52,315 bases of DNA, from positions 1 to 52,315 of the IMG/VR virus record IMGVR_UViG_3300038371_000007. One strand, 5' to 3'. How positions within the stretch are numbered: position 1 is the stretch's first letter; the number at the start of each line of letters is the position of its first letter. The notes below the pieces were generated by a model. The model saw only the letters and a list, made by a program, of their open reading frames with translations, ran no database searches and had not been told where the DNA came from. The translations under genes and the position numbers were made by a program. This stretch comes from a virus. Taxonomy: Duplodnaviria > Caudoviricetes. Positions 1 to 52,315 of this stretch are shown here, in pieces.

Positions 1-2
1 CT

Positions 3-36
3 CCACACACGCATACACACACGCACACGCACGCGA
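3..36. repeat. Short CA/CACG-rich simple repeat at the window start, possibly the genome terminus
   Basis: ccacacacgcatacacacacgcacacgcacgcga; followed by a non-coding promoter-rich leader, as at podovirus left ends. Confidence 0.4.
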
Positions 37-373
37 CTTGCATAAATTCTTCAGGAAGTCAACACATGACTAACATTTATTGCAGAGGGTAGATAGATTT
101 GTTTTGTATATGTTACATCCCCACAACACCAGACAAGCAACGGCAAGGAACACGGGGTGGGTGTATGTCTCTGGTGTTGCTGTAGAAACCTTCCTTCTTT
201 CGTTTGCCGCCTTGGCGGCGTCCTCTCTGGGTAGGTCCCCTTCTGTAGTATAAAAAACGCTTCGCACCCCACGTAGGTGTTGACTTCTGTTGTCGTTTAG
301 GTTAATCGCGCGTCCCGCGTTCTTGTAGCGAGAAAGGGGGATTGAATGTTTCAATCCTGTAACATTTCGTTAC

Positions 374-402
374 TTGCTTTTAGGTTTGGGATAGGCCATA
401 AC
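374..402 (+). promoter_or_regulatory. Putative sigma70-type early promoter P1
   Basis: TTGCTT-17 nt-CATAAC. Confidence 0.45.
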
Positions 403-612
403 TAACCCATCGAAAGACGGTCAACCGGGACCGCCGCAAGGTACTAAACCGGGGTCGGGAGCCGGCCTTACCAGCCCGTGGATAGAGGTGCACCACGTTA
501 AAGGGCCTCCGTTATGCCTAAACCTAGGGCTACACGGTAGAGCGGTTAACACTGCGACATTCGTGGACACATACAGACAGAAGACCAAAGGAACAGAGAA
601 TGAAAAAAGATC

Positions 613-641
613 TTGACCAAATCAGAAAACTAGTCCATTCT
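613..641 (+). promoter_or_regulatory. Putative sigma70-type early promoter P2
   Basis: TTGACC-17 nt-CATTCT with an upstream A-tract (UP-like). Confidence 0.6.
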
Positions 642-757
642 CTGGCTCAGATAACAGGGAATAAGGGAGTCCTAAGGAAGTGATTGACCTATTCATTCTA
701 TGCGTCCTAATCTACCTTGTGTGGCGCTACGTCCTTTAAGCTATCTTAGATTATGCC

Positions 758-786
758 TTGACCTAAGGTATAATGTAGGCTAGCTT
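758..786 (+). promoter_or_regulatory. Putative sigma70-type early promoter P3
   Basis: TTGACC-17 nt-TAGCTT. Confidence 0.5.
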
Positions 787-928
787 AGCCTAAGACATTG
801 CGACGAACTCAACAGAGAGTAGCCTTGTGCCTTGATCCTCTGTTATGCAGACTCCTTTGTCCTGCACGGTGGGATGCCCTGCATCTACATAACGCCGCTA
901 CACCCCAGAGCGTTTAACAAATAAGGGG

Positions 929-957
929 TTGACACAGATAGGGCTTCCCTCTAGGGT
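929..957 (+). promoter_or_regulatory. Putative sigma70-type early promoter P4
   Basis: TTGACA-17 nt-TAGGGT. Confidence 0.6.
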
Positions 958-1044
958 GGTTCACAGGATTAGAAGCCCTCTCGGGGGTGTACATCCTACA
1001 TAGCAAATGAACCGACGTATGAACGGGTGTGTTGCAAAAGGGGC

Positions 1045-1074
1045 TTGACTCACCCCCTGCCTTGTGCTTAAAGT
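1045..1074 (+). promoter_or_regulatory. Putative sigma70-type early promoter P5
   Basis: TTGACT-18 nt-TAAAGT. Confidence 0.55.
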
Positions 1075-1148
1075 GAGTTACGAAATTTAGTCCAGCCATT
1101 AGATTGGCAACGAAAGTTGGGATAGTAGTAGCAGAAGAACTGCGCGCT

Positions 1149-1770
1149 GTCTGCATCAGCTAAGGGGCTGTACATAGTCGTCGTCTTTAGGCGTCGTGCA
1201 TCTTTACTAGGTAGGGTGTGCGTAAAAGGATCGGCTTGTATAGCTACGCTATGTAGGTGGTAATCGAATGCCCCAGACTACACGGCGATGTGTAGGTAGT
1301 GGACGTGCGACCACGATAGGCGCATAACAAATGTATGCGGGGCTAGGACCAGTTTGCCCTTGTGCTGTAGAATGCACATAATGACGGCGGTGTAACTCCG
1401 CAAACGGCTGACCTTTACTGCGATGCCGTGCAGCCTTGCCCTGTTACAGGGGGTTGTGTGAGCTGGCGCTAGGCTATCCTAGTTGTCGCCCGAGATGTGT
1501 TAGCTCACTCAATGTTGTGTTCCTCTCGTATGTGAGGTTGATATTCATATACACGAGATAGTAAGCTGCGACGGTGGCTTACTGGGGTGCAGATAATAAT
1601 CGGTGACTGCTGGGCCGATAGTCTGACACTGTAATCGTGGTGATACTTGGTCGGTTGTAGAAATACACAGGCTGGGTCCGAAACATAACCTAAGTAGGTA
1701 CGGTGGTACTATCCTGTCTTTGCTGACCGGCACATGGGATAGTTGAGGGTAATCAGTAAGTCCCTCCCCC
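1149..1770 (+). ncRNA. Candidate large structured non-coding RNA, family unidentified
   Basis: No + strand ORF of 60 aa or more. Long-range stem TCTGCATC(1150-1157)/GGTGCAGA(1586-1593) encloses many hairpins with G-U pairs and a GCGA tetraloop. Confidence 0.55.
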
Positions 1771-1846
1771 ACTCTTATGTATATGAATGTTAACCTGTGA
1801 AAATGTTATGCGATGGCCGCTGTGCCATCTAACAGGAGAAAATAAT

Positions 1847-2053
1847 ATGCAGTATTTGAAAGAAATGCCATGTGGCAACCGCAAGCGTGTTAGTCAATCA
1901 ACGTGGATGCTTGACCGTTATATGTCAGGCTACACACAAATCATCGCCACCAGTGCGCTGACGATCTATAAGATGGGTGACACTGCGTCTGTCTCTCGTC
2001 CTCTGAAGTATGGTGGACGTGCTCAGCCCGGCTATCATTGGAATGGTGCGTGA
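1847..2053 (+). CDS. Hypothetical early protein (68 aa)
   Basis: AGGAG RBS before ATG 1847. Confidence 0.6.
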   Translation: MQYLKEMPCGNRKRVSQSTWMLDRYMSGYTQIIATSALTIYKMGDTASVSRPLKYGGRAQPGYHWNGA

Positions 2054-2054
2054 T

Positions 2055-2219
2055 ATGTGGGCCGTGTATCTTATTGACGAGTGTTTCTATCCAACACGTT
2101 CCTACAGGACCTACTACCCCAACTTGCCCGTGGGGTTGGTTGGGTATGATGAGAATGAAAAATACCATGCTTCTGAATGTCAGTGGCATGTCCCAACCAC
2201 TGCTCTCTGCCCTTGGTGA
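2055..2219 (+). CDS. Hypothetical early protein (54 aa)
   Basis: ATG immediately after the previous stop. Confidence 0.4.
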   Translation: MWAVYLIDECFYPTRSYRTYYPNLPVGLVGYDENEKYHASECQWHVPTTALCPW

Positions 2220-2286
2220 GTCATCTAGTCTGCTACCCTATATGGGTAGTGGCGTAGACTACTCACTTAACCGAAAGGACAATATA

Positions 2287-2871
2287 ATGTCTCACCCACT
2301 GCACAACACCGTCTATGCACGTCTCGACGCCATTGCCAATGCGGAGAAAATCACTCGTGCTGAACTGGCCGCCCTCTCTCGTGAGGCTCTGTCCTATGTG
2401 ATGGACACTCACGACATTGATTTGGTCAATCGTCTCATCGGCGTGCTGACTCCGGTCAACCGCAAGGTTGCCATCCTTTTCTTCACCCACTTCCTGCCGT
2501 GGTCTGTTGAGAAACAAGACGACAAGTTCTCTCGCTTTGGCAAGATGAGCGACAAGACCAAGCAAGTGAAGAAAGCAACAGAATCCATTGCCGACTTCCT
2601 GTCTGATGAGAGCAACACCATCTGGACGTGGGCCGATGACCACATCGAGGTGGAGCAGAAGGCCATTGACCTCGGCGGTCGCCTTGAGAAGGCCCTTGAC
2701 GACGCCATCAATGGGGTTGACACGGACAAACAACACGGCGACGCTGTGTCCAAGGCTGACATCCTCAAGCTGGTGATGAAACACATTACCTCCGAGGAGA
2801 TGATGGACACGCTGGCCTCCCTGGAAACTGAGGCCGAAGAGCAGGTTCAGTCTGTGATGGCCGACGCCTAA
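2287..2871 (+). CDS. Hypothetical early protein (194 aa)
   Basis: AAAGGA RBS before ATG 2287; strongly biased codon usage. Confidence 0.85.
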   Translation: MSHPLHNTVYARLDAIANAEKITRAELAALSREALSYVMDTHDIDLVNRLIGVLTPVNRKVAILFFTHFLPWSVEKQDDKFSRFGKMSDKTKQVKKATESIADFLSDESNTIWTWADDHIEVEQKAIDLGGRLEKALDDAINGVDTDKQHGDAVSKADILKLVMKHITSEEMMDTLASLETEAEEQVQSVMADA

Positions 2872-2927
2872 TCAATCCTCCCTGACCTAGGCATGTCTCT
2901 AAACTGCCTACACCTAACACATTTGCT

Positions 2928-3005
2928 GGCCCCGTAGCTCAGCTGGATTAGAGCCGGGAACTTCTAATTCTCAGGTCGCAGGTTCGAGTCCTGCCGGGGT
3001 CGCCA
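2928..3005 (+). tRNA. tRNA-Arg, anticodon TCT (reads AGA)
   Basis: GGCCCCG/CGGGGTC acceptor stem, TAGCTCAGCTGGATTAGAGC D arm, CTTCTAA anticodon loop, GGTTCGAGTCC T arm, encoded CCA. Confidence 0.97.
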
Positions 3006-3030
3006 TGTGTGTTAGCAAAGGAGAAGCACA

Positions 3031-3204
3031 ATGAACACCCGTCTTGAATCTTATGGCATCATCGGAACCAACGGCGCAATTGAGGGCGTCACCCTGTCCA
3101 TTGGTGTGCCTGCTCACTCCGATGAGAAGAAGTCAAAGGACGCAGCCAGCCGCAAGGTGGCACGTCAGGGGGCGACTGAGGTACGTCTGTTCCCCAAGGC
3201 ATGA
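3031..3204 (+). CDS. Small hypothetical protein (57 aa, MNTRLESYGIIG...)
   Basis: AAGGAG RBS; read by hand, below the ORF-track cutoff. Confidence 0.7.
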   Translation: MNTRLESYGIIGTNGAIEGVTLSIGVPAHSDEKKSKDAASRKVARQGATEVRLFPKA

Positions 3205-3359
3205 AGCGTTGGGAAGTCTTACTCACTGCCAATGACAGGACAGTGTTTGAAGTTCCCCTATCAACCACAAGATTTGGAGAGAGCGAGCAAGAGGTTCGCT
3301 CTCACTTCACAACCTTAGGCTACAGGGTAGCCAGTGTAACAGAGGTAAGTTTGAAATGA
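3201..3359 (+). CDS. Small hypothetical protein (52 aa, MKRWEVLLTAND...)
   Basis: ATGA overlaps with both neighbouring genes. Confidence 0.65.
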   Translation: MKRWEVLLTANDRTVFEVPLSTTRFGESEQEVRSHFTTLGYRVASVTEVSLK

Positions 3360-3784
3360 AAAAGTTTCTGAAGTCCGTCGTCGTCGCCATGTCCATGGGG
3401 CTGGCAAGCACAGCAAGTGCTGGCATTTTCTCCGATGATGCGGAGGTTGCATCCCGTAACCTGAGCAAGGCGGCAGACAACTTTGAGATTCTCCGTCGTG
3501 TTGTGTTCATGAATGGCATCACCGACCGCTACATGCTGGAGATCATCGGCCTGTGCTCCATCGTGGATCAGCACAACCAGCTTGAGGTGACGTGCAAGAC
3601 GGACGAGGGTTTCAAGAAACACTTCCTCGGCCTGTCTGATAATGTCACCTACTTCGTGGAGCAGATTGCCGTGGCTGATGTGAGCGTCAATCACTACCGC
3701 GTGACGTTCAAGCCTCAGGCTCTCATCCCTGACTTCGATCTGCGTGGTGACTGGTCCGACCTGTTCACAAACACAGCCAAGTGA
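3356..3784 (+). CDS. Conserved secreted phage protein with signal peptide
   Basis: Signal peptide ending ASA; motifs SRNLSKAADNFE, VFMNGIT and KKHFLGLSDNVTYFVEQ recognised from a widespread phage family. Confidence 0.8.
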   Translation: MKKFLKSVVVAMSMGLASTASAGIFSDDAEVASRNLSKAADNFEILRRVVFMNGITDRYMLEIIGLCSIVDQHNQLEVTCKTDEGFKKHFLGLSDNVTYFVEQIAVADVSVNHYRVTFKPQALIPDFDLRGDWSDLFTNTAK

Positions 3785-3791
3785 GGCGGGT

Positions 3792-4031
3792 ATGACACTG
3801 ATAGACTGGGTGCACAACCTGTTCTACATTCAGGTGGTTAATGCATTGCTCCTCATCGTTGGGGCAGTGCTTCTGCTCTTGGTGTGCCTACTCATTGGTG
3901 TCATCCAAGACAACATGATGCGTTGCAATGAGTGCGGCGTGTCTCCTCGTATGGACCCTTGGAATATGTGCAAGGGCTGTCATGACGATTGGCGTCAAGA
4001 AATGGAAATGAAAAGGAAACACAATGGTTAA
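3792..4031 (+). CDS. Small membrane protein with two CxxC motifs
   Basis: Hydrophobic helix followed by CNEC...CKGC; GAGG RBS. Confidence 0.6.
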   Translation: MTLIDWVHNLFYIQVVNALLLIVGAVLLLLVCLLIGVIQDNMMRCNECGVSPRMDPWNMCKGCHDDWRQEMEMKRKHNG

Positions 4032-4263
4032 AATGTTCAAAGGCGAGAAGAAGAAAAAGCGCTTCGTTGACCTGCAAGAGATCGACGGCAGGGCTACGCT
4101 CGTCATCGTTGACGAAGCCGGTACGAAAGTTCGCGGCGGGAATCTCGCCACTTTCGATGCTGACGGCAGCCTCAGGCTCTGGGGTCTTGTGTCTGATGAA
4201 GACGCAGAAATTGCCGGGGTGAAGTTGAATTCGACTGGAAGGCTCTCAATCTGTAACACATAA
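4024..4263 (+). CDS. Hypothetical protein
   Basis: AAGGA RBS, operon packing. Confidence 0.7.
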   Translation: MVKMFKGEKKKKRFVDLQEIDGRATLVIVDEAGTKVRGGNLATFDADGSLRLWGLVSDEDAEIAGVKLNSTGRLSICNT

Positions 4264-4272
4264 GGAAAGCAC

Positions 4273-4770
4273 ATGAACATATTTGCCTATGACCCGTGCT
4301 ATGTACAGTCAGCCACTTGGCTTGATGATGTGAGATCGAACAAGATGATTGTGGAGAGCTCACAGCTCATGTCCACTGCCATGCATGTTCTTACTCCGGG
4401 TCATGGCAAACGTGTTTATAAGCTGTCCTTTCTCAACCATCCCTGTGCTATCTGGGCACGTGCTAGTCAGGCTAACTTCACTTGGCTACTCAACTACACA
4501 GAGACGCTGTATGAGCAGCGTAAGCGGGCACACAAGACGTCTCGGTTGTTCCCTATCTTTCGTACCTTTGCGAATGACAGGTCCAACTTCCCACTCACAC
4601 GACAGACACCGTTCGTCAACTGTGCCCGCTCCAAAGACGTAGGTGTTGACTACACCCACATTCGTAACGTCCATGCAGCCTATCGTCTCTACCATCGTGA
4701 GCGTTGGTCTATGGACACAATTAATCTTTCTTGGCATCACGGCCAAGAACCTACATGGAGGCATGCATGA
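4273..4770 (+). CDS. Pyrimidine dimer DNA glycosylase (DenV/endonuclease V)-like family protein
   Basis: MNIF...KMIVESSQLMSTA...NHPCAIWAR...NFTWL pattern. Confidence 0.7.
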   Translation: MNIFAYDPCYVQSATWLDDVRSNKMIVESSQLMSTAMHVLTPGHGKRVYKLSFLNHPCAIWARASQANFTWLLNYTETLYEQRKRAHKTSRLFPIFRTFANDRSNFPLTRQTPFVNCARSKDVGVDYTHIRNVHAAYRLYHRERWSMDTINLSWHHGQEPTWRHA

Positions 4771-5333
4771 CCGAACTCAAGACAATGAAGGAGTGGAACC
4801 CTCAGAAGGGGGATGTGTTCCGCCACCATTTCAGTAATGGTAAAGTAGGTGGGGAAAGGGCATTCGATAAATGGTCGAACCCGGAAGCCGGTTCGTGGCT
4901 TGCAGGAGGTTTTGATTATTCTCTCGCCAACGGCCATGGGGGTGGCTACGGCAGTTGGGAACTCGTCCGTCGTGCTGGACCTACTATCACACTCAACAAG
5001 GAATGGGCCTATCGCCACACTCCGACCAAACCTGTCCGCATTTTGTGCGTAGATGGGAACGACAAGGGCAAGCCTGTTGTTTCTATGGGGCCTGAGGGAA
5101 ACCTGAGTGCCCATGACAGCCACGGAGCGTTCCTCTCAGGGGGTGGAGAGTCTGGCTTTGACCTCGTACCCTTGAAGAAATCTTTCGGCCCTGTGTGGGC
5201 TATTTTCGACAGGGGTGGCTGGCTTGTGGACGTGAGGACTCAAGAGACAACCGCGCAAGACCAACATAATGAGTTCAACGAGAGGGGAACACACCCACCA
5301 TACACCTTGGTGAAACTGGTTGAGGAGAAGTGA
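4767..5333 (+). CDS. Hypothetical protein; C-terminal half paralogous to the next gene
   Basis: GGAGG RBS; shares W...VR(I/V)LCVDG...PV...DLVPL...VW...PY with the next gene. Confidence 0.8.
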   Translation: MTELKTMKEWNPQKGDVFRHHFSNGKVGGERAFDKWSNPEAGSWLAGGFDYSLANGHGGGYGSWELVRRAGPTITLNKEWAYRHTPTKPVRILCVDGNDKGKPVVSMGPEGNLSAHDSHGAFLSGGGESGFDLVPLKKSFGPVWAIFDRGGWLVDVRTQETTAQDQHNEFNERGTHPPYTLVKLVEEK

Positions 5334-5334
5334 A

Positions 5335-5697
5335 ATGAAAATCACAATGGATAAGAAGTGGGCACAACGGAAAGACCCAACGAAAGAAGTTCGTGTCCTG
5401 TGTGTGGACGGTGGGAATAAAGATTTCCCGGTGATCTATCTTGATAAATTTGGGGATGCGAACAGCGCAACCATCAATGGGTACTTTTACTACGAAGAGG
5501 GGGAAGATGGGGAGGACCTCGTGCCTCTTCAGGAGAAGGTTGCTGATGTGTGGGTTGTTGTTCGTAGAGACAGAACTACCCACCACGGAGCTTTCTTCAC
5601 AGAGGCTGACGCAGACAGGTGGATTGACGAACACGGGCTGACTTGTCATAAGCCCTACCGTGTCGTTCGTATGACTCAGGCTGAGGAGAAAAGCTGA
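5335..5697 (+). CDS. Hypothetical protein, paralog of the previous gene's C-terminal domain
   Basis: Same shared motifs; operon packing. Confidence 0.8.
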   Translation: MKITMDKKWAQRKDPTKEVRVLCVDGGNKDFPVIYLDKFGDANSATINGYFYYEEGEDGEDLVPLQEKVADVWVVVRRDRTTHHGAFFTEADADRWIDEHGLTCHKPYRVVRMTQAEEKS

Positions 5698-6131
5698 TGC
5701 CAACGATTAAGGAAATCTATGATTGCCCCTCCGTTAAAGCCCTTGACGGGTGGGACATAGCCGACGCCTTGTATCGGATCGCTCATGACAACTCGGCGCG
5801 GTCAAACCTCATGTTTAGCGATCTGGTTGATGCATACGAAGGGGTGGGGGTCACAGGGGAGAGAAAGGTAGACGTGAGCTACGACTGTGAACGCGGGGCG
5901 GTGACAGATGTCCTGCTCTACTTCGGAGTCCCCTTTGCTGTAGTCTCTCGGGCAGGTCGTGGTTGCACTGACACTGTATCAACATACGTAACCAACTCCC
6001 TTGTCGCACAAAAGATCATCATGGATATGGCAGACTTTAAGGTTCAAGAAGTTGGTGCAGATGAGGACGCCGTCCTTGAATACTGGGAAGGAACGCCGGT
6101 CACACTAGGCCAAACTGGGTGGGTAAGCTGA
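5697..6131 (+). CDS. Hypothetical protein
   Basis: TGATG coupling at both ends. Confidence 0.75.
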   Translation: MPTIKEIYDCPSVKALDGWDIADALYRIAHDNSARSNLMFSDLVDAYEGVGVTGERKVDVSYDCERGAVTDVLLYFGVPFAVVSRAGRGCTDTVSTYVTNSLVAQKIIMDMADFKVQEVGADEDAVLEYWEGTPVTLGQTGWVS

Positions 6132-6493
6132 TGAATGATTTGTCTTGGTTTCTGTATCTGGCAGATGTGTTGCCCCGTGTTGGCAGCTTTGCGGGGGGCC
6201 TCTCCGGTTTTCTGGTTGTAGTTACAGTTGGAACTTTGTTCATGGTTGCCATGGTTAACGCCGAACCGAGTTTCAAGAAGCTTGGCTATCCTTGGAAAAC
6301 CATTGTTGTCGCCTTGGTATCAGCTTTAATCTTTGGTGTTTCATCCGCTCTCATCCCCTCGAAAGAAACGATCTACCTCATCGCTGGCAGTGAAGCAGGT
6401 GAAGCTGTTGTCACCAGCGAAGCGGGTCAAGAAATCCTTGATGATATTCATCAGGTGATTAAACATCAACTCAATTCCCTGAAGGGAGAATGA
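6131..6493 (+). CDS. Membrane protein
   Basis: Two hydrophobic helices; LIPSKETIYLIAGSE motif. Confidence 0.75.
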   Translation: MNDLSWFLYLADVLPRVGSFAGGLSGFLVVVTVGTLFMVAMVNAEPSFKKLGYPWKTIVVALVSALIFGVSSALIPSKETIYLIAGSEAGEAVVTSEAGQEILDDIHQVIKHQLNSLKGE

Positions 6494-6494
6494 A

Positions 6495-6809
6495 ATGAAA
6501 CTGAAGAATGCTCTGGCCTTCGTTGGCCTGTCCCTCGCAGCCTCTTGTGTCACCACCCCATTGGTGGCACAGTCCATCTACTGCAACCCAGCAGAGGTGG
6601 TGAGCGAAAGACTTGAGTCTGAGTACGGGGAGCTGCCTGTGTCTGTGGGTCTGGACAAGAACGAGAATATTTCTCGGATGTACGTCAATGAGACGACAGG
6701 GACGTGGAGTTATGTCCGGACTCTCCCCAATGGAATCTCCTGTCTTCTGGACTCGGGCACCCACTTCAGTTGGTGGGCATCCGATGACTCCTCGGGTGAT
6801 GGTATATAA
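6495..6809 (+). CDS. Putative secreted protein
   Basis: N-terminal hydrophobic signal; GGAG RBS. Confidence 0.7.
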   Translation: MKLKNALAFVGLSLAASCVTTPLVAQSIYCNPAEVVSERLESEYGELPVSVGLDKNENISRMYVNETTGTWSYVRTLPNGISCLLDSGTHFSWWASDDSSGDGI

Positions 6810-6894
6810 CTACCCGCGCGCGAGGAGTACCTCCTTAGTATGCATTAGGATTACATTGAGTATGAACTCCGTTCTTCTTCTACTTCCGTAGCCC

Positions 6895-7045
6895 TTCAAT
6901 GTACTACTAATAACTACTACTTTTTTAACCCCCCTATATATATATACGTAAAAAATAGGGGATTTGTCACAAAACTAGTGTAACTTTTTTCACCTCAAAC
7001 AGCTAAGTGTTTGATTCTAAACGAAAGAAATTTTCACTATTTTTG
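6895..7045. promoter_or_regulatory. AT-rich intergenic element with an IHF consensus site (candidate origin or promoter region)
   Basis: TA repeat, A/T tracts; 7004-7016 reads AATCAAACACTTA on the - strand, an exact WATCAANNNNTTR match. Confidence 0.45.
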
Positions 7046-7072
7046 TGGTGTTCACTGAACGAAGGAGAGAAC

Positions 7073-7453
7073 ATGGCTAGTGTATGGGAACATGGAGGTG
7101 AGTGTTGTGGTCGTTACCACCTCCAAGGATTCGAGCATTATAGCATCAACTACAACAGGTTCGATGAGGCTATCAACCAGCTGATGAACGAAGCCTTTGT
7201 AGATGCTTCGGAGGAAGCTATTGAAGACGACAAGGGAGATGTCCATAACTTCTGTGGTGAGATCACCTTGACCCACTACCAGATCACTCGTGAGGTTACT
7301 TACAAGGGCAAGAAGATGCCCATGCATGAAGCCCTCGCAAAGATGAAATGGAAAAGGGTGTATGCTTTCATCAACCCCAACACCTACAACAAGGTGTACG
7401 TCTTGATGAAAGCAGGGACCAAAGCATCGACAGACATCAAGGATGAACGATGA
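7073..7453 (+). CDS. Hypothetical protein, first gene of the amidoligase cluster (possible degenerate GNAT-like fold)
   Basis: AAGGAG RBS; weak similarity to 8903-9328. Confidence 0.75.
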   Translation: MASVWEHGGECCGRYHLQGFEHYSINYNRFDEAINQLMNEAFVDASEEAIEDDKGDVHNFCGEITLTHYQITREVTYKGKKMPMHEALAKMKWKRVYAFINPNTYNKVYVLMKAGTKASTDIKDER

Positions 7454-8058
7454 AACAGAAAGTTTATGTTGAGAACTCAGAGGAACCAATCATCGACATG
7501 TTCGTTGACTGGGGCTACGAGGTGGTCAGTGACTACAAGGATGCACACCTCATCGTTCTTGGGGGTGGCACAGATGTGAACCCCATGTTCTATGGTGAAG
7601 TCATTGAGCAGTTCACTGACCAGCCAGATCACAAGCGTGATGCTTTCTGTGCCATGCTGTACAACCACGCTCGTGCAAAGGACAAACCCATCGTCGGTAT
7701 CTGTCGTGGGGCACAGTTCATCACTGCCATGCAGGGGGGTCGTTTGATTCAGCACATCACCGACCACCAAGACTACATGCACAGGGTCATGTTCGACAAG
7801 ACCCTCGCAGAGGACGAGACAGAGCCACAGAGCGGCGTAATGGAAGTGACGTCCTCCCACCACCAAGTGATGATTCCCGGCCCTGACGTGGCCGTTCTGG
7901 CCCGCTCTGACGAAGGCTACGCAGAGATCACCCTGTTCGGCAGGTCGGATTCCTTTCAGGTGGATGAGCTGGCAGTGCAAGGACACCCCGAGTGGGTGGA
8001 TAAGGACCACGAATTCCAGCAGTGGTTCATGAAATTCATTGGCCGTTGGGTCACGTAA
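7450..8058 (+). CDS. Class I glutamine amidotransferase / gamma-glutamyl hydrolase (peptidase C26-like)
   Basis: GGGTDV, GICRGAQ (catalytic Cys), SSHHQ, QGHPE (His-x-Glu). Confidence 0.92.
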   Translation: MKQKVYVENSEEPIIDMFVDWGYEVVSDYKDAHLIVLGGGTDVNPMFYGEVIEQFTDQPDHKRDAFCAMLYNHARAKDKPIVGICRGAQFITAMQGGRLIQHITDHQDYMHRVMFDKTLAEDETEPQSGVMEVTSSHHQVMIPGPDVAVLARSDEGYAEITLFGRSDSFQVDELAVQGHPEWVDKDHEFQQWFMKFIGRWVT

Positions 8059-8070
8059 GGAGAAACTGAA

Positions 8071-8289
8071 ATGATTGAACGTTACCTTGAATGGTGCCAC
8101 TCCCTTGAGCCGGGTTGGCTGGGGTACGCTCTCATATTTGTAGCTGGCTATGCAGCGGCAGTTACCTTTGTAGCTGTGGCAACTTTCGTAGTAGTTGTTA
8201 CAAACGGGTGGGCACTACTAGCCATCCCAGCAGGTATTGTCTACCTGTTCTACCTCGCCATCTTCTGCCAAGGAGGGGGCAATGGATAA
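8071..8289 (+). CDS. Small membrane protein
   Basis: Two hydrophobic segments; AAGGAG RBS. Confidence 0.7.
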   Translation: MIERYLEWCHSLEPGWLGYALIFVAGYAAAVTFVAVATFVVVVTNGWALLAIPAGIVYLFYLAIFCQGGGNG

Positions 8290-8473
8290 CTCAAACAAAA
8301 GTTCTGGGGGTGTGGGTTTCGTAGGACTTCTCACTCTCCTGTTCATCGGCCTGAAACTCACAGGGTATGTGACTTGGTCGTGGTTGTGGGTGCTGTCCCC
8401 CATGTGGATCTCCCTGTTGGCAGTTGTGTTGGCCGCACTCTTCACACTCCTGCTGCTGGTACTTAAGGATTAA
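8282..8473 (+). CDS. Small conserved two-helix membrane protein
   Basis: GGVGFVGLLTLLFIGLKLTGYVTWSWLWVLSPMWI motif, common in phages. Confidence 0.8.
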   Translation: MDNSNKSSGGVGFVGLLTLLFIGLKLTGYVTWSWLWVLSPMWISLLAVVLAALFTLLLLVLKD

Positions 8474-8478
8474 TCGCT

Positions 8479-8895
8479 ATGGATAAACTTGTCTTCGTCT
8501 ACGGCACACTCAAGAGTGGGCATGGGAACCACGTACTTCTGGACAATGCAGAGCTGATTGGCACCTGCATTACGGATGACGACTACCTCCTCACCACAGT
8601 GGGGTTTCCCTACCTAATTCCGGAGGACGCTCTGAGAGCCACGGAGAGGGGCCATACAGCCCCGGTAATTGGTGAGGTATATCGGGTCACTGAAGAGCAA
8701 ACCATGGCCTCACTGGACAGCCTAGAGGGTGTGAGGTACAATCACTACAAGCACCGCACAATTGGGGTGAAATCCTTGGACAAACAGCAGGCATATGAGG
8801 TGACTGCTTACGTTCCATGCGACGCTGAGGACGCAGCAGCCTACCCGCTGTGCCCTCAAAAGGAAATCAACGGGACAACCTGTTACATCTACTGA
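8479..8895 (+). CDS. Gamma-glutamylcyclotransferase (GGCT/AIG2-like)
   Basis: VFVYGTLKSGHGNH, GFPYL, GEVYRV, LDSLEG motifs. Confidence 0.92.
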   Translation: MDKLVFVYGTLKSGHGNHVLLDNAELIGTCITDDDYLLTTVGFPYLIPEDALRATERGHTAPVIGEVYRVTEEQTMASLDSLEGVRYNHYKHRTIGVKSLDKQQAYEVTAYVPCDAEDAAAYPLCPQKEINGTTCYIY

Positions 8896-8902
8896 GGACA
8901 AC

Positions 8903-9328
8903 ATGACTAAGCTTGCAACCATGGGCACATCTTCCTGTGCCACCCTTGCCATCCAAGGTTTCACGGAGGGAGCTATCTTCCCCAACTACCAGAAGAACGA
9001 GGCTTACCTGAACGAGGGTAAGGGTAATGAAGAAAGAATGACAACGACGGTGGGTCGGTTCCTTTCCGATGTTCTGTGGCCTTTTGAGCAAGACCTCGGT
9101 CGTACAGACAACTACGCCTTCGATGAGCTGATGGATAAGTTGGAGCACCACGGGGTGCACAAGAAGTTCATCATCGCCACACTGAATGAGCACCAGACTC
9201 ACTTCAAGGATGGCTACTGGCCCAAGCGTCTTGAGGCACGGGGGTTCTCCCTCATCGACAAGACGAACAACGACGACGGCATGATTTGCTACATCTACAC
9301 ACGTAACGAGGCGAGGGTTGACCTGTGA
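8903..9328 (+). CDS. Hypothetical protein (possible degenerate GNAT-like fold)
   Basis: GAGGA RBS; IATLNEHQ...LEARGF C-terminal pattern. Confidence 0.75.
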   Translation: MTKLATMGTSSCATLAIQGFTEGAIFPNYQKNEAYLNEGKGNEERMTTTVGRFLSDVLWPFEQDLGRTDNYAFDELMDKLEHHGVHKKFIIATLNEHQTHFKDGYWPKRLEARGFSLIDKTNNDDGMICYIYTRNEARVDL

Positions 9329-10107
9329 AGAGCGTGACTGATCGACGGAGAACTCAGCAAAAGCGGGCACAGGCCCACATCAACTGGCTGTTCCAGAAAG
9401 ACAACGGTGAGTGGAGTGTGAACGGCTCCTTGTTTGAGATCTGCTACGCAGGCTTGTTCTTCGAGGACCTGAGGTATGCAGGTGGTGCAGAGCAGATGTT
9501 TGTGTTCTTTGCAGACGAAAGATGGAACGACGACACACGGATGTGGACCGACTGGGTTCTCAATCGCAGCCCATTTGCAGATGCCTTCATCACCAAAGAT
9601 GTGAAGGAAGCAGAAACTCTGGGCGTAGAGATTGATGTTGACGTCAACCTGTTCATGTCCAAGGCAGGCATCTCCACCCTTCGTCACCCCTTTGAGTGGG
9701 GGTACACCTACTGCTGGGCAGACATGCGGAGGCTCGGGTTCAGCGAGGTTGAGTCGTATGCCTTGGCTCAGTGCGTCATGATTAACATGGACAAGACAAA
9801 GCTCAACCGTCCCACTGGCTATCAAGATCACCGGGTCATCACCACAGATCGTCCGTTCTCTCACTACGAAGGCAAGGCTTATAAGCCTGTGAACGAAGAC
9901 CACACCATTCGTGACTACGAAAATGTGGGAGGGCTTCAAAATAGCTGGGGGTCTACTTCGGAAAACTACCGAGACCTCGACTATTTCCTCAACCGCGTTG
10001 ACGAGAAGTATCCATTGGATGGCCGGCGCAAGAGATACTACGTAGAGCAGTGCTCCTTCACAAAAGAAAACGCAGAAAAGATTCTCAAATACCTGAAAGG
10101 TTTGTAA
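9325..10107 (+). CDS. Hypothetical protein in the amidoligase cluster
   Basis: GTGA overlap with the previous gene; 260-aa ORF. Confidence 0.75.
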   Translation: MKSVTDRRRTQQKRAQAHINWLFQKDNGEWSVNGSLFEICYAGLFFEDLRYAGGAEQMFVFFADERWNDDTRMWTDWVLNRSPFADAFITKDVKEAETLGVEIDVDVNLFMSKAGISTLRHPFEWGYTYCWADMRRLGFSEVESYALAQCVMINMDKTKLNRPTGYQDHRVITTDRPFSHYEGKAYKPVNEDHTIRDYENVGGLQNSWGSTSENYRDLDYFLNRVDEKYPLDGRRKRYYVEQCSFTKENAEKILKYLKGL

Positions 10108-10108
10108 T

Positions 10109-11599
10109 ATGTGCGGCATCGTAGGCGCAATTGGTAACATCAACCAGAAAGAACTGAAAGCATTCCGTGACCTCCTCCTGTTCGACGTTGTTCGTGGTCA
10201 GGATTCCACGGGCGTGGTTCATGTCCCCCTTGGCTATGCAGACAAGGAAGTCACAGTGAAGAAAGACGTGGGCCATCCCCTCAATCTGTGGGACCCCATG
10301 TATAACTTCTCTCGTGACGACATCTTCAATGATCGGGGTGTCATCACCAAGCCAGCACGTGCATTGATTGGGCACAACCGAGCAGCAACTCTCGGTGCTG
10401 TCACCATAAACAACGCACACCCGTTCAACTTCGGCAGTGTGTATGGCGTGCACAACGGCAGCCTGTGGTCTACCTATGGCCTCGAAGGAGATCATGACGT
10501 AGACAGCAAGTGCATCTATGAAACCATTGCCAAGCATGGCATTGACGAGACATGGAAAGAGATTCGTGGTGCAGCAGCACTCGTGTGGTGGGATGAAGAC
10601 ACGGAACGTCTGTGCATGATTCGCAACGACGAACGTCCCCTGTTCACCATCACCAATGCCGAAGAGAACTGCATGTTCTTTGCATCCGAAGAGTGGATGT
10701 TGAATGTTGCGCTCTCTCGTAACGGCATTGCTGTGGACAAGAAGGGAAGCAACTCCCTCAAGAGACCAGAGGCCCTCCCCATTCACACACTCCGTGAGTT
10801 CTCCGCAACATCCATCAACTTCAAGATGGAGGAAGATCGTCCGGTAAAAAAGTTTGTGAGTCCGAAGGCGACTGGCTTGACTACCTACGGAAAGGGTGGT
10901 ACAACGCCTGGGTTTAAAACCTCCACACCGCCTCGGACTCCTGAAAATAAGAACGCCCGAATCAATCTCGGTTGGGGCAAGGGCAAGTCCAAGGCAGACA
11001 AGAAGCTGCGAGGCATGGAGGTGTGGCTTCAGTTCAGCATGGCATCCTATGACTCCAAGTCTCAGACTTGGGACTACTGGATTACCTGTCGTTCTGATGA
11101 TGGTAAGTCTCTTAAGGTGTACCCAAACACCTATGCAGAGTGGGAGAAACTGGACAAGCTCATCAAGGACCATCCGGGCAAGAAGGTTTATGCCAAGATC
11201 AATACACGTCCCCGTGTCACCGGCAAGACCCCTGCCTCCCTTGTGTACTTCGCCTCTTCTGACAAGCTGAAGGTGAGTCGCACCATCGCTAGCAAAACTA
11301 TGGGGGCCAGCAAGACACTTCAGGACATCGTTAGCCAGAACAGCAACAACTCTGCTCTGCCTGCGGTGGACGACCAAGTGGTTGTGAATAAGGTGAAGCT
11401 CTACCCTGTGTATGGAGGGGTGAAACTTCCAGAGACTGAATACCACAGGGCACTCAAGGCAGCGGGTAGCTGCTGTGCCAACTGCAACAACACCCTCACC
11501 GTAGAGGACGAGGGACTTGAATGGCTCAACCGGGAGTCGGTTGTGTGTAAAGAATGTGCTGGTGATCCCTTCATCCAGCAGATCAAGGAGAGCATGTAA
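10109..11599 (+). CDS. Class II (Ntn) glutamine amidotransferase with C-terminal Zn-finger-like domain
   Basis: N-terminal MCGIVG, RGQDSTG, GHNRAAT, NAHPF, HNG, DVDS; CANC...CKEC at the C-terminus. Confidence 0.92.
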   Translation: MCGIVGAIGNINQKELKAFRDLLLFDVVRGQDSTGVVHVPLGYADKEVTVKKDVGHPLNLWDPMYNFSRDDIFNDRGVITKPARALIGHNRAATLGAVTINNAHPFNFGSVYGVHNGSLWSTYGLEGDHDVDSKCIYETIAKHGIDETWKEIRGAAALVWWDEDTERLCMIRNDERPLFTITNAEENCMFFASEEWMLNVALSRNGIAVDKKGSNSLKRPEALPIHTLREFSATSINFKMEEDRPVKKFVSPKATGLTTYGKGGTTPGFKTSTPPRTPENKNARINLGWGKGKSKADKKLRGMEVWLQFSMASYDSKSQTWDYWITCRSDDGKSLKVYPNTYAEWEKLDKLIKDHPGKKVYAKINTRPRVTGKTPASLVYFASSDKLKVSRTIASKTMGASKTLQDIVSQNSNNSALPAVDDQVVVNKVKLYPVYGGVKLPETEYHRALKAAGSCCANCNNTLTVEDEGLEWLNRESVVCKECAGDPFIQQIKESM

Positions 11600-12399
11600 T
11601 GAAGATTGGTGAAAACAACTACACCGTAGGGGCAGACCCCGAGGTGTTCATCGGCAAAGACGGTAAGTTCGTCAGTGTCCATGAGATGATTCCGGGTACG
11701 AAGGCACACCCCTTCCCCGTACAGAAGGGCGGCGTTCAGGTAGACGGCATGGCAGCGGAGTTTAACATTGACCCCGCCGAAAGCCTTGAGGAATTTCAGC
11801 AGAACCTCGACACTGTTCAGTCCGCCCTTAAGGAAATGATTGGTGAAGGTCATAACTTTCTTCACACTGCAACCGTAACCTTTGATGAGGACTTCATCAA
11901 GGACGTACCTGCTGAGAACCTCCGCCTCGGATGTGAGCCGGACTTCAATGCTTGGACTGGCTTTGAAAACAACAAGCCCTCCGAAGCCTCGCTGATGCGC
12001 ACCGCTGGTGGGCACGTACACATTGGTGGGTTCGACACCCTCAACGCTCATGACTACGACCACTTCCTTCGCTGTGAACGTCTGGCTCGTATTCTCGACG
12101 AGAGCCTTGGTGTCTACTCCCTTCATTGGGATGATGATGACCAGCGTCGTAGCCTGTATGGGGCAGCTGGTGCATTCCGTCCCAAGATCTATGGCATGGA
12201 GTACCGCACTCTGTCCAACAAGTGGATCTTCAATCGCAGCCTCATCTCGTTTGTCTACCGCTCTGTGCAAGATGCACTGGAGAAGTGGAGCGACGAGAGC
12301 TACGAGCCAGATCCTGTCGTTCAACAAATCATTGACAACTCAGACCGCGATCACGTCTTCTTTGTGGACAACCCGCGTATGAAAGAACTCATGGGGTAA
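11599..12399 (+). CDS. phiEco32-like COOH-NH2 ligase type 2
   Basis: GADPEVF, QVDGMAAEFNI, GCEPDFNAW, RTAGGHVHIG, EYRTLSN. Confidence 0.9.
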   Translation: MKIGENNYTVGADPEVFIGKDGKFVSVHEMIPGTKAHPFPVQKGGVQVDGMAAEFNIDPAESLEEFQQNLDTVQSALKEMIGEGHNFLHTATVTFDEDFIKDVPAENLRLGCEPDFNAWTGFENNKPSEASLMRTAGGHVHIGGFDTLNAHDYDHFLRCERLARILDESLGVYSLHWDDDDQRRSLYGAAGAFRPKIYGMEYRTLSNKWIFNRSLISFVYRSVQDALEKWSDESYEPDPVVQQIIDNSDRDHVFFVDNPRMKELMG

Positions 12400-12401
12400 G
12401 A

Positions 12402-12983
12402 ATGGAACAACTGAATTACGGAGATGACTGGGACTACGCAGGCACACGACTTCGTGACAGTCTTGTACGTCTCGGAGATGGTCGTCCTTTCTACGTACAC
12501 AGCGTAAGGGAGGACGGCACTGTGAGCGGGAGTCTTGCAGGCAGCCCCTTCGATACCACTGCATCCATGGATGACTTGAACCTGAGCCCTGTCCCCTTGG
12601 GGTATGTGAACAAGAAGCGGATTGTGTCCTACACCTCTCGCTCACCCACCCGGCACTACAAGCAGGGACTCACTAGCTACACCCTCGTGGCGAAAGGGTC
12701 TCCGGTAAGCCTCACCTCTCGTGACTTGGCAAAAACCATTATGGGTGTGTACCCTAGCGTTGAGTCTGTCATGGAGGACGTACTCACCGAAGAGAAAAGT
12801 GCTCAGGCATTCTCTCGACACTTCTGTGTCAAGGGACGAACCAATGGGAACCCTCTGCTGATGTACAAGCACAAACCTGTGGGGGTAATCAGTTGGAATT
12901 CTGATGCCTGCCGTGCAAACTTTTCATTGGATGACGACTACAAATATCTGAACGAAGTGTTGGAGGAAGAGACAAGTGTTTAA
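12402..12983 (+). CDS. Hypothetical protein in the amidoligase cluster
   Basis: Operon packing between the two ligases. Confidence 0.75.
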   Translation: MEQLNYGDDWDYAGTRLRDSLVRLGDGRPFYVHSVREDGTVSGSLAGSPFDTTASMDDLNLSPVPLGYVNKKRIVSYTSRSPTRHYKQGLTSYTLVAKGSPVSLTSRDLAKTIMGVYPSVESVMEDVLTEEKSAQAFSRHFCVKGRTNGNPLLMYKHKPVGVISWNSDACRANFSLDDDYKYLNEVLEEETSV

Positions 12984-13800
12984 CAATAAGGTCATTGACT
13001 ACCTTGACCTGAGCCGGAAGCAGGGCAGCTTTGGGGTAGAGATTGAGATGGAGTTGAACAACTTCTTGGACACCCCTGCCGTTGATGAGCTCTATCAAAG
13101 CGGATGGAATGTGTGCAACGACGGGTCTCTTCGTGGCCCCTCCTGTGAGTTGGTCATGAGAACGCCTAAGAGCCTCACTGAGACCCATAACATGGTTAGT
13201 GATGTGTCCCACATCCTTAACCGACATGACCTGCACATCACGCCCTCCATCCGTGCTGGGGTACACATCCACATGAACATGCAGAGGTCCACCATTGGCG
13301 AGATGTTCAAGTTTCTTCTTGCCTACTACCCTCTGGAAACTGTACTGCTCCGTCAGTGTGGCTTCGGTCGTCAAGGTAATCTGTTCTGCCTGCGTGGACG
13401 GGACGCTGAGTATGTGTTCGAGGCGCTGGAGAATGCTGTAGAAGGAGAGAATCTCTACGACCTGAGAACTGACAGCCTTCGATACAGCGCCATGAACATT
13501 CAGTCGCTGTTCAAGTTTGGCTCTGTTGAGTTCCGTGCTCTTGCAACCACACCCTCGTTGGACAACATCACCAAGTGGTGCTCCATCATGCAGAAGCTGA
13601 AGGACTACTCCTCAAAGACAGCCACAAGCTGGGATGTAATTGGTAACATCTCGGGGGACGGGCCAGAGAACTACGTTCGTAACGTGCTGGGGGAAGACCT
13701 CGCATCTGAATTTATCTACGACGGGATGGCGGAGGACATCATGAAAGATGTACGTAATGTCCAGCGACTCGCATTCCTCCTCACAAGCAAAGGACTCTGA
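12976..13800 (+). CDS. Putative amidoligase (glutamine synthetase/GCS-like COOH-NH2 ligase)
   Basis: FGVEIEME, DGSL, ELV, GVHIHMN, RYSAMN, VEFR. Confidence 0.9.
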   Translation: MFNNKVIDYLDLSRKQGSFGVEIEMELNNFLDTPAVDELYQSGWNVCNDGSLRGPSCELVMRTPKSLTETHNMVSDVSHILNRHDLHITPSIRAGVHIHMNMQRSTIGEMFKFLLAYYPLETVLLRQCGFGRQGNLFCLRGRDAEYVFEALENAVEGENLYDLRTDSLRYSAMNIQSLFKFGSVEFRALATTPSLDNITKWCSIMQKLKDYSSKTATSWDVIGNISGDGPENYVRNVLGEDLASEFIYDGMAEDIMKDVRNVQRLAFLLTSKGL

Positions 13801-13801
13801 G

Positions 13802-14764
13802 ATGTTGTACTCGTATAAGCCGGGAAGTAAATCTGCCACTGCCCTCGCCACATCCCTCGGCATCAAGACTATCCGCCACAAGGGGTCTAAGTTCAAAGGC
13901 AGAGAAGACAAACTAATCATTAACTGGGGAGCAAGTGAAGTGCCCGAAGAAGTAAACAAATGCACTGTCGTTAACAACGCAGACAGCGTGAAGCTGGCAT
14001 CCAACAAACTTACATTCTTTCGTACAGTGAAAGACTACGTAAGTGTACCGGATTTCACAACCGACAAAGAAGAAGCCAAGGCTTGGTTCGACGATGGCAT
14101 TGCTGTTGTTGTTCGGGAGAAACTAACTGGCAACTCCGGCGAAGGCATTGTCATTCTGGATGACGACTTGCCGTGGGATCAGTACAACCACAGCAACGCC
14201 AAGATGTACGTGAAGTACGTAAAGAAGAAGGATGAATACCGTATCCACGTGGTGGATGGTGCTGTCATTGACAAGAGACGTAAGGCTTTGCGCAGTGACT
14301 TCCCCAAGTCTCGTGCCGACTTCCGTGTGCGTAACTACGACGGGGGGTTCATCTTTGCTCGTGACGGGTTTGAAGTTCCCACCTGTGTGGAGGAAGAGGC
14401 AGTGAAAGCTGTGCTTGCTTGTGGCTTGGACTTCGGTGCAGTGGATGTTGTGTGGAATAACTTCCATCAGAAAGCCTATGTACTTGAGGTGAACACTGCC
14501 CCTGGACTTGAAGGCTCCACTGTTGATAATTATGCAGCGGCCTTTGATGAAATGTTTAAGGACGAGGGGTACAGAGCACGTATTCGTGCTAAGCAGAAGG
14601 CGTATAAAGACCACAGGAGCGATAATTTGGCCAGCATTCTGGAGAGAATGCGTGAGGCTATGGAGCAGACTCATCCGGCCCAAGAGGTTGCCGAATCTAC
14701 CTCCGTCATGGGAGGTCCCGTACAAAATATCTGGCTCGGTAATGCTTCCTGGAACCCAGAGTAA
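13802..14764 (+). CDS. ATP-grasp peptide ligase (RimK/glutathione synthetase-like)
   Basis: GNSGEGI, EYRIHV, LDFGAVDVV, YVLEVNTAPGLEG. Confidence 0.9.
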   Translation: MLYSYKPGSKSATALATSLGIKTIRHKGSKFKGREDKLIINWGASEVPEEVNKCTVVNNADSVKLASNKLTFFRTVKDYVSVPDFTTDKEEAKAWFDDGIAVVVREKLTGNSGEGIVILDDDLPWDQYNHSNAKMYVKYVKKKDEYRIHVVDGAVIDKRRKALRSDFPKSRADFRVRNYDGGFIFARDGFEVPTCVEEEAVKAVLACGLDFGAVDVVWNNFHQKAYVLEVNTAPGLEGSTVDNYAAAFDEMFKDEGYRARIRAKQKAYKDHRSDNLASILERMREAMEQTHPAQEVAESTSVMGGPVQNIWLGNASWNPE

Positions 14765-14784
14765 ACTCTATAAATAAATTTTGT

Positions 14785-14821
14785 CTCACCCCTTGACAAC
14801 TGAGGGGTGAGCACCTATATA
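14785..14821 (+). promoter_or_regulatory. Sigma70-type promoter for the replication module, with an inverted repeat around the -35 box
   Basis: TTGACA(14793-14798)-17 nt-TATATA; CTCACCCCT...AGGGGTGAG inverted repeat. Confidence 0.65.
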
Positions 14822-14832
14822 GGAGATAAGAC

Positions 14833-15183
14833 ATGTTTAAAGAAGGACAAAAGGTCTACCACAGGAATGGGTGGACAGAGGTTGTAGTTCTTGACAAGTG
14901 GCGGGACTACTACGTTGTGGAAAGAACTGACGGGGTAGGGCAACCTTTCCTGAGAAAGGGGGAACACCTTTCAGAAACCGCACCCAGAGTTATGGGAGTT
15001 AAGTTTAACGACCGTGGATCTATCTACCACTACTACATTAACGAGGAGGTTGATGTAGAAGAGGGAGACTGCGTGTACAACACAGAGAGAAACTCCATGT
15101 GCAAAGTGTACTCTGTGGGCAGAGGTGGCAACAACAGAGCTACTAAGAAGTTCAAAGGCTTTAAGATGAGAGATGAGTTTTAA
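14833..15183 (+). CDS. Hypothetical protein
   Basis: AGGAG RBS. Confidence 0.75.
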   Translation: MFKEGQKVYHRNGWTEVVVLDKWRDYYVVERTDGVGQPFLRKGEHLSETAPRVMGVKFNDRGSIYHYYINEEVDVEEGDCVYNTERNSMCKVYSVGRGGNNRATKKFKGFKMRDEF

Positions 15184-15194
15184 AGGAGATTTAT

Positions 15195-16904
15195 ATGGGG
15201 GTTGTCATCGACAAGCTCCCGCATTCATGCGGAACAACTAGAGGACTAAATGTATTCGCGGACGAAGAAACAGGGAAGGTGAATGGCTGGTGCTTCTCAT
15301 GCAACAAGTTCATCGCCAACCCCTACGGAACAGAGAAAACAATTGAAGACGTTGATTTGCCAGAGCCCAAGTCTCCTGAGCAAATTGAGTCGGAGCTTCA
15401 AGAGGTGCACTCTCTTCCAACAGCAGACGTCCGTCAAAGAAAACTTCGTGCCGAGTACCTAGAACGGTTTGGCATTAAGACTTCCTACTCTGAAGAAGAC
15501 GGGAAGACTTTGGACAAGATGTACTTCCCTATGTACGTCAAGGGTAAACTCTCTGGCTACTATGTCAAGACACTCACTGAGCCCAAGTTCACTTGGTCCC
15601 TCGGGGAGGTCAAGGGTGCAGAACCTTTCGGTTGGCAGAGAGCGAAGAGGACAGGGGCATACAGGCTAATCATCACAGAGGGTATGGAGGATGCCGTCGC
15701 GGTTGAGTCCATCATGGACCGACATGGTGATGAGAAGTACATGCCCGCTGTCATCTCTTTGCCGAACGGGGCAGGTTCCGTTGACAAGAGCCTGTCCCAA
15801 ATTGCAAGGGATGCAGAAACCCTGTTCAAAGAAATCGTCCTGTGTTTTGATGACGACGATGCTGGAAGACGTGCGGTGTCCAAAGCCATGCAATACTTCC
15901 CCCATGCGTTGTCCGTTACACTGCCTGAGAAGGACGCAAACGACTGTCTCATCAGAGGCTCTCAGAAGGCCGCCTACAAGGCTCTTTCATATAAGGCTAC
16001 CACCCCTAAGAACAGTCGCATTGTGGCCGCTGACGAGGCTCTCCATGCCTCTGCGAGGGAACCCACTCCCTATGGTCAGTTGACTTGGCCTTACGAGAAG
16101 TTAAACCAGCTACTCAGAGGGGTGAGATATGGGGAAACCATCTACCTTGGGGCGGGCGTCAAAATGGGCAAGAGTGAAATCTTGAATGACATTGCTGCCC
16201 ACTTCGTTAAGGAGCATGGCATCAAGGTGTTCATGGCTAAGCCAGAGGAGCAGAACTCTAAGACTTACAAGCTGATGTGTAACAAGATTGCAGGTCGAGT
16301 GTTTCATGACCCAGACGTTCCGTTTGATTATGAGGCATATGACGAAGCAGGCAAAGTTCTTCAGGGTAATCTGTTCATGGTGGATCTGTACCAAGAGATG
16401 AGCTGGGATCACTTGAGGGCTGACATTGTTTCGGCAGCAGGGATGGGATGTAAGGCAATCTTCATTGACCCCATCACTAACCTGACGAACGGGATGAACT
16501 CAGCAGATGCTAACACTAAGCTGCAAGAGATTGCACAAGGCTTGTCCTCGTTGGCTGCTGATCTTCAGGTTGTCATCTTTATCTTCTGTCACCTTAAAGC
16601 GCCTGAAGGCAGCATGACTAAGGATGCACGAGAGAAGAAGTATGGCAAGGGAGAGTACATCCGTCTTGGCAATTGCCCTCATGAGTTCGGGGGTTCTGTA
16701 CAGAGTACACAGTTTGCAGGGTCTAGGGCTATGATGAGAAGTTGTAACCTCATGATTGGCATTGAAGGTAACAAAGACCCTGAACTTCCTGAGGATGTGA
16801 GGAACATCAGATGCCTCACCATCCTAGAAGATAGGGAGTTCGGTAACTCTGACAGCGTTCAGATCTACTGGAACAGAAACACTACACTATTTAGAGAGGT
16901 TTAA
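15195..16904 (+). CDS. DNA primase/helicase (T7 gp4-like)
   Basis: N-terminal Zn ligands (HSC, CFSC), TOPRIM ITEGMEDA and FDDDDAG, Walker A GAGVKMGKS, IFIDPIT, FCHL. Confidence 0.95.
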   Translation: MGVVIDKLPHSCGTTRGLNVFADEETGKVNGWCFSCNKFIANPYGTEKTIEDVDLPEPKSPEQIESELQEVHSLPTADVRQRKLRAEYLERFGIKTSYSEEDGKTLDKMYFPMYVKGKLSGYYVKTLTEPKFTWSLGEVKGAEPFGWQRAKRTGAYRLIITEGMEDAVAVESIMDRHGDEKYMPAVISLPNGAGSVDKSLSQIARDAETLFKEIVLCFDDDDAGRRAVSKAMQYFPHALSVTLPEKDANDCLIRGSQKAAYKALSYKATTPKNSRIVAADEALHASAREPTPYGQLTWPYEKLNQLLRGVRYGETIYLGAGVKMGKSEILNDIAAHFVKEHGIKVFMAKPEEQNSKTYKLMCNKIAGRVFHDPDVPFDYEAYDEAGKVLQGNLFMVDLYQEMSWDHLRADIVSAAGMGCKAIFIDPITNLTNGMNSADANTKLQEIAQGLSSLAADLQVVIFIFCHLKAPEGSMTKDAREKKYGKGEYIRLGNCPHEFGGSVQSTQFAGSRAMMRSCNLMIGIEGNKDPELPEDVRNIRCLTILEDREFGNSDSVQIYWNRNTTLFREV

Positions 16905-16905
16905 T

Positions 16906-17106
16906 ATGGACAAGAAAGATTTGTTCCTTCAAGACTTGAGCGACTTGCTGATGAAGTACAACGCAAGCATTGAGTTTGGTTGCTCCGACTGCTCGGACAC
17001 TCACGGGTTGTACAATGAGCGCATAGAGGTGTGGGTTGATGGGAGAGAGGTGGCCCGTTCCATCGGCTGGTCACTAGAAGCCGGGGACTTGGATGCACGA
17101 GATTGA
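16906..17106 (+). CDS. Hypothetical protein
   Basis: GAGG RBS, operon packing. Confidence 0.65.
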   Translation: MDKKDLFLQDLSDLLMKYNASIEFGCSDCSDTHGLYNERIEVWVDGREVARSIGWSLEAGDLDARD

Positions 17107-17569
17107 GGAGTTCTACAGAGAGATACGAGATCACAAGATTAGTCTTATGAGACGTATCCTCAAAGGGGACCACGGGGCAGCGGAGGACGTAGTGCACACA
17201 GCCTTCGAAAGGGCTTGGCACTTCTACCCTTCGTATGACTCCAATCGTGGTACACTTCACACGTGGTTCAATAGCATTCTGTTTAGTTCACTACGTGACT
17301 ATCAGAGAGAGATGAGGGGAGACTGTCTCCGTAACTCAAAGGAGTTGTCCCCTGAGGACATAATCATTTCCCCCACCATCTCCCCTGCCCTCCTTCGTCG
17401 AGGCATTCTAAGAACAGAGAATCAAAAGCACAGACGCATACTTGAACTGTTCTTTATGCTGGGGTATAACTCTAGCCAGATTGCCTCCATCGAAGAGGGA
17501 GTGACGAGAACAAATGTAACCACAGTCGTTAACAGATTTAAGAAGGAACTAGAGAAAGGTGTAGGGTAA
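17093..17569 (+). CDS. ECF-like RNA polymerase sigma factor
   Basis: Region 2 pattern AEDVVHTAFERAW...TWFNSILFSSLRDYQR; region 4 HTH GYNSSQIA...VTTVVNRF. Confidence 0.8.
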   Translation: MHEIEEFYREIRDHKISLMRRILKGDHGAAEDVVHTAFERAWHFYPSYDSNRGTLHTWFNSILFSSLRDYQREMRGDCLRNSKELSPEDIIISPTISPALLRRGILRTENQKHRRILELFFMLGYNSSQIASIEEGVTRTNVTTVVNRFKKELEKGVG

Positions 17570-18063
17570 TGAAACGAATCATAGCCACACTATCACTTGC
17601 CCTGTTGTCCGCTTGTTCTATGGCAGACAGGGCGGAAGATGTGATAGGCAGACGAGTAGACGACGGAGTGTTTGTCGTTACGAATGAGTTCGCAACAGGG
17701 GGTAACGTGGCACAACATGCACACTTTGCCGAGTACCTGATGCGCAACAACATCAAGACAGAAGTGAGGACAAGGTTGTGTCGTTCGTCCTGCACATACT
17801 TCCTGATGCCTCAGGATGTATGCACTGACCCACGTACAATTTATGAAATGCACTCTATCCGTCACATCGCTGCCACTATTGTTTGGGCTCCCATAGCTTG
17901 GGAGCGAGGCAACAGAGTTGTGGCTGATGATTTGAACAACCGTTGGCCCGGACTTGGGGATGACTTCCTTAAGTACGCTGCTAACAAACATGGAAACAAT
18001 GTGTGGAAAAGAACTGGCGTTCAGATGCACAACAACTATGGAGTACCTTTGTGTGATGACTGA
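17569..18063 (+). CDS. Predicted lipoprotein, possibly ClpP/crotonase-like
   Basis: Lipobox LSAC; GGNV...CRSSCT...HS motif order. Confidence 0.6.
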   Translation: MKRIIATLSLALLSACSMADRAEDVIGRRVDDGVFVVTNEFATGGNVAQHAHFAEYLMRNNIKTEVRTRLCRSSCTYFLMPQDVCTDPRTIYEMHSIRHIAATIVWAPIAWERGNRVVADDLNNRWPGLGDDFLKYAANKHGNNVWKRTGVQMHNNYGVPLCDD

Positions 18064-18370
18064 CACAAACAAAGATGGAGCGGTCACTGCTAGCCTATTC
18101 AATGACATAGAAAATATTCTGTATGACTGCATTTTTAGCTCCCAAGGCGAGGCCTGCGGTTTGGAGGAGGCCTATGATAAAATTACTACCCGGATAAAAG
18201 AAGTACGTAACGAGGCGTTGGAGGAAGCTGCGTCTGCGGTGAAGGGACTTCGTTATATTGAAAAAGACCACTGGAGTTCGGAGTATCGGCAGGGTGGTCA
18301 GGCTATGAACATTGGGTCGTGTGAAGTCATTCAAGCACTCAAGTCCACCGGCACTGAGGGGGAAGGGTGA
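18056..18370 (+). CDS. Hypothetical protein
   Basis: Overlapping start; RNEALEEAA motif. Confidence 0.65.
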   Translation: MTDTNKDGAVTASLFNDIENILYDCIFSSQGEACGLEEAYDKITTRIKEVRNEALEEAASAVKGLRYIEKDHWSSEYRQGGQAMNIGSCEVIQALKSTGTEGEG

Positions 18371-18528
18371 TGATGGATGAAATTATCCCGACAGCCCTTG
18401 GCATCGTTCTTGGCACTGCCCTTGGGGTTCTAATCACCGTCCATCTTGCCCACAAGGATGCAGAAGATGGAACGTTGAAGACCCCTTGGGCTGAATTTCA
18501 GTGTGAAAGAAAAGGACACCCCCAATGA
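18370..18528 (+). CDS. Small membrane protein (52 aa)
   Basis: Coupled start and stop; hydrophobic N-terminal helix; read by hand. Confidence 0.55.
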   Translation: MMDEIIPTALGIVLGTALGVLITVHLAHKDAEDGTLKTPWAEFQCERKGHPQ

Positions 18529-18716
18529 CCGATCTGATTAAAGCAGCGGATGTCCTTACCTCCCTCGAAAACTCGCAATGTAAACAGTGTTGCGGTACAG
18601 GTAAGTGTAATGACGCAGAGGTAGGTGATATGTTTTATCGCACGTGGACTTGCCCGTCGTGCAACGGAAATGGGTGGGACTACGAAGCCCGCATCAAAGC
18701 AGCACGGGAGGATTAA
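18525..18716 (+). CDS. DnaJ-type zinc-finger small protein
   Basis: CKQCCGTG and CPSCNGNG (two CxxCxGxG motifs). Confidence 0.7.
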   Translation: MTDLIKAADVLTSLENSQCKQCCGTGKCNDAEVGDMFYRTWTCPSCNGNGWDYEARIKAARED

Positions 18717-18813
18717 TGTACATTGGCAGTTGATGACAAGATTTTATGGGGGTTGCTTTTGTGTGCAATCTTCTTTATAACGATGGCAACCAATATGAAT
18801 TAAGGAAACAATT

Positions 18814-18879
18814 ATGAACTATTATCCTTTTGTATTTTTCTCATTGGCGTTTCTAACTTTGGTAGTTCTTACGTCATGA
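18814..18879 (+). CDS. 21-aa hydrophobic peptide overlapping the DNA polymerase start
   Basis: TAAGGA RBS; MNYYPFVFFSLAFLTLVVLTS; ATGA overlap. Confidence 0.4.
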   Translation: MNYYPFVFFSLAFLTLVVLTS

Positions 18880-20735
18880 TCTTTGATGTCGAGAGCGACG
18901 GTCTCCTTGACGAAGCCACGAAGATCCACGTTCTTGCCTATGAGGTGGACGGAAAAGTTCATCACACCCACGACTACGAAGAGATGAGACGTATCCTCAC
19001 TAGCGCTAAGCTATTGATTGGACACAACATTATCCTATACGACATCCCTCTTGTTGAGAAGCTCCTCAACATTAAGGTGAAAGCCAGGCTGATAGACACC
19101 CTTCCCCTCTCGTGGTACTTGAATCACAACAGGGTGAGGCATGGTCTTGAGGTGTACGGGGAAGAGTATGGAGTACCGAAGCCTGTCATTGACAACTGGG
19201 AAAGTCTAACTCCTGAGGAGTATGCACACCGCTGTAGAGAAGATGTCAAGATTAATCTTCGCCTTTGGACTGACCTGAGAAAGAAACTCCTCCGTCTGTA
19301 TTCAGACAAGAGGGGGGCAGACAGGCTCATCAAGTACCTCACGTTCAAGATGGATTGTGTTCGTGAACAGGAGAGGAGTAGGTGGAAGGTTGACCTCGAC
19401 AAGGTTAGAAAGTCTCTGGGAGAACTCTACCTCATCAAGGAGGAAAAGGTTGAACAACTCAAGGAACACATGCCCCCTGTGCAGAAGTACAGGAAGGCAA
19501 GTCGTCCTAAGAAACCGTTCACCAAATCAGGAGACTACTCCGCTGTAGGTGCTAGGTGGTTTAAACACCTACGAGACTTGGGCTTGCCCGAGGACTACGA
19601 CGGAGAGATCCAGATTCCCAGCAAGGTGGAGCCGCCTAACCCCGGAAGTAGTGACCAAGTCAAAGACTGGCTCTTCACTCTGGGGTGGGTTCCTGCAAGC
19701 TTTGACTACAAGAAGAACGAGGATGGAAGCGAGAGGAAGGTTCCTCAAGTGAGAGTCCTTGACGGAGACAGGAACAAAGTGTTGTGCCCCTCCGTCCTTC
19801 GTCTCGTGGAAAAGCACCCAGAGGTTGAACTCCTTGATGGACTCACCGTTGTGTCTCACCGAATCTCCGTGCTTGAAGGGTTCCTGAAAAGCCACAAGAA
19901 TGGGTGGCTACAGGCGAGAGTTAATGGACTAACCAACACACTTCGCTTCAAACACAAAGAACTGGTGAACCTTCCGGGGGCAGCCAAGCCTTTCAGTGAA
20001 GCAATTAGGGGCAGCCTCATTGCACCAGAAGGACACGAGCTATGTGGTAGTGACATGTGCTCTCTTGAAAGTAACACCAAGAGACACTACATGTATCCAC
20101 ATGACCCTTCGTATGTAGAGGAGATGTCTAAGCCGGGCTTCGATGAACACCTCGACTTGGCTAAGCTGGCAGGTCGTGTGACCCAAGAACAAATCGACAA
20201 CTACAACAAAGGAATTGCAGATGTAGTTAAGAAACTAAAACCTGTGCGTGGCCTGTTCAAACCTGCAAACTACGCAGGTATTTATGGGGTGCGAGAGAAG
20301 ACGCTTAGCAGGCAAACGGGTATGCCTGAGAAGCAATGCAAAGAGCTTCTGGATATTTACTGGAAGCGTAACTGGTCCGTCAAGAAGATCGCCCAAGAAG
20401 TTGAGGTGAAGAAGGTTGACGGTGAGATGTGGTTGTTCAACCCTGTGTCTCAGCTTTGGTACTCTCTTCGTTATGAGAAAGATATTTTCTCTACACTCAA
20501 CCAAGGCACAGGGGTCTTCTGTTTTGACTCTTGGGTTCGTGAACTGCGTAACATGGGACTGGAGCTTACCGCTCAAATGCATGATGAAATTATTGTGCGT
20601 ATCAAGAGGGGTGACAGAGAGAGGACTAACGAGATACTTAAGGAGGCTATCCTGAAAGTGAACAATATACTTAAACTAAATGTTGACTTGGATGTTGACG
20701 TACAATTCGGGGATAGCTATGCGGAAATCCACTAA
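18876..20735 (+). CDS. DNA polymerase family A with 3'-5' exonuclease domain
   Basis: ExoI DVESDG, ExoII GHNI..YD, ExoIII CREDV; motif A GSDMCSLE, motif B KPANYAGIYG (Tyr at the 762-equivalent position), motif C MHDE. Confidence 0.96.
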   Translation: MIFDVESDGLLDEATKIHVLAYEVDGKVHHTHDYEEMRRILTSAKLLIGHNIILYDIPLVEKLLNIKVKARLIDTLPLSWYLNHNRVRHGLEVYGEEYGVPKPVIDNWESLTPEEYAHRCREDVKINLRLWTDLRKKLLRLYSDKRGADRLIKYLTFKMDCVREQERSRWKVDLDKVRKSLGELYLIKEEKVEQLKEHMPPVQKYRKASRPKKPFTKSGDYSAVGARWFKHLRDLGLPEDYDGEIQIPSKVEPPNPGSSDQVKDWLFTLGWVPASFDYKKNEDGSERKVPQVRVLDGDRNKVLCPSVLRLVEKHPEVELLDGLTVVSHRISVLEGFLKSHKNGWLQARVNGLTNTLRFKHKELVNLPGAAKPFSEAIRGSLIAPEGHELCGSDMCSLESNTKRHYMYPHDPSYVEEMSKPGFDEHLDLAKLAGRVTQEQIDNYNKGIADVVKKLKPVRGLFKPANYAGIYGVREKTLSRQTGMPEKQCKELLDIYWKRNWSVKKIAQEVEVKKVDGEMWLFNPVSQLWYSLRYEKDIFSTLNQGTGVFCFDSWVRELRNMGLELTAQMHDEIIVRIKRGDRERTNEILKEAILKVNNILKLNVDLDVDVQFGDSYAEIH

Positions 20736-21117
20736 TTGCGTTGTGCCAGAAGACGGACACAGGAATAGTGACGGATACGTAAGAGTTCTCGATAGGCCCA
20801 GAAAAGACGGGGGTAGGTTGGTAATGTTGCACCGTCTTGAGTGGGAGAAGATCAACGGACCTATCCCGGAGGGTCACGAGGTAAATCACAAGTGCAAGAA
20901 CAGGGAGTGTTGTAATGTGAACCACTTGGAAGTCTTGAGTAGGTCAGAGCATAAAAGCTTGGACAATGCTAAAAGATATAAAGGAAGAGAGGATTCAATC
21001 GTAGCATTCTTTATGAAGAGTGACGGGGTGCCTATGAAGTGTCTGTCTTCTGTAACAGGACTTCATGCAAACTCTCTAAGAAAGATGATTAACAGAAGGG
21101 TAACTAACCTTGAGTGA
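20719..21117 (+). CDS. Free-standing HNH homing endonuclease
   Basis: DGY...HRLEWE..NGPIPEGHEVNHKCKNRECCNVNHL; overlaps the end of the polymerase gene. Confidence 0.88.
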   Translation: MRKSTNCVVPEDGHRNSDGYVRVLDRPRKDGGRLVMLHRLEWEKINGPIPEGHEVNHKCKNRECCNVNHLEVLSRSEHKSLDNAKRYKGREDSIVAFFMKSDGVPMKCLSSVTGLHANSLRKMINRRVTNLE

Positions 21118-21361
21118 AGAAGTAAAAGTATATCAAGACAAGGCGGTGCTTACCTACGTAGTGCCTGCCTATAACACGACAGCACTGGAGGCTTTGGCTG
21201 TGGTGTGTTCTCAGTTTGATGAGAACAAGATTGGACGTACAGAAGTTACACACCTTGCAGCGTACAACAAGTACGAGGTCACTGTGACGCTGAAGTCCAA
21301 CAGTCCTGAGTGGTTCAACGAGAGTGGTGAGCCTGTGAATTTTGAAGTCAAAGGAGTATAA
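21110..21361 (+). CDS. Hypothetical protein
   Basis: Operon packing; TTG start. Confidence 0.6.
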   Translation: MSEEVKVYQDKAVLTYVVPAYNTTALEALAVVCSQFDENKIGRTEVTHLAAYNKYEVTVTLKSNSPEWFNESGEPVNFEVKGV

Positions 21362-21362
21362 C

Positions 21363-21566
21363 ATGTTTGACAAGAGTCTAGACAAAATCCTCTCTGGGTT
21401 TTCTAAGACAGTGACACAACTGGAAGAGTTTATCAAGGCCCGTGAGTCAGAGTGTGCTGCCTTTGATGAGAGCATCGGAGCCTTGAAAGAGAGGAAGGCT
21501 GTTTCTTCTTCTCAAAAGGAGAGAGCTGAGCACGTCAAAGGTAACATCGAAAAGATTATTGGATAA
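21363..21566 (+). CDS. Small coiled-coil hypothetical protein
   Basis: AAGGAG RBS. Confidence 0.7.
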   Translation: MFDKSLDKILSGFSKTVTQLEEFIKARESECAAFDESIGALKERKAVSSSQKERAEHVKGNIEKIIG

Positions 21567-21577
21567 GGAAAACATAG

Positions 21578-22324
21578 ATGGCATTGAACGCACGTAAAGT
21601 TGGGGGCACCTCTAAATTCAAGCGGCCCCCTGCACTGGAAGCAGGCACCTACCCAGCCCGTCTGGTTCAGGTAGTTGACTTGGGGATTCAACCTCAGCGC
21701 CCTTGGCAGGGTCAGGACAAACCCCCTGCAAATATGATTATGACTACATATGAGATCCTCGATGAGTTCCTTACTGACGAGGAGGGGAATGAGATGACTG
21801 ACAAACCCCGGTGGGTAAGTGAAGACTTCCCCCTCTTCTCTCTTGATAGTGATCGTGCTAAGTCTACCCAGCGCTACACAGCAATGGACCAAGATCTTGA
21901 GCATGACGGAGACTGGGGTAAGCTGGTTGGCACCCCTTGTATTGTCACCCTGTCGGCAGACAAGGATCGTAATGGCAAGAAAGATCAGGACGGTAATGTC
22001 ATCGTCTATAACAACATCTCCTCTGTTCAGCCTATGCGAGCCAAGGATGCTGCTAAGGCAGAGCCTTTGAAGAACCCCACCAAGGTGTTTGATATGGGCG
22101 AGCCTGATCTGGATGTGTTCTTGTCCCTGCCTGAGTGGCTTCGTGATAAGATTAAATCTTCTCTTGAGTACGCTGGCTCCGTCCTCGAAGACCTCTTGTC
22201 TAAGATTGACGAGAAGGAGGAGATTGAGAAGCGTCGTTCTTCGGACAAGAAAGAGGAAGAACCTGTCAAGGAAGAGGGGAAGTCCAACCCCCCCGCATCT
22301 GATGATGACGACGAAGATTGGTAA
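21578..22324 (+). CDS. Putative single-stranded DNA-binding protein
   Basis: GTYPARLVQVVDLG N-terminus; acidic tail ending DDDDEDW; replication-module context. Confidence 0.7.
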   Translation: MALNARKVGGTSKFKRPPALEAGTYPARLVQVVDLGIQPQRPWQGQDKPPANMIMTTYEILDEFLTDEEGNEMTDKPRWVSEDFPLFSLDSDRAKSTQRYTAMDQDLEHDGDWGKLVGTPCIVTLSADKDRNGKKDQDGNVIVYNNISSVQPMRAKDAAKAEPLKNPTKVFDMGEPDLDVFLSLPEWLRDKIKSSLEYAGSVLEDLLSKIDEKEEIEKRRSSDKKEEEPVKEEGKSNPPASDDDDEDW

Positions 22325-22390
22325 TGAGTGGTGGGGGTGGTCTTTCGACTGCCCCCATGACGACTGTACTCACTGGGCTGGAGGATTATA

Positions 22391-22888
22391 ATGAGCAGAG
22401 ACTATTGGTTTATTTCAGACACTCACTTTCAACACAAGAACATCCTGAAATTTAGTCCGGGCCCGTTCTCTTCTGTTGAGGAGAGGGATGAGGTTATGAT
22501 TGAGAACTGGAACAGTGTAGTTAAGAATGGTGATTATGTTTACCACCTGGGGGATGTGTTCTTTGGCAGCAAGGAAACTTTCCCATCCCTTTGGAAGAGG
22601 CTCAATGGAAGCAAGAGGCTAATCATTGGTAATCACGACGATCCCATGTACTTCGCTAAGGGGGGTTTCGTAAAGAAGATGGGCTTGTGGAAAGTTTGGC
22701 ATGACAGAAACCTCTTGTTTACCCACGTACCTGTGCATGAGGATAGCATCAGAGAGCGCCTGTGCGGGGCAGGAGAGCCCCTTAACGTACATGGGCACAC
22801 CCACCTAAACGGATCTCCGGAAGGCCCGTACAGGAGCGTCTGTGTGGAGCTAAACAACTACACCCCGGTTAACCTAGAGGAGTTGTGA
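22391..22888 (+). CDS. Calcineurin-like metallophosphoesterase
   Basis: SDTHF, HLGDV, GNHD, THVP, HGHTH. Confidence 0.92.
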   Translation: MSRDYWFISDTHFQHKNILKFSPGPFSSVEERDEVMIENWNSVVKNGDYVYHLGDVFFGSKETFPSLWKRLNGSKRLIIGNHDDPMYFAKGGFVKKMGLWKVWHDRNLLFTHVPVHEDSIRERLCGAGEPLNVHGHTHLNGSPEGPYRSVCVELNNYTPVNLEEL

Positions 22889-23100
22889 TGCAGACAAGGG
22901 ACTTAAAAGTGGACCTACTGTATACCCCGAGAAGGGGTATGAGTGTCCCGGACATGTCCCCCCCTGTGAGGGTGACTCATGTCCCCACTGGCACCGCTGT
23001 AACAGTAAGGGCCACTAATACACACCTCTCTAGAAATATAGCTATTGAGATGATAGAGTGGGCGCTACTTTATGAAAACAAATTACTGGAGGCAGAATGA
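22888..23100 (+). CDS. Small protein resembling release-factor domain 3, lacking GGQ
   Basis: DLKVDL...VRVTHVPTG...SRNIAIEMI matches the class I release-factor pattern DLRID...IRITHLPTG...KNKAKAL. Confidence 0.6.
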   Translation: MQTRDLKVDLLYTPRRGMSVPDMSPPVRVTHVPTGTAVTVRATNTHLSRNIAIEMIEWALLYENKLLEAE

Positions 23101-23297
23101 GAAAGGATCTACGTATTCAGGTGTTTTCTTCCTGTGACGGGCACAGTGTACAGGTTATCAACACTGATGAAAATAAGGTAGTTCACCACTCTTCGTGGGA
23201 CCATAACAATGCAGAGCTGGGCGCAGGAGGGGAGGTCAACTTCGTGAGACTTCTGGAGTGGTTAGGGTATGACGTCTACCATGAGGAGGTTTACTAG
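23097..23297 (+). CDS. Hypothetical protein
   Basis: GGAGG RBS; ATGA overlap. Confidence 0.65.
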   Translation: MRKDLRIQVFSSCDGHSVQVINTDENKVVHHSSWDHNNAELGAGGEVNFVRLLEWLGYDVYHEEVY

Positions 23298-24670
23298 TGC
23301 AGCCATTGCTAGACGCTGACGTGCTCCTGCACGAGCTGGGGTGGAGCGGGGAGTTCACGGACAAAGACACAGGAGAGGAGATGCTTCTGTCCTTTGAACA
23401 TGTGGCTAGCCTACTAGACGACAAGATTGATTTGATCTGTTACGAAGTAGAGGCCACTGAACCACCAATCCTATATGTCTCAGACTCAGAGGAGATTACT
23501 CGCCGCGTGAACAAGATGCTTAGATGGCAGGGTGAGCCAGAGCGTAAGTTCACGCCCAACTTTAGATACGAGGTGGCTACCACCAAGCCATACAAAGGTA
23601 CTCGTAAGAACCCTAAACCTTTTCACTTCTACAACATCCTGTTCTACATGATGGCCAACTACAAAGTTGTTCTATCTGAAGACGGGTTAGAGGCAGATGA
23701 TATGATGTGCATAGCTCAGATTGAGAATGCTAAAGAGTACGGGGTGAAGGTAGATACACACGCTGGCCCTCTGCTGATGGACTACGAAGACTGGCTTGTC
23801 TACGGAAACACTACCTTTATTAAGGATGACAAAGGGTACTTCATAAACGACACAGGTAAGGGACCTACAAGATCTGTGTGGTCTTTTCATCGAAAGGTGA
23901 TGGGAGACCCTGAAGGGTTGGTTGTAGATCACATCAATGGGGACACTCATGACTGTCGTAAGTACAACCTGAGAGTGTGTAGCGTTAAAGAAAACATCAG
24001 AAACTCAAAACCACAAGGCGGGACATCTAACTACAAGGGGGTGAGCTACGATAAGTCTCGTGATAAGTGGTCTGCCAGCATCAAGGTGGACAGAAAGTCG
24101 ATCCATCTGGGAAGGTTCTCTGGCGAAGAGGATGCCGCTAAGGCTTACGACTCGGCTGCTAAAGAATACTTCGGAGAGTTTGCCCGCCTTAACTTTGAGG
24201 CTCCGCACTTTAAGCCTTTTAAACAGACGGTCATTTGTTCTAGAGACAAGGACCTGAGGATGTGTCCCTTGCTACACTACTCTTGGGAGTGCGGCAATCA
24301 ACGAGCACTAGGCCCTACCTACACAGACGACATTGGTCATCTGGAAGAAATCATCACTAAGAAGACTGATGAGAAGACGGGCAAGGTGAAGATTGATAAG
24401 AAGATCTTGGGTTATGGCAAGTCCTTCTTCTACTACCAGATGCTGGTGGGAGATAGTGCAGACAACATTCCCGGCCTGCCTAAGTGGGGACACGTCAAAG
24501 CCTATGAACTATTGAAAGACCTTAAGACAGAGAGAGGCTTGTTCAAAGCTGTGCAGAAGGCATACATTGAAACGATGAAGCTAGATGCTAAGCGACACTT
24601 CAGAGAGCAGGCCTCACTACTTTGGATGGTCCAAGAAAAAGGAAAAGAATATGCAACACCTTCAAGATAA
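23297..24670 (+). CDS. 5'-3' exonuclease (T7 gp6/FEN-like) with an in-frame HNH-AP2 endonuclease insertion
   Basis: DAD, NFR..PYKGTR, EADD, SRDKDL and GDSADNIPGL FEN motifs; HRKVM..VDHINGD..NLR and YKGVS..W.A.I..HLGRF..AAKAYD..FGEFARLNF lie between EADD and SRDKDL. Confidence 0.9.
   Translation: MQPLLDADVLLHELGWSGEFTDKDTGEEMLLSFEHVASLLDDKIDLICYEVEATEPPILYVSDSEEITRRVNKMLRWQGEPERKFTPNFRYEVATTKPYKGTRKNPKPFHFYNILFYMMANYKVVLSEDGLEADDMMCIAQIENAKEYGVKVDTHAGPLLMDYEDWLVYGNTTFIKDDKGYFINDTGKGPTRSVWSFHRKVMGDPEGLVVDHINGDTHDCRKYNLRVCSVKENIRNSKPQGGTSNYKGVSYDKSRDKWSASIKVDRKSIHLGRFSGEEDAAKAYDSAAKEYFGEFARLNFEAPHFKPFKQTVICSRDKDLRMCPLLHYSWECGNQRALGPTYTDDIGHLEEIITKKTDEKTGKVKIDKKILGYGKSFFYYQMLVGDSADNIPGLPKWGHVKAYELLKDLKTERGLFKAVQKAYIETMKLDAKRHFREQASLLWMVQEKGKEYATPSR
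23730..24225 (+). mobile_element. HNH-AP2 homing endonuclease module fused in frame inside the exonuclease (boundaries approximate)
   Basis: Complete HNH and AP2 domains (~165 aa); no Hint motifs and no intron core. Confidence 0.8.
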
Positions 24671-24815
24671 AGTCCTGTTCCACATTTCTATGTGGGGGCA
24701 GGCAGCGCTAATGGGGGCAGGCCTTCTGGGCATTGCCGCCCACTACTCTACCTTCCTCGCCATTCTGATTGGTGGGGCTGTGACTGCGGCTACTTTGCTC
24801 TACGACGATGAGTGA
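24651..24815 (+). CDS. Small membrane protein
   Basis: AAGGA RBS; two hydrophobic segments. Confidence 0.6.
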   Translation: MQHLQDKVLFHISMWGQAALMGAGLLGIAAHYSTFLAILIGGAVTAATLLYDDE

Positions 24816-25221
24816 TAAGACTCGTTGTAATGGCAACTGGACAGAGGCAAGGTACAGGGGGTTCATTACCTCTGCCCTTCGCAGGGCCTCGGGGCGTTGG
24901 GCCCCCAAGACTACAGTGAAGTCTAAGGCCCGTGTCTCTCGTGGTTTCTACACCTGTGCCTCCTGCAAAGAGGAGGTGCCTGCCTCTCTCAAGACCGAGA
25001 AGGGCAGGGTTAACAACGTGTATGTTGACCACATTGACCCTGTAGTGGACCCCTCTGTGGGGTTCACAACATGGGATGATTTTATAGAAAGATTGTTTTG
25101 CGAAGAAGATAATTTGCAAGTCCTGTGTAAGGCTTGCCATGACGAGAAGTCGTCAAAGGAAAAAGAAATTGCCAAAGAGCGGAGAAGGAAAGAACGTGAT
25201 GCAACTAGAAACATTCAATGA
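24808..25221 (+). CDS. HNH endonuclease (Zn-binding, CxxC type)
   Basis: CASC...VDHIDPV...NLQVLCKACHDEKS. Confidence 0.88.
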   Translation: MSDKTRCNGNWTEARYRGFITSALRRASGRWAPKTTVKSKARVSRGFYTCASCKEEVPASLKTEKGRVNNVYVDHIDPVVDPSVGFTTWDDFIERLFCEEDNLQVLCKACHDEKSSKEKEIAKERRRKERDATRNIQ

Positions 25222-25459
25222 AGTAGAGCACATGCCCCTGCGAGTATTCAACCGAGCAGTGATGGCATTCAATCTGGCAGAAGACTTCGGTCGTAAGGTT
25301 CTGGAAGAGTACCTTGAGCTGTTCTCTGAAGATGAGAAGGCCCAGATCTTTCTCATGACTCAGTACATCAAGGCCAAAGGTCCGGAGGCTGCACGTAAGT
25401 TTGCAACCAAAGATCTTCAGGTTGAGTATGACCCAGGGGAGGACGACAAAGATGAGTGA
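25199..25459 (+). CDS. Hypothetical protein
   Basis: AAGGA RBS, operon packing. Confidence 0.7.
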   Translation: MQLETFNEVEHMPLRVFNRAVMAFNLAEDFGRKVLEEYLELFSEDEKAQIFLMTQYIKAKGPEAARKFATKDLQVEYDPGEDDKDE

Positions 25460-25775
25460 GGGTGTTAAGTTCGATCAAGATAAGGTGAGGATGGAACTAG
25501 TCCCGGCAGAGCTTATGGTTGCTGTTGGCACCATCCTTACCTTCGGTGCCGAGAAATACGCCCCCAGAAACTGGGAGCTCGGGATGGATTGGTCTCGTGT
25601 ATTCGGGGCTCTACAGAGGCACCTGTGGGCATGGGAATCCGGGGAAGACAAAGACCCCGAGACAGGAAAGTCCCACCTATGGCACGCCGCTTGTTGTATT
25701 GCCTTTCTCGTTACGTACGAACAACGAGGTGTAGGTAAGGACGACCGGCCCAATTCTGAACAGGAGACAGTATGA
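25452..25775 (+). CDS. dATP/dGTP diphosphohydrolase-like protein (DUF5664)
   Basis: GVKFDQDK..ELVP, GAEKYAPRNW..G, RHL..W..GED.DPETG.SHL.HA. Confidence 0.85.
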   Translation: MSEGVKFDQDKVRMELVPAELMVAVGTILTFGAEKYAPRNWELGMDWSRVFGALQRHLWAWESGEDKDPETGKSHLWHAACCIAFLVTYEQRGVGKDDRPNSEQETV

Positions 25776-26530
25776 CTGCCAAGATTTTGATCGTGGACAT
25801 TGAGACAGCCCCGAACATTGCTTATGTATGGGGGAAGTTCAAGCAGTTCATCAGCGACAAACAGTGGGTAGACAAGACTCACATCATGTCGTTCTCTGCT
25901 AAGTGGCTGGGAGAAGATGGAATCATCTACGTGGAGAACAGGTCCAGTGATGACTCCAACATTGTTGAGGCCCTGTATGAATTGCTTGACGAGGCAGACG
26001 TTGTAGTGGCACATAACGGACGAAGGTTCGACCTGCCCACAATTCTTGGCCGTGGTGTAGTTCATGGCTTCACTCCCCCTAGTCCCTATCGTGTGGTTGA
26101 TACATTCGACATTGCACGTAAGGAACTGAGGCTGCCAAGCAATAGTCTGTACGCCTTGTGTGAAGACCTAGACCTTCCACGAAAGAAAGACCATGCTAAG
26201 TTCCCCGGATTCGAGCTATGGCTTGAGTGTCTCCGTGGTAATGACGAAGCATGGAAGGAGATGCAAGAGTACAATGAGCAAGACGTCATCTCCCTTGAAG
26301 CTCTTTACCTACGTCTTCGTCCGTATGCACGTAATCATCCTAATGTTGTACGGGACAGCACTGATGTTCGATGCCCCAAATGTGGCAGCGACCGTATCCA
26401 GTATCGCGGTTACTACTACACTAATGCTGGTTTGTGCTACCGTCGTTTTGTCTGTCTTGACTGCGGCGGCTGGGGAAGAGTGAGGTTTGCGGAGAAAGAC
26501 CGGACACCAGAAGCGAGGAATGCAACGTGA
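25772..26530 (+). CDS. DEDD/RNase H-like 3'-5' exonuclease with C-terminal Zn ribbon
   Basis: DIET, AHNGRRFD, YNEQDV; CPKC...CLDC. Confidence 0.88.
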   Translation: MTAKILIVDIETAPNIAYVWGKFKQFISDKQWVDKTHIMSFSAKWLGEDGIIYVENRSSDDSNIVEALYELLDEADVVVAHNGRRFDLPTILGRGVVHGFTPPSPYRVVDTFDIARKELRLPSNSLYALCEDLDLPRKKDHAKFPGFELWLECLRGNDEAWKEMQEYNEQDVISLEALYLRLRPYARNHPNVVRDSTDVRCPKCGSDRIQYRGYYYTNAGLCYRRFVCLDCGGWGRVRFAEKDRTPEARNAT

Positions 26531-26706
26531 ACAACAAAACATTACAGTCTGTTACACGTTGGTCTTGGGAAACCCCAGACGGGGAGTTTTTTGTAGAGGC
26601 CGACAGGGGGGAACGCTACCACCTCTACCACGGGAAGTTAAAACTCGGGGTGTTTAATTCTATTAAAAAGTGCCAAGGAGTGGTTGATGCTACACTACAA
26701 GATTGA
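26527..26706 (+). CDS. Small hypothetical protein (59 aa)
   Basis: GTGA overlap; read by hand. Confidence 0.45.
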   Translation: MNNKTLQSVTRWSWETPDGEFFVEADRGERYHLYHGKLKLGVFNSIKKCQGVVDATLQD

Positions 26707-26851
26707 GGAGGGGTTCCTTATCCTCTCCCACATTCGTGGATATGCAGATGAAGATGTTGTGCAGATCCCACTAGAAGAACTGGCGGAGGCCCTTAAGCCT
26801 CTGCTTGCCCCTAAGAAGAGAAAGGCTAAGTCAGATGAAACTCAATCTTGA
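26687..26851 (+). CDS. Small hypothetical protein (54 aa)
   Basis: AAGGAG RBS; read by hand. Confidence 0.55.
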   Translation: MLHYKIEEGFLILSHIRGYADEDVVQIPLEELAEALKPLLAPKKRKAKSDETQS

Positions 26852-27038
26852 CTGCGAGCCCACTGATATGGGACAGGCCCTGAACATTGCGTTCAGGGTC
26901 ATCTCTGAGAACCCTCAACAAGAGATTGGTAATGGGGGTGCTGTCTATGTACGCTCTGCCAACGGAGTTCTGTTTGAGGTTGTACGAAACGAAGACTCAT
27001 ACACAGCAAGAGCTGTTAGCGAAGGAGCAACGCAATGA
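26835..27038 (+). CDS. Hypothetical protein
   Basis: Operon packing. Confidence 0.6.
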   Translation: MKLNLDCEPTDMGQALNIAFRVISENPQQEIGNGGAVYVRSANGVLFEVVRNEDSYTARAVSEGATQ

Positions 27039-27352
27039 CGTTTGAAGACTATCAAAAAGCTGCACGATCCACTGCCATCTACCCTCAGGAGTATGGCATG
27101 GCCTACGTAGCACTGGGCCTGACTGGTGAGGCAGGTGAGGTTGCAGACAAGATTAAGAAGATCTATCGGGACACTGACCACGTGTGGCACGCTAAGGACA
27201 TTGCCAAAGAGCTGGGGGATGTTCTCTGGTATCTGGCTAACGCAGCACACGAGTTTGGCTACACTCTTGAGGACATTGCCAAGATGAATGCGGAGAAGCT
27301 GTCTTCTCGTGCAGAGCGTGGTGTTCTTCAGGGGAGTGGGGATGAACGATGA
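27035..27352 (+). CDS. mazG: MazG-like nucleotide pyrophosphohydrolase
   Basis: LGLTGEAGEVADKIKK...KELGDVLWY...N..KL..R. Confidence 0.9.
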   Translation: MTFEDYQKAARSTAIYPQEYGMAYVALGLTGEAGEVADKIKKIYRDTDHVWHAKDIAKELGDVLWYLANAAHEFGYTLEDIAKMNAEKLSSRAERGVLQGSGDER

Positions 27353-27723
27353 AAGACATGATGACTGTTGAAGTACATACTAAATCTATTCCCCTGGCAC
27401 AAGGCCATATGTATTCCAGAGAGGAGTTGATTGAGTTGATAGACTCCGTACTTTCCTCGGCCAGAGACGAGGGACTCTTGGACGCCAGAGTAAGTATCTC
27501 CTCTGCTATGGAGCCTTACGAAGACTTCTTGGGGGATGCTGTTATGACCCCCTGCGGTTGGAGGGCTAAGACTCCCGACGAGGTGGAGGAGGACAATCTT
27601 TGGTCCGTGGCCACAGAACTCTCCTTGGAGTTTCCGGGGTATCCTTACGCAACTGACGTTTTTAAAATCCTGAAGAAGGGCAAGACGGTAAAACAAGTAA
27701 GAGAGTTTTATGGGGACAAATAA
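27349..27723 (+). CDS. Hypothetical protein
   Basis: ATGA overlap. Confidence 0.65.
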   Translation: MKDMMTVEVHTKSIPLAQGHMYSREELIELIDSVLSSARDEGLLDARVSISSAMEPYEDFLGDAVMTPCGWRAKTPDEVEEDNLWSVATELSLEFPGYPYATDVFKILKKGKTVKQVREFYGDK

Positions 27724-27867
27724 TAATTGCCCTTGGATGCTAGCCTACATTAACGTAGGTAAGAACGAGTGGAGGTATGAGTGCCTTGACTGTGGCAAGG
27801 AGGCAGTTGTGTACTCCGGCCACGTCAAGCCGCTTAACTGTGCAGAAGAAGAACAAGAGGAGGAAGA

Positions 27868-29637
27868 ATGACAGAACAAGTAGGTCCAACCATCCCCATT
27901 GCCGTTTGGGCAGACGAGGAAAAGTACAGGCAACCCGGAGAATCTTATAGCCAGAAGTGTGGCCGTGTTGCTGGTGCACTGTCCGATGATGAGAAGCATT
28001 ACGCTGTAACTAAGGGCATTCTGAAAAGCCAGATATTCCTGCCCGGAGGTAGGGTACAGAGTGCAGCAGGTTCTGTCCGTCAGACCACAGCATTCAATTG
28101 CTTCGTCATGCAGAAGGTGCCTGATAGCTTGGAAGGCATCATGAAGGTTGCACGTGAGGCAGCCGTAACCATGCAACTGGGAGGGGGTGTAGGTTATGAC
28201 TTCTCTGACATCCGTCCGAAAGGCGCTAGGATTAAGTCTCTTGGTTCTGCTGCTTCTGGACCTCTGTCTTTCATGGGGATCTTCGACGCTCTTTGTAAAA
28301 CTATTGCATCTGCTGGCCATCGTCGTGGTGCTCAGATGGGATGTATGCGAGTCGATCACCCTGACATCATGGAGTTCATCACAGCGAAGAACAACAGCGA
28401 CAATCTCACACAGTTCAACATCTCGGTACTCGTAACTGATAAGTTCATGACTGCGGTTAAGGAGGACGATGCCTTCGACTTGGTGTTTGAGGGCGAGGTG
28501 TACGACACTGTTAGAGCTCGTCACTTGTGGGATGTGATTCTTCGTAGCACATGGGAGTGGGCAGAGCCCGGTGTCATCTTCATCGACCGTGTGAACCAGA
28601 TGAACAACCTCTGGTACATTGAAGACATCTCAGCTACCAACCCTTGTGGGGAGCAACCTCTGCCCCCGTATGGCGCATGTCTGCTGGGGTCACACAATCT
28701 CACAAAGTTTGTGTACGAAGAGCCCAGTGGTTGCCGAGATGGGAGTTCTTCTCGTGTCTTCTCCTTTGACTGGGACAAGCTGAGAGAGGCCATCCCTCCC
28801 ATCGTTCGTATGATGGATAACGTCATTGACGAAACCATCTACCCCCTCCCTGAGCAAGAGGAGGAGGCGAAGAACAAGCGTCGCATGGGCCTTGGCATCA
28901 CAGGTCTGGGCAATGTTCTGGGGGCCCTCGGTATTCCGTACGGAAGCCCTGCTGCCAGAGAGTTCGTGAGTGATGTTATGAGGTTCTTGGCCAATGAGTG
29001 CTACAGAGCGTCCGCATTCCTCGCCAAAGAGAAGGGCCCGTTCCCTCTGTACGACGAGGAGAAGTACCTCAAAGGGGAGTTCATCAAAAAGCTGGACCCA
29101 GATGTGAGAGACGCCATTGCCTCCTACGGCATTCGTAACTCTCATCTCATCTCCATTGCACCCACTGGAACCATTAGCCTCACAGCTAACAACGTGTCGT
29201 CTGGCATTGAGCCTGTGTTCTCTCACAAGTACACTCGCACAGTACAGACACCCGATGGTCCTATGTACGAAGAGGTGGAAGACTACGCCTATCGTGAGTG
29301 GGGTATCGAGTGCGACACTGCCGATAGCATTCCTGTACAAGATCACGTAGCTATGCTGTGTGCTGCGCAGGAGTGGGTGGACAGTGCTTGTTCTAAGACC
29401 TGTAATGTTGGAGACGACGTTACATGGGAGGAGTTCAAGAGTGTCTACATGATGGCGTATGACGGGGGCGCTAAGGGTTGTACAACCTTCCGTGCCGCTG
29501 GTAAACGATTTGGCATTCTGAATGCTTCTGCTGCCGAAGAGGTGGTTGAACAGGAAGTCAAGTCTGATGAAGTGGAGGTGTCGGGCGGAGCCTGTTACAT
29601 TGACGTCGAGACGGGTATGCGGACTTGTGATATGTGA
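27868..29637 (+). CDS. nrdJ: Adenosylcobalamin-dependent (class II) ribonucleotide reductase
   Basis: FLPGGR, NCFV, GGGVG, RRGAQM, ATNPCGEQPL, APTGTIS, SKTCN; C-terminal CYID...RTC Cys pair; no nrdB nearby. Confidence 0.88.
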   Translation: MTEQVGPTIPIAVWADEEKYRQPGESYSQKCGRVAGALSDDEKHYAVTKGILKSQIFLPGGRVQSAAGSVRQTTAFNCFVMQKVPDSLEGIMKVAREAAVTMQLGGGVGYDFSDIRPKGARIKSLGSAASGPLSFMGIFDALCKTIASAGHRRGAQMGCMRVDHPDIMEFITAKNNSDNLTQFNISVLVTDKFMTAVKEDDAFDLVFEGEVYDTVRARHLWDVILRSTWEWAEPGVIFIDRVNQMNNLWYIEDISATNPCGEQPLPPYGACLLGSHNLTKFVYEEPSGCRDGSSSRVFSFDWDKLREAIPPIVRMMDNVIDETIYPLPEQEEEAKNKRRMGLGITGLGNVLGALGIPYGSPAAREFVSDVMRFLANECYRASAFLAKEKGPFPLYDEEKYLKGEFIKKLDPDVRDAIASYGIRNSHLISIAPTGTISLTANNVSSGIEPVFSHKYTRTVQTPDGPMYEEVEDYAYREWGIECDTADSIPVQDHVAMLCAAQEWVDSACSKTCNVGDDVTWEEFKSVYMMAYDGGAKGCTTFRAAGKRFGILNASAAEEVVEQEVKSDEVEVSGGACYIDVETGMRTCDM

Positions 29638-30119
29638 TGAAAGACTCATGTTGTATTTGCGACAAGCCTGCAAAGTCTAGGTGCACAGGAGAGAAAGGAG
29701 GGGCCGTCTACCACGGCCCCCTCTGCTCGGCTCACTACGAGAGGCTTAGACGGTGGGGAGACCCTACCTACTATCCCCCTCACAGATCTGATAAAGGCAA
29801 GACTAACAGAGATCCGAACAAAAGGTACAGTGATGGGGTTGATGGGTATGTTAAACTATTTCGTCCCGACCACCCAAACGCAGGGAAGGGAGGCTATGTA
29901 AGAGAGCATAGATATGTGATGTCTGAGCACATAGGGCGTCCACTCAAGAGCTCAGAGACGGTGCACCATATTAACGGGGACCGGTCTGATAATAGGATAG
30001 AAAATCTTGAACTTAGGGACGGACCCCACGGAAAGGGGGTTCGAGTGGAGGATAAGATTAAACAATCTATTGAATTTTTAAAACTGCATGGGTATGAATG
30101 CATTAGGAGTTGTGAATGA
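29637..30119 (+). CDS. Free-standing HNH homing endonuclease
   Basis: DGYV...HP.A..GYVREHRYVM...VHHINGDRSDNRIENL; N-terminal CxxC..CSAHY. Confidence 0.9.
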   Translation: MKDSCCICDKPAKSRCTGEKGGAVYHGPLCSAHYERLRRWGDPTYYPPHRSDKGKTNRDPNKRYSDGVDGYVKLFRPDHPNAGKGGYVREHRYVMSEHIGRPLKSSETVHHINGDRSDNRIENLELRDGPHGKGVRVEDKIKQSIEFLKLHGYECIRSCE

Positions 30120-30304
30120 ATGAAGAAGATCTGAGCCTGCGTGTAACTGCCGTTAACGCAGCCGTTGGTATCCTTAGCTCTGGGGCTTTCCGTAACAGGG
30201 AGCCCAAAGAATCTCTGGAGCTGCTCCAAGAGCTCTATCAATTTCTGAAAGAGTCGGAGCCTGAAGAGCGAGTAAACATTGTCAGCCTAACTACAGTGGA
30301 TTAA
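30119..30304 (+). CDS. Hypothetical protein
   Basis: AGGAG RBS; exact start uncertain (30116 or 30119 region). Confidence 0.55.
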   Translation, partial: NEEDLSLRVTAVNAAVGILSSGAFRNREPKESLELLQELYQFLKESEPEERVNIVSLTTVD

Positions 30305-30306
30305 AC

Positions 30307-30504
30307 ATGACTGCCAGTCTTAAGCGTGTGAGTATGATGAAGCCGTTCAATCGTGGAGTCTTGGACTTCAAGAGAGGACACATTGTTAACCCCTTTAACA
30401 CAGGAACCCAGCGGTATAGAGACTGGGAGTACGGATTTAACAAAGCTTACTATGAGAACATGAAAGGTGACGTAAGTGCAGAACGCAAAAAAGCTAGCCC
30501 CTAA
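30307..30504 (+). CDS. Hypothetical protein
   Basis: NPF...W..GF..AY pattern. Confidence 0.6.
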   Translation: MTASLKRVSMMKPFNRGVLDFKRGHIVNPFNTGTQRYRDWEYGFNKAYYENMKGDVSAERKKASP

Positions 30505-30661
30505 AAAGGCTAGCCTACAAAAACCAAAAGCCGTAACTGCAAGAGACTTGTATGCCGCCCAAGCAATGGGGGCACTCATCTCAAACAGCAACGGCTTTGT
30601 GGATAGAGATCAGATCAAGCGGGATGCTCTCGCTTGGGCTGACTTTATGTTAGAAGATTGA
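30476..30661 (+). CDS. Hypothetical protein, last gene of the + arm
   Basis: RDLYAAQAMGALI...WADFML motif common in phages. Confidence 0.7.
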   Translation: MQNAKKLAPKKASLQKPKAVTARDLYAAQAMGALISNSNGFVDRDQIKRDALAWADFMLED

Positions 30662-30662
30662 G

Positions 30663-30690
30663 GGGAGGGCCGCAAGGCCCTCCCTTTTTT
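30663..30690 (+). terminator. Rho-independent terminator at the convergence of the two genome arms
   Basis: GGGAGGGCC-GCAA-GGCCCTCCC-TTTTTT. Confidence 0.92.
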
Positions 30691-30695
30691 CGTTT

Positions 30696-33600
30696 CTACT
30701 GGGTAATTAGGATCTCGTCCCGGAACTTCAGGGCGGACTCTAGGAGTTCCATCTCCCTGTCAGTTAGATCAACGAGGTTGTCCTTCTCAATGCCCAGCTC
30801 CTTTAGGGCGTTATTAATGTCCCTGTCGTTGTACTTGTTCTGAATGTCCGACATACGAAGCAGGGTCGAGTCGTTGCCATAGACATTAGCCTCCATAAAG
30901 TCCTGAACAGTTTTCTTGTTCTTCTTCAGGAGTTCTTTAAACAGAATAGTTTTAACTTCAAGGTTGCCTTCTTGGAACTGAGGGTTGGCCAAGAGACGAC
31001 CGGCTGCTGTCTCGTTAATCTCATTGTAGAGACGTGCATACCGGTTAGACGCCTCAGGTGCATCCTTACCAATCATCGTGATAGACTTATCCCACTCAGG
31101 AATACCCACCGTCGATGCCAACCTACTCATGTTGGTGACGGTGGTTTCTCGTACGGGCGCGATGAACTTGCTATCCTGCGGACGAAGGGGCCCACGTGTG
31201 GCAGAGTAGCGTTGCTCTTGCCCCTCGGTCAGACCAATGATGTTGTCGATGTAGCGGGTGGCTTCATTAACAACTGTGTTGCCCTGACGACGGTCAGCCA
31301 CAATACGATCTTCCCCTTGTGCCATACCAACCAGAGAGTTGATGGGCTCTGCGAATCGGGTAGCACCAGAGGCTGTCTGTGCAAACAGCTTACCAATGGC
31401 GTTGCTAGCCATGTCAAGGGCCACACCCTCTTCGTTAATGGTGGAGATGATTTCATCCTTGAACTGAGGAGAGAACAGGTCAGTGAACTCACGGGTGAAG
31501 GACTCAGGACCAACAGTGGATACCCAGTCACTCATCATGTTTGGGGGAATCTCCTTACCGAGTTGCTTATATGCAATGGCACGAGCAGCGCCCTTGAAGA
31601 ATGCATAGGGGAAGTTAAACTTCTCCGAGGTGATAGCACCAGTGGCGTCCCCAAGGTGAGTCTGTTCATCCCATGCCAGTCCCATTTCAGCAAACTCCAT
31701 CTCTCGTTGAACCAGAGATGCAATGAGTCCCCAACCCACAGCAGTACGTGCAGCCAGACGGCCAGTGCTTTCTGTGGATTTCTTGTTCAAACCCGCAAGA
31801 CGCCCCACAAGGGACAGCCCACTGTTGTCTGCCATGAAGGCCATGGTGTTGTTGAAGAACCGACCGAAGGGAAGGAGAATACCAACCCCCGGAATGTTCC
31901 GAGTCTTCTCAATGAAGTCAGCAACGTCACCAAGAGCACCACCAATGTTGCCATAGGAGCGACCGAAGATGTTATCCAGTGCAGTGGTAACTGCCCTCTG
32001 TTCAGCAACCTTATACTCCTGAGTGTTCATGTATCGCCAGTAGTCTTTCTGACTCATGAACTCCTCGTAGCTCATACCAAAGCCACCACGATCTGTAGGA
32101 AGACGAAGCTGTTTATCCAACTCAGTCATGAACTCAATGGATTTGGTGTAGGCATCTTGTGCTTTAACGAGAGATAGCTGCTGAACGAAGTCAATGCCTT
32201 GGTCAACACGCATACTGCCGATGGATCTATCAAGTTCCATCTGGTTGTACAACCTCTTCGTACTTTCCACCCCACCGGGGAGGATACCTGTGAGCTCTCT
32301 CATGACCTCAGGACGGGCCCTAGCGTACTTCAGGTACTGGTCATACGTAGTGTTGGGATCAAGGGTGTTAGCGAGCTTCTGAACGACGCTACGGGCCAAT
32401 ACACCAGCCTCCTTGATACCTGACCTGTCCCCCTTTGCAAAAGCAACAGGGGCCTGCACAGCAGCAGTGACCAGATCAGAGGCTGTGTCCATTGCTGTGG
32501 CGGCAGACCAGCCGAGAAGGTTGAGCTGGGTAGTGGAGAGGTTAGAGACGAGAGAACGGATGAGCTGGTTCTGGGCACGAGGAATACTCTTGCCTACGAA
32601 ACCCTCAATCGCCTCTTGAATCTTCCCATGACTCTCTCCCATCAAGTGATTCCACATGTCATCGGCAGAGAGGTTAGACTTCTCAATGCCCAAGTCACGA
32701 GCGGCTTGGCTAAGCAGGTTACTCAGTCTACCAGAGTCGCTAATCTTTCGTTTGAATGTATTGGCAAACTCTTCTTGAGAAAGCTCTTGGATCTGGGACA
32801 AAGGATTACCTGTTGCCTCGGAGAAGTTTCTAACGAACTGCTGGAAGTCTTGAGGGTCAGCCTCCTTAATCACATCCCCGATAAAGTTGGTGATGTTATC
32901 ATCAGAGTTCTTAGGAATGAAGACGTAGTTCTGTTCGACCAGTAGCTCCGTCAACCCTTTGATGCCAAGCTCCTCATCCCCGTTCATCATCGTCACCCAG
33001 AAGGAGACATCAAGGTCATTGAGTTCCTTACCTTGAGTAACGTCTGTGATCCAGTCACCTGCTGCACTGATGCGTCCTTGGCTCACTGCCTCTCCCATCT
33101 CGTTACCGAGGGAAGAGAGACGGGCACCAGAGCGAGTTGTCTTAAGGTCGTCTAGGTCTGGGCCTATGTCCGCACCAGAGCGCTTGAACACGCCCTGTAG
33201 GGAGTAAAGAGCCCCTCCGAGTACGAGGGTACTTGTGGCAGTCAATGCGGTCTGAGAGAGGCTAATTTCGTCCTCTACGCCTGTCCTAGTGAGGGCACTC
33301 TGGTAGGCATAGTCTGTAGCCCCAGCAGCGAGGGAGTCAATGGCTGCCATGACCCCAGACTCTACGAGGTTTTCTTTAGCGAGAATACGACCAGCGACAG
33401 TGGAAGCAGCAGTCTGTGCTGCATTCTGTCTGGCTGTGGCCACTGCTGCCTGTTGAGCAGCAAGTCTCTTGCCTGCACCAGAAAACACCTTGGTGGCTGC
33501 ATTGGTGGCAATGGACTTAGCTGCTGCCTCAGTTGCACCTGATGCAACCTGTTGGGTCAACACTTTCTTGTAGGCTTGTTTGGCTGCAATGTTAGCTGCT

Positions 33601-34169
33601 ACCCCACCGCCCTTGAATCCGGCAGAGGTAACACTCTTACCAATGACACCACCGAGAAGGTTAACAGGGTCAAGCACAGCAGAGCGTGTGTAGTCCCAGC
33701 TACCCCCAAGGGTGTCACTCCAAGAAGCTTCTTCGCTGAAGATGTTGGGCAGGTTCTCAAAGATTGCGTAGGCTTCACCAGCAACCACAGAGTCCTTGTC
33801 CTCTAGCGTAGCGAGATACGAGAGTTCGTTAACAGCACGAACAGAGTTACCACCAGAGAAGCCACGCATGTTGTTAAGGTACTTCGCTACAACTTCTTCT
33901 TTGTCTTCCTGCTCAAGATGAGTACCGAAGCGACTCACCATGTAACGCTGAATGGGGGCGAAGAATTGGTCGTCAGTTAGATCTGCTGTGGTGTACTTCA
34001 TTTTCTCGTAGTCAACGAGTTGACGTCCCTCAGCAGAGGGAACCTCGTTAGCTGGGAGTTGTTCTATCTCCCACCCACCGACCACGGCATTGGGGTCGTC
34101 GAAGAGGCGCTCGTCCTCTTCTTCCTGACTACCCACACCCCAACTTTGAAAGACGTCATTTGGGTCCAT
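30696..34169 (-). CDS. Large internal virion (ejection) protein
   Basis: 1157 aa, Ala/Gly-rich helical; last gene of the morphogenesis arm. Confidence 0.7.
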   Translation of the reverse strand: MDPNDVFQSWGVGSQEEEDERLFDDPNAVVGGWEIEQLPANEVPSAEGRQLVDYEKMKYTTADLTDDQFFAPIQRYMVSRFGTHLEQEDKEEVVAKYLNNMRGFSGGNSVRAVNELSYLATLEDKDSVVAGEAYAIFENLPNIFSEEASWSDTLGGSWDYTRSAVLDPVNLLGGVIGKSVTSAGFKGGGVAANIAAKQAYKKVLTQQVASGATEAAAKSIATNAATKVFSGAGKRLAAQQAAVATARQNAAQTAASTVAGRILAKENLVESGVMAAIDSLAAGATDYAYQSALTRTGVEDEISLSQTALTATSTLVLGGALYSLQGVFKRSGADIGPDLDDLKTTRSGARLSSLGNEMGEAVSQGRISAAGDWITDVTQGKELNDLDVSFWVTMMNGDEELGIKGLTELLVEQNYVFIPKNSDDNITNFIGDVIKEADPQDFQQFVRNFSEATGNPLSQIQELSQEEFANTFKRKISDSGRLSNLLSQAARDLGIEKSNLSADDMWNHLMGESHGKIQEAIEGFVGKSIPRAQNQLIRSLVSNLSTTQLNLLGWSAATAMDTASDLVTAAVQAPVAFAKGDRSGIKEAGVLARSVVQKLANTLDPNTTYDQYLKYARARPEVMRELTGILPGGVESTKRLYNQMELDRSIGSMRVDQGIDFVQQLSLVKAQDAYTKSIEFMTELDKQLRLPTDRGGFGMSYEEFMSQKDYWRYMNTQEYKVAEQRAVTTALDNIFGRSYGNIGGALGDVADFIEKTRNIPGVGILLPFGRFFNNTMAFMADNSGLSLVGRLAGLNKKSTESTGRLAARTAVGWGLIASLVQREMEFAEMGLAWDEQTHLGDATGAITSEKFNFPYAFFKGAARAIAYKQLGKEIPPNMMSDWVSTVGPESFTREFTDLFSPQFKDEIISTINEEGVALDMASNAIGKLFAQTASGATRFAEPINSLVGMAQGEDRIVADRRQGNTVVNEATRYIDNIIGLTEGQEQRYSATRGPLRPQDSKFIAPVRETTVTNMSRLASTVGIPEWDKSITMIGKDAPEASNRYARLYNEINETAAGRLLANPQFQEGNLEVKTILFKELLKKNKKTVQDFMEANVYGNDSTLLRMSDIQNKYNDRDINNALKELGIEKDNLVDLTDREMELLESALKFRDEILITQ

Positions 34170-35059
34170 TAGTTCCTCACTAGCGACTGAATGTATGGGA
34201 AGGCTTGAAGGGCACGAGATCTGTTCTCGTCATTCAACCGATCCCAATTGGATACGACATAATAGGCTCTGTCGAGTTCATTGAATGTGCCCGGAATGTC
34301 CTTAAGAACTCCGAAGCTTGGGATGTTGGCAGACATCTCCATCATCTGGCCATAGATGGCTACACCCTCTGGGGTTCTCATAAGCTTGTTACGAGCTCGT
34401 GTACGGGCCACAGGGCTGTCACTCTGCAAGTCGTTGATGGCTTGTACCATGGCTACGTTCTCGGGCTCTGTGCTGTCTGTGACGGACCCTGAGAAGGTCT
34501 CAACGAGGAGGTTGTCGTATTGACTCTGTGCCTCACTGCGAAGTCTGTTGCTGCCAGCAAATACGCCCTGAGTGTTTACATCTACGTAAGACGAAGAAGG
34601 GGCTTCCGTAGCAGACAGAAGGTCTACCTTCATCTGGCGCAGTTCCTCGTAGCTAGCACCTTCAATGTCTTGAAGTGTCGGAGTCTTAACAGAAGGAGAC
34701 CCTTCTTCATAGAAGACAGAGAAGTTATCCATGATGTTCCGACCTTCGAGACGAAGCTCTCTGTTGGGGTCATCAAGTTCTAGTTCGTTAATACCACCCA
34801 TAATCTGACCAGCAACACCTGCCTTAGCCACTGCCCTCAGATAGTCGTCTTTGCCCTCTGCATCCCCAATACGGACACTAAGGGCGTTGAGTGCAGAAGA
34901 CTCATTAGCCGAAGCCTTGGTTCTCTTCTGTCTCTTACCAATAAGACCGATGAGTTCGTTCTCTCGTTTAGCACGAAGCTCCTGAGCGAGGAGCTCTCGT
35001 TTCTCTTTCTTGTCTTGGATACGGTTGTATTGATCCATAAACCCTACGATGAAAGACAT
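34169..35059 (-). CDS. Putative internal virion protein
   Basis: Position in the arm; MSFIVGF N-terminus. Confidence 0.65.
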   Translation of the reverse strand: MSFIVGFMDQYNRIQDKKEKRELLAQELRAKRENELIGLIGKRQKRTKASANESSALNALSVRIGDAEGKDDYLRAVAKAGVAGQIMGGINELELDDPNRELRLEGRNIMDNFSVFYEEGSPSVKTPTLQDIEGASYEELRQMKVDLLSATEAPSSSYVDVNTQGVFAGSNRLRSEAQSQYDNLLVETFSGSVTDSTEPENVAMVQAINDLQSDSPVARTRARNKLMRTPEGVAIYGQMMEMSANIPSFGVLKDIPGTFNELDRAYYVVSNWDRLNDENRSRALQAFPYIQSLVRN

Positions 35060-35062
35060 TCA

Positions 35063-35572
35063 TTACCTCCGAGACATCAGCCCCTTAGAGGGGATTGGGC
35101 GGGAAGACTCTGCCGGAGTCTCCGGGCCTAGTTCAATTACATCATCACTCTTCTGCATGGTTTTAGGTTTGTCTCTCAAGAAACGACCTGCCGCCATTGA
35201 CCGCCCTGCTTTGCTCTGAACGACGTCCTCGTCTTCTTTGTCAAAGTCAGGGCCTTCTTTATATTCAACACCCAGTTTATCTGCTGTGCGTTTAATGTAT
35301 TCATGAATGGCAGGGCCGATGATGAGGCTCACATCCACTGTGTGTACGCCGTTAGCCACTGCACTACGAAGGAGACCCTCTGTCATTGTCTGTACATCTA
35401 GGCCTCGCTCTAGGAATTGCATAACCCCATCCATTCTGTCTTCATCTGCCAGTCTGTCGAGGTGTAGAGCGAGTGCTCCCTCAGGATCAACTACCTGAGG
35501 GGGCCTCTCATAAGGAGCGTTACGTGGTGTGGTGGTCAGAGACTGACCGGGAATTGGTGCGTTAAAAGGCAT
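35063..35572 (-). CDS. Conserved structural-region protein
   Basis: PIPGQSLT..P...PYERPP N-terminus; GLMSRR C-terminus. Confidence 0.7.
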   Translation of the reverse strand: MPFNAPIPGQSLTTTPRNAPYERPPQVVDPEGALALHLDRLADEDRMDGVMQFLERGLDVQTMTEGLLRSAVANGVHTVDVSLIIGPAIHEYIKRTADKLGVEYKEGPDFDKEDEDVVQSKAGRSMAAGRFLRDKPKTMQKSDDVIELGPETPAESSRPIPSKGLMSRR

Positions 35573-36327
35573 TACCGCTCCTTTCTGTAATAGTCGTTAA
35601 TGGAGGCACGAGTAATTGCACCGCCACCTGCACTGCGCCAGCCGGGGTTCTGTTCCCAAGCACGGCTGCCTACGTCGTAGATGACTTCCTCTGCGCCTTT
35701 GTTTCTGTGGCCGGGGGCTGCTTGCATAATGCCGAGGCCCTGACCTGCGTAGTCCCACCGCTCTAGGTATCTGTCATAGAGATCCAGCTGCTGAGAGGGG
35801 GACATGTTGAGGACTTCATCAACTGTAACCCCAAGCTCTTCCGCTGTGGAAGGAATGAACTGGAACAGGCCAGCCGCTTTAGTGCTGCTGTTCTGTGCAG
35901 TGGGGTTGAAGTTAGACTCACCTTTCATAATGTCGAAGAGTTCGTCAGGCTCAATGCCCCAACGCTGTTGCATGTAATCTACACCAGCCATGAACTCTGG
36001 GTCAGACCTCAGTTCAGGAGACTGTTCGCTGGAACGAGAGGGGGTGGGTGCCTCTCCTCGTTTACCTGTGTAGTCCATATCTGGGCCTTTGTCTATCTGA
36101 GGAACCTCAATGCCCCCATCCATGTCCCTGATGTTGGCAATGAGGTTAGCAATGAACTCCAGTTCGTTCTCTTGCTCTTCCTCTTGTCCGTCACGTTCGA
36201 CGGTGGGGCGGGAGACCAGAGACTGGACCCCCGAATCCTCAATGCGCTTCTGTCGTGACTTCTGGTATTCACCGGAGCGAATAAGGTCAGCCATTTGAGA
36301 AGCTTGTTTATACATGTTGGCATACAT
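35572..36327 (-). CDS. Virion-associated lytic transglycosylase (SLT-like domain)
   Basis: GESNFNPTAQN...AAGLFQFIPSTA. Confidence 0.85.
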   Translation of the reverse strand: MYANMYKQASQMADLIRSGEYQKSRQKRIEDSGVQSLVSRPTVERDGQEEEQENELEFIANLIANIRDMDGGIEVPQIDKGPDMDYTGKRGEAPTPSRSSEQSPELRSDPEFMAGVDYMQQRWGIEPDELFDIMKGESNFNPTAQNSSTKAAGLFQFIPSTAEELGVTVDEVLNMSPSQQLDLYDRYLERWDYAGQGLGIMQAAPGHRNKGAEEVIYDVGSRAWEQNPGWRSAGGGAITRASINDYYRKER

Positions 36328-38442
36328 TTAGAAGAGACCTCCAAGAAGGCCACCACCTCCGCCACCTCCGAACAGCACTGTAGCTGCCAGAGCACCATAG
36401 GCTGCCTTCTCATCCGCATCAAGTTGCTGCTGCTGGAGTGCATAGTTTCTATCACCCATCAGGAGTTGGATCTCACGATCCGCAGCATTCTCTGCACCAG
36501 TGAAAGCGAAAGCCATAATGTCTCGTTCACGTTGCCAGAGTTGGTTGAGTTGGTCAGACGTCAGGTTGTTGTAGGCTTGGGCATTGGCCAAGTTGACTTC
36601 GTGCTGAGATTGGAACTCAGACGTAGCAATGTTCTGTCGCCACTGGGCATTAGCCTGTGCAACGACAAGTGCGTTATTAGCGTTGAACCTGTCCCGCTCA
36701 GCCTGCATGGTTTTATTAAACCTTGCCATCTCGTTAGTCTGACTGACATTGAACTGACGGGTCTGGTTAGTTTGCTCCGCATTAAAACGAGATACGGTGG
36801 AGGCAAGATCAGCCATGAACTGATTGGTTTGGTTCTCACTGGCGGCATTAAATTGCAGAGCAGCGTTCTCTGCCGCTGTGTCGGACAGCAGGGCATTGGT
36901 CATCTGCTGAGATTTGAACAGGTTAGTCTGTTGCTGGTTGTTCAGGTTAGCCAGATCCATCTGCAAGAAGTTCTGTGCATTCTGTACCTGAGCCTGCTGC
37001 CTGTTGTTCAGGTTAGTGAGCTCCATCTGAGACATTGCAGCAGCATCTGCGAGAACCTTAGCGTTCTCTGCATTAAGATTGGCAATGTTAACAGAGTTGG
37101 CAAGACGTGCGTTCTCAAGAGCGACCTGCTGCTCAGCAGTGAAGTTGAGGTTGGCAATCTCACTAATCTTAGCAGCGTTCAGAACCTTCGACTGGAAGTC
37201 TTGATCAAACTTCTGGCCCAAGAACTGTGCTCGTTGTTGTGCAGCAAACATCACTGTCTGTTGACGATTGGAAAGGTTCTGGCTTTCAAAGGCTGCGAAG
37301 GTTTGTGCATCAGCCTGAGCAATGGGAATGGCTGCTTCCATCGTTGCCTGAATGACTGCCTGTCCTGCGAGAGAGGAGGCACCCAAGCCACGAGCAACGA
37401 GTGCTTGGTTGGCTTGTCTCATGGCACCAGCGGCCCAGACAGGAGTCTCTCCGCCCTCGAAGTCTTGCATCAGCTCTTCGAGTTGCCCCTGAACTGTTGC
37501 CTTTTTAGAGGGGTCAGCCTGGGCAGCTTCAATTTGAAGGGCCTGATCCACTGCCTGCATATCAACAGCAGAGCCATCAACTGCTTCCCCGGGCTGTAGC
37601 TCTCTTGGGTTAACGGCAGCAACCTCTGCTGCATCTGCCTGAGCGGCCTGTAGCTGGAGTTGTGCGAGGGTCTCAGGGTCTTGTGTCTCAGCTACAACTT
37701 CCTCAGAGACCTGACCTTGTGCAGCCTCCAGCCCCTCCAGCTCCTGACCAACCTCCTCTGCTGCTGTAGCTGCGTCGTAGGTGGCAGTTTCAATTTGCTC
37801 AGGCATAGCTGCTTTTGCAATGTTGGTTTGGCGAGAGGCAGCCGCAGGAGCCCTCTGTTGGGTCTGCCCTGTGGAGGGGTCAACAGATCCTGCCTCCGCC
37901 GCTTGGTCTCCAAACGTGGCACCCTCTGCCTGCTGAAGTACAGAGGCAGGGTCTTTGAGAGTCCCGGACAAAAGCTTTCGTTCTCGGTTCGCTTGCTGCG
38001 CACTGAACTCTTTGCCAAGCCGGGCTGTTCTTTTATTCAAGTCATCCAGACTGGCCTGACTTTGTTCGAGGGAGGTCTGGATATTTGTATATTCTTCCGA
38101 ACCTTCTTGTGCCTCAGACAGCTGTTGGGTCAAATCATCTACACGAGTCTGTGCCTTAATCTGATCTTTCTGCCTTAGCCTTAGCCGTTCCTCAACAGAC
38201 TTGAGGGGCGGCTTTTTATTTGTCGCCACCCCACCATTGGCCATTGCAACTGTACCACTTAAGGGGGCCCCTGCTACCCGCTGCGAGGCTATCTTAGCGT
38301 AGTTTCCCATTGATGCAGCGGCAGCAGGGCTAGCTGCTAGGAACTTGTCAATCTCATCTTGCTGAGCAGGAACGTCGTGACCCATCTTTTTCAAGAGGGC
38401 AGACTGTTGCTCAGTAGTGAAACCTTGAAACATTTTAGCCAT
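36328..38442 (-). CDS. Gln/Asn/Ala-rich internal virion (DNA ejection) protein
   Basis: 704 aa; repeated NL.NRQQ and FNA motifs; hydrophobic Gly-rich C-terminus. Confidence 0.7.
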   Translation of the reverse strand: MAKMFQGFTTEQQSALLKKMGHDVPAQQDEIDKFLAASPAAAASMGNYAKIASQRVAGAPLSGTVAMANGGVATNKKPPLKSVEERLRLRQKDQIKAQTRVDDLTQQLSEAQEGSEEYTNIQTSLEQSQASLDDLNKRTARLGKEFSAQQANRERKLLSGTLKDPASVLQQAEGATFGDQAAEAGSVDPSTGQTQQRAPAAASRQTNIAKAAMPEQIETATYDAATAAEEVGQELEGLEAAQGQVSEEVVAETQDPETLAQLQLQAAQADAAEVAAVNPRELQPGEAVDGSAVDMQAVDQALQIEAAQADPSKKATVQGQLEELMQDFEGGETPVWAAGAMRQANQALVARGLGASSLAGQAVIQATMEAAIPIAQADAQTFAAFESQNLSNRQQTVMFAAQQRAQFLGQKFDQDFQSKVLNAAKISEIANLNFTAEQQVALENARLANSVNIANLNAENAKVLADAAAMSQMELTNLNNRQQAQVQNAQNFLQMDLANLNNQQQTNLFKSQQMTNALLSDTAAENAALQFNAASENQTNQFMADLASTVSRFNAEQTNQTRQFNVSQTNEMARFNKTMQAERDRFNANNALVVAQANAQWRQNIATSEFQSQHEVNLANAQAYNNLTSDQLNQLWQRERDIMAFAFTGAENAADREIQLLMGDRNYALQQQQLDADEKAAYGALAATVLFGGGGGGGLLGGLF

Positions 38443-38454
38443 AGCTTATCCTTA

Positions 38455-38901
38455 TTACTCTTGCGGCCAAGCTGCCAGCATTGCCACCTTGTGCTCTTCT
38501 GTGGCGTGTCCGGTTGCGATTAGTCCATCCAAGAAAACACCCACCACCGGGTTATCGCGATGAATACTCTGTGGTACGTCAGTTTGCCACTTCATCCAAA
38601 GCAGTTCAAGCGCAGGGTCTTTACGCATTGCTAGCTCTTCTGCGTCTCCTTTGCCAGTGACTGCCCGGAACAACGCCATGGCCTCTAGTTTATTTAGAGA
38701 TTGGTAAGTGGGCTCTGCGAGTGGCTCTTCCGGCTTTGCGTAAGAGCCGTCTGGCTGCCTTACCCACCCGATCTGCACACCGGAAGAAACTGCGTCCAAC
38801 ACTGTGTCTACAGGGAACAACTCTGTAGCGGCTTCTAGGCTATCGGCTTCGACAATGTTGTCGATGACGCCATCACCATTTTTATCTATTGCAACTCTCA
38901 T
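38455..38901 (-). CDS. Putative tail fibre assembly/chaperone protein
   Basis: Follows the fibre genes; QIGW...GSY..P pattern. Confidence 0.55.
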   Translation of the reverse strand: MRVAIDKNGDGVIDNIVEADSLEAATELFPVDTVLDAVSSGVQIGWVRQPDGSYAKPEEPLAEPTYQSLNKLEAMALFRAVTGKGDAEELAMRKDPALELLWMKWQTDVPQSIHRDNPVVGVFLDGLIATGHATEEHKVAMLAAWPQE

Positions 38902-38903
38902 TA

Positions 38904-39755
38904 TTACACCTCGAATACGAAGTCTTCGGAGGGAAAGCCCCCACGAACGACATAAACACGAACCTCTCCACGAGCTCCAGCCCCTGAAGCAGCCCCGCCA
39001 TTTGAGCCCGAGCCACCCCCGCCAGGGGCCGTCCCTGCATTGCCTGCGGTGTTGTCAGCTGAGGGGCTGTTGCCCCCATTCCCTCCGAACACAGAAGAGC
39101 CTCCGGCTGTGTCAAAGCCCGATCCAGCGTTATGTCCTGCGCCACCGGCACCGCCCCATACGCTGTTACCTCCGTCCCTGCGGGCGCTGCTGGCAGTGCT
39201 TCCTCCTGCACCGCCGCCGCGAGTGCTGTCAGCTGAGCCCGAGAAATCGCTTGCACCAGTATCAGATTGCCCCCGACCCCACTGGTCAAGGCTTGAATAG
39301 GTGCTACCACTTCCAAATACACCGACGCTAATGTGCTGTAGGCTTTGACCACCGTCTCCGCCAATCACACCCCCGGAGCCACCGTCGCTACCCCCCTCAC
39401 CACCACTGGCACCAACAGTGGCTGTACCGCTAATAGTGATGGTGGAGCTTCCTCCATCGTTGCCGTCCCCAGAGGTTGCTGAGGCACCCCCAGCCCCCAC
39501 ACTAACCGTCTCAGAGGAGGAGAAGGCCGATGCCCTAGCTGCTACTCGGGAGAAACCTCCCCCGCCTCCGCCGCCTGCATCGTCAGTGTTAGAGCTATCA
39601 GAGGCACCAGAGCCACCCCCACCCCACAAATCAACAACAACAATGTCATTATCATCCACTGTGGTGGGCTTAGTCCAAGTACCAGAGGTAGTGAAAGTTT
39701 GGGAGTCAATGAGTTCGAAACCCCCACCCCCAATAAAGTCAGATAGATTAGGCAT
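38904..39755 (-). CDS. Glycine-rich tail fibre/adhesin protein
   Basis: QTFTTSGTWTKP, WGGGGSG, many GGxGG repeats, GARGEVRV; TGATG coupling. Confidence 0.8.
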   Translation of the reverse strand: MPNLSDFIGGGGFELIDSQTFTTSGTWTKPTTVDDNDIVVVDLWGGGGSGASDSSNTDDAGGGGGGGFSRVAARASAFSSSETVSVGAGGASATSGDGNDGGSSTITISGTATVGASGGEGGSDGGSGGVIGGDGGQSLQHISVGVFGSGSTYSSLDQWGRGQSDTGASDFSGSADSTRGGGAGGSTASSARRDGGNSVWGGAGGAGHNAGSGFDTAGGSSVFGGNGGNSPSADNTAGNAGTAPGGGGSGSNGGAASGAGARGEVRVYVVRGGFPSEDFVFEV

Positions 39756-41083
39756 CAGCCAACCCTCCATTCAGTTCCGTTATACACAAGATCCACCTTG
39801 GCGTTATTCACATCAATAACGAAAGAAGAATCGCCATTAACTGTGTTGCTGCCGGGGTCCACTGTGATGTTATTAGTTTCCGAGTCGCCCGAGACGACAA
39901 CGAAAGAAGCCCAGTCCCCAGAGTTGGGAGAAGCAGGAAGTGTAATTGTGAAAGACGACGAGGCGTTAATAGCCACTTCGTTAAAGGCACTCACCGTAAG
40001 GGCAGACGATGCGAACACAAACCTGAAGTCTGCGTTAGTGCTACGGTCTACGCCTAGGTTAGCTCTGGCATCAGCAGCAGTAGAGGCCCCTGTCCCCCCG
40101 TCTGCAACGGCAAGGTCCGTGATACCACTAATACTGCCCCCAGTGATTGAGATGCTGGAAGAGGACTGAGTGGCCACGTTGCCCAGCCCTAGATTACTTC
40201 TCGCTGTACTCGCGTCCGAAGCTCCAGTACCCCCGTCAGCGATGGCAAGATCCGTAATGCCAGTAATGCTGCCGCCCGTGATAGACACACTGGAGGGGCT
40301 CTGAGTGGCCATACCTGCGAGACCAAGGTTGGTCCGAGCATCCGAGGCAGTAGAAGCCCCAGTGCCACCGTCTGCGATTGCTAAATCTGTGATGCCCGTA
40401 ATGCTACCACCTGTGATGGAGACAGAGGCAGGGCTCTGGGTGGACAGCCCCCCGAGGCCCAAGTTAGTCCGGGCGGTGGCTGCGTCATCTAGATCTGCCA
40501 AGTTCTGAGAAGCTTGGAGAATGTCGGTGATGCCGCCAGTGGCTGTGGCAATGACAAAGGCCCTGCTCGCTGCGTCCCCATCGTTAATGGGGTCAGAAGG
40601 CAGACCAGTGATGGCATTGCCGTTCATGTTAATGGGCCCTTGTGCAGCACCAGAGAAGGTGAAAGGCCCAGAGAAAGTGGCAGTTCCTGTTGCCGTAATG
40701 CCCACTGTAGAGACACTGCCAGAGAAGAAGGCATCTCTAAAACGAACAGAGGTTGTACCGAGGCTAATGTCGTTGGTGACAACTGGTACTACGAGTCCAT
40801 CTTGAATGCGTAGCTGCTCTGCCCGAGCACCACTCACCTCTACAGAGAACCCAATGCGGTTATTAACAGAGTCTACTTGTGCCCTGTTGTTGCCATCTGG
40901 GTCAGCGATGAGAGGGACGTAGGAGCCTTGGTCGGAACTACCGTCGTGGGTGTGCCCTGTGTTACCAGTGGCATCAAAGTCGAACGCATCTCTAAGTCTG
41001 TTGAACTCCCGGTTGATGGGCTCAGATCGTACCACCTCACCGGGAACAATGTCGGTAGTAGACTGTCTAGTGTATCCGGTCAT
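39755..41083 (-). CDS. Tail fibre protein with tandem 45-aa repeats
   Basis: MTGYTRQS and GHTHDG N-terminal anchor; ARTNLGL...DLAIADGGTGAST repeats. Confidence 0.85.
   Translation of the reverse strand: MTGYTRQSTTDIVPGEVVRSEPINREFNRLRDAFDFDATGNTGHTHDGSSDQGSYVPLIADPDGNNRAQVDSVNNRIGFSVEVSGARAEQLRIQDGLVVPVVTNDISLGTTSVRFRDAFFSGSVSTVGITATGTATFSGPFTFSGAAQGPINMNGNAITGLPSDPINDGDAASRAFVIATATGGITDILQASQNLADLDDAATARTNLGLGGLSTQSPASVSITGGSITGITDLAIADGGTGASTASDARTNLGLAGMATQSPSSVSITGGSITGITDLAIADGGTGASDASTARSNLGLGNVATQSSSSISITGGSISGITDLAVADGGTGASTAADARANLGVDRSTNADFRFVFASSALTVSAFNEVAINASSSFTITLPASPNSGDWASFVVVSGDSETNNITVDPGSNTVNGDSSFVIDVNNAKVDLVYNGTEWRVG
40050..40474 (-). repeat. Three tandem ~135-bp (45-aa) coding repeats in the tail fibre
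   Basis: ARxNLGLxxxxTQSxxSxSITGGSIxGITDLAxADGGTGASxAxx three times, plus a partial fourth copy. Confidence 0.9.
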
Positions 41084-41093
41084 GTATCATTCC

Positions 41094-42641
41094 TTAACGT
41101 CTATCATGAAGTGCGTACGAAACCACATACGCCTGAATAGTGTGGCTGGGTTGTGAGTCGGTTGTTACATACGTCAGAGACACAGACCTGCCAGAACCAC
41201 GAACAGGGGTACGAGTCAGAGGACTTGGGTTCCCGTCGTAGATGTCTGTAGTGTCGTAGGTAGCAGAGTCCCAGAAGGCTGCCACCCCTTGTGTGCCCAG
41301 CACTTCATCAGAAGGCTTCAGGACGTTAGTATCGCCGTAGTCGTAGGTGAGGCCCAGACTAATCCTAATCTCCCCCTCAGAGCGCATATACGTATTCACA
41401 TCGTAAATGGTCTTTCGTATAATAGGGTCATCCATGTAGAGGTAGGGAGTCTGGTAGAGGGAAAAGACAGGTGATCCGTTAAAGTCAATGCCAGACTCTT
41501 GTCTGAACACACGACCAACAGAATCTCCGTGGATAACAAACTCTGTAGCACCAATGTAGGAGGAGTCACCAGCAGATACAGAGATACCTACAAGCTGTGA
41601 ATACTCAAACCCTTGGCCTCCGTCACCAGACCTACGGATAGAACCGATGATGCCGAAGGACTCTGAGTTGTTGAGAAACATTCTGAACTGAGTCTTACGG
41701 CCTACAACGAGAGTGGTCATCTGTGTGAGGTCTTCGTTGTTGTACAGAGTCTCGAAGATGTTCTGCACTGGCTTAGACAATACGTTCAGTTCAATGTCGC
41801 CAATACGGTCGGTGCCACTAATAGGACGAAGACCGTCTGCCGAGAGAAAGATTACGTCCCCGTTAAACTCCACCACTGTGTCTGGACTAACAGTTCCTAC
41901 GTTCTTCGTTACGTCGTCCAACACAAAGTCTGCAAGAGTGTTACCAGTGAGCACTTTAATCTGAGTGCTGCCAAAGATGTAGAGTTGGTCACGGAAGGAC
42001 TTGATTGCTGTAACCTCAAAGCCCACGTTAATCACACCAGCACCATTAGCAGGATCGAAGTCTGTGGCGGTGAAGGGTGCGGAGAAGTAGACAAGGTTTG
42101 GTTCAGCAGGATCACCTGCGAGAAACAGGTGACTAGAGAAATCCTCAGAGAAGCGAGGAGCGGACGGTGCAAGGGGGTCAGTGATTTGGGAGTAGGTAGT
42201 GCCATCCCAAGTCGCTCCGGGGTTCACGCCGTCTGTGAGTACGAGCAGGGGCACACCCCAGCGTAGCTTAGCGAACCTTACCTTCTCCACCCCCACCATC
42301 GTAGGATTACCAGTGGTTGAAGGAGTGACCCACTGTTCGTTAGTTGCATCCCAGTAGTGGAAGTAGTCATTACCAGACTGGGGCCTGCGACACCCGAAGA
42401 TGCCGTCGTTAATCTCTTGGTACACTGCAATGCCCAGAGTGGGCTCCCCAATGAGACCGGGCAGGGTTCCATAGTCGTTAGTGAATCCACTGATACGACG
42501 GTAGCCCCCTTCAAGTGCAGGCTCGTAGTTCACCATACGGAGAGCAGAGCCGGGAAAATTGGCCCCCTGAGTTAGGGGGTCAATGTTGTTTAGAAGCCCA
42601 GCAGAGCAGGGCGAAGAGAAAGACCGAATTCTTTCCGTCAT
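41094..42641 (-). CDS. Tail nozzle / packaged-DNA stabilization protein (tubular B-like)
   Basis: NYEP..EGGYRRI.G; beta-propeller-like composition; position after the adaptor. Confidence 0.75.
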   Translation of the reverse strand: MTERIRSFSSPCSAGLLNNIDPLTQGANFPGSALRMVNYEPALEGGYRRISGFTNDYGTLPGLIGEPTLGIAVYQEINDGIFGCRRPQSGNDYFHYWDATNEQWVTPSTTGNPTMVGVEKVRFAKLRWGVPLLVLTDGVNPGATWDGTTYSQITDPLAPSAPRFSEDFSSHLFLAGDPAEPNLVYFSAPFTATDFDPANGAGVINVGFEVTAIKSFRDQLYIFGSTQIKVLTGNTLADFVLDDVTKNVGTVSPDTVVEFNGDVIFLSADGLRPISGTDRIGDIELNVLSKPVQNIFETLYNNEDLTQMTTLVVGRKTQFRMFLNNSESFGIIGSIRRSGDGGQGFEYSQLVGISVSAGDSSYIGATEFVIHGDSVGRVFRQESGIDFNGSPVFSLYQTPYLYMDDPIIRKTIYDVNTYMRSEGEIRISLGLTYDYGDTNVLKPSDEVLGTQGVAAFWDSATYDTTDIYDGNPSPLTRTPVRGSGRSVSLTYVTTDSQPSHTIQAYVVSYALHDRR

Positions 42642-43363
42642 GTAGCAATCCTCTCATTGAACGACGGATAGGGCCTACGCTCAATCATTGTACTCTTGAT
42701 GTAGTCAAACCTGTTGATGTACACCTGTCGTAGATGATCGAGTCCTTCTCTGAACTTCTGTTGTGTGATTTGAGTATTCTCTACGTCGCTTCGGAACATG
42801 TAGTTATAGAACATGGCTCCATCAACGATGGTGCGTCTGAATTGTTCAGGCACTGTAGGAACATCTGTTTGAACCACGAGGTCCAGAGGAAGGGAGTAGT
42901 ATTCGTACGTCAACTCATAGGGATTGTCTGGCGTCTCCGCCAGTGCAAACCCCAAGTCAGGTGTACGGAATACGTACTCAGGCAAGGCTCTAACTTCGTC
43001 AGAAGTGTTGAAGTCTTGGTCAACGAAAGAAGTTAGATACTCTTCGTATAGCAAGGGCTTTAGGATACGACTCTCATTCCCGAACGTATCGTTTCTGTGG
43101 ATACGAAAGGTATCCATAGATGCCGTCTTGAAGTCGGAAGGGAAGGAGTAGCGAGGCTGGCCGGGAACCAGCGTGATGGTTTGAGTGACCAAGTTAAATG
43201 GCCACTCATACTCTAGCTGGTTGATGTCCCGGATGGCGTAGTTGATGGAGTCCTTAATTTGGGAGTGGACCCCTGTGGTGCCAGCGAAGTCTTGCTCTGT
43301 GAGCTCAACTTCATTAAGCCTCTTACACACGTCGTTAACCAGTGTAAGAAAGTTGTATGCCAT
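42638..43363 (-). CDS. Head-tail adaptor (tail tubular protein A-like)
   Basis: FLTLVNDV.KRLNEV...AIRDIN..EYEWPF. Confidence 0.78.
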   Translation of the reverse strand: MAYNFLTLVNDVCKRLNEVELTEQDFAGTTGVHSQIKDSINYAIRDINQLEYEWPFNLVTQTITLVPGQPRYSFPSDFKTASMDTFRIHRNDTFGNESRILKPLLYEEYLTSFVDQDFNTSDEVRALPEYVFRTPDLGFALAETPDNPYELTYEYYSLPLDLVVQTDVPTVPEQFRRTIVDGAMFYNYMFRSDVENTQITQQKFREGLDHLRQVYINRFDYIKSTMIERRPYPSFNERIAT

Positions 43364-43372
43364 TATTACTCC

Positions 43373-46300
43373 TTATGGTACGATAGTTAGGGTGCCCCCG
43401 TTATTCCACACATCACCAGATGTGAGACCTGTAGCTGATGTGGGGAGGTTCCCTACGTTAAGACCGCTAGGTCTAAAAGTAACAGAGAGGTTAAACAAAG
43501 TCTCTGTCGTGTACGTAGTGGAGAACAGCCCAAACTGAGGCAGTGTTGCGTGGTTCTCAAGATCAGAGACTGTCGTGTGGATTGGAGTGAAGTCCTCAAA
43601 GTTAAGGAACCTCGCTTCCTGTTCTCCGACATTGATAGTCCCGCTAAGACCAGAGCCAAACAATGTAGTGTACGAGTACCCTGTGTCGATCTCTGCTGTG
43701 TCTCCTACAATGGCAAGGTTGCCACTAGCAGCGGGACGGAATGCAAAGACCTGCCATCCATCATGCACATTCTCCAGAGCCACCCTGCGGGTAGTTGCAG
43801 GGGTTGCAGGGATTGCACGAGTTTCGGTGTACGACAGAATTACCTGCACATCATTAATGGTGGGCAGTCCTGCGTTGACACGGGCATTCTCACTCACCCT
43901 GATACTCCGAGTGCTGGGATACCAGCGAACCTCTACTGTTAGGGTTTCACTCCCGTCACTCAACGTAAAGGTGGTGAACACTTCGTTCGTACCGCCTACC
44001 CCCGAGAGGGTTACTGAGTTGGCACCAAAGATGTTCCCGTTAGCGTGACCTCTGTAGTTGATGGTTATGGTCGTTGAGCTTGTTGGAATGTTCCTAGTGA
44101 AGAACAACTCATCAGACTCAGGCACCGGCACCCCATTCTGGAACGTAAGAGACGGGATCGTCTGCCAGATACCCGCACCAGATACGCGGCTTGAAGGGGC
44201 AGGATACACTGTCTCAGTGCTAGTACCTGCACTCTTGGCGGGGACAAACACGTTAGCGAAGAACGTACCATCCACGTAACTGATTAGGTCTCTGCCAGTA
44301 GACCCATCAAAAGCCGTTACGTAAGACGCTTGGTTTACGAACGCAGCCTCTGGCGGAATGTACAAAAGCTTTCGTTGAGACTGATTACCGCTAAGCTCGG
44401 ACAGGGGCCGGGATACCTTAGACCCCCCACTGCCTGCGTTCTCGTTAGGCTCATAGAACACTGTCTGGGAGGTATTAGTAGACCCAGCTAGGCCCCTGTT
44501 GTACGCCGTCGGGCTTACGTTTGGGGTGGACTCTTCCGTAACACTAGTGTTGTTGTCGAGAACATCAACTACTTCGTCAGGAAGGTTAAGAGCTGCATGA
44601 GCGAGTTCCGCATCAATTCTTTCTACGTCATCCTGTAGGTTACGAATGTCGTCAGGCCAGGCAACAACACGGGAGTTTTCAACCCTCTCTACCTCGTACA
44701 CGTGACCGGAGGTAAGTCCTGTCACCCGATAGACGAAGTAGGAAACCCCGTTAAAAGTCCTGCTCTCCCCCAGAGTAACTGCGGGGTCCGCATCAGCGAG
44801 GGCGGTGTCACTGCTGGTAGTGATGTTCCTCAGGGTGTACGCTATAGAGCCACCGGGGACAGCAACGAACAGAGACGTATTGCCACCAGTGAACCTTGGG
44901 TTATCTGCGCTCACTGCCTGCATAGTGGAAAGGTCTGAAGGGAAGTTATCAGACCCTGTGCTATCCAAGAACAACGCCGCCCCTTCAGGAGTATTCGTCT
45001 GAACAGTCTTGTACGGAGACAGGCGAGGCTGGATAGATTGGAGAGCCGCTCCGTCGTCATCAATCTCGTTAGCCAATCCGTCAATGCGAGTGTTCACCCG
45101 CTGTTCTGCCATCGCTGCTTGGTTGACAGCAATGTCAGTGACTGCTTGCCTGAGCGTACCGTCCAGTGTATTGAACAACCCCATAATAGTGAAAGAACCA
45201 ATGAAGGTCGCACCACGGAACTGGTAGTTCAAGGTGATGTTGCAGTTGGTGTTAAGGAAGGCGCTGTAGTCTTGGTTAGGAATGGTGATGTCTACAGAAG
45301 CAATGCCCGACTGAGGGTCAACCCCAGTGAGCGGGAATGTGAAGGTGTTACCACCCCCGTAGTCGAACACAATGTCTGTAAGGTCTGGCAGGAACCCCGA
45401 CTGCTGATTGGCTGAAAAGGATGCCATCAAGCTAAGTGTCCCGCCTCTAAGATCAGCAAACTGCAAGTTCTGGTTAGTGAAGGTGACAGAACGTGCTGTG
45501 CCCGGAGAAACCCCATCACTTGTGAAGTAGGGGAATGGACCAGCGGGGAGGCCACTCGACATGCTGTTGAAGCTGATGACGTTAGCCTCGTTAACGAAGA
45601 CGTTACGACTGGTGTCAAACCTCGTACCATCTCTCGTAACTTCATCGAAGAAGGCAATCTGCTCCATCGTGAGGCCGAAGTTATTCGTCTCAGGGATGAT
45701 GAGCCAGTCATCGCTCGTAGTGGTGAGGTCTGGGTTATTAACCTTTGAGACAATTACATCACCGCCACGGATCTCTGTACCAAAGTAAGTACCGCCCGTG
45801 TCTACGATGAAGGCTTCCCCTGCCTCAATAACTACACCTGCAAGCTCTGTAGAGATGGCGTTGATGTTAGAGACACGTAGTCTTTCGTGGAAAGTAAACA
45901 CACCATTAGGCAAGAGGGTGGACGCTGGGTCACGAGTGGCCCTGCTCTCCTGCCAGTTCTGCCCTGCTGCATCCTTGGTGAGTACAATTACGTCACCTTG
46001 GCTTATTCCAGTGTTTGCCCGAAGCCCTAGAGCAACCGTGTTGATCTGAGTTCCAGTGTCACCTGATTTTATTATGAAGTTAACGACGTTAGGACGACCA
46101 TCGGCAGGAGTGCGGTCTGTGCCGCCAAGGTGTGTGACCTCGATAGCGACCGGATACGACTCTCCAGATGTTGCAATCTCCGCGTCAGTCGGCAAGAGAA
46201 TATCAACCCTCTTGTTCACCCGGCCTGCCGCATAAATGCTGTTGACGTCGTTCCATTCAGCAAAGTTCGTTCCGTCGAGGGTAATCTCTTCGATGCGGAA

Positions 46301-47638
46301 GTTAACATTGCTGATGAGCGTACCGCCTGTGAAGGTACGGAATGCACGGAAGCTAGGTTGCCCCGGAACTACAATGCCACTGACTTGCGTCTGAAGGTTC
46401 TGAATTGCCTCTTGTACATCATCCCCAAGGGAAGAGAACCTCCCATCGCTGTTGTCGAAGGAGACGTCTGCTGCTGCAACATCCTCAGAAAGACTAATGG
46501 TCCCTGCTGCGTCGTCGTAGTTAACAGTAATTCCGCTGTGTGTACCACTAGTGAGCATGTCAGCGACAATATCTTGGATCGCCTCGTTAGTCAACAAGTC
46601 CGCCTCTGTCAGAACCCGCTCATCAACGATAGTCCAAAAACGAGTACCAAAGTAAGGAACATTCTGCCCCACGACGGTGAATCCAAGAGGGTCTGCATCT
46701 ACGTCTGTCTGAGTCGTGACCGAGCCAAGGATTGTGAAAGGTGTTGCATCTGGTGACAGAAGCCGGACATAAAGCTCTTGCCCTGTGTCCTGAAACGCTG
46801 GCTCTAGAGATGTGTCTAGAACAAAGTCAGATGTTCCGGAGCTTCCAGTCAGATCAAACACATTACCGTCTGCAATCTGTGCTGGCGTATGACTGCGGTA
46901 GATCACGCGAGCGTTAGCGTCTGCTCCTCCGTGGATCTGGATGTAGAACTTACCGCTTGTCCCACGAGTCACCCAGTTGTCGATAATTGCTTTAGTGATA
47001 TTGGTGAAGTTAAAGGCAAGTTCTGTGGTGGTGTGCGTGGTGTCAGTGCGGCCTTGGAAAACAACAGGGCCTTGACGTGCTGTCGCAAGCTCAATAGAGA
47101 ACGTACCTGTGCCTGCTGACGTAAGGGGCCTACTACCAATCAGAGCATAGACCTGATTGAACATGTCATAGGCGATGAACCTCCCTTGAGATGCAGAGAT
47201 CCGTAGGTTAAGGAAGTTTAGAGAGTTGTCTGGAATACCTAGAGACTTAGCACTCTCAATAAGAGTTGCTACTTCCCTCAGAGAGGAAGGGACAAGGGCC
47301 CCTCCTTGCACCATAGGGATTGTGCCATCAGGGGCATTAGGAATGTTAGCCATTCCGTCTCTGCCTGCAACACCACGGGAGGAGCTATTGTCCAGCCACT
47401 CTGTGCCCGCGTTGTTACGAACCTGATAGATGGCTACCCCGTCCCCGTTGTCGGTGTATTCGAGGATGATGTTGAGGGCTGTGTCTTGATTATACTGTGT
47501 AAGGTTTGCTGGGTTATTCGTGAAGTAGGTGTCTCGGGCAGACTCAGCCGCTGCACGAGTGGCCCCGGTGAATACATTTTGTGCAGGCCCTAGGGAGAAT
47601 CCACCCCCGCCCCCACGCCCTCTCGTCAAAGAAGCCAT
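43373..47638 (-). CDS. Large fibre/spike-like virion protein (1421 aa)
   Basis: Fibre motifs EAIQDIV..ML..GTHSGITV.YDD and DVQEAIQNL, coiled-coil segments, C-terminal NLPTSATGLTSGDVWNNGGTL. Confidence 0.7.
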   Translation of the reverse strand: MASLTRGRGGGGGFSLGPAQNVFTGATRAAAESARDTYFTNNPANLTQYNQDTALNIILEYTDNGDGVAIYQVRNNAGTEWLDNSSSRGVAGRDGMANIPNAPDGTIPMVQGGALVPSSLREVATLIESAKSLGIPDNSLNFLNLRISASQGRFIAYDMFNQVYALIGSRPLTSAGTGTFSIELATARQGPVVFQGRTDTTHTTTELAFNFTNITKAIIDNWVTRGTSGKFYIQIHGGADANARVIYRSHTPAQIADGNVFDLTGSSGTSDFVLDTSLEPAFQDTGQELYVRLLSPDATPFTILGSVTTQTDVDADPLGFTVVGQNVPYFGTRFWTIVDERVLTEADLLTNEAIQDIVADMLTSGTHSGITVNYDDAAGTISLSEDVAAADVSFDNSDGRFSSLGDDVQEAIQNLQTQVSGIVVPGQPSFRAFRTFTGGTLISNVNFRIEEITLDGTNFAEWNDVNSIYAAGRVNKRVDILLPTDAEIATSGESYPVAIEVTHLGGTDRTPADGRPNVVNFIIKSGDTGTQINTVALGLRANTGISQGDVIVLTKDAAGQNWQESRATRDPASTLLPNGVFTFHERLRVSNINAISTELAGVVIEAGEAFIVDTGGTYFGTEIRGGDVIVSKVNNPDLTTTSDDWLIIPETNNFGLTMEQIAFFDEVTRDGTRFDTSRNVFVNEANVISFNSMSSGLPAGPFPYFTSDGVSPGTARSVTFTNQNLQFADLRGGTLSLMASFSANQQSGFLPDLTDIVFDYGGGNTFTFPLTGVDPQSGIASVDITIPNQDYSAFLNTNCNITLNYQFRGATFIGSFTIMGLFNTLDGTLRQAVTDIAVNQAAMAEQRVNTRIDGLANEIDDDGAALQSIQPRLSPYKTVQTNTPEGAALFLDSTGSDNFPSDLSTMQAVSADNPRFTGGNTSLFVAVPGGSIAYTLRNITTSSDTALADADPAVTLGESRTFNGVSYFVYRVTGLTSGHVYEVERVENSRVVAWPDDIRNLQDDVERIDAELAHAALNLPDEVVDVLDNNTSVTEESTPNVSPTAYNRGLAGSTNTSQTVFYEPNENAGSGGSKVSRPLSELSGNQSQRKLLYIPPEAAFVNQASYVTAFDGSTGRDLISYVDGTFFANVFVPAKSAGTSTETVYPAPSSRVSGAGIWQTIPSLTFQNGVPVPESDELFFTRNIPTSSTTITINYRGHANGNIFGANSVTLSGVGGTNEVFTTFTLSDGSETLTVEVRWYPSTRSIRVSENARVNAGLPTINDVQVILSYTETRAIPATPATTRRVALENVHDGWQVFAFRPAASGNLAIVGDTAEIDTGYSYTTLFGSGLSGTINVGEQEARFLNFEDFTPIHTTVSDLENHATLPQFGLFSTTYTTETLFNLSVTFRPSGLNVGNLPTSATGLTSGDVWNNGGTLTIVP

Positions 47639-47647
47639 TTAGATTCC

Positions 47648-47902
47648 TCACTCGGTGATTGTTACGTAAATTTCTCTGCTTTCCGACCCGTTAACATAGA
47701 AGGATTCTCCGTCTTCGAGGAACACTTCTCTGTCTTCTCCCGAGTCAGCCATATGACCAGCAAAGCTGGCACCGGGTATGCTGGTAGCAATAGCCCAGTT
47801 AACGCTGTTAACACGAGGAGTAAAGATGATTGAGGTGTCATTTGTAGTGGCAGTGTGTACGAGTTGCCAGTCGCCTACAAGCGAAATTCTTTGTGTTGCC
47901 AT
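47648..47902 (-). CDS. Small hypothetical virion-region protein
   Basis: AAGGGA RBS; operon packing. Confidence 0.7.
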   Translation of the reverse strand: MATQRISLVGDWQLVHTATTNDTSIIFTPRVNSVNWAIATSIPGASFAGHMADSGEDREVFLEDGESFYVNGSESREIYVTITE

Positions 47903-47919
47903 GTCAATGATCCCTTGGT

Positions 47920-47953
47920 AGAAAGGGGGCCGCGCTTGCGGCCCCCTCTTTTT
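47920..47953 (-). terminator. Terminator/attenuator after the capsid-decoration genes
   Basis: 10-bp stem AGGGGGCCGC/GCGGCCCCCT with T tracts in both orientations. Confidence 0.85.
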
Positions 47954-48444
47954 TATGCCAGTTGGTCGCGGTCAGCGGCATCTGCTTGAATCGGACCACC
48001 AATCTCAGTGGCGTCCAGCAGACGAGCAAAGACCCGTACACGGCCAGCAGTGGCAACGGTGGTGGCAGCCTGTACGCGGACACTGATGGTGCCCTCAGAT
48101 GCGAACAGGGTGGGTGTGCCAGTGTTAGCCAGAGTGGCGTATGCGTCCGCAGAGGCGGTGTCAATGTTGAAGCCGTCAACGAAGGCATCGGTGTCACCAC
48201 CGTCTACACCAAGGTCGAGGACAGTGCCAGTACCGCCGGAGGCAGAGCCTTCCAGTTGCATACCAGCAAACATAACCACGACACCCGCAGGGATGGTCAG
48301 TGCATGGATGGAGTCAGTGGCTACCAGAGCAGAACCCTTAGCGGTTGCTGCATCTGCCAGATCAATGACGGTTTCCAGAAAGTATTCACGACGCTGGGGA
48401 TTACCCTGACCGCCGGATACAACGAGGGAGCTAATAGTAGCCAT
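47953..48444 (-). CDS. Capsid decoration / minor capsid protein
   Basis: Directly after the major capsid gene; AGGAG RBS; LDLG...D.FVDG motif. Confidence 0.7.
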   Translation of the reverse strand: MATISSLVVSGGQGNPQRREYFLETVIDLADAATAKGSALVATDSIHALTIPAGVVVMFAGMQLEGSASGGTGTVLDLGVDGGDTDAFVDGFNIDTASADAYATLANTGTPTLFASEGTISVRVQAATTVATAGRVRVFARLLDATEIGGPIQADAADRDQLA

Positions 48445-48473
48445 TCAATTATTCTCCTATAGGAATTAGTGGT

Positions 48474-48498
48474 ATGAGGGGGCCGTAGCCCCCGTCAT
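48474..48498 (-). promoter_or_regulatory. Stable cUACGg hairpin between the capsid and decoration genes
   Basis: ATGACGGGGGC-TACG-GCCCCCTCAT on the - strand; no U tract. Confidence 0.6.
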
Positions 48499-48504
48499 TA
48501 GTTA

Positions 48505-50506
48505 CTACGCAAGGTTGTACTTAGCGGTGACGATGGCTTCCGGACGCAGGATCTTACGACCGTACAGGTGCATACCACGTACGATGTCTGCGAAGGATTC
48601 AGGGTCACGGTAAGTCTCAGTCTGGTTGATCTGCTCAGCAGTTGCAACAGCAGAGTCATGGCCAGCTACCAGTACACCGAAGTTCTCGTTCTGGTTGGCA
48701 GTGCCAGTGGTGCCCGGACCAGTACCTACGACAGGAAGGTTGTTGGATACGTAGACCCGGAAACCGTTCCAGTTGTTCAGCATCAGACCGTTGCGCAGTG
48801 CGCCAGCCTCACCGTAATCTGCATCGAGGAAGCGAGAGTCTTCATCGCACAGGACTTCCCACAGAACCGGATCAACAACGAGCCAGCGGCCCATCTTGTC
48901 CACGAACTGTTGGTCAAGCAGACGACCCATACGGGTAATCACTTGGTGCGGGGAGACGTATGCAGTCGGCAGGGAGGTAGCACCCGGCAGACGAGGACCA
49001 ATCGGAATGGAGTGATCGCCAGCAGATGCAGTGGTGATCGAACCGAAGGAGTCCTTACGCAGCTTCATGGTGGGAAGCAGTTCGTCGCTGTCTGCGGTCG
49101 GGATGGCCCGTGTACCATTGACGGTGGTGTTAACCTCATCTGCGTTCACGTGCAGGCGAGACTGTGCATAACCGGACAGGTAGCCCAGAACCTCTTGGTC
49201 GTGCTGGTCAGCCAGTCGGTAGGCAGCACGGTTGGTTGCGAGGTCCATGAAGTTGACGTGCGAGTGCGCCTCTTCAATGTCGTCGATCTTGAAGGCGAAG
49301 TAGTTCGACTTATCAACGACCAGAGAGAAGTCCTCGTCGTCCAGATCTTGAGCAGTGATTTGAGTACCACGCTCGTACGGACGTACGGAGATTTCCGGTT
49401 CTTTGATGATTCGTACGGTGTCACCCTGTGCAGAGATCTCACCGAAATCAGTAATGTTATCGTAGAGATGTTTATTCTTCTACTTCTTTAGGTTTCCCTA
49501 AAGCTCGGACTATATCATCATCCACTCGAAAGTTAGGATGCTTCGCACTCTTGCGAAATACAAACTTCATAGCAGGGAGTATCTTATACGACATGCTTGG
49601 TATAATGTACTCTTGAACAGTGTTAACGAGGGAGAGGGTGGCTTGTGTAGCACCCCCCACGTCATACTTACCCTTAGACTTAAAACTCTTGGCATCAATA
49701 CCAAAAGAACCTTTAAGCCACTCCACAAGAATATTAGCTTCTTCCTCGCTACACTGGGTGCAGATACGGAAGCTGAGGGATGTAACCTCTCCTTGCTTAT
49801 TCTTGTTGGCCATAATACTTCCGTCGTCCATGTACCACAACGCTAAGCTGTGTGCATCCATGAAAGACAAAGCCTTCCGAGAAATCACTTTCTTCTTGTC
49901 CACTGGGTACAGAACCTTATGCATCTGCCGGAAGTACTTCCCGGACTTGCAAATCCTATAACCGTTGTAGGTCTTGCCAGTGGCCTTGAGTGTGTGCTTT
50001 GTGTTAGACACCTTAGGCTCTTTGCCCCCCAGTACACTTTTAAGCAATGCTGCTTTATGCTTAATGTAGTCGTACTGCTTTAGGCCATGCCCTATGATAA
50101 TCTCAGAAGATGTGTATGGGTACTTGCCATCCTTAAGTCTTTGCCTACAGGAGATGTGACCATCTCCGATAACGAGGCCGTATAGGATAGCTCTATTCTT
50201 ATTGTTCATCTATTCACCCTTTGCTAAAGCTGGGATCTGTGTTTGTACTTCGTAGTCTCTGAACCTTCCCCTCTCGGGGCTTGGCTGCTGATTAGCCTAT
50301 CCTCATCAAGACGTAGCCTTCCAGCAATTCACGAAGTTTTCGACACGCATTACTACGTGAAGGACCATTTATGTTTAGTCAGAGTTGGTAATGTCACCAA
50401 CAACTGTTGTTTTGCGGAAAGCCAGTTGAACCTTCTTGGAATAGATTACAGAGCTGAAATTACCCTGAGGAAGGTTGCCGTGGCCCGGTGCAGCTTGAAA
50501 TGCCAT
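48505..50506 (-). CDS. Major capsid protein, spliced: exon 1 50506-50377, exon 2 49448-48505 (357 aa)
   Basis: Joining the exons gives MAFQAAPGHGNLPQGNFSSVIYSKKVQLAFRKTTVVGDITNSD-Y-FGEISAQGDTVRIIKEPEI...DIVRGMHLYGRKILRPE; 130+944 nt = 358 codons; AAAGGA RBS. Confidence 0.92.
49449..50376 (-). mobile_element. Group I self-splicing intron (928 nt) in the major capsid gene
   Basis: Exon ends in U and intron ends in G; P1 GACU/GGUC with U-G pair; P AATTGCTGGAA (50329-50319), Q AATCAGCAGCCAA (50293-50281), R GTTCAGAGACTAC (50264-50252), S GATATAGTCC (~49516-49507). Confidence 0.93.
49472..50209 (-). CDS. Intron-encoded LAGLIDADG homing endonuclease
   Basis: ILYGLVIGDGHI and LALWYMDDGS motifs; C-terminal IIPSMSYKI. 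Confidence 0.92.
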   Translation of the reverse strand: MNNKNRAILYGLVIGDGHISCRQRLKDGKYPYTSSEIIIGHGLKQYDYIKHKAALLKSVLGGKEPKVSNTKHTLKATGKTYNGYRICKSGKYFRQMHKVLYPVDKKKVISRKALSFMDAHSLALWYMDDGSIMANKNKQGEVTSLSFRICTQCSEEEANILVEWLKGSFGIDAKSFKSKGKYDVGGATQATLSLVNTVQEYIIPSMSYKILPAMKFVFRKSAKHPNFRVDDDIVRALGKPKEVEE

Positions 50507-50538
50507 GTGTTTAATCCTTTATATTAGCATTTGTTTGT

Positions 50539-50684
50539 TACACAAAGTCCACGTCACGATAAGGCTGTCTGCTGCGGGTAGTCCATAAAGGGGCCGCTAC
50601 GTTCAGGTGGTTATCAGTCATGTTCTTGTGTATGTATAGAAGGCAAGGAAGAGAGGAGGGGTGGTCCATGTAGGGGCCCTCCTC
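50539..50684 (-). promoter_or_regulatory. Structured capsid mRNA leader with three CYAC/CC internal-loop motifs
   Basis: Stems at 50653-50684, 50574-50597 and 50558-50615, each with the same asymmetric loop. Confidence 0.65.
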
Positions 50685-50709
50685 CTTTTTGCGTTCTTAA
50701 TACGTCCAG

Positions 50710-51597
50710 TTAGCGTGCGCCACCGGACAGGTCATAATCAAATCGTCCTTCACGGATAGCTTCGTCAATCGCTTGCGCATTGCGTTCAAACCAACTATCT
50801 GAATTACGTTTGATCTGAGACTCAGAGTAGCGAGGCTTCTCATCTGTCTCGACTTTTGCGGGGGCCTTACTCTCAACAGCCTTGGCTGCTTCTTTCTGCT
50901 TAGCCTTCTTGGCATCGACAGTAAGACCATTTGCCATCTTGTACAAGTCAATGACACTAATCACTGCCTTGGGGTCGTCTGCATTCTCATACAGGGCATC
51001 TTGTACCCAACGAGACTGCTTCTCTACCCAGTCATGGAAGTCATCAGCATCACGCAGCTTGTCAAAATCTGGGTGTGCTTCGCGGATTTTGTTCTCCGCT
51101 TTCTTGCGACTGAACTCTGCTCGCTCTTCCTCAAGCTTATCAAAGCGAGAGTTGAGAGACTGTGCCTCTCGTTTAGCGATGGAAGTAACAATGGAACCCA
51201 CTTCGGGGTATTGCTTCAGCCATTCATCAATGTCCTCGTCAGACTTAGGAGCAACGATGGAAGGCTTAGTGTCCTCTAGCTCTTTGATCCGTTTCTTGAG
51301 GTCATCGGTGTGCTTTCGTAGATCTCCGTATCGCTTCTTGAAAGTTCGTTCTTCAGCAGAAGTCGGCTCAGGTTCCTGTGGTTCAGGCGTTCCTGCTTCT
51401 TCCTTCTCCGGCTCGGGGACGACTTGCTCTTCAGCGGGAGTCTCTTCTTCTTCATTGGCCTCGGGCTCCTCTCCTTTCATGAGTGCAGCGAGAGCGGCTT
51501 CTTCAGCCTCAATCTTTTTCTTTCGCTTTGCACGTGCGGAGGAAGGGTTAACGAAACCAGCAACCTTTGCGGGTTCTACAGCAGTTAGTTCAGGCAT
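50710..51597 (-). CDS. Capsid scaffolding protein
   Basis: Acidic coiled coil directly upstream of the major capsid gene; EERTFKKRYGDLRKH, HPDF, WVQDALYEN, YDLSGGAR. Confidence 0.85.
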   Translation of the reverse strand: MPELTAVEPAKVAGFVNPSSARAKRKKKIEAEEAALAALMKGEEPEANEEEETPAEEQVVPEPEKEEAGTPEPQEPEPTSAEERTFKKRYGDLRKHTDDLKKRIKELEDTKPSIVAPKSDEDIDEWLKQYPEVGSIVTSIAKREAQSLNSRFDKLEEERAEFSRKKAENKIREAHPDFDKLRDADDFHDWVEKQSRWVQDALYENADDPKAVISVIDLYKMANGLTVDAKKAKQKEAAKAVESKAPAKVETDEKPRYSESQIKRNSDSWFERNAQAIDEAIREGRFDYDLSGGAR

Positions 51598-51610
51598 TTA
51601 TAAATCTCCT

Positions 51611-51636
51611 TGGGGCCGCTTACTTGCGGGTAGCCA
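51611..51636 (-). promoter_or_regulatory. Hairpin with CYAC/CC internal loop abutting the scaffold RBS
   Basis: TGG-CTAC-CCGC-AAGTAA-GCGG-CC-CCA followed directly by AGGAG. Confidence 0.65.
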
Positions 51637-52315
51637 ATCCCCGTTTACCACGGGTTTTCTTTTTTGGGCGCTTTGGTTTCTTACCAACCAGACCGCCTTT
51701 GTTATACAAACCGCCAACGGCAGCTGTCTCTGATCGAGTGGCACCGAATGAATCTTCGTCATCTCGGTCATCCCCTCGTCTAGGTTCGGTGGACCCAAGG
51801 TCAACGAAGTCGTCCCCGGAACCCTCGAATGTATCACCAGCCCTAGCACCCGGCGTTTCAGACAACCCACTAATTGCACTCAGCGGATCTCCTACTCTGC
51901 CACGTCTAGTCCTATCGGCAATCTTGCCAAGCAAGCCCTTAGGCTTACGTTCCTTACCGAGGATGTCATCAATCCTGTCGGTGGGAATACCTTGTTCCTC
52001 AAGCTCCTTACGTTGCTCTCGTTGTGCCAACCCTTTAAGGGCACGAGCACCAAGAGGTCCAGCGAAGGCACCACCCACGAGACCTGCAAGAGCTTGCCCT
52101 GCCTTGGTCTCAGCGTTGATCTGATCATCAGTCATAGAGGTGTAGTCGGCAGCTTCTGCCAGCTCTGGATCGTAGTCTCTGTCCTCGCCAGTGCGTGGCT
52201 CTTCAACCTGTTCCAGTTCCTTCTCAACCTCTTCCTCAACCTGTTGTTCAAACGAGTGGCGATTCTGAGGAGTGTCGGGCAGGTAGCCCTGAGGGATCTG
52301 TTGGATGGGAACACC
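51620..52315 (-). CDS. Hypothetical virion-region protein, 5' end outside the window
   Basis: The frame stays open from 52315 through ATG 52135; ends YNKGGLV...RGLATRK. Confidence 0.75.
   Translation of the reverse strand, partial: GVPIQQIPQGYLPDTPQNRHSFEQQVEEEVEKELEQVEEPRTGEDRDYDPELAEAADYTSMTDDQINAETKAGQALAGLVGGAFAGPLGARALKGLAQREQRKELEEQGIPTDRIDDILGKERKPKGLLGKIADRTRRGRVGDPLSAISGLSETPGARAGDTFEGSGDDFVDLGSTEPRRGDDRDDEDSFGATRSETAAVGGLYNKGGLVGKKPKRPKKKTRGKRGLATRK

Follow-up and report, generated by a model that had tools for sequence, protein, structure and literature searches.

T7-type phages have structured early leaders, for example the RNase III site before gene 0.3, and put of HK022 is a promoter-proximal anti-termination RNA of ~70 nt with two stem-loops. 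The manA RNAs (Rfam RF01745), as characterised in the outline of the family by Weinberg et al. (2010, PMC2864571), are almost exclusively marine, being found in T4-like cyanophages and, as two copies, in gamma-proteobacteria, and were proposed there as cis-regulators and riboswitch candidates. In the summary given by a preprint, manA RNAs form closed particles of 8, 10 and 60 subunits in vitro, and peripheral helices differ between manA variants (bioRxiv 10.64898/2026.07.01.735769). GOLLD, ROOL and OLE are likewise outlined as self-assembling RNA complexes (PMC12286853).

The DNA analysed here (the window) was a whole IMG/VR record of 52,315 bp, estimated to be 99% complete, in which end repeats were not found. 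The record is a near-complete podophage related to Zobellviridae. A T7-type replication module (primase/helicase and DNA polymerase) and a ribonucleotide reductase were encoded on the + strand, and the large − strand ORFs at 30.7–52.3 kb were taken to be the late block; of four late-block ORFs scanned, one had a match to an amidase/virion-protein family and the other three had none, and the rightmost − strand ORF extended past the record end. Bases 1–1846, with no credible ORF in the ORF list, separated the late (−) from the early (+) gene blocks, and the same layout was seen in a related IMG/VR contig, 3300010430_000353 (L003). None of the first five ORFs had a family in a PHROG scan. A gene at 2287–2871 had relatives in 16 phage records. 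Annotation was checked for 11 of them (Salinivibrio phage CW02, Citrobacter phage CVT22, Erwinia phage Pecta, Klebsiella and Vibrio phages, and five oyster-metagenome phages); nine were classified in Zobellviridae and the other two no further than Caudoviricetes. The leaders of the relatives were 0.85–1.76 kb long and unannotated, and an Rfam scan found a hammerhead II ribozyme in one of them. Titles on Zobellviridae noncoding RNA and on CW02/Salinivibrio intergenic sequence included none on such leaders.

At gathering thresholds, cmscan of the window reported only a tRNA and a group I intron, both elsewhere in the window. A tRNA lay 1.2 kb downstream of the stretch under study, as had been noted initially, and was identified as tRNA-Arg (UCU, 2928–3005); tmRNA was not found by ARAGORN. 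Besides L003, the leader was compared with a distant relative, oyster phage KZY1-k141_1027853 (L002), whose neighbouring protein was only 48% identical to that of the window, and with fragmentary contigs of four other public runs (X5–X8) from two other studies. None of the public runs listed as containing the sequence was an RNA run.

The initial annotation had read positions 1149–1770 as one ~600-nt multi-branched non-coding RNA of a possibly new class, closed by pairing of 1150–57 with 1586–93. On inspection of the sequence the complementary segments it named were all in place, the MFE structure of the whole stretch used long-range pairs, and the stretch held no credible + strand ORF, the longest being a 41-aa TTG-start frame at 1436–1561. 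But the stretch, described as almost fully pairable, folded no better than chance: its MFE was −222.1 kcal/mol versus −215.7 ± 6.0 in 20 dinucleotide shuffles (z −1.07, one of 20 shuffles as good), and z was −0.72 on the minus strand. Similar values were obtained for 1161–1525 alone (z −0.58; 24 of 100 shuffles as good) and for 1560–1780 alone (z −0.71; 49 of 200), and the single-sequence folding energy of the L003 element was likewise no better than shuffles. Since the part that matched manA (see below) failed as well, this test had little power on such G+U-rich sequence, and the question was therefore settled by comparison with relatives.

In L003, likeness to the window ended at 1521 and returned at 1846, with 65 nt between. 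The contigs of all four other runs departed from the window at 1520/1521 and matched again from 1846; one contig, of run X7, spanned from 1521 to 1846 with 424 unrelated letters. An annotated 57-aa ORF occupied the slot in L002. Thus 1135–1520 was kept in these relatives and 1521–1846 was missing or replaced, and because the boundaries at 1520/1521 and 1846 were shared, 1521–1846 was recognised as a replaceable cassette. By blastn against the phage collection the cassette had no match at E ≤ 10, and a 22-mer from its 3′ hairpin was unmatched in the collection of viral contigs. The 3′ arm of the proposed closing helix (1586–93) fell within the manA match, in the segment that the relatives lack, and its 5′ arm (1150–57) was not conserved in L003; as the manA segment is swappable, this helix was ruled out. 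A single RNA over 1149–1770 has, in our judgement, a very small probability. As read from the sequence, the stretch is instead two separate RNA modules, designated A and manA-like B, whose coordinates are listed in Table 1.

Table 1 Features of the leader and of the start of the early gene block (positions in the window)
Feature	Position	Strand	Description
Last sigma-70-like site before the leader	1045..1074	+	TTGACT, 18 nt, TAAAGT; consensus scan and pattern scan
Module A	about 1135..1520	+	Conserved structured non-coding element, ~385 nt; no Rfam family (E ≤ 10)
Module A, 5′ conserved block	1177..1235	+	85% identical to KZY1 phage (L002 1287–1347)
Hairpin in 5′ block	1182–1193	+	CGUC-UUUA-GGCG
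Two-tier hairpin in 5′ block	1195–1199/1218–1222 and 1202–1207/1211–1216	+	UAG loop; followed by single-stranded UAAAAGG
Hairpin CUACACG-GCGA-UGUGUAG	1278..1295 (1278–84/1289–95)	+	L003 CUGUACG-GCGA-UGUACAG, 2 double compensatory changes
Candidate four-way junction	1336..1432	+	Closing helix 1336–38/1430–32; RNAalifold on window and L003
Junction hairpins	1339–1360, 1361–65/1374–78, 1387–90/1398–1401, 1404–08/1425–29	+	
Hairpin CCCU-GUUACA-GGGG	1439..1452 (1439–42/1449–52)	+	L003 CGGG...CCCG, 3 double compensatory changes
Module A, 3′ long hairpin	1453..1513	+	GUUG/CAAU, GUGAGCU/AGCUCAC, GGCGC/GUGUU, apical UAGG-CUAU-CCUA
Cassette slot between module A and first gene	1521..1846	+	Here filled by the manA-like RNA
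Module B, manA-like RNA (Rfam RF01745)	1564..1776	+	Covariance model positions 1–192 of 192
Shine-Dalgarno sequence	1834–38	+	AGGAG, ahead of the first early ORF
First early ORF	1847..2053	+	68 aa (ATG 1847), without a family; start region conserved in L003

Module A was the better conserved part of the leader. BLAST aligned 1163–1521 with 4291–4653 of L003 at 77.2% identity over 368 nt, above the next conserved gene (72.3% over 591 nt), and in 1–1134 almost nothing was alignable. The contigs of the four other runs covered 1135–1284, 1261–1440 and 1390–1521 at 95–99% identity, and two blocks, 1177–1235 and 1463–1500, were 85–87% identical to L002; across this deeper split only these 5′ and 3′ blocks of the module were shared. 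These alignments indicate that selection acts on module A.

Small ORFs or leader peptides are a barely credible source of this conservation. The 41-aa TTG-start frame and a mildly uneven phase of the substitutions in 1135–1521 (26/20/37) would agree with coding, but the frame crosses the cassette boundary at 1520/1521, and each of the six frames of 1135–1521 contained stops (the minimum per frame was 4 in the window, 5 in L003 and 6 in L002). With 4–17 stops per frame in the three homologs, no frame was open in all of them, and the runs of full nucleotide identity were unlike a coding pattern.

Module A was known from three assembled phages and the fragmentary contigs of four runs. Pattern scans were made in three public collections (8 viral, 1 metagenome and 2 genome scans). 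Eight of them were aimed at module A, with IUPAC patterns from its two invariant blocks (5 over viral, 1 over metagenome and 2 over genome contigs), and gave no further homolog, returning only the contig of L003 or an identical metagenome contig (L136, 100% over 3732 nt). Of 119 viral stretches matching one pattern, 118 resembled the element nowhere else and were rejected, many being one repeated coding sequence; the single match in the genome contigs was treated as chance, since it lay inside a 394-aa ORF and BLAST likeness ended at the motif. Nothing was found by nhmmer with the three-sequence alignment in the loci of 11 relatives, nor in those of 21 relatives by covariance models of the 5′ block (R1) and the central junction (R2). 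Model R1 recovered only the three 5′-block copies of the window, L003 and L002 among 24 sources.

Secondary structure was compared between the window and L003. Their consensus fold had 101 pairs, of which 76 were unchanged, 13 compensatory and 12 changed on one side, with none broken. Its energy was −106.4 versus −66.4 ± 5.4 in 200 column shuffles (z −7.4, none of 200 as good), and the 13 compensatory pairs compared with 5.5 ± 2.1 in the shuffles. As the column-shuffle test is partly circular, structures were also predicted from one sequence alone, and the substitutions of the other sequence were shuffled among columns with the same base. The window-only MFE structure had 9 compensatory pairs in L003 versus 2.4 ± 1.4 under the null (P about 2 × 10−4), with 25 of its 112 pairs broken versus 28.6 expected; the L003-only structure had 12 compensatory pairs versus 2.8 (0 of 5000 shuffles) and 21 broken pairs versus 33.4 expected (P about 2 × 10−4). 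Given an excess of compensatory changes and yet many broken pairs, local helices were well supported and the global fold was unsettled, with alternative helices competing. This covariation came mainly from one pair of sequences; the three full sequences and the fragmentary contigs of four runs were too few for a test of the R-scape type. Three-sequence RNAalifold structures were set aside as they stood because MAFFT misaligned L002 outside the two conserved blocks.

These tests bear on the idea that module A is conserved by recent descent only, its structure being that of any G+U-rich sequence, and that the manA cassette alone is functional. The near-zero single-sequence z-scores would agree with it, as would the small number of homologs, all of one small clade. 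But conservation of module A exceeded that of the flanking gene and, by a wide margin, that of the remaining leader, most of 1453–1513 was identical in the window and L003 within a 77% background, the compensatory excess was obtained with structure from one sequence only, and the two blocks persisted in L002 although its neighbouring protein had only 48% identity. Conservation by descent alone appears quite improbable. The covariation found in homologs over 1135–1520, in the consensus fold and in the single-sequence tests, bears out the earlier view that secondary structure of the RNA type is really present, and conserved, on the + strand of the leader.

The local helices differed in how they were supported. 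In the 5′ block, the outer stem covaried among all three phages (CGUGC/GUGCG in the window, CGUGU/AUACG in L003 and CGCU/AGCG in L002). Among the ten stems named in the initial annotation, 1278–95 and 1439–51 were upheld by double compensatory changes in L003 (two and three, respectively). The stem 1164–68/1270–74 was tentatively kept, with four of five pairs formed in L003 and one double change, and 1321–39 was only partly kept. The stem 1406–35 was not supported, as G1433 was A in L003 and in the contigs of all four other runs and its partner was unchanged. The same G1433A change, in the four runs, left unaltered the partner assigned by the first consensus fold as well, and it breaks either proposed pairing unless G1433 is unpaired. 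In the candidate four-way junction G1433 is unpaired and the conflict is avoided. In this junction model, four of five pairs of 1361–65/1374–78 and one pair of 1387–90/1398–1401 changed with pairing kept; the closing helix and 1404–08/1425–29 were invariant and so gave no covariation signal. The junction was not recognisable in L002 (4.6 bits with model R2, filters off).

The long 3′ hairpin, whose conserved 3′ strand reads UUGUCGCCCGAGAU, was for the most part identical between the window and L003 (overall identity 77%). The stem 1458–1508, named earlier within it, was invariant in L003; L002, 87% identical over 1463–1500, had by eye a different second helix there, CCGACA/UGUCGG. One change in this hairpin, G1466A in the contigs of all four other runs, converted a G-U to an A-U pair. 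We regard module A, the 5′ two-thirds of the stretch, as a candidate for a new structured-RNA motif; its pairwise covariation is good, but the sequences are few. What stood of the earlier proposal of a large, early-expressed structured RNA of a possibly new class was a structured leader containing this candidate motif; as one RNA, it did not stand.

The 5′ and 3′ blocks could also be read at the DNA level, with module A as a set of operators, a replication origin or a packaging signal and its palindromes as protein-binding sites. The late (−) and early (+) gene blocks that flank the module are divergent, inverted repeats with a common CTAGG core, namely the palindromes CTTAC-TAG-GTAAG and CTAGG-N4-CCTAG, occur in the two deeply conserved blocks, and the minus strand gave the same shuffle z (−7.6, as good as the + strand). 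But the stems covaried instead of keeping their sequence (four of five pairs at 1361–78, three pairs at 1439–52 and, in all three phages, the 5′-block outer stem), and therefore selection was for pairing and not for a recognition sequence. In addition, the consensus was more stable on the + strand (−106 versus −85 kcal/mol), one-sided changes of the G-U type numbered 12 on the + strand versus 4 on the minus strand, and the module did not overlap the promoter-like site but lay 60–475 nt downstream. The + strand, preferred in the initial annotation for its G-U pairs, was favoured by the energy gap and the one-sided changes, the shuffle z being equal on both strands. We consider a DNA-level element unlikely.

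Module B matched the full manA covariance model at 51.1 bits, 4.1 under the gathering score of 55.2, with an E value of 1.2 × 10−11 (2 kb × 4227 families). The match was single-copy in the whole record (E 7.3 × 10−14), and 14 control genomes gave none. The 3′ third of the stretch claimed for a new class is instead a match to this Rfam family, and the stems 1560–83, 1708–43 and 1745–66 named earlier are all three helices of the manA model. P1 (AGCUGC-GACG-GUGGCU, 1564–1579) was intact with its GACG loop, as was the 5-bp pseudoknot (UGGGG 1583–87/CCCCA 1767–71), and the 3′ domain, a 7-bp helix (1708–14/1737–43) and 1745–49/1762–66, had high posterior probability. The central hairpins had non-standard pairs, long insertions and low posterior probability at model positions about 60–115. 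Since its score was below the gathering cut-off, the element was called manA-like; it is probably a divergent member of manA that stands outside the membership set by the curated threshold.

At E ≤ 10, cmscan of bases 1–2000 reported only manA and one 15-bit lncRNA match (E 1.4, chance level). Among the large-RNA families named initially, neither GOLLD, ROOL, intron, tmRNA nor RNase P models matched there at that E value. The GOLLD and ROOL models are included in Rfam 15, and this leader had no sequence or model match to either. By Rfam scans manA was absent from the loci of 23 relatives (0/23) and from four whole records of relatives (0/4), in which one 7.5-bit match (E 0.57) was seen.

Like manA as outlined in its 2010 description (PMC2864571), module B has P1, the pseudoknot, and the GGUA and GGGUA..CAGUAA..UCCC elements, and lies in a potential 5′ UTR of a marine phage. 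Unlike the carriers described there, this one is a Zobellviridae-related podophage, not a T4-like cyanophage. The following gene starts 70 nt after module B on the same strand, no terminator-like site intervening, and encodes a 68-aa protein without a family, unlike the sugar, nucleotide or photosynthesis genes of that outline. Module B further departs from the manA of the published outline in its sub-threshold score, its divergent central hairpins and its place on a cassette absent in close relatives. In light of the manA cages summarised in the preprint (10.64898/2026.07.01.735769), the family match would set module B among RNA-only assemblies, the direction at which the GOLLD/ROOL comparison of the initial annotation had hinted.

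The stretch is downstream of a conserved promoter-like site, as had been supposed. TTGAC..TAnnnT matches numbered 8 in the whole window, 4 of them clustered at 684–1074. The core of the last site before the leader, GCCTTGTGCTTAA, had two copies in L003, one of them ~95 nt upstream of the homologous element. We infer promoter activity for this site, and a transcript from it would start near 1081. Terminator-like sites were no more frequent than expected (3 observed versus 3.6), and none lay between this site and the first ORF.

From these data, the stretch is likely the untranslated 5′ leader of an early + strand operon, in which two structured-RNA modules stand independently of each other. Transcription by host RNA polymerase would begin at the sigma-70-like cluster, with the last site at 1045–1074, and would continue through module A, the cassette, and then the first ORF and the early genes. 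Module A would fold into successive covarying hairpins, probably a four-way junction, and the long 3′ hairpin. Because the sequence between module A and the next gene varies (65 nt, the manA-like RNA, 424 bases or a small ORF), module A is unlikely to mask a neighbouring ribosome-binding site. It would more likely be a promoter-proximal element acting on the whole early transcript, or a processed stable RNA. We think it likely that module A has an RNA-level function of some kind. Granted such a function, action in cis on the early transcript (processing, stability or anti-termination) is a real possibility at somewhat under even chances, and release as a trans-acting RNA is possible but doubtful. 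By analogy with manA as summarised in the published accounts, module B, as a divergent manA-type RNA on a mobile cassette, may either regulate in cis the gene that starts 70 nt after it or be a self-assembling RNA particle.

The described leaders resemble module A in different respects. As in the T7-type early leader, module A follows a host-type promoter cluster and lies just upstream of the first early gene, and its 1453–1513 segment is a long imperfect hairpin that in L003 stops 65 nt short of the start codon; unlike the single processing hairpin of T7, it extends over ~385 nt with many helices. As with put of HK022, it is close behind an early promoter, in a place independent of the sequence that follows. 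It differs from put, which has ~70 nt and two stem-loops, and terminators requiring read-through were not identified.

A broader reading is that module A represents a new class of large phage structured RNA made first in infection, that the slot is a hot spot at which related phages exchange RNA “cartridges”, the cage-forming manA RNA among them, and that the early leaders of Zobellviridae-like phages are more than 5′ UTRs, being arrays of RNA devices that act in trans to take over the host or counter its defences. We hold this to be a speculative and rather improbable extension. The hammerhead II ribozyme in the leader of a relative is an observation that fits an array of RNA devices.

Module A and the cassette bear on both known and candidate RNAs of phages. 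manA has been without a known function since 2010, and according to the summary in the 2026 preprint it forms cages in vitro (10.64898/2026.07.01.735769). Its occurrence in a podophage early leader, on a cassette and before a small gene without known function, is new for manA. As a removable cassette in what would be the first transcribed bases of a podophage, it offers a natural comparison between near-identical phages with and without it, and its position suggests a role in early infection. The placement of module A suggests a function that is independent of the following gene, and the 0.85–1.76 kb leaders of the relatives may hide further RNA modules.

Promoter-like sites of the window and of the related contig L003 had the motif GCCTTGTGCTTAA(A/G) in common. 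It may be a phage-specific early promoter, or else a regulator site. Within module A, the structured leader element, the 5′ conserved block had ACUAGG (1207–1212) in its loop region, complementary to CCUAGU (1478–1483) in the 3′ block, and CCUAGU also had a local partner, GCUAGG (1468–1473). All three sequences were invariant among the window, L003 and the distant oyster phage L002. Judged from base complementarity, ACUAGG and CCUAGU could possibly form a long-range or alternative pairing.

Downstream of the start of the first early ORF, contigs from sequencing runs X7 and X8, which closely match the window, joined 2053 to 2217 with only CC between, skipping 163 window bases that contained most of a 69-aa frame (2010–2219), indicating a second variable segment among close relatives. 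The 142-aa protein encoded further downstream matched a family labelled “recombination directionality factor”, but its N-terminus was signal-peptide-like, and this label looks doubtful because the protein appears to be secreted.

A 245-aa ORF (49472–50209, minus strand) overlapped the group I intron match, and this region may be a late-gene intron that carries a homing-endonuclease gene. As for the related phage locus L126, positions 69–186, adjoining a tail-protein gene, scored ~72–73 bits on each strand against a plant microRNA precursor model; this presumably reflects a long, perfect inverted repeat rather than a microRNA.

Features of the window and of related phages
Feature	Sequence	Position	Strand	Match or remark
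GCCTTGTGCTTAA(A/G)	window	1058–1074		promoter-like site
GCCTTGTGCTTAA(A/G)	L003	3838–3852; 4177–4191		promoter-like sites
142-aa protein	window	3356–3784	+	PHROG 478, E 1e-46
Group I intron	window	49486–50386	−	RF00028, 63.6 bits, above gathering
Stretch without annotated genes before early gene	L125	2230–3986
Same	L126	2714–3560
Same	L130	2888–3980
Same	L131	2629–3723
Same	L132	2453–3977
Same	L133	2490–3971
Same	L134	1–1767
Type II hammerhead ribozyme	L147	1956–2026	+	RF02276, 37.3 bits (gathering score 37)

In related phages, homologues of the early gene at 2287–2871 of the window were preceded by 0.85–1.76 kb without annotated genes. Some of these leaders had conserved non-coding blocks in common; examples are L126 2833–2936 versus L131 3080–3185 (77%) and the pair L132 and L133. 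The leader of a distant relative, L147, contained a type II hammerhead ribozyme ~1 kb upstream of its homologue of this gene, and this is another structured RNA at the same kind of place as the leader RNAs of the window.

Follow-up and report, generated by a model that had tools for sequence, protein, structure and literature searches.

The window, by which we mean the whole stretch of viral DNA analysed (52,315 nucleotides), carries at 23297..24670 (+) an open reading frame of 457 aa that encodes a FEN-type 5'-3' exonuclease interrupted in frame by an HNH-AP2 segment. It opens with a GTG start codon, the G of which overlaps the TAG stop of the upstream ORF. The features of this locus are:

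23297..23731, plus strand: N-terminal part of the exonuclease, aa 1-145, with EADD at aa 132-135 and a helix (133-148) running into the insert
23732..24220, plus strand: in-frame insert, a complete HNH_3-AP2 endonuclease with neither a start nor a stop codon of its own, aa 146-308
23909..23995, plus strand: HNH_3 catalytic core, aa 205-233 (Pfam and invariant residues)
24026..24175, plus strand: AP2 DNA-binding domain, aa 244-293 (Pfam AP2)
24221..24670, plus strand: C-terminal part of the exonuclease, aa 309-457 and stop, with the strand TVIC, the catalytic SRDKDL (aa 315-320) and the H3TH/SAM-fold region
24269..24271, plus strand: codon 325, TTG, Leu in this copy

The host protein matches the exonuclease family phrog_107 of PHROGs in two stretches (E 4.3e-45). 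PF02739 gives no Pfam match in the 457-aa protein, and the C-terminal SAM fold of 5_3_exonuc (PF01367, aa 377-429) reaches 33.9 bits, under its cut-off of 40; the protein is a FEN family member by its fold, its PHROG match and its motifs, and belongs to a divergent family that misses the Pfam cut-offs. Both motifs lie at the positions given in the original prediction, and E132, A133, D134, D135, D317, K318, and D319 are invariant in the 81 aligned sequences and in the 186 rows of the tree discussed below; we take the acidic residues of EADD and DKD to bind metal as in T5 FEN. Scanning for promoters and terminators returned nothing within the ORF, with counts at the level of shuffled sequence, and a megablast search of 22300-25300 against 50,697 phage records gave no match. 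The exonuclease gene is a neighbour of a dGTP_diPhyd_N gene; PurZ (PF00709), sought on account of that neighbour, was absent.

The segment between the two FEN motifs had been described as holding a full HNH and a full AP2 domain in about 165 aa. Its place and content stand, both Pfam profiles scoring above their cut-offs, and its length is corrected to 163 aa (approximately aa 146-308) by an alignment that includes four Zobellviridae phage exonucleases lacking the insert. HNH_3 (PF13392, aa 205-233) scores 32.9 bits against a Pfam cut-off of 24.8, and 36.7 bits in the genome scan; AP2 (PF00847, aa 244-293) scores 42.2 bits against 33.3. The HNH endonuclease family phrog_99 of PHROGs matches aa 192-309 (E 1.7e-40), free-standing HNH endonucleases of 158 and 169 aa align with the insert from end to end (41% and 36% identity), and 154 of 1741 matching phage records cover at least 80% of it. 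The HNH core has a weak sequence match and a Foldseek match to I-HmuI (1u3e), and the AP2 domain matches WRI1 (7wq5) by sequence (E 8.5e-12). In the other plus-strand frames across the insert the sole ORF of at least 40 aa is one of 65 aa (24060-24257), and there is no second copy of the insert in the window. The GC content of the insert (47.9%) is the same as that of its flanks (48.5% and 46.3%), so that a recent foreign origin cannot be argued from composition.

From EADD through DKD, the 79 insert-free alleles measured have 22 to 39 aa, as opposed to 188 aa here. In an AlphaFold2 model built with 81 sequences (pLDDT 96.6, pTM 0.92) the FEN fold is predicted to close around the insert, an outcome that the original prediction had proposed to look for. 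VIA-align finds this fold, an alpha/beta nuclease core and then a helix-3-turn-helix region, over model residues 1..449-451, with ExoIX (3zda) as a match at Z 18.2 and rmsd 3.0 over 219 aligned residues, and with T5 FEN (5hp4, Z 16.7) and T4 RNase H (2ihn, Z 15.1) as further matches; these three are the structural matches, where the original prediction had used the label T7-gp6. The AP2 fold, a three-stranded sheet with a helix, is recognized in residues 241..304 (7wq5, Z 10.2, rmsd 2.4 over 64 residues) and, with 7et4 (Z 10.0) and 1gcc (Z 9.1), in residues 241-305. The point of insertion in the model is predicted to be a length-variable surface loop, at the end of helix 133-148 and before the strand leading into SRDKD, and the HNH-AP2 unit would pack as a module of its own on the side opposite the FEN active site.

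In 27 divergent clusters of proteins, the present one and 26 others, this insert is found at an identical site; the exonuclease parts of these clusters are as little as 39% identical. All are open through both junctions, a tally of 27 intact frames in 27 that is partly an effect of gathering, as carriers were collected from predicted-protein databases within a length band and frameshifted or stop-broken copies would escape. EADD to DKD measures 188 aa in 19 clusters and 189-193 aa in the other eight; the copies of the window, L017, and L018 are about 47-55% identical in protein. H198, D211, H212, N224, N233, and N236 are invariant in all 27 carriers, with D211, H212, N224, and N233 presumably playing the His-Me finger roles that we recall from I-HmuI and the HNH literature. 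Position 220 is Asn in 26 of the 27 and Cys in our copy, the nuclease of which may be weakened by it. Among viral contigs, a profile scan showed two carriers within the best 80 of 290 relatives, and a search with the single protein yielded one exonuclease relative; among metagenome contigs scanned with the carrier profile, the insert occurs in none of the best 80 loci listed. Several apparent variants were discarded on inspection: L120, L126, and L145, which looked like partial fusions by tblastn, are free-standing HNH-AP2 genes; P0264 (183 aa), taken for a split form, is an insert-free fragment; and P0268 (322 aa) represents our protein with an internal ATG taken as its start.

Homing endonucleases of conserved phage genes usually reside in introns or inteins, and this general rule speaks for a removal of the insert before the mature enzyme is formed, either by an atypical intein or by a non-canonical self-splicing intron whose frame happens to stay open across the two junctions; Thr311, which follows the insert, is indeed a permitted +1 extein residue. 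The signals of such removal are missing. The frame runs through the insert without a stop codon, as had been claimed, and the reported lack of an intron core and of an intein was upheld: a scan of 22800-25300 against Rfam at E<=10, which covers ribozymes of the kinds modelled there, gave two matches, neither to an intron family, and at E<=1 the protein matched three Pfam and six NCBIfam families, with no Hint or intein family among them. The insert begins around E146 without an N-terminal Cys or Ser and ends in KPFKQ directly before T311, without the His-Asn of an intein; a complete HNH-AP2 protein takes up all of its 163 aa and leaves no space for Hint blocks or for a non-coding ribozyme core. 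Against removal also count the keeping of both frame and length through both junctions in all 27 clusters, neither of which an intron needs, and the replacement of Gly325 (see below), unexplained if the mature protein equalled the insert-free one. We regard removal as very improbable, and from the lacking signals and the conservation of the frame we infer that the insert is not spliced at the RNA or the protein level.

The record is a metagenome-derived virus contig, and as such it could in principle be chimeric, or two or three genes could have been misread as one. We give this practically no credence, since the whole 2401-base stretch (22800-25200) lies intact in one contig, with 0 to 4 differences and no joints, in each of four separate run assemblies, all from one study that is possibly the source of this DNA; the original prediction had named an assembly chimera as a concern. 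Moreover, the same protein is recorded from other sources on 15 contigs, the architecture is common to 26 further divergent clusters, and the frame is free of stop codons. The contigs of the four runs contain no insert-free form, and being contigs they drop rare variants and are silent on polymorphism. A search for sequencing runs that hold the stretch listed none of RNA.

For an insert that is read through, the original prediction left two options, an invasion without splicing that is tolerated in a surface loop and a domesticated fusion of exonuclease and endonuclease. Their common core (reading through, absence of an intron or intein, a length-variable loop) holds. Between the two, we favour invasion for the patchy tree, the conflict between insert and host, and the insert-free sisters described hereafter; it does not exclude domestication, to which the pTM of 0.92 and the replaced Gly325 are pertinent. 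In its pure form, domestication would mean a bifunctional nuclease whose module was captured once and then inherited with the gene, for instance for nicking followed by 5'-3' resection or for DNA targeting, the patchiness being the result of precise losses and of allele swapping by ordinary recombination. A single capture agrees with the tree of the inserts, in which 24 of the 27 inserted copies fall in one starred clade when placed among 64 free-standing HNH-AP2 proteins; the inserted copies are essentially one lineage by this tree and may have one origin. A lasting role in the host enzyme agrees as well with the EADD-DKD length, fixed at 188-193 aa, with the stronger conservation of the insert relative to its host, seen in 222 of 253 pairs (mean identity 59.2% versus 47.1%), with a GC content matching the flanks, and with the pTM, which in the model implies a fixed orientation between the domains.

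The distribution over the hosts points the other way. In a tree of the exonuclease only (186 rows), 159 rows are insert-free and 27 are carriers, and the distribution of the insert takes 15 gains or losses to explain, of which starred, that is well-supported, branches force at least 12. Insert-free alleles, sought as the original prediction advised, exist as near-identical sisters of carriers (P0028/L094 with 262 of 280 positions identical, or 93.6%, and P0004/P0071 with 252 of 282), and with many such sisters the module appears dispensable. The pairwise identities of exonuclease and insert hardly correlate (r = 0.12), and AU tests rejected four of the five clades imposed from one tree on the other (p = 3e-85, 0.012, 0.002, and 0.0005) and did not reject {P0001, P0003, P0004, P0005} (p = 0.15), these clades having been picked after the trees were seen. 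Finally, among the 2137 of 50,697 phage records that match the protein, none contains at a single place a match to 80% or more of its length. Taken from the sequences, this pattern suggests that the insert still moves between phages. Patchiness and incongruent trees could also come about by ordinary recombination of phages within the gene, for which cleavage by this enzyme is unneeded.

The flanks of the insert carry marks of their own. In the pair P0028/L094, differences affect seven of the 20 positions lying up to 10 aa from the junction, versus three of the 171 lying more than 50 aa away; such crowding of the differences of close pairs at the junction is as expected after a conversion event, and it weighs against simple inheritance of the module with the gene. 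All 159 insert-free alleles have Gly at position 325, and 20 of the 27 carriers have another residue there (Leu in 14, Phe in five, Ser in one), Gly being kept in the remaining seven. Over 12 independent contrasts, residue 325 changes together with the insert about 9.9 times and in opposition to it 0 times (median p 0.002). This exchange of an otherwise invariant Gly, mostly for Leu or Phe, is what a domesticated module could bring about, and together with the pTM it makes some co-adaptation of the insert with the host enzyme apparent. Rigid packing, tight length, and the change at Gly325 fit a domesticated role as well as a selfish one. Weighing both sides, we consider domestication in the pure form given above unlikely.

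Our preferred reading, which we hold to be somewhat probable, is that a homing endonuclease, itself mobile, is produced by read-through as a domain of the exonuclease that hosts it. An HNH_3-AP2 gene would have entered the naturally length-variable FEN loop between the helix after EADD and the strand into SRDKD, and translation of the gene would give a single chain of about 52 kDa. The endonuclease would thereby borrow the transcription and translation signals of the exonuclease gene, and its reading frame would be protected, as a truncating mutation in the insert would kill the exonuclease too. During mixed infection the fusion, or its HNH-AP2 module, would nick or cut insert-free alleles near the loop, and repair from the insert-bearing allele would carry over the insert and about 10-25 codons beside it. 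That insert-free alleles are cut, that homing produced the patchiness, and that FEN activity is retained are all inferred here. One might go further and see in these genes mobile DNA of a class of its own, equivalent to inteins without the splicing, in which HNH-AP2 nicks the rival allele, the fused flap exonuclease resects from the nick, and the change at Gly325 shields the gene itself or welds the two nucleases together; we think this extension quite doubtful.

The closest published case is the ShiLan domain of actinobacteriophage DNA methylases, described along with the related Pacc40 insertion (PMC11855218, PMC9957025). There, as in our case, a conserved phage gene is open in the host frame with neither intron nor intein detected, the insertion is disjunct among related alleles (there read as active homing), an HNH endonuclease is carried (that of Pacc40 having relatives among AP2 proteins), and the host fold is predicted to be tolerant. 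The ShiLan HNH is not read in the host frame: it begins at a GTG and stops at a TAA of its own in frame 3, and what the host frame yields is a loop with little structure. Of the features that characterize the ShiLan type, the open host frame, the lack of a splicing element, and the disjunct distribution are present here, and an HNH in another frame with separate start and stop codons is absent: our endonuclease shares the frame of its host, brings no start or stop codon, and is modelled as a domain that folds well (pLDDT 96.6). The hosts differ too, a FEN exonuclease of marine Zobellviridae-like phages here and a methylase of actinophages there. Actinophage methylases of the Taj gp79 type have a lone in-frame LAGLIDADG domain that occurs in nine related methylases and is reported to look inherited vertically (PMC9957025, PMC11855218). 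With it our insert shares a domain of homing-endonuclease type in the host frame, predicted to form its own domain, and no detected splicing domain or intron; unlike it, the insert is HNH-AP2 instead of LAGLIDADG, and its 27 clusters lie dispersed in the host tree, with which the insert tree conflicts.

Inteins that contain an HNH or LAGLIDADG endonuclease resemble the insert in their in-frame invasion of a conserved site, which lies between the catalytic motifs of an enzyme of replication or repair, in expression via the host gene, and in an endonuclease frame guarded by the host frame. Unlike inteins, our insert lacks a Hint domain as well as the Cys or Ser at the N-terminus and the His-Asn at the C-terminus, and should remain part of the mature protein. 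In Aeromonas phage Aeh1, the nrdA gene is reportedly divided between two reading frames, the products of which assemble, with mobE as an endonuclease that has a start and a stop to itself. mobE is described as a free-standing homing endonuclease that splits its host gene (PMC3045599). Both systems place a homing endonuclease in a conserved phage gene without a splicing element, and mobE/nrdA keeps the host function; unlike mobE/nrdA, the gene studied here is one continuous reading frame.

The same pair of domains also occurs in the same neighbourhood as free-standing genes: HNH_3 + AP2 genes lie beside the exonuclease in Vibrio phage 172P1 and in L039, L058, L078, L082, L090, and L099. Unlike the insert, these are separate genes, 24-42% identical to it, and the two that were included in the insert tree (L039 and L058) are outside the clade of inserted copies. 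Long match spans had at first given L039, L058, L078, L082, and L090 the appearance of intron-bearing or split alleles; each has an insert-free exonuclease and a separate HNH-AP2 gene nearby.

To our knowledge, homing endonucleases in conserved genes have been thought viable only with a self-splicing intron or an intein, or by splitting of the gene. The work on ShiLan raised the question whether splicing is truly needed, and the present case is clearer and much wider, as it is in frame, predicted to be well folded, set in a permissive loop, found in 27 clusters of environmental phages, and accompanied by phylogenetic marks of movement. Our literature search, which lay largely outside subscription journals, turned up no report of a FEN exonuclease with an HNH-AP2 insert. 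The fusion is a natural example of a 5'-3' exonuclease joined to a candidate nickase or nuclease that would be directed by sequence (AP2 + HNH), and it bears on how multi-nuclease enzymes arise through domain insertion. There is a gain for annotation as well: genes of this HNH-AP2/FEN type carry no informative name at present, being either unnamed or labelled 'hypothetical protein'.

The window spans an entire virus record (52,315 bases, rated 99% complete); its replication module is syntenic with that of Zobellviridae phages and holds the following exonuclease gene, with the Pfam matches of its product:

23297-24670, + strand: FEN 5'-3' exonuclease ORF, GTG start, 457 aa
aa 205-233: HNH_3, 32.9 bits (cut-off 24.8)
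aa 244-293: AP2, 42.2 bits (cut-off 33.3)
aa 377-429: 5'-3' exonuclease C-terminal fold, 33.9 bits (below the cut-off of 40)

The GTG and the stop codon of the preceding ORF have one G in common. In PHROGs the exonuclease family phrog_107 was matched in two separate stretches (E 4.3e-45) with the HNH endonuclease phrog_99 (aa 192-309, E 1.7e-40) between them, and alignment to four insert-free Zobellviridae exonucleases (263-295 aa, 41-62% identical) placed the insert at about aa 146-308, between '...IAQIENAK' and 'KQTVICSRDKDL'. Read from the DNA, the span from EADD through DKD is 22-39 aa in 79 insert-free alleles; in three carriers (exonucleases with the insert), that of the window and two more, it is 188 aa. 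The original prediction thus had the ORF coordinates and the EADD (aa 132-135) and SRDKDL (aa 315-320) motifs right; its observation of an HNH-AP2 endonuclease in frame within the exonuclease is confirmed, and the insert-free alleles and junction that it proposed to seek in related phages were found.

It also held that neither intein nor intron is involved, and this is borne out. Rfam (E≤10, positions 22800-25300) returned no intron family, its two matches being an Enterococcus sRNA and a human lncRNA; a Hint or intein match at the junctions, named as refuting, was looked for in Pfam and NCBIfam (E≤1), and none of the three Pfam and six NCBIfam families that matched is of this kind; and the intein end residues are absent, as the insert does not start with Cys or Ser, nor end with His-Asn. 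On these results, removal of the insert as an intron or intein is very improbable. An assembly chimera, a further refuting case, was not seen: each of four runs from a single study has positions 22800-25200 on one contig, free of joints and with 0-4 differences (these runs, a possible source of the record, exclude a one-off mis-join and are not independent biology), and the identical 457-aa protein occurs on 15 further contigs from other collections, making an artefact scarcely credible.

Structure prediction, likewise proposed beforehand, gave an AlphaFold2 model (81-sequence alignment; mean pLDDT 96.6, pTM 0.92, zero residues below 50) in which the FEN fold closes round the insert. The chain runs from EADD through a helix (133-148), the insert (strands and helices 150 to 295) and a strand (311-314) to SRDKD, and the FEN fold is recovered over its whole length (ExoIX 3zda: Z 18.2, rmsd 3.0, 219 aligned, model range 1..449; T5 FEN 5hp4: Z 16.7; T4 RNase H 2ihn: Z 15.1). 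The AP2 part resembles plant AP2 domains (e.g. 7wq5, Z 10.2, model residues 241..304) and the HNH part, weakly, I-HmuI (Foldseek E 9.8e-3; phmmer E 0.045). Because the model puts the FEN catalytic acids at C-terminal strand ends and the junction at the far end of a 16-residue helix, we infer that the insert protrudes on the side away from the FEN active site. That the insert is read through into the protein is, taken alone, highly probable.

Judged by its sequence, the insert amounts to a complete homing endonuclease gene. Its 163 residues matched 1741 phage records by tblastn, 154 of them over at least 80% of its length, and align from first to last with free-standing HNH endonucleases of Pseudomonas phage UFJF_PfDIW6 (158 aa, 41% identity) and Geobacillus virus E3 (169 aa, 36%), leaving only about nine residues (EAPHFKPFK) as C-terminal linker. 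The insert has no recognisable start-codon context of its own and no stop codon. Codon 220 (window 23954-23956), inside the HNH_3 core, is Cys in the window copy ('HDCRK') versus Asn ('LDNRK') in 26 of 27 carriers; this may be neutral or mark the onset of decay of this copy.

A word-indexed search with the 457-aa protein gave 1709 proteins at E≤0.001, and among the best 120 of these, 22 besides the query (42-68% overall identity) combined HNH_3 and/or AP2 with exonuclease parts, with an identical insert site in all 23. With a profile of the 23, a search of 1.84 billion cluster representatives found a further four, more distant carriers (P0125, P0178, P0214 and P0231; P-handles are protein cluster representatives). 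All 27 are predicted proteins of similar length, a set that stop- or frameshift-broken copies would escape; EADD-to-DKD is 188 aa long in 19 of them and 189-193 aa long in the other eight, and H198, D211, H212, N224, L225, R226, N233 and N236 are unchanged throughout. None of the 2137 matching records among 50,697 deposited phage records covered at least 80% of the protein in one place, and two carriers were found among 80 IMG/VR loci kept from 290 relatives. P0018, P0025 and P0028 share a distinct insert subtype ('QQNRHNS', 'WHSGKNKWESSIRVD', 'LGN'; support 100/99) and their exonucleases fall in different well-supported clades, which points to two endonuclease sublineages at the same site and of the same length.

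The exonuclease-only tree (insert columns removed) of 121 proteins, a set biased in that carriers score higher regardless of their exonuclease, shows five changes of insert label. Enlarged with exonucleases translated from IMG/VR loci to 186 rows (27 carriers, 159 insert-free), a quick LG+G4 tree shows 15, at least 12 of them forced by well-supported branches. Carriers and insert-free alleles also form tight sister pairs:

Carrier/insert-free sister pairs (L-handles are DNA loci of relatives), with SH-aLRT support and identical residues over shared columns
P0028 / L094: 99; 262/280
P0004 / P0071 group: 100; 252/282
P0006 / L058: 97; 196/249
P0025 / L036: 98
P0013 / L073: 98
P0007 / L059: 94

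Identities of exonuclease and insert are barely correlated (r = 0.12, 253 carrier pairs): P0009 and P0025 share 76% in the exonuclease and 52% in the insert, P0001 and P0006 44% and 71%. Careful trees of the two parts for 23 carriers conflict at well-supported nodes. In AU tests, whose p-values are optimistic since the clades were picked post hoc, exonuclease data reject the insert clades {P0018, P0025, P0028} (p = 3e-85) and {P0012, P0014} (p = 0.012), and insert data reject the exonuclease clades {P0009, P0025} (p = 0.002) and {P0011, P0012, P0028} (p = 0.0005) and do not reject {P0001, P0003, P0004, P0005} (p = 0.15). With 64 free-standing HNH-AP2 proteins added, 24 of the 27 inserted copies form one well-supported clade, and the inserted copies may have a single origin. 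The overall picture from these sequences is of one endonuclease lineage that would have spread across many exonuclease backgrounds.

Differences gather near the junction. P0028 and L094, the closest pair, differ at 7 of the 20 aligned positions that lie within 10 aa of it and at 3 of the 171 that lie more than 50 aa away; for P0004 and P0071 these counts are 6 of 18 and 13 of 186. Seven carrier/insert-free pairs taken together differ at 36% of positions in the nearest bin versus 22% far away, and seven insert-free control pairs at 23% versus 24%. As these controls are on average more diverged, the two closest pairs give the clearest contrast. At residue 325, which lies 17 codons past the junction within 'CPGWHY', all 159 insert-free rows have Gly; the 27 carriers have Leu (14), Phe (5), Ser (1) or Gly (7, including P0018 and P0025). 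Of 12 phylogenetically independent carrier/insert-free contrasts, about 9.9 show a change at this residue that goes with the insert, 0 a change that goes against it and about 2.1 no change (median sign-test p 0.002). The change fits a flanking marker co-converted in homing, protection of the carrier's own DNA against cleavage, or a packing contact with the inserted domain; the last reading, and the very occurrence of a change at an otherwise invariant Gly, argue that the insert is retained in the mature protein.

We consider it fairly probable that the insert is at once a read-through fusion, joined to an exonuclease that still works, and mobile by homing. The interpretation in the original prediction is supported. 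Transcribed and translated with the replication genes, the ORF would yield a single polypeptide of ~52 kDa, in which the flap exonuclease would fold round the insert and still work, as suggested by a fold that closes, catalytic motifs that are intact and carriers that persist. The HNH-AP2 module, whose catalytic residues are kept, would cut or nick insert-free alleles near the loop in mixed infections, and recombinational repair would then copy the insert with a short flanking stretch; the loop flanks encode the gene's most conserved DNA (EADD and ACxATCATCTGCTCxCGxGAYAARGAY). As the endonuclease lacks its own stop codon, a truncating mutation in it would also kill the exonuclease. Like an intein, the insert would be shielded from the commonest decay route; unlike an intein, it needs no splicing. 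A domesticated bifunctional nuclease, its patchiness due to ordinary recombination and precise loss, would suit the fixed insert length, an insert more conserved than its host in 222 of 253 pairs, the pTM of 0.92 and the Gly325 change; we hold it less likely, and it shades into the fusion mobile by homing.

The nearest published case found is the ShiLan domain of actinophage DNA methylases. This insertion can be read through in the host frame, shows no detectable intron or intein and is disjunctly distributed; the HNH endonuclease hidden in it uses another reading frame, with a GTG and a TAA of its own (PMC11855218). The same authors describe nine related methylases that have a lone LAGLIDADG domain in frame, one that looks vertically inherited (PMC9957025, PMC11855218). 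The present case differs in four respects: its endonuclease is itself read in the host frame, with a good predicted fold; it is of HNH_3-AP2 type; it resides in a FEN exonuclease; and it is broadly distributed (27 clusters) with explicit marks of mobility. We found no published description of an HNH-AP2 insert in a FEN exonuclease in the literature covered, which leaves out most subscription journals.

In several relatives a separate HNH-AP2 gene directly adjoins the insert-free exonuclease gene, upstream or downstream; these are Vibrio phage 172P1, L090 and the following loci:

Free-standing HNH-AP2 genes beside insert-free exonucleases
L058, 1805-2266
L078, 1963-2424
L082, 4002-4463
L039, 3001-3390
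L099, 1501-1827
L002, 3767-4261

These endonucleases may target the exonuclease gene, and their position suggests that the insert may have arisen from such a neighbour. However, the free-standing neighbours compared with the insert share only 24-42% identity with it, and those of L039 and L058 fall outside the inserted-copy clade. The window itself holds three further HNH genes:

20680-21117, + strand: free-standing HNH_3 gene, 145-aa ORF
about 29907-30014, + strand: free-standing HNH_3 gene, in a 162-aa open frame
24808-25221, + strand: PF01844 HNH gene, 137 aa, just downstream of the exonuclease

The last has the same relative position as an HNH endonuclease gene annotated in phage PQ867840. 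A mechanically listed ORF (24585-24815, + strand), whose product resembles a small membrane protein, runs over 86 bases of the exonuclease 3' end; with a start at the in-frame ATG at 24651 the overlap would be 20 bases, close to the 23 bases annotated in PQ867840. The ORF at 25401-25775 (+ strand) matches dGTP_diPhyd_N (PF18909, E 9e-36). This domain forms the N-terminal part of dATP/dGTP diphosphohydrolases, which are known from phages whose genomes contain 2-aminoadenine; a PurZ-like adenylosuccinate synthetase (PF00709) was not found in the record, which therefore gives no evidence for a Z-genome. A 248-aa ORF without a Pfam match (21578-22324, + strand) occupies the site of an annotated 'phage protein' upstream of the exonuclease in relatives, and ends in an acidic, Asp-rich tail (…PPASDDDDEDW) that we take to be reminiscent of single-stranded DNA-binding proteins.

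Follow-up and report, generated by a model that had tools for sequence, protein, structure and literature searches.

A group I intron with a LAGLIDADG endonuclease gene inside the major capsid gene of a marine podophage

The interrupted capsid locus

We analyzed a stretch of 52,315 nucleotides (hereafter, the window), positions 1 to 52,315 of the IMG/VR virus record IMGVR_UViG_3300038371_000007 (Caudoviricetes), which is estimated to be 99% complete. The phage is a marine podophage of the HMO-2011/CRP type with a single major capsid gene, and this gene is split in two. The locus contains the following features, all on the minus strand:

Capsid exon 1: 50377..50506, minus strand; ATG at 50506, 43 codons plus U50377, the first base of the Tyr-44 codon
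Group I intron, 928 nt: 49449..50376, minus strand; A50376 through the terminal G (49449), assigned from RF00028, intron-less relatives and covariation
Homing endonuclease gene (predicted), 245 aa, I-SceI-like LAGLIDADG: 49472..50209, minus strand; stop codon 49474-49472
Capsid exon 2: 48505..49448, minus strand; the last two Tyr-44 bases (AU), then 313 codons and a stop codon (48507-48505)

Exon 1 (50506-50377) ends in GAC-U, and exon 2 (49448-48505) starts with AU-UUC at 49448. Ligation of the exons restores the reading frame, and the resulting 43 + 1 + 313 = 357 codons match in number the uninterrupted coat gene of Roseobacter phage CRP-13, where DITNSD-Y-FGEI is read over the insertion site. 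The exon 1 product shares 84% identity with the CRP-13 coat protein at its N-terminus, and the exon 2 product, a Phage_capsid_4 protein (Pfam PF25209), is 76-77% identical to the CRP-13 and CRP-9 coat proteins over all 313 residues; exactly one residue (Y) lies between the two exon alignments to CRP-13. The sequence and the intron-less relatives agree with both junctions and the terminal G at 49449 as they had been proposed in a preliminary description, and the in-frame NSD-Y-FGEI and the length of 357 aa, also proposed there, match the CRP-13 gene.

The sole long capsid ORF in the window is a 247-aa fragment (48505-49248), as had been noted before. In the unspliced frame, translation stops at a UAA composed of the last exon base and the first two intron bases; this earlier observation holds in all seven aligned copies of the intron, because every one of them starts with AAA (all of them also end in G). 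Sequence inspection revealed neither a start codon nor a Shine-Dalgarno sequence at the exon 2 junction. The first in-frame AUG of exon 2 is found 66 codons in, at 49248 (Met-111), with no Shine-Dalgarno motif before it, and every homologue conserves capsid residues 1-110. In the intron-bearing copies, exon 1 evolves under purifying selection (pN 0.09-0.18 vs pS 0.54-0.90), and exon 2 behaves alike. Since exon 2 lacks a start site at the junction and reaches its first AUG only 66 codons downstream, and since selection on exon 1 is purifying, it follows that capsid production would depend on splicing, as had been suggested in the preliminary description.

Ribozyme structure and covariation

The group I assignment made in that description was borne out by the Rfam scan: RF00028 matches 49486-50386 on the minus strand over model positions 1-253, scoring 63.6 bits where the gathering score is 50 (E 7e-14), and no other RF00028-type intron was found in the window, even with a permissive scan. 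The P/Q/R/S blocks agree with the Rfam consensus, and P1, P3, P4, P6 and P7 are readable; P1, P3 and the P/Q/R/S core had been recognized earlier. The helices were assigned as follows:

P1: 50363..50380, minus strand; GACUA at the exon-intron boundary (50380-50376) is paired to UGGUC of the guide (50367-50363), with a U50377-G50366 wobble at the 5' splice site
P2 hairpin: 50344..50359, minus strand; 50359-50355 with 50348-50344
P3: 50337-50332/50252-50247, minus strand; ACUUCG/CGAAGU, enclosing P4, P5, P6, P6a and the 5' strand of P7
P4: 50326-50321/50291-50286, minus strand; inside P3
P5: 50318-50316/50296-50294, minus strand; inside P3
P6: 50284-50283/50265-50264, minus strand; inside P3
P6a: 50279-50276/50271-50268, minus strand; inside P3
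P7: 5' strand 50257-50253, 3' strand 49512-49508, minus strand; guanosine site
3' ribozyme core (P8 to P9.1): 49462..49540, minus strand; inside or next to the ORF end
P8: 49540-49536/49523-49519, minus strand; 3' core, inside the ORF end
P9: 49503-49497/49492-49486, minus strand; 3' core
P9.1: 49483-49479/49466-49462, minus strand; the ORF stop codon lies in its loop

Every modelled helix is fully paired in the window's own copy. It should be noted that the helix assignment from P3' onward is our own. The Rfam alignment puts P3' and P8 elsewhere, inside the ORF; this placement was dropped, since P3' has to come immediately after the 5' strand of P7, where a perfect P3' partner is indeed present. 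Two other candidates were rejected. One was a long-range P8 closing the ORF, for which the candidate partners (chosen by eye) differ at synonymous sites without compensation; the local hairpin 49540-49519 was kept as P8. The other was a set of hairpins within a conserved segment that lies upstream of the ORF's AUG (about 50233-50218), where the partner variation is likewise uncompensated.

Covariation was assessed in the six distinct same-site copies among the seven aligned, with 53 pairs and 318 cells. Overall, 96.9% of the cells are paired, compared to 28-44% when the partners are slid; both sides change in 15 of the 53 pairs, and the observed covariation score was reached by none of 500 shuffles. 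Compensatory changes are found in P1, P2, P5, P9 and P9.1. For example, all P1 cells are paired and the splice-site U-G is invariant (6/6), while the neighbouring pair is CG in three copies, GC in two and UA in one. Four of the five P2 pairs are double-changed, with 96.7% of the cells paired; P5 shows two double changes, and P9 and P9.1 have four double-changed pairs each. P4, P6, P7 and P8 are 100% paired and do not vary across the copies. Such invariant helices are uninformative either way; therefore, the support for the ribozyme rests on Rfam and on P1, P2, P5, P9 and P9.1. P3 is perfect in the window and 75% paired over the six copies, with mismatches in five of them, and one P3 pair is standard only in the window. 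P10 (AAAU/AUUU), as read from the alignment, is perfect in the window and complete in just three out of the six distinct copies, so the earlier wording of a "plausible" P10 was well chosen. Taken at the level of sequence, these data confirm that the major capsid gene is interrupted at 49449-50376 by a group I intron that holds a LAGLIDADG gene.

The intron-encoded endonuclease

The earlier identification of the intron ORF as a LAGLIDADG protein is in line with its match to Pfam PF03161 (LAGLIDADG_2; residues 6-182, E 5.5e-24, 85.4 bits vs a cut-off of 25); the protein also matches phrog_11023, and I-SceI is detectable by sequence (E 3e-7). It contains two motifs, LYGLVIGDG (with D16) and LALWYMDDG (with D128 and D129). 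By analogy with I-SceI, we take D16 and D128/D129 to be the catalytic residues; they are conserved in 118, 120 and 119 of 120 relatives, respectively. G15-D16-G17 and D128-D129-G130 are invariant in an alignment of 50 sequences and present in 115-120 of the 120 relatives. The AF2 model (pLDDT 90.6, pTM 0.84) has a pseudo-dimeric alpha-beta-beta-alpha-beta-beta-alpha fold. In Foldseek, the first five matches all belong to I-WcaI or I-SceI (E about 1e-12, TM 0.64-0.72, 22-24% identity), and bI3 maturase and I-AniI are also among the matches, at ranks 6 and 18. The product is predicted to be a monomeric I-SceI-like LAGLIDADG endonuclease with a putative cleavage activity and target site.

The body of the endonuclease is under purifying selection (pN 0.10-0.27 vs pS 0.71-0.90). 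The last 22 codons of the ORF double as the ribozyme helices P8 to P9.1, and synonymous divergence is only 0.04-0.39 in this overlapping tail, compared to 0.71-0.90 in the body of the ORF; the AF2 model shows no structure for the encoded tail (residues 232-245 have a pLDDT below 50). The window has other endonuclease ORFs, which sit beside or inside genes. A search of 48300-50800 for sigma-70-like sites that could serve the endonuclease as an internal promoter yielded none, against a mean of 2.4 in shuffles, a result that is uninformative given that the phage has a sigma-like gene of its own.

Intron-bearing and intron-less relatives

Using the IMG/VR relatives in which both exons were found, we detected a 3-nt gap at the intron site in 78 of 79 (TAT in 41, TAC in 37), i.e., a Tyr codon in every uninterrupted relative; the remaining one, L081, has a 921-nt gap at the same site. 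Further same-site copies were recovered by endonuclease-seeded scans (L085-L089 and L092-L097). Seven close copies fall within one capsid clade of 11 rows (SH-aLRT 98), together with four intron-less rows. At least three intron changes are needed on the capsid tree; however, the well-supported branches force only one, so that a single origin is allowed and the tree does not demonstrate that the intron homed recently within this close group. Capsids that share only 23-33% identity with CRP-13 carry related endonucleases at this same codon-44 site, which points to likely horizontal spread at the level of the family, and the intron itself is probably mobile (homing).

The endonuclease has at least 443 relatives in viral contigs. 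Seventy-four of 81 loci lie in homologues of the same capsid gene, mostly at two insertion hot spots, codon 44 and codon 61/62. In an RF00028 scan run without L159, three relatives of this capsid (L098, L099 and L105) had two or three matches each, giving as many as three introns in one gene. This is apparently an undescribed, large family of LAGLIDADG-bearing group I introns that is specialized on one capsid gene family. Among the papers listed in a literature search that covered few of the subscription journals, we saw no description of a capsid intron in the HMO-2011/roseophage group, and the accessible part of PMC10580990 mentions only a possible DNA polymerase intron. Gene callers recover only the 247-aa fragment at our locus, and similarly split capsid genes in marine viromes will be mis-called or missed in capsid-based surveys of HMO-2011-type phage diversity. 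The family also provides natural, diverged I-SceI-like endonucleases, and since their insertion site is known, their recognition sequences could be easily worked out.

Splicing, homing and alternative explanations

We consider it very likely that a mobile group I intron resides in the single major capsid gene, is spliced to give the full coat protein and encodes a homing endonuclease. According to this model, the late capsid transcript would be made as a precursor, and ribosomes on exon 1 would halt at the UAA spanning the 5' splice site. The RNA would fold into the P1-P9.1 ribozyme; free guanosine would attack after U50377, held in P1 by the U-G wobble with the internal guide, and the freed exon 1 would then attack after the terminal G at 49449, with ligation of the exons. 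U and AU would together restore the Tyr-44 codon, and the ligated mRNA would encode the full coat protein of 357 aa. The endonuclease would cut the Tyr-44 site in intron-less capsid alleles of co-infecting relatives, and repair of the break would copy the intron into the cut allele (homing). Splicing in vivo is what we infer from the sequence. Among the sequencing runs searched, no RNA run contained the stretch. Two runs contained small shares of it. Four DNA runs of one study, from which the sequence may have come, have one identical contig each, in which the interrupted gene shows no difference; an exon-joined form was absent from the contigs of these runs, which says nothing about expression.

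A more speculative idea, to which we give a modest chance, is that the endonuclease is more than a selfish passenger: it may be a weapon in co-infection, directed at the capsid gene of intron-less rivals, or a maturase that times capsid synthesis. The reasons for this suggestion are that purifying selection has kept the gene intact even though synonymous sites are saturated, in a clade with a seemingly vertical intron, and that its family of at least 443 viral-contig members is directed almost exclusively at this capsid gene, at two conserved motifs. The former role would be the interference competition that is described for the intron endonuclease of PhiPA3 in the part of PMC11620839 consulted. 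If either role is real, the gene for the most abundant virion protein of an abundant marine phage group would be a battleground for intron-borne nucleases.

The same selection pattern bears on the explanation that the intron is real but not self-sufficient and requires its own LAGLIDADG protein as a maturase, or a host factor, which we regard as improbable. Fungal mitochondrial bI3 and I-AniI proteins act as maturases and are among the fold matches of the phage protein; however, the protein is matched best by two plain endonucleases, I-WcaI and I-SceI, and we know of no phage LAGLIDADG maturase. The P3 mismatches in five of the six copies could reflect such a requirement, whereas in the window all modelled helices are fully paired. 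As to the long-term maintenance of an intact endonuclease, intron-less alleles coexist with the intron in the clade (4 of 11 rows), and this alone can keep a homing enzyme under selection. If a maturase were needed nevertheless, an intron-encoded protein would gate capsid production.

Far less probable is a decayed, non-splicing relic, in which case either the capsid gene is broken and the genome is defective, or translation from Met-111 gives a truncated coat protein of 247 aa. In its favour, the sequencing runs searched yielded no direct splicing data; conversely, the core helices are intact and covarying, all intron-bearing copies keep exon 1 under purifying selection, residues 1-110 are conserved throughout the homologues, the AUG at 49248 has no Shine-Dalgarno motif, and the record is nearly complete. 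That the insert is an intein, or else a free-standing endonuclease gene with the capsid translated as two separate parts on either side, might be suggested by the positions of the other endonuclease ORFs in the window, but this reading is refuted by the sequence: a UAA lies exactly at the upstream junction, the ORF is fused to neither exon and starts 167 nt into the insert, a Hint domain is absent according to Pfam, a complete ribozyme core flanks the ORF, and the junction offers exon 2 no separate start site.

Relation to described introns

The preliminary description had called capsid-gene introns less common than others in phages, which is fair, yet there are precedents. In mycobacteriophage LittleE, according to the portion of Pope et al. 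(2013; PMC3706429) available, a group I intron with a LAGLIDADG-type ORF lies in the gene of the major capsid subunit, where, as in our case, exon 1 ends in U and the intron in G. The same portion places the LittleE ORF on the opposite strand (177 aa, I-CreI-like), whereas the ORF described here is on the sense strand, I-SceI-like and has two motifs; LittleE is a siphovirus of an actinobacterial host, and its splicing was demonstrated by RT-PCR, compared to the inferred splicing here. The Tuc2009 intron, cited in that portion of PMC3706429, is a further capsid-intron precedent. Group I introns are also reported in the MCP gene of crAss-like phages of the Delta and Zeta groups (Yutin et al. 2021; PMC7886860, accessible sections), where they were found via endonuclease domains in metagenomic genomes, with several per gene in some; several are likewise present in L098, L099 and L105. 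The crAss-like phages differ from the phage studied here in phage order, capsid family and habitat (gut). The sole endonuclease matches to crAss-like records are 26-28% identical. As judged from the accessible parts of these two papers, capsid-gene group I introns with LAGLIDADG genes have already been published, and the new value here is at the level of the family.

The ribozyme also has relatives in other genes. Its 5' half (P1 to P7/P3') matches 72 phage records and is 84.4% identical over 133 nt to coliphage vB_EcoP-ZQ2; with many FelixO1-like phages the identity is 80-83% over 92 nt. In ZQ2 (N4-like) and Shigella phage Moonfish the intron lies in the RNA polymerase gene, and in the FelixO1-like phages in DNA polymerase genes; among the 60 records listed of the 72, the host genes are polymerases or terminase, never capsid. 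The ZQ2 intron encodes an HNH_3 + AP2 protein, in contrast to the LAGLIDADG protein here, and its ORF is located downstream of a compact core (RF00028 at 460-703 of L002, ORF at 764-1408), whereas our ORF lies between P3' and P8. Enterobacterial phages combine the same ribozyme scaffold with HNH enzymes, in polymerase genes, which clearly exemplifies the independent exchange of ribozyme and endonuclease modules. On the endonuclease side, the mitochondrial LAGLIDADG_2 enzymes I-SceI and I-WcaI (PDB 1r7m and 6x1j) resemble the phage protein in being single-chain, with two motifs, each ending in an acidic residue, and the same fold; the phage enzyme differs by its low identity to them (22-24%, as above) and by the extra unstructured tail of 22 residues that is encoded by the ribozyme core.

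The interrupted capsid gene and its junctions

The capsid gene of this virus contains a real group I intron, which the preliminary description read correctly. The open reading frames and segments of the region are the following; as had been pointed out, the ORF list holds only one long capsid piece, of 247 aa.

50710-51597: 295-aa ORF upstream of the capsid gene (phrog_13678, function unknown)
50375-50506: 43-aa ORF
50506-50377, minus strand: exon 1
50376-49449, minus strand: intron, 928 nt
50209-49472, minus strand: 245-aa ORF between the 43-aa and 247-aa capsid ORFs
49448-48505, minus strand: exon 2
48505-49248: 247-aa capsid fragment
47953-48444: 163-aa ORF downstream of the capsid gene, without family match

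In Roseobacter phage CRP-13, the coat protein (357 aa) is encoded without interruption. Its N-terminus shares 84% identity with the 43-aa ORF, and its remainder 76% with the upstream-extended frame of the 247-aa piece; a single residue, the Tyr of DITNSD-Y-FGEI, is left uncovered between the two matches. Exon 1 ends with GAC U (the U being 50377), the 3' base of the insert is G (49449), and exon 2 starts with AU UUC; therefore, the U of exon 1 and the AU of exon 2 rebuild the Tyr codon, giving 43 + 1 + 313 = 357 codons. The coordinates and junctions proposed earlier are thus borne out by both the CRP-13 alignment and the bases themselves. The Rfam scan suggested as a check produced a single match to the group I model RF00028 in the window (49486-50386, minus strand), which covers the full model length with 63.6 bits (E 7e-14; the gathering score is 50); a permissive Rfam scan found no further group I introns in the window.

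The IMG/VR record (52,315 bases) is estimated to be ~99% complete, and its structural genes lie on the minus strand. The nearest relatives of the capsid are those of Roseobacter phages CRP-9, CRP-13 and CRP-1 and of Puniceispirillum phage HMO-2011 (69-77% protein identity for exon 2), and the same four phages are nearest to the capsid region by DNA similarity. The structural module also holds a 1421-aa ORF (43373-47638, minus strand) without Pfam or PHROG match.

RNA structure and covariation

A secondary structure with helices P1, P2, P3, P4, P5, P6, P6a, P7, P8, P9 and P9.1 was written from the window sequence and tested on an alignment of seven intron copies, six of them distinct. Standard pairs occupied 96.9% of 318 cells, compared to 28-44% when the 3' partners were slid by 1-3 columns, although derivation of the structure from one of the aligned sequences biases the fraction of paired cells upward, leaving the double changes unaffected. 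Two-sided changes were found in 15 of 53 pairs, and the observed covariation score was reached by none of 500 shuffles. Double changes affect four pairs each in P2, P9 and P9.1 and two in P5; P4, P6, P7 and P8 do not vary among the aligned copies and are neutral evidence. The weak point is P3, which, like P1, is perfect in the window exactly as first described, yet is 75% paired overall, one of its pairs being standard in the window only.

The U-G wobble of P1 at the splice site is invariant across copies. Next to it, three copies have a C-G pair, two have G-C and one has U-A, in step with the exon codon (GAC, GAG or GAU); this covariation establishes the 5' splice site without recourse to the protein alignment. 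P10, previously considered plausible, is perfect in the window (AAAU with AUUU) and compensated in L086, another intron-bearing locus (AAGU with ACUU), yet it is complete in only three of six copies. All seven copies start with AAA and end with G; hence the UAA stop codon already noted at the unspliced junction is not only present but conserved.

Distribution and history of the intron

The exon 2 scan of viral contigs was limited to the best 80 of 599 confirmed loci, one of which lacks exon 1 because its contig ends. In 78 of the remaining 79, the exon matches are separated by a 3-nt gap that is always a Tyr codon (TAT in 41, TAC in 37), and in one locus, L081, by a gap of 921 nt. The endonuclease scan yielded six more loci, L085-L089 with the insert at the same position and L090 with it elsewhere, and a later profile scan added L092-L097, again at the first site, codon 44. 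An assembly error does not account for the interrupted gene: four DNA runs of a single study, possibly the one this DNA derives from, have it in identical form in their contigs, and the remaining copies belong to separate records.

In a maximum-likelihood tree of exon 2 DNA (85 rows; L074 was omitted as partial), the seven intron-bearing rows fall within a single 11-row clade (SH-aLRT 98), beside four intron-less rows (L025, L079/L080 and L083). Intron gain and loss on this tree require at least three state changes, versus 6-7 in shuffles, and well-supported branches force only one. Among these close relatives, the pattern would fit either an old acquisition followed by losses or homing within the clade.

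Indirect evidence that the split gene is used

In intron-bearing genomes, exon 1 retains its start codon and frame, with pN of 0.09-0.18 versus pS of 0.54-0.90, the same regime as in exon 2. Selection of this kind would be expected to act on exon 1 only while it still forms part of a functional translated product, for which the exons must be ligated. There is no start codon at the exon 2 junction in the sequence, and no Shine-Dalgarno sequence precedes the first in-frame AUG of exon 2 (49248). No run listed as RNA contained the stretch, and no joined exons appeared in the contigs of the four DNA runs. Indirectly, the sequence observations point to a split capsid gene that is in use, its exons presumably ligated.

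The intron-borne endonuclease

The 245-aa ORF matches PF03161 (LAGLIDADG_2, E 5.5e-24) and phrog_11023, as well as, by sequence comparison to PDB, I-SceI and I-WcaI (E 3e-7). An AlphaFold2 model based on 50 relatives (pLDDT 90.6, pTM 0.84) has I-WcaI and I-SceI as its top structural matches (E about 1e-12, TM 0.64-0.72). Both LAGLIDADG motifs terminate in Asp, and all 50 aligned sequences share G15-D16-G17 and D128-D129-G130, which recur in 115-120 of 120 relatives. Among intron copies, the body of the ORF has pN of 0.10-0.27 versus pS of 0.71-0.90; therefore, the protein is under purifying selection. A relative with 70% identity, P0011, is labelled 'recombination protein RecA' by its source, probably a mis-annotation.

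From a start 37 nt past P3', the ORF covers P8, P7 (3' strand) and P9; its stop codon lies in the P9.1 loop, 23 nt short of the 3' splice site. Over the last 22 codons, synonymous divergence drops to 0.04-0.39 and does not exceed the non-synonymous one, and the tail (residues 232-245) is unstructured in the model (pLDDT <50); these codons are therefore conserved as RNA, with the protein tail as a by-product.

Insertion hot spots in the capsid gene

The protein collection holds 179 relatives of the endonuclease at E 1e-3 or better (PF03161 is found in all 120 listed), and at least 443 were confirmed in viral contigs by profile scan. We inspected 81 loci, namely 80 kept from that scan and L089. 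A homologue of the capsid gene flanks the endonuclease ORF in 74 of them; the other seven have no such flank at E 1e-3 or better. The ORF lies at codon 44 in 44 of the 81 loci, including capsids just 23-33% identical to that of CRP-13, at codon 61/62, 52 nt downstream and right after the IIKEP codons, in 21, and at another or unclear position in nine. An Rfam scan of 19 such loci found RF00028 at E 0.001 or better in 17, seven of which exceed the gathering score.

The second hot spot is occupied in L090 (1331-2204) and in several of L099-L131. It has a LAGLIDADG enzyme about 40% identical, a core nearly unchanged and another guide; in L090 the P3-P7 core is nearly the same, the guide sequence is different and the endonuclease is only 41% identical. 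Two or three distinct RF00028 matches occur in each of the capsid homologues of L098, L099 and L105; in L099 the capsid match is broken between residues 96 and 97 at an 89.7-bit match (2339-2591).

L087, a relative also holding the codon-44 intron, has a second RF00028 match (3172-3419, 60.1 bits) that begins within the final 12 codons of the capsid ORF, although this ORF keeps its usual ...KYNLA ending; next comes a Cys-rich ORF that weakly matches Endonuclease_7 and runs off the locus.

Comparison with known introns

The 5' half of the ribozyme has matches in 72 records, and of the 60 listed not one lies in a capsid gene. It is 84.4% identical over 133 nt to RNA polymerase gene introns of the N4-like phages vB_EcoP-ZQ2 and Moonfish, and 80-83% identical over 92 nt to DNA polymerase gene introns of many FelixO1-like Salmonella and Escherichia phages. 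The ZQ2 intron has an HNH_3 + AP2 ORF downstream of a compact core; the histories of ribozyme and endonuclease are thus separate.

Capsid-gene group I introns as such are already published. One is that of mycobacteriophage LittleE, with a LAGLIDADG ORF on the opposite strand and splicing demonstrated by RT-PCR (PMC3706429, where a capsid-gene intron of the lactococcal phage Tuc2009 is also cited), and others interrupt the major capsid protein gene of crAss-like phages (PMC7886860). A LAGLIDADG_2 ORF of PHROG 11023, as in the window, is described in one Bastillevirinae DNA polymerase intron (PMC11878797). In the literature searched, mostly titles and abstract openings, we found no account of a capsid intron in HMO-2011-type phages or roseophages. 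The finding matters chiefly for annotation and for the pattern across the family: LAGLIDADG-bearing group I introns specialised on the capsid gene and concentrated at two hot spots, a scaffold common to HNH-bearing polymerase introns, and an ORF tail doubling as ribozyme core.

Other genes in the window

At least five homing-endonuclease-like genes are found in this 52-kb genome: the LAGLIDADG gene, an HNH-AP2 module and three HNH-type ORFs. The module (HNH_3 + AP2, residues about 192-309) is in frame inside a 5'-3' exonuclease, the 457-aa ORF at 23297-24670 (plus strand), which matches phrog_107 in two stretches and has the Pfam 5_3_exonuc C-terminal domain at 377-429. Either an endonuclease inserted in frame or an intron with a read-through ORF could explain this arrangement; Rfam detected no ribozyme there. 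The HNH-type ORFs (20680-21117, 24808-25221 and 29634-30119, all on the plus strand) include one that overlaps the end of the ORF encoding a family A DNA polymerase (18876-20735) and one immediately 3' of the ribonucleotide reductase gene (27868-29637).

Genes for a glutamine amidotransferase, a gamma-glutamyl cyclotransferase-like protein, a phiEco32-type COOH-NH2 ligase, an amidoligase and an ATP-grasp protein cluster at 7450-14764 (plus strand) and resemble an early-region module for ligating peptides or small molecules. Upstream of a tRNA gene (2928-3002), the stretch 1564-1776 (plus strand) matches the manA RNA motif RF01745 (E 3e-10) at 51.1 bits, just below the gathering score of 55.2.
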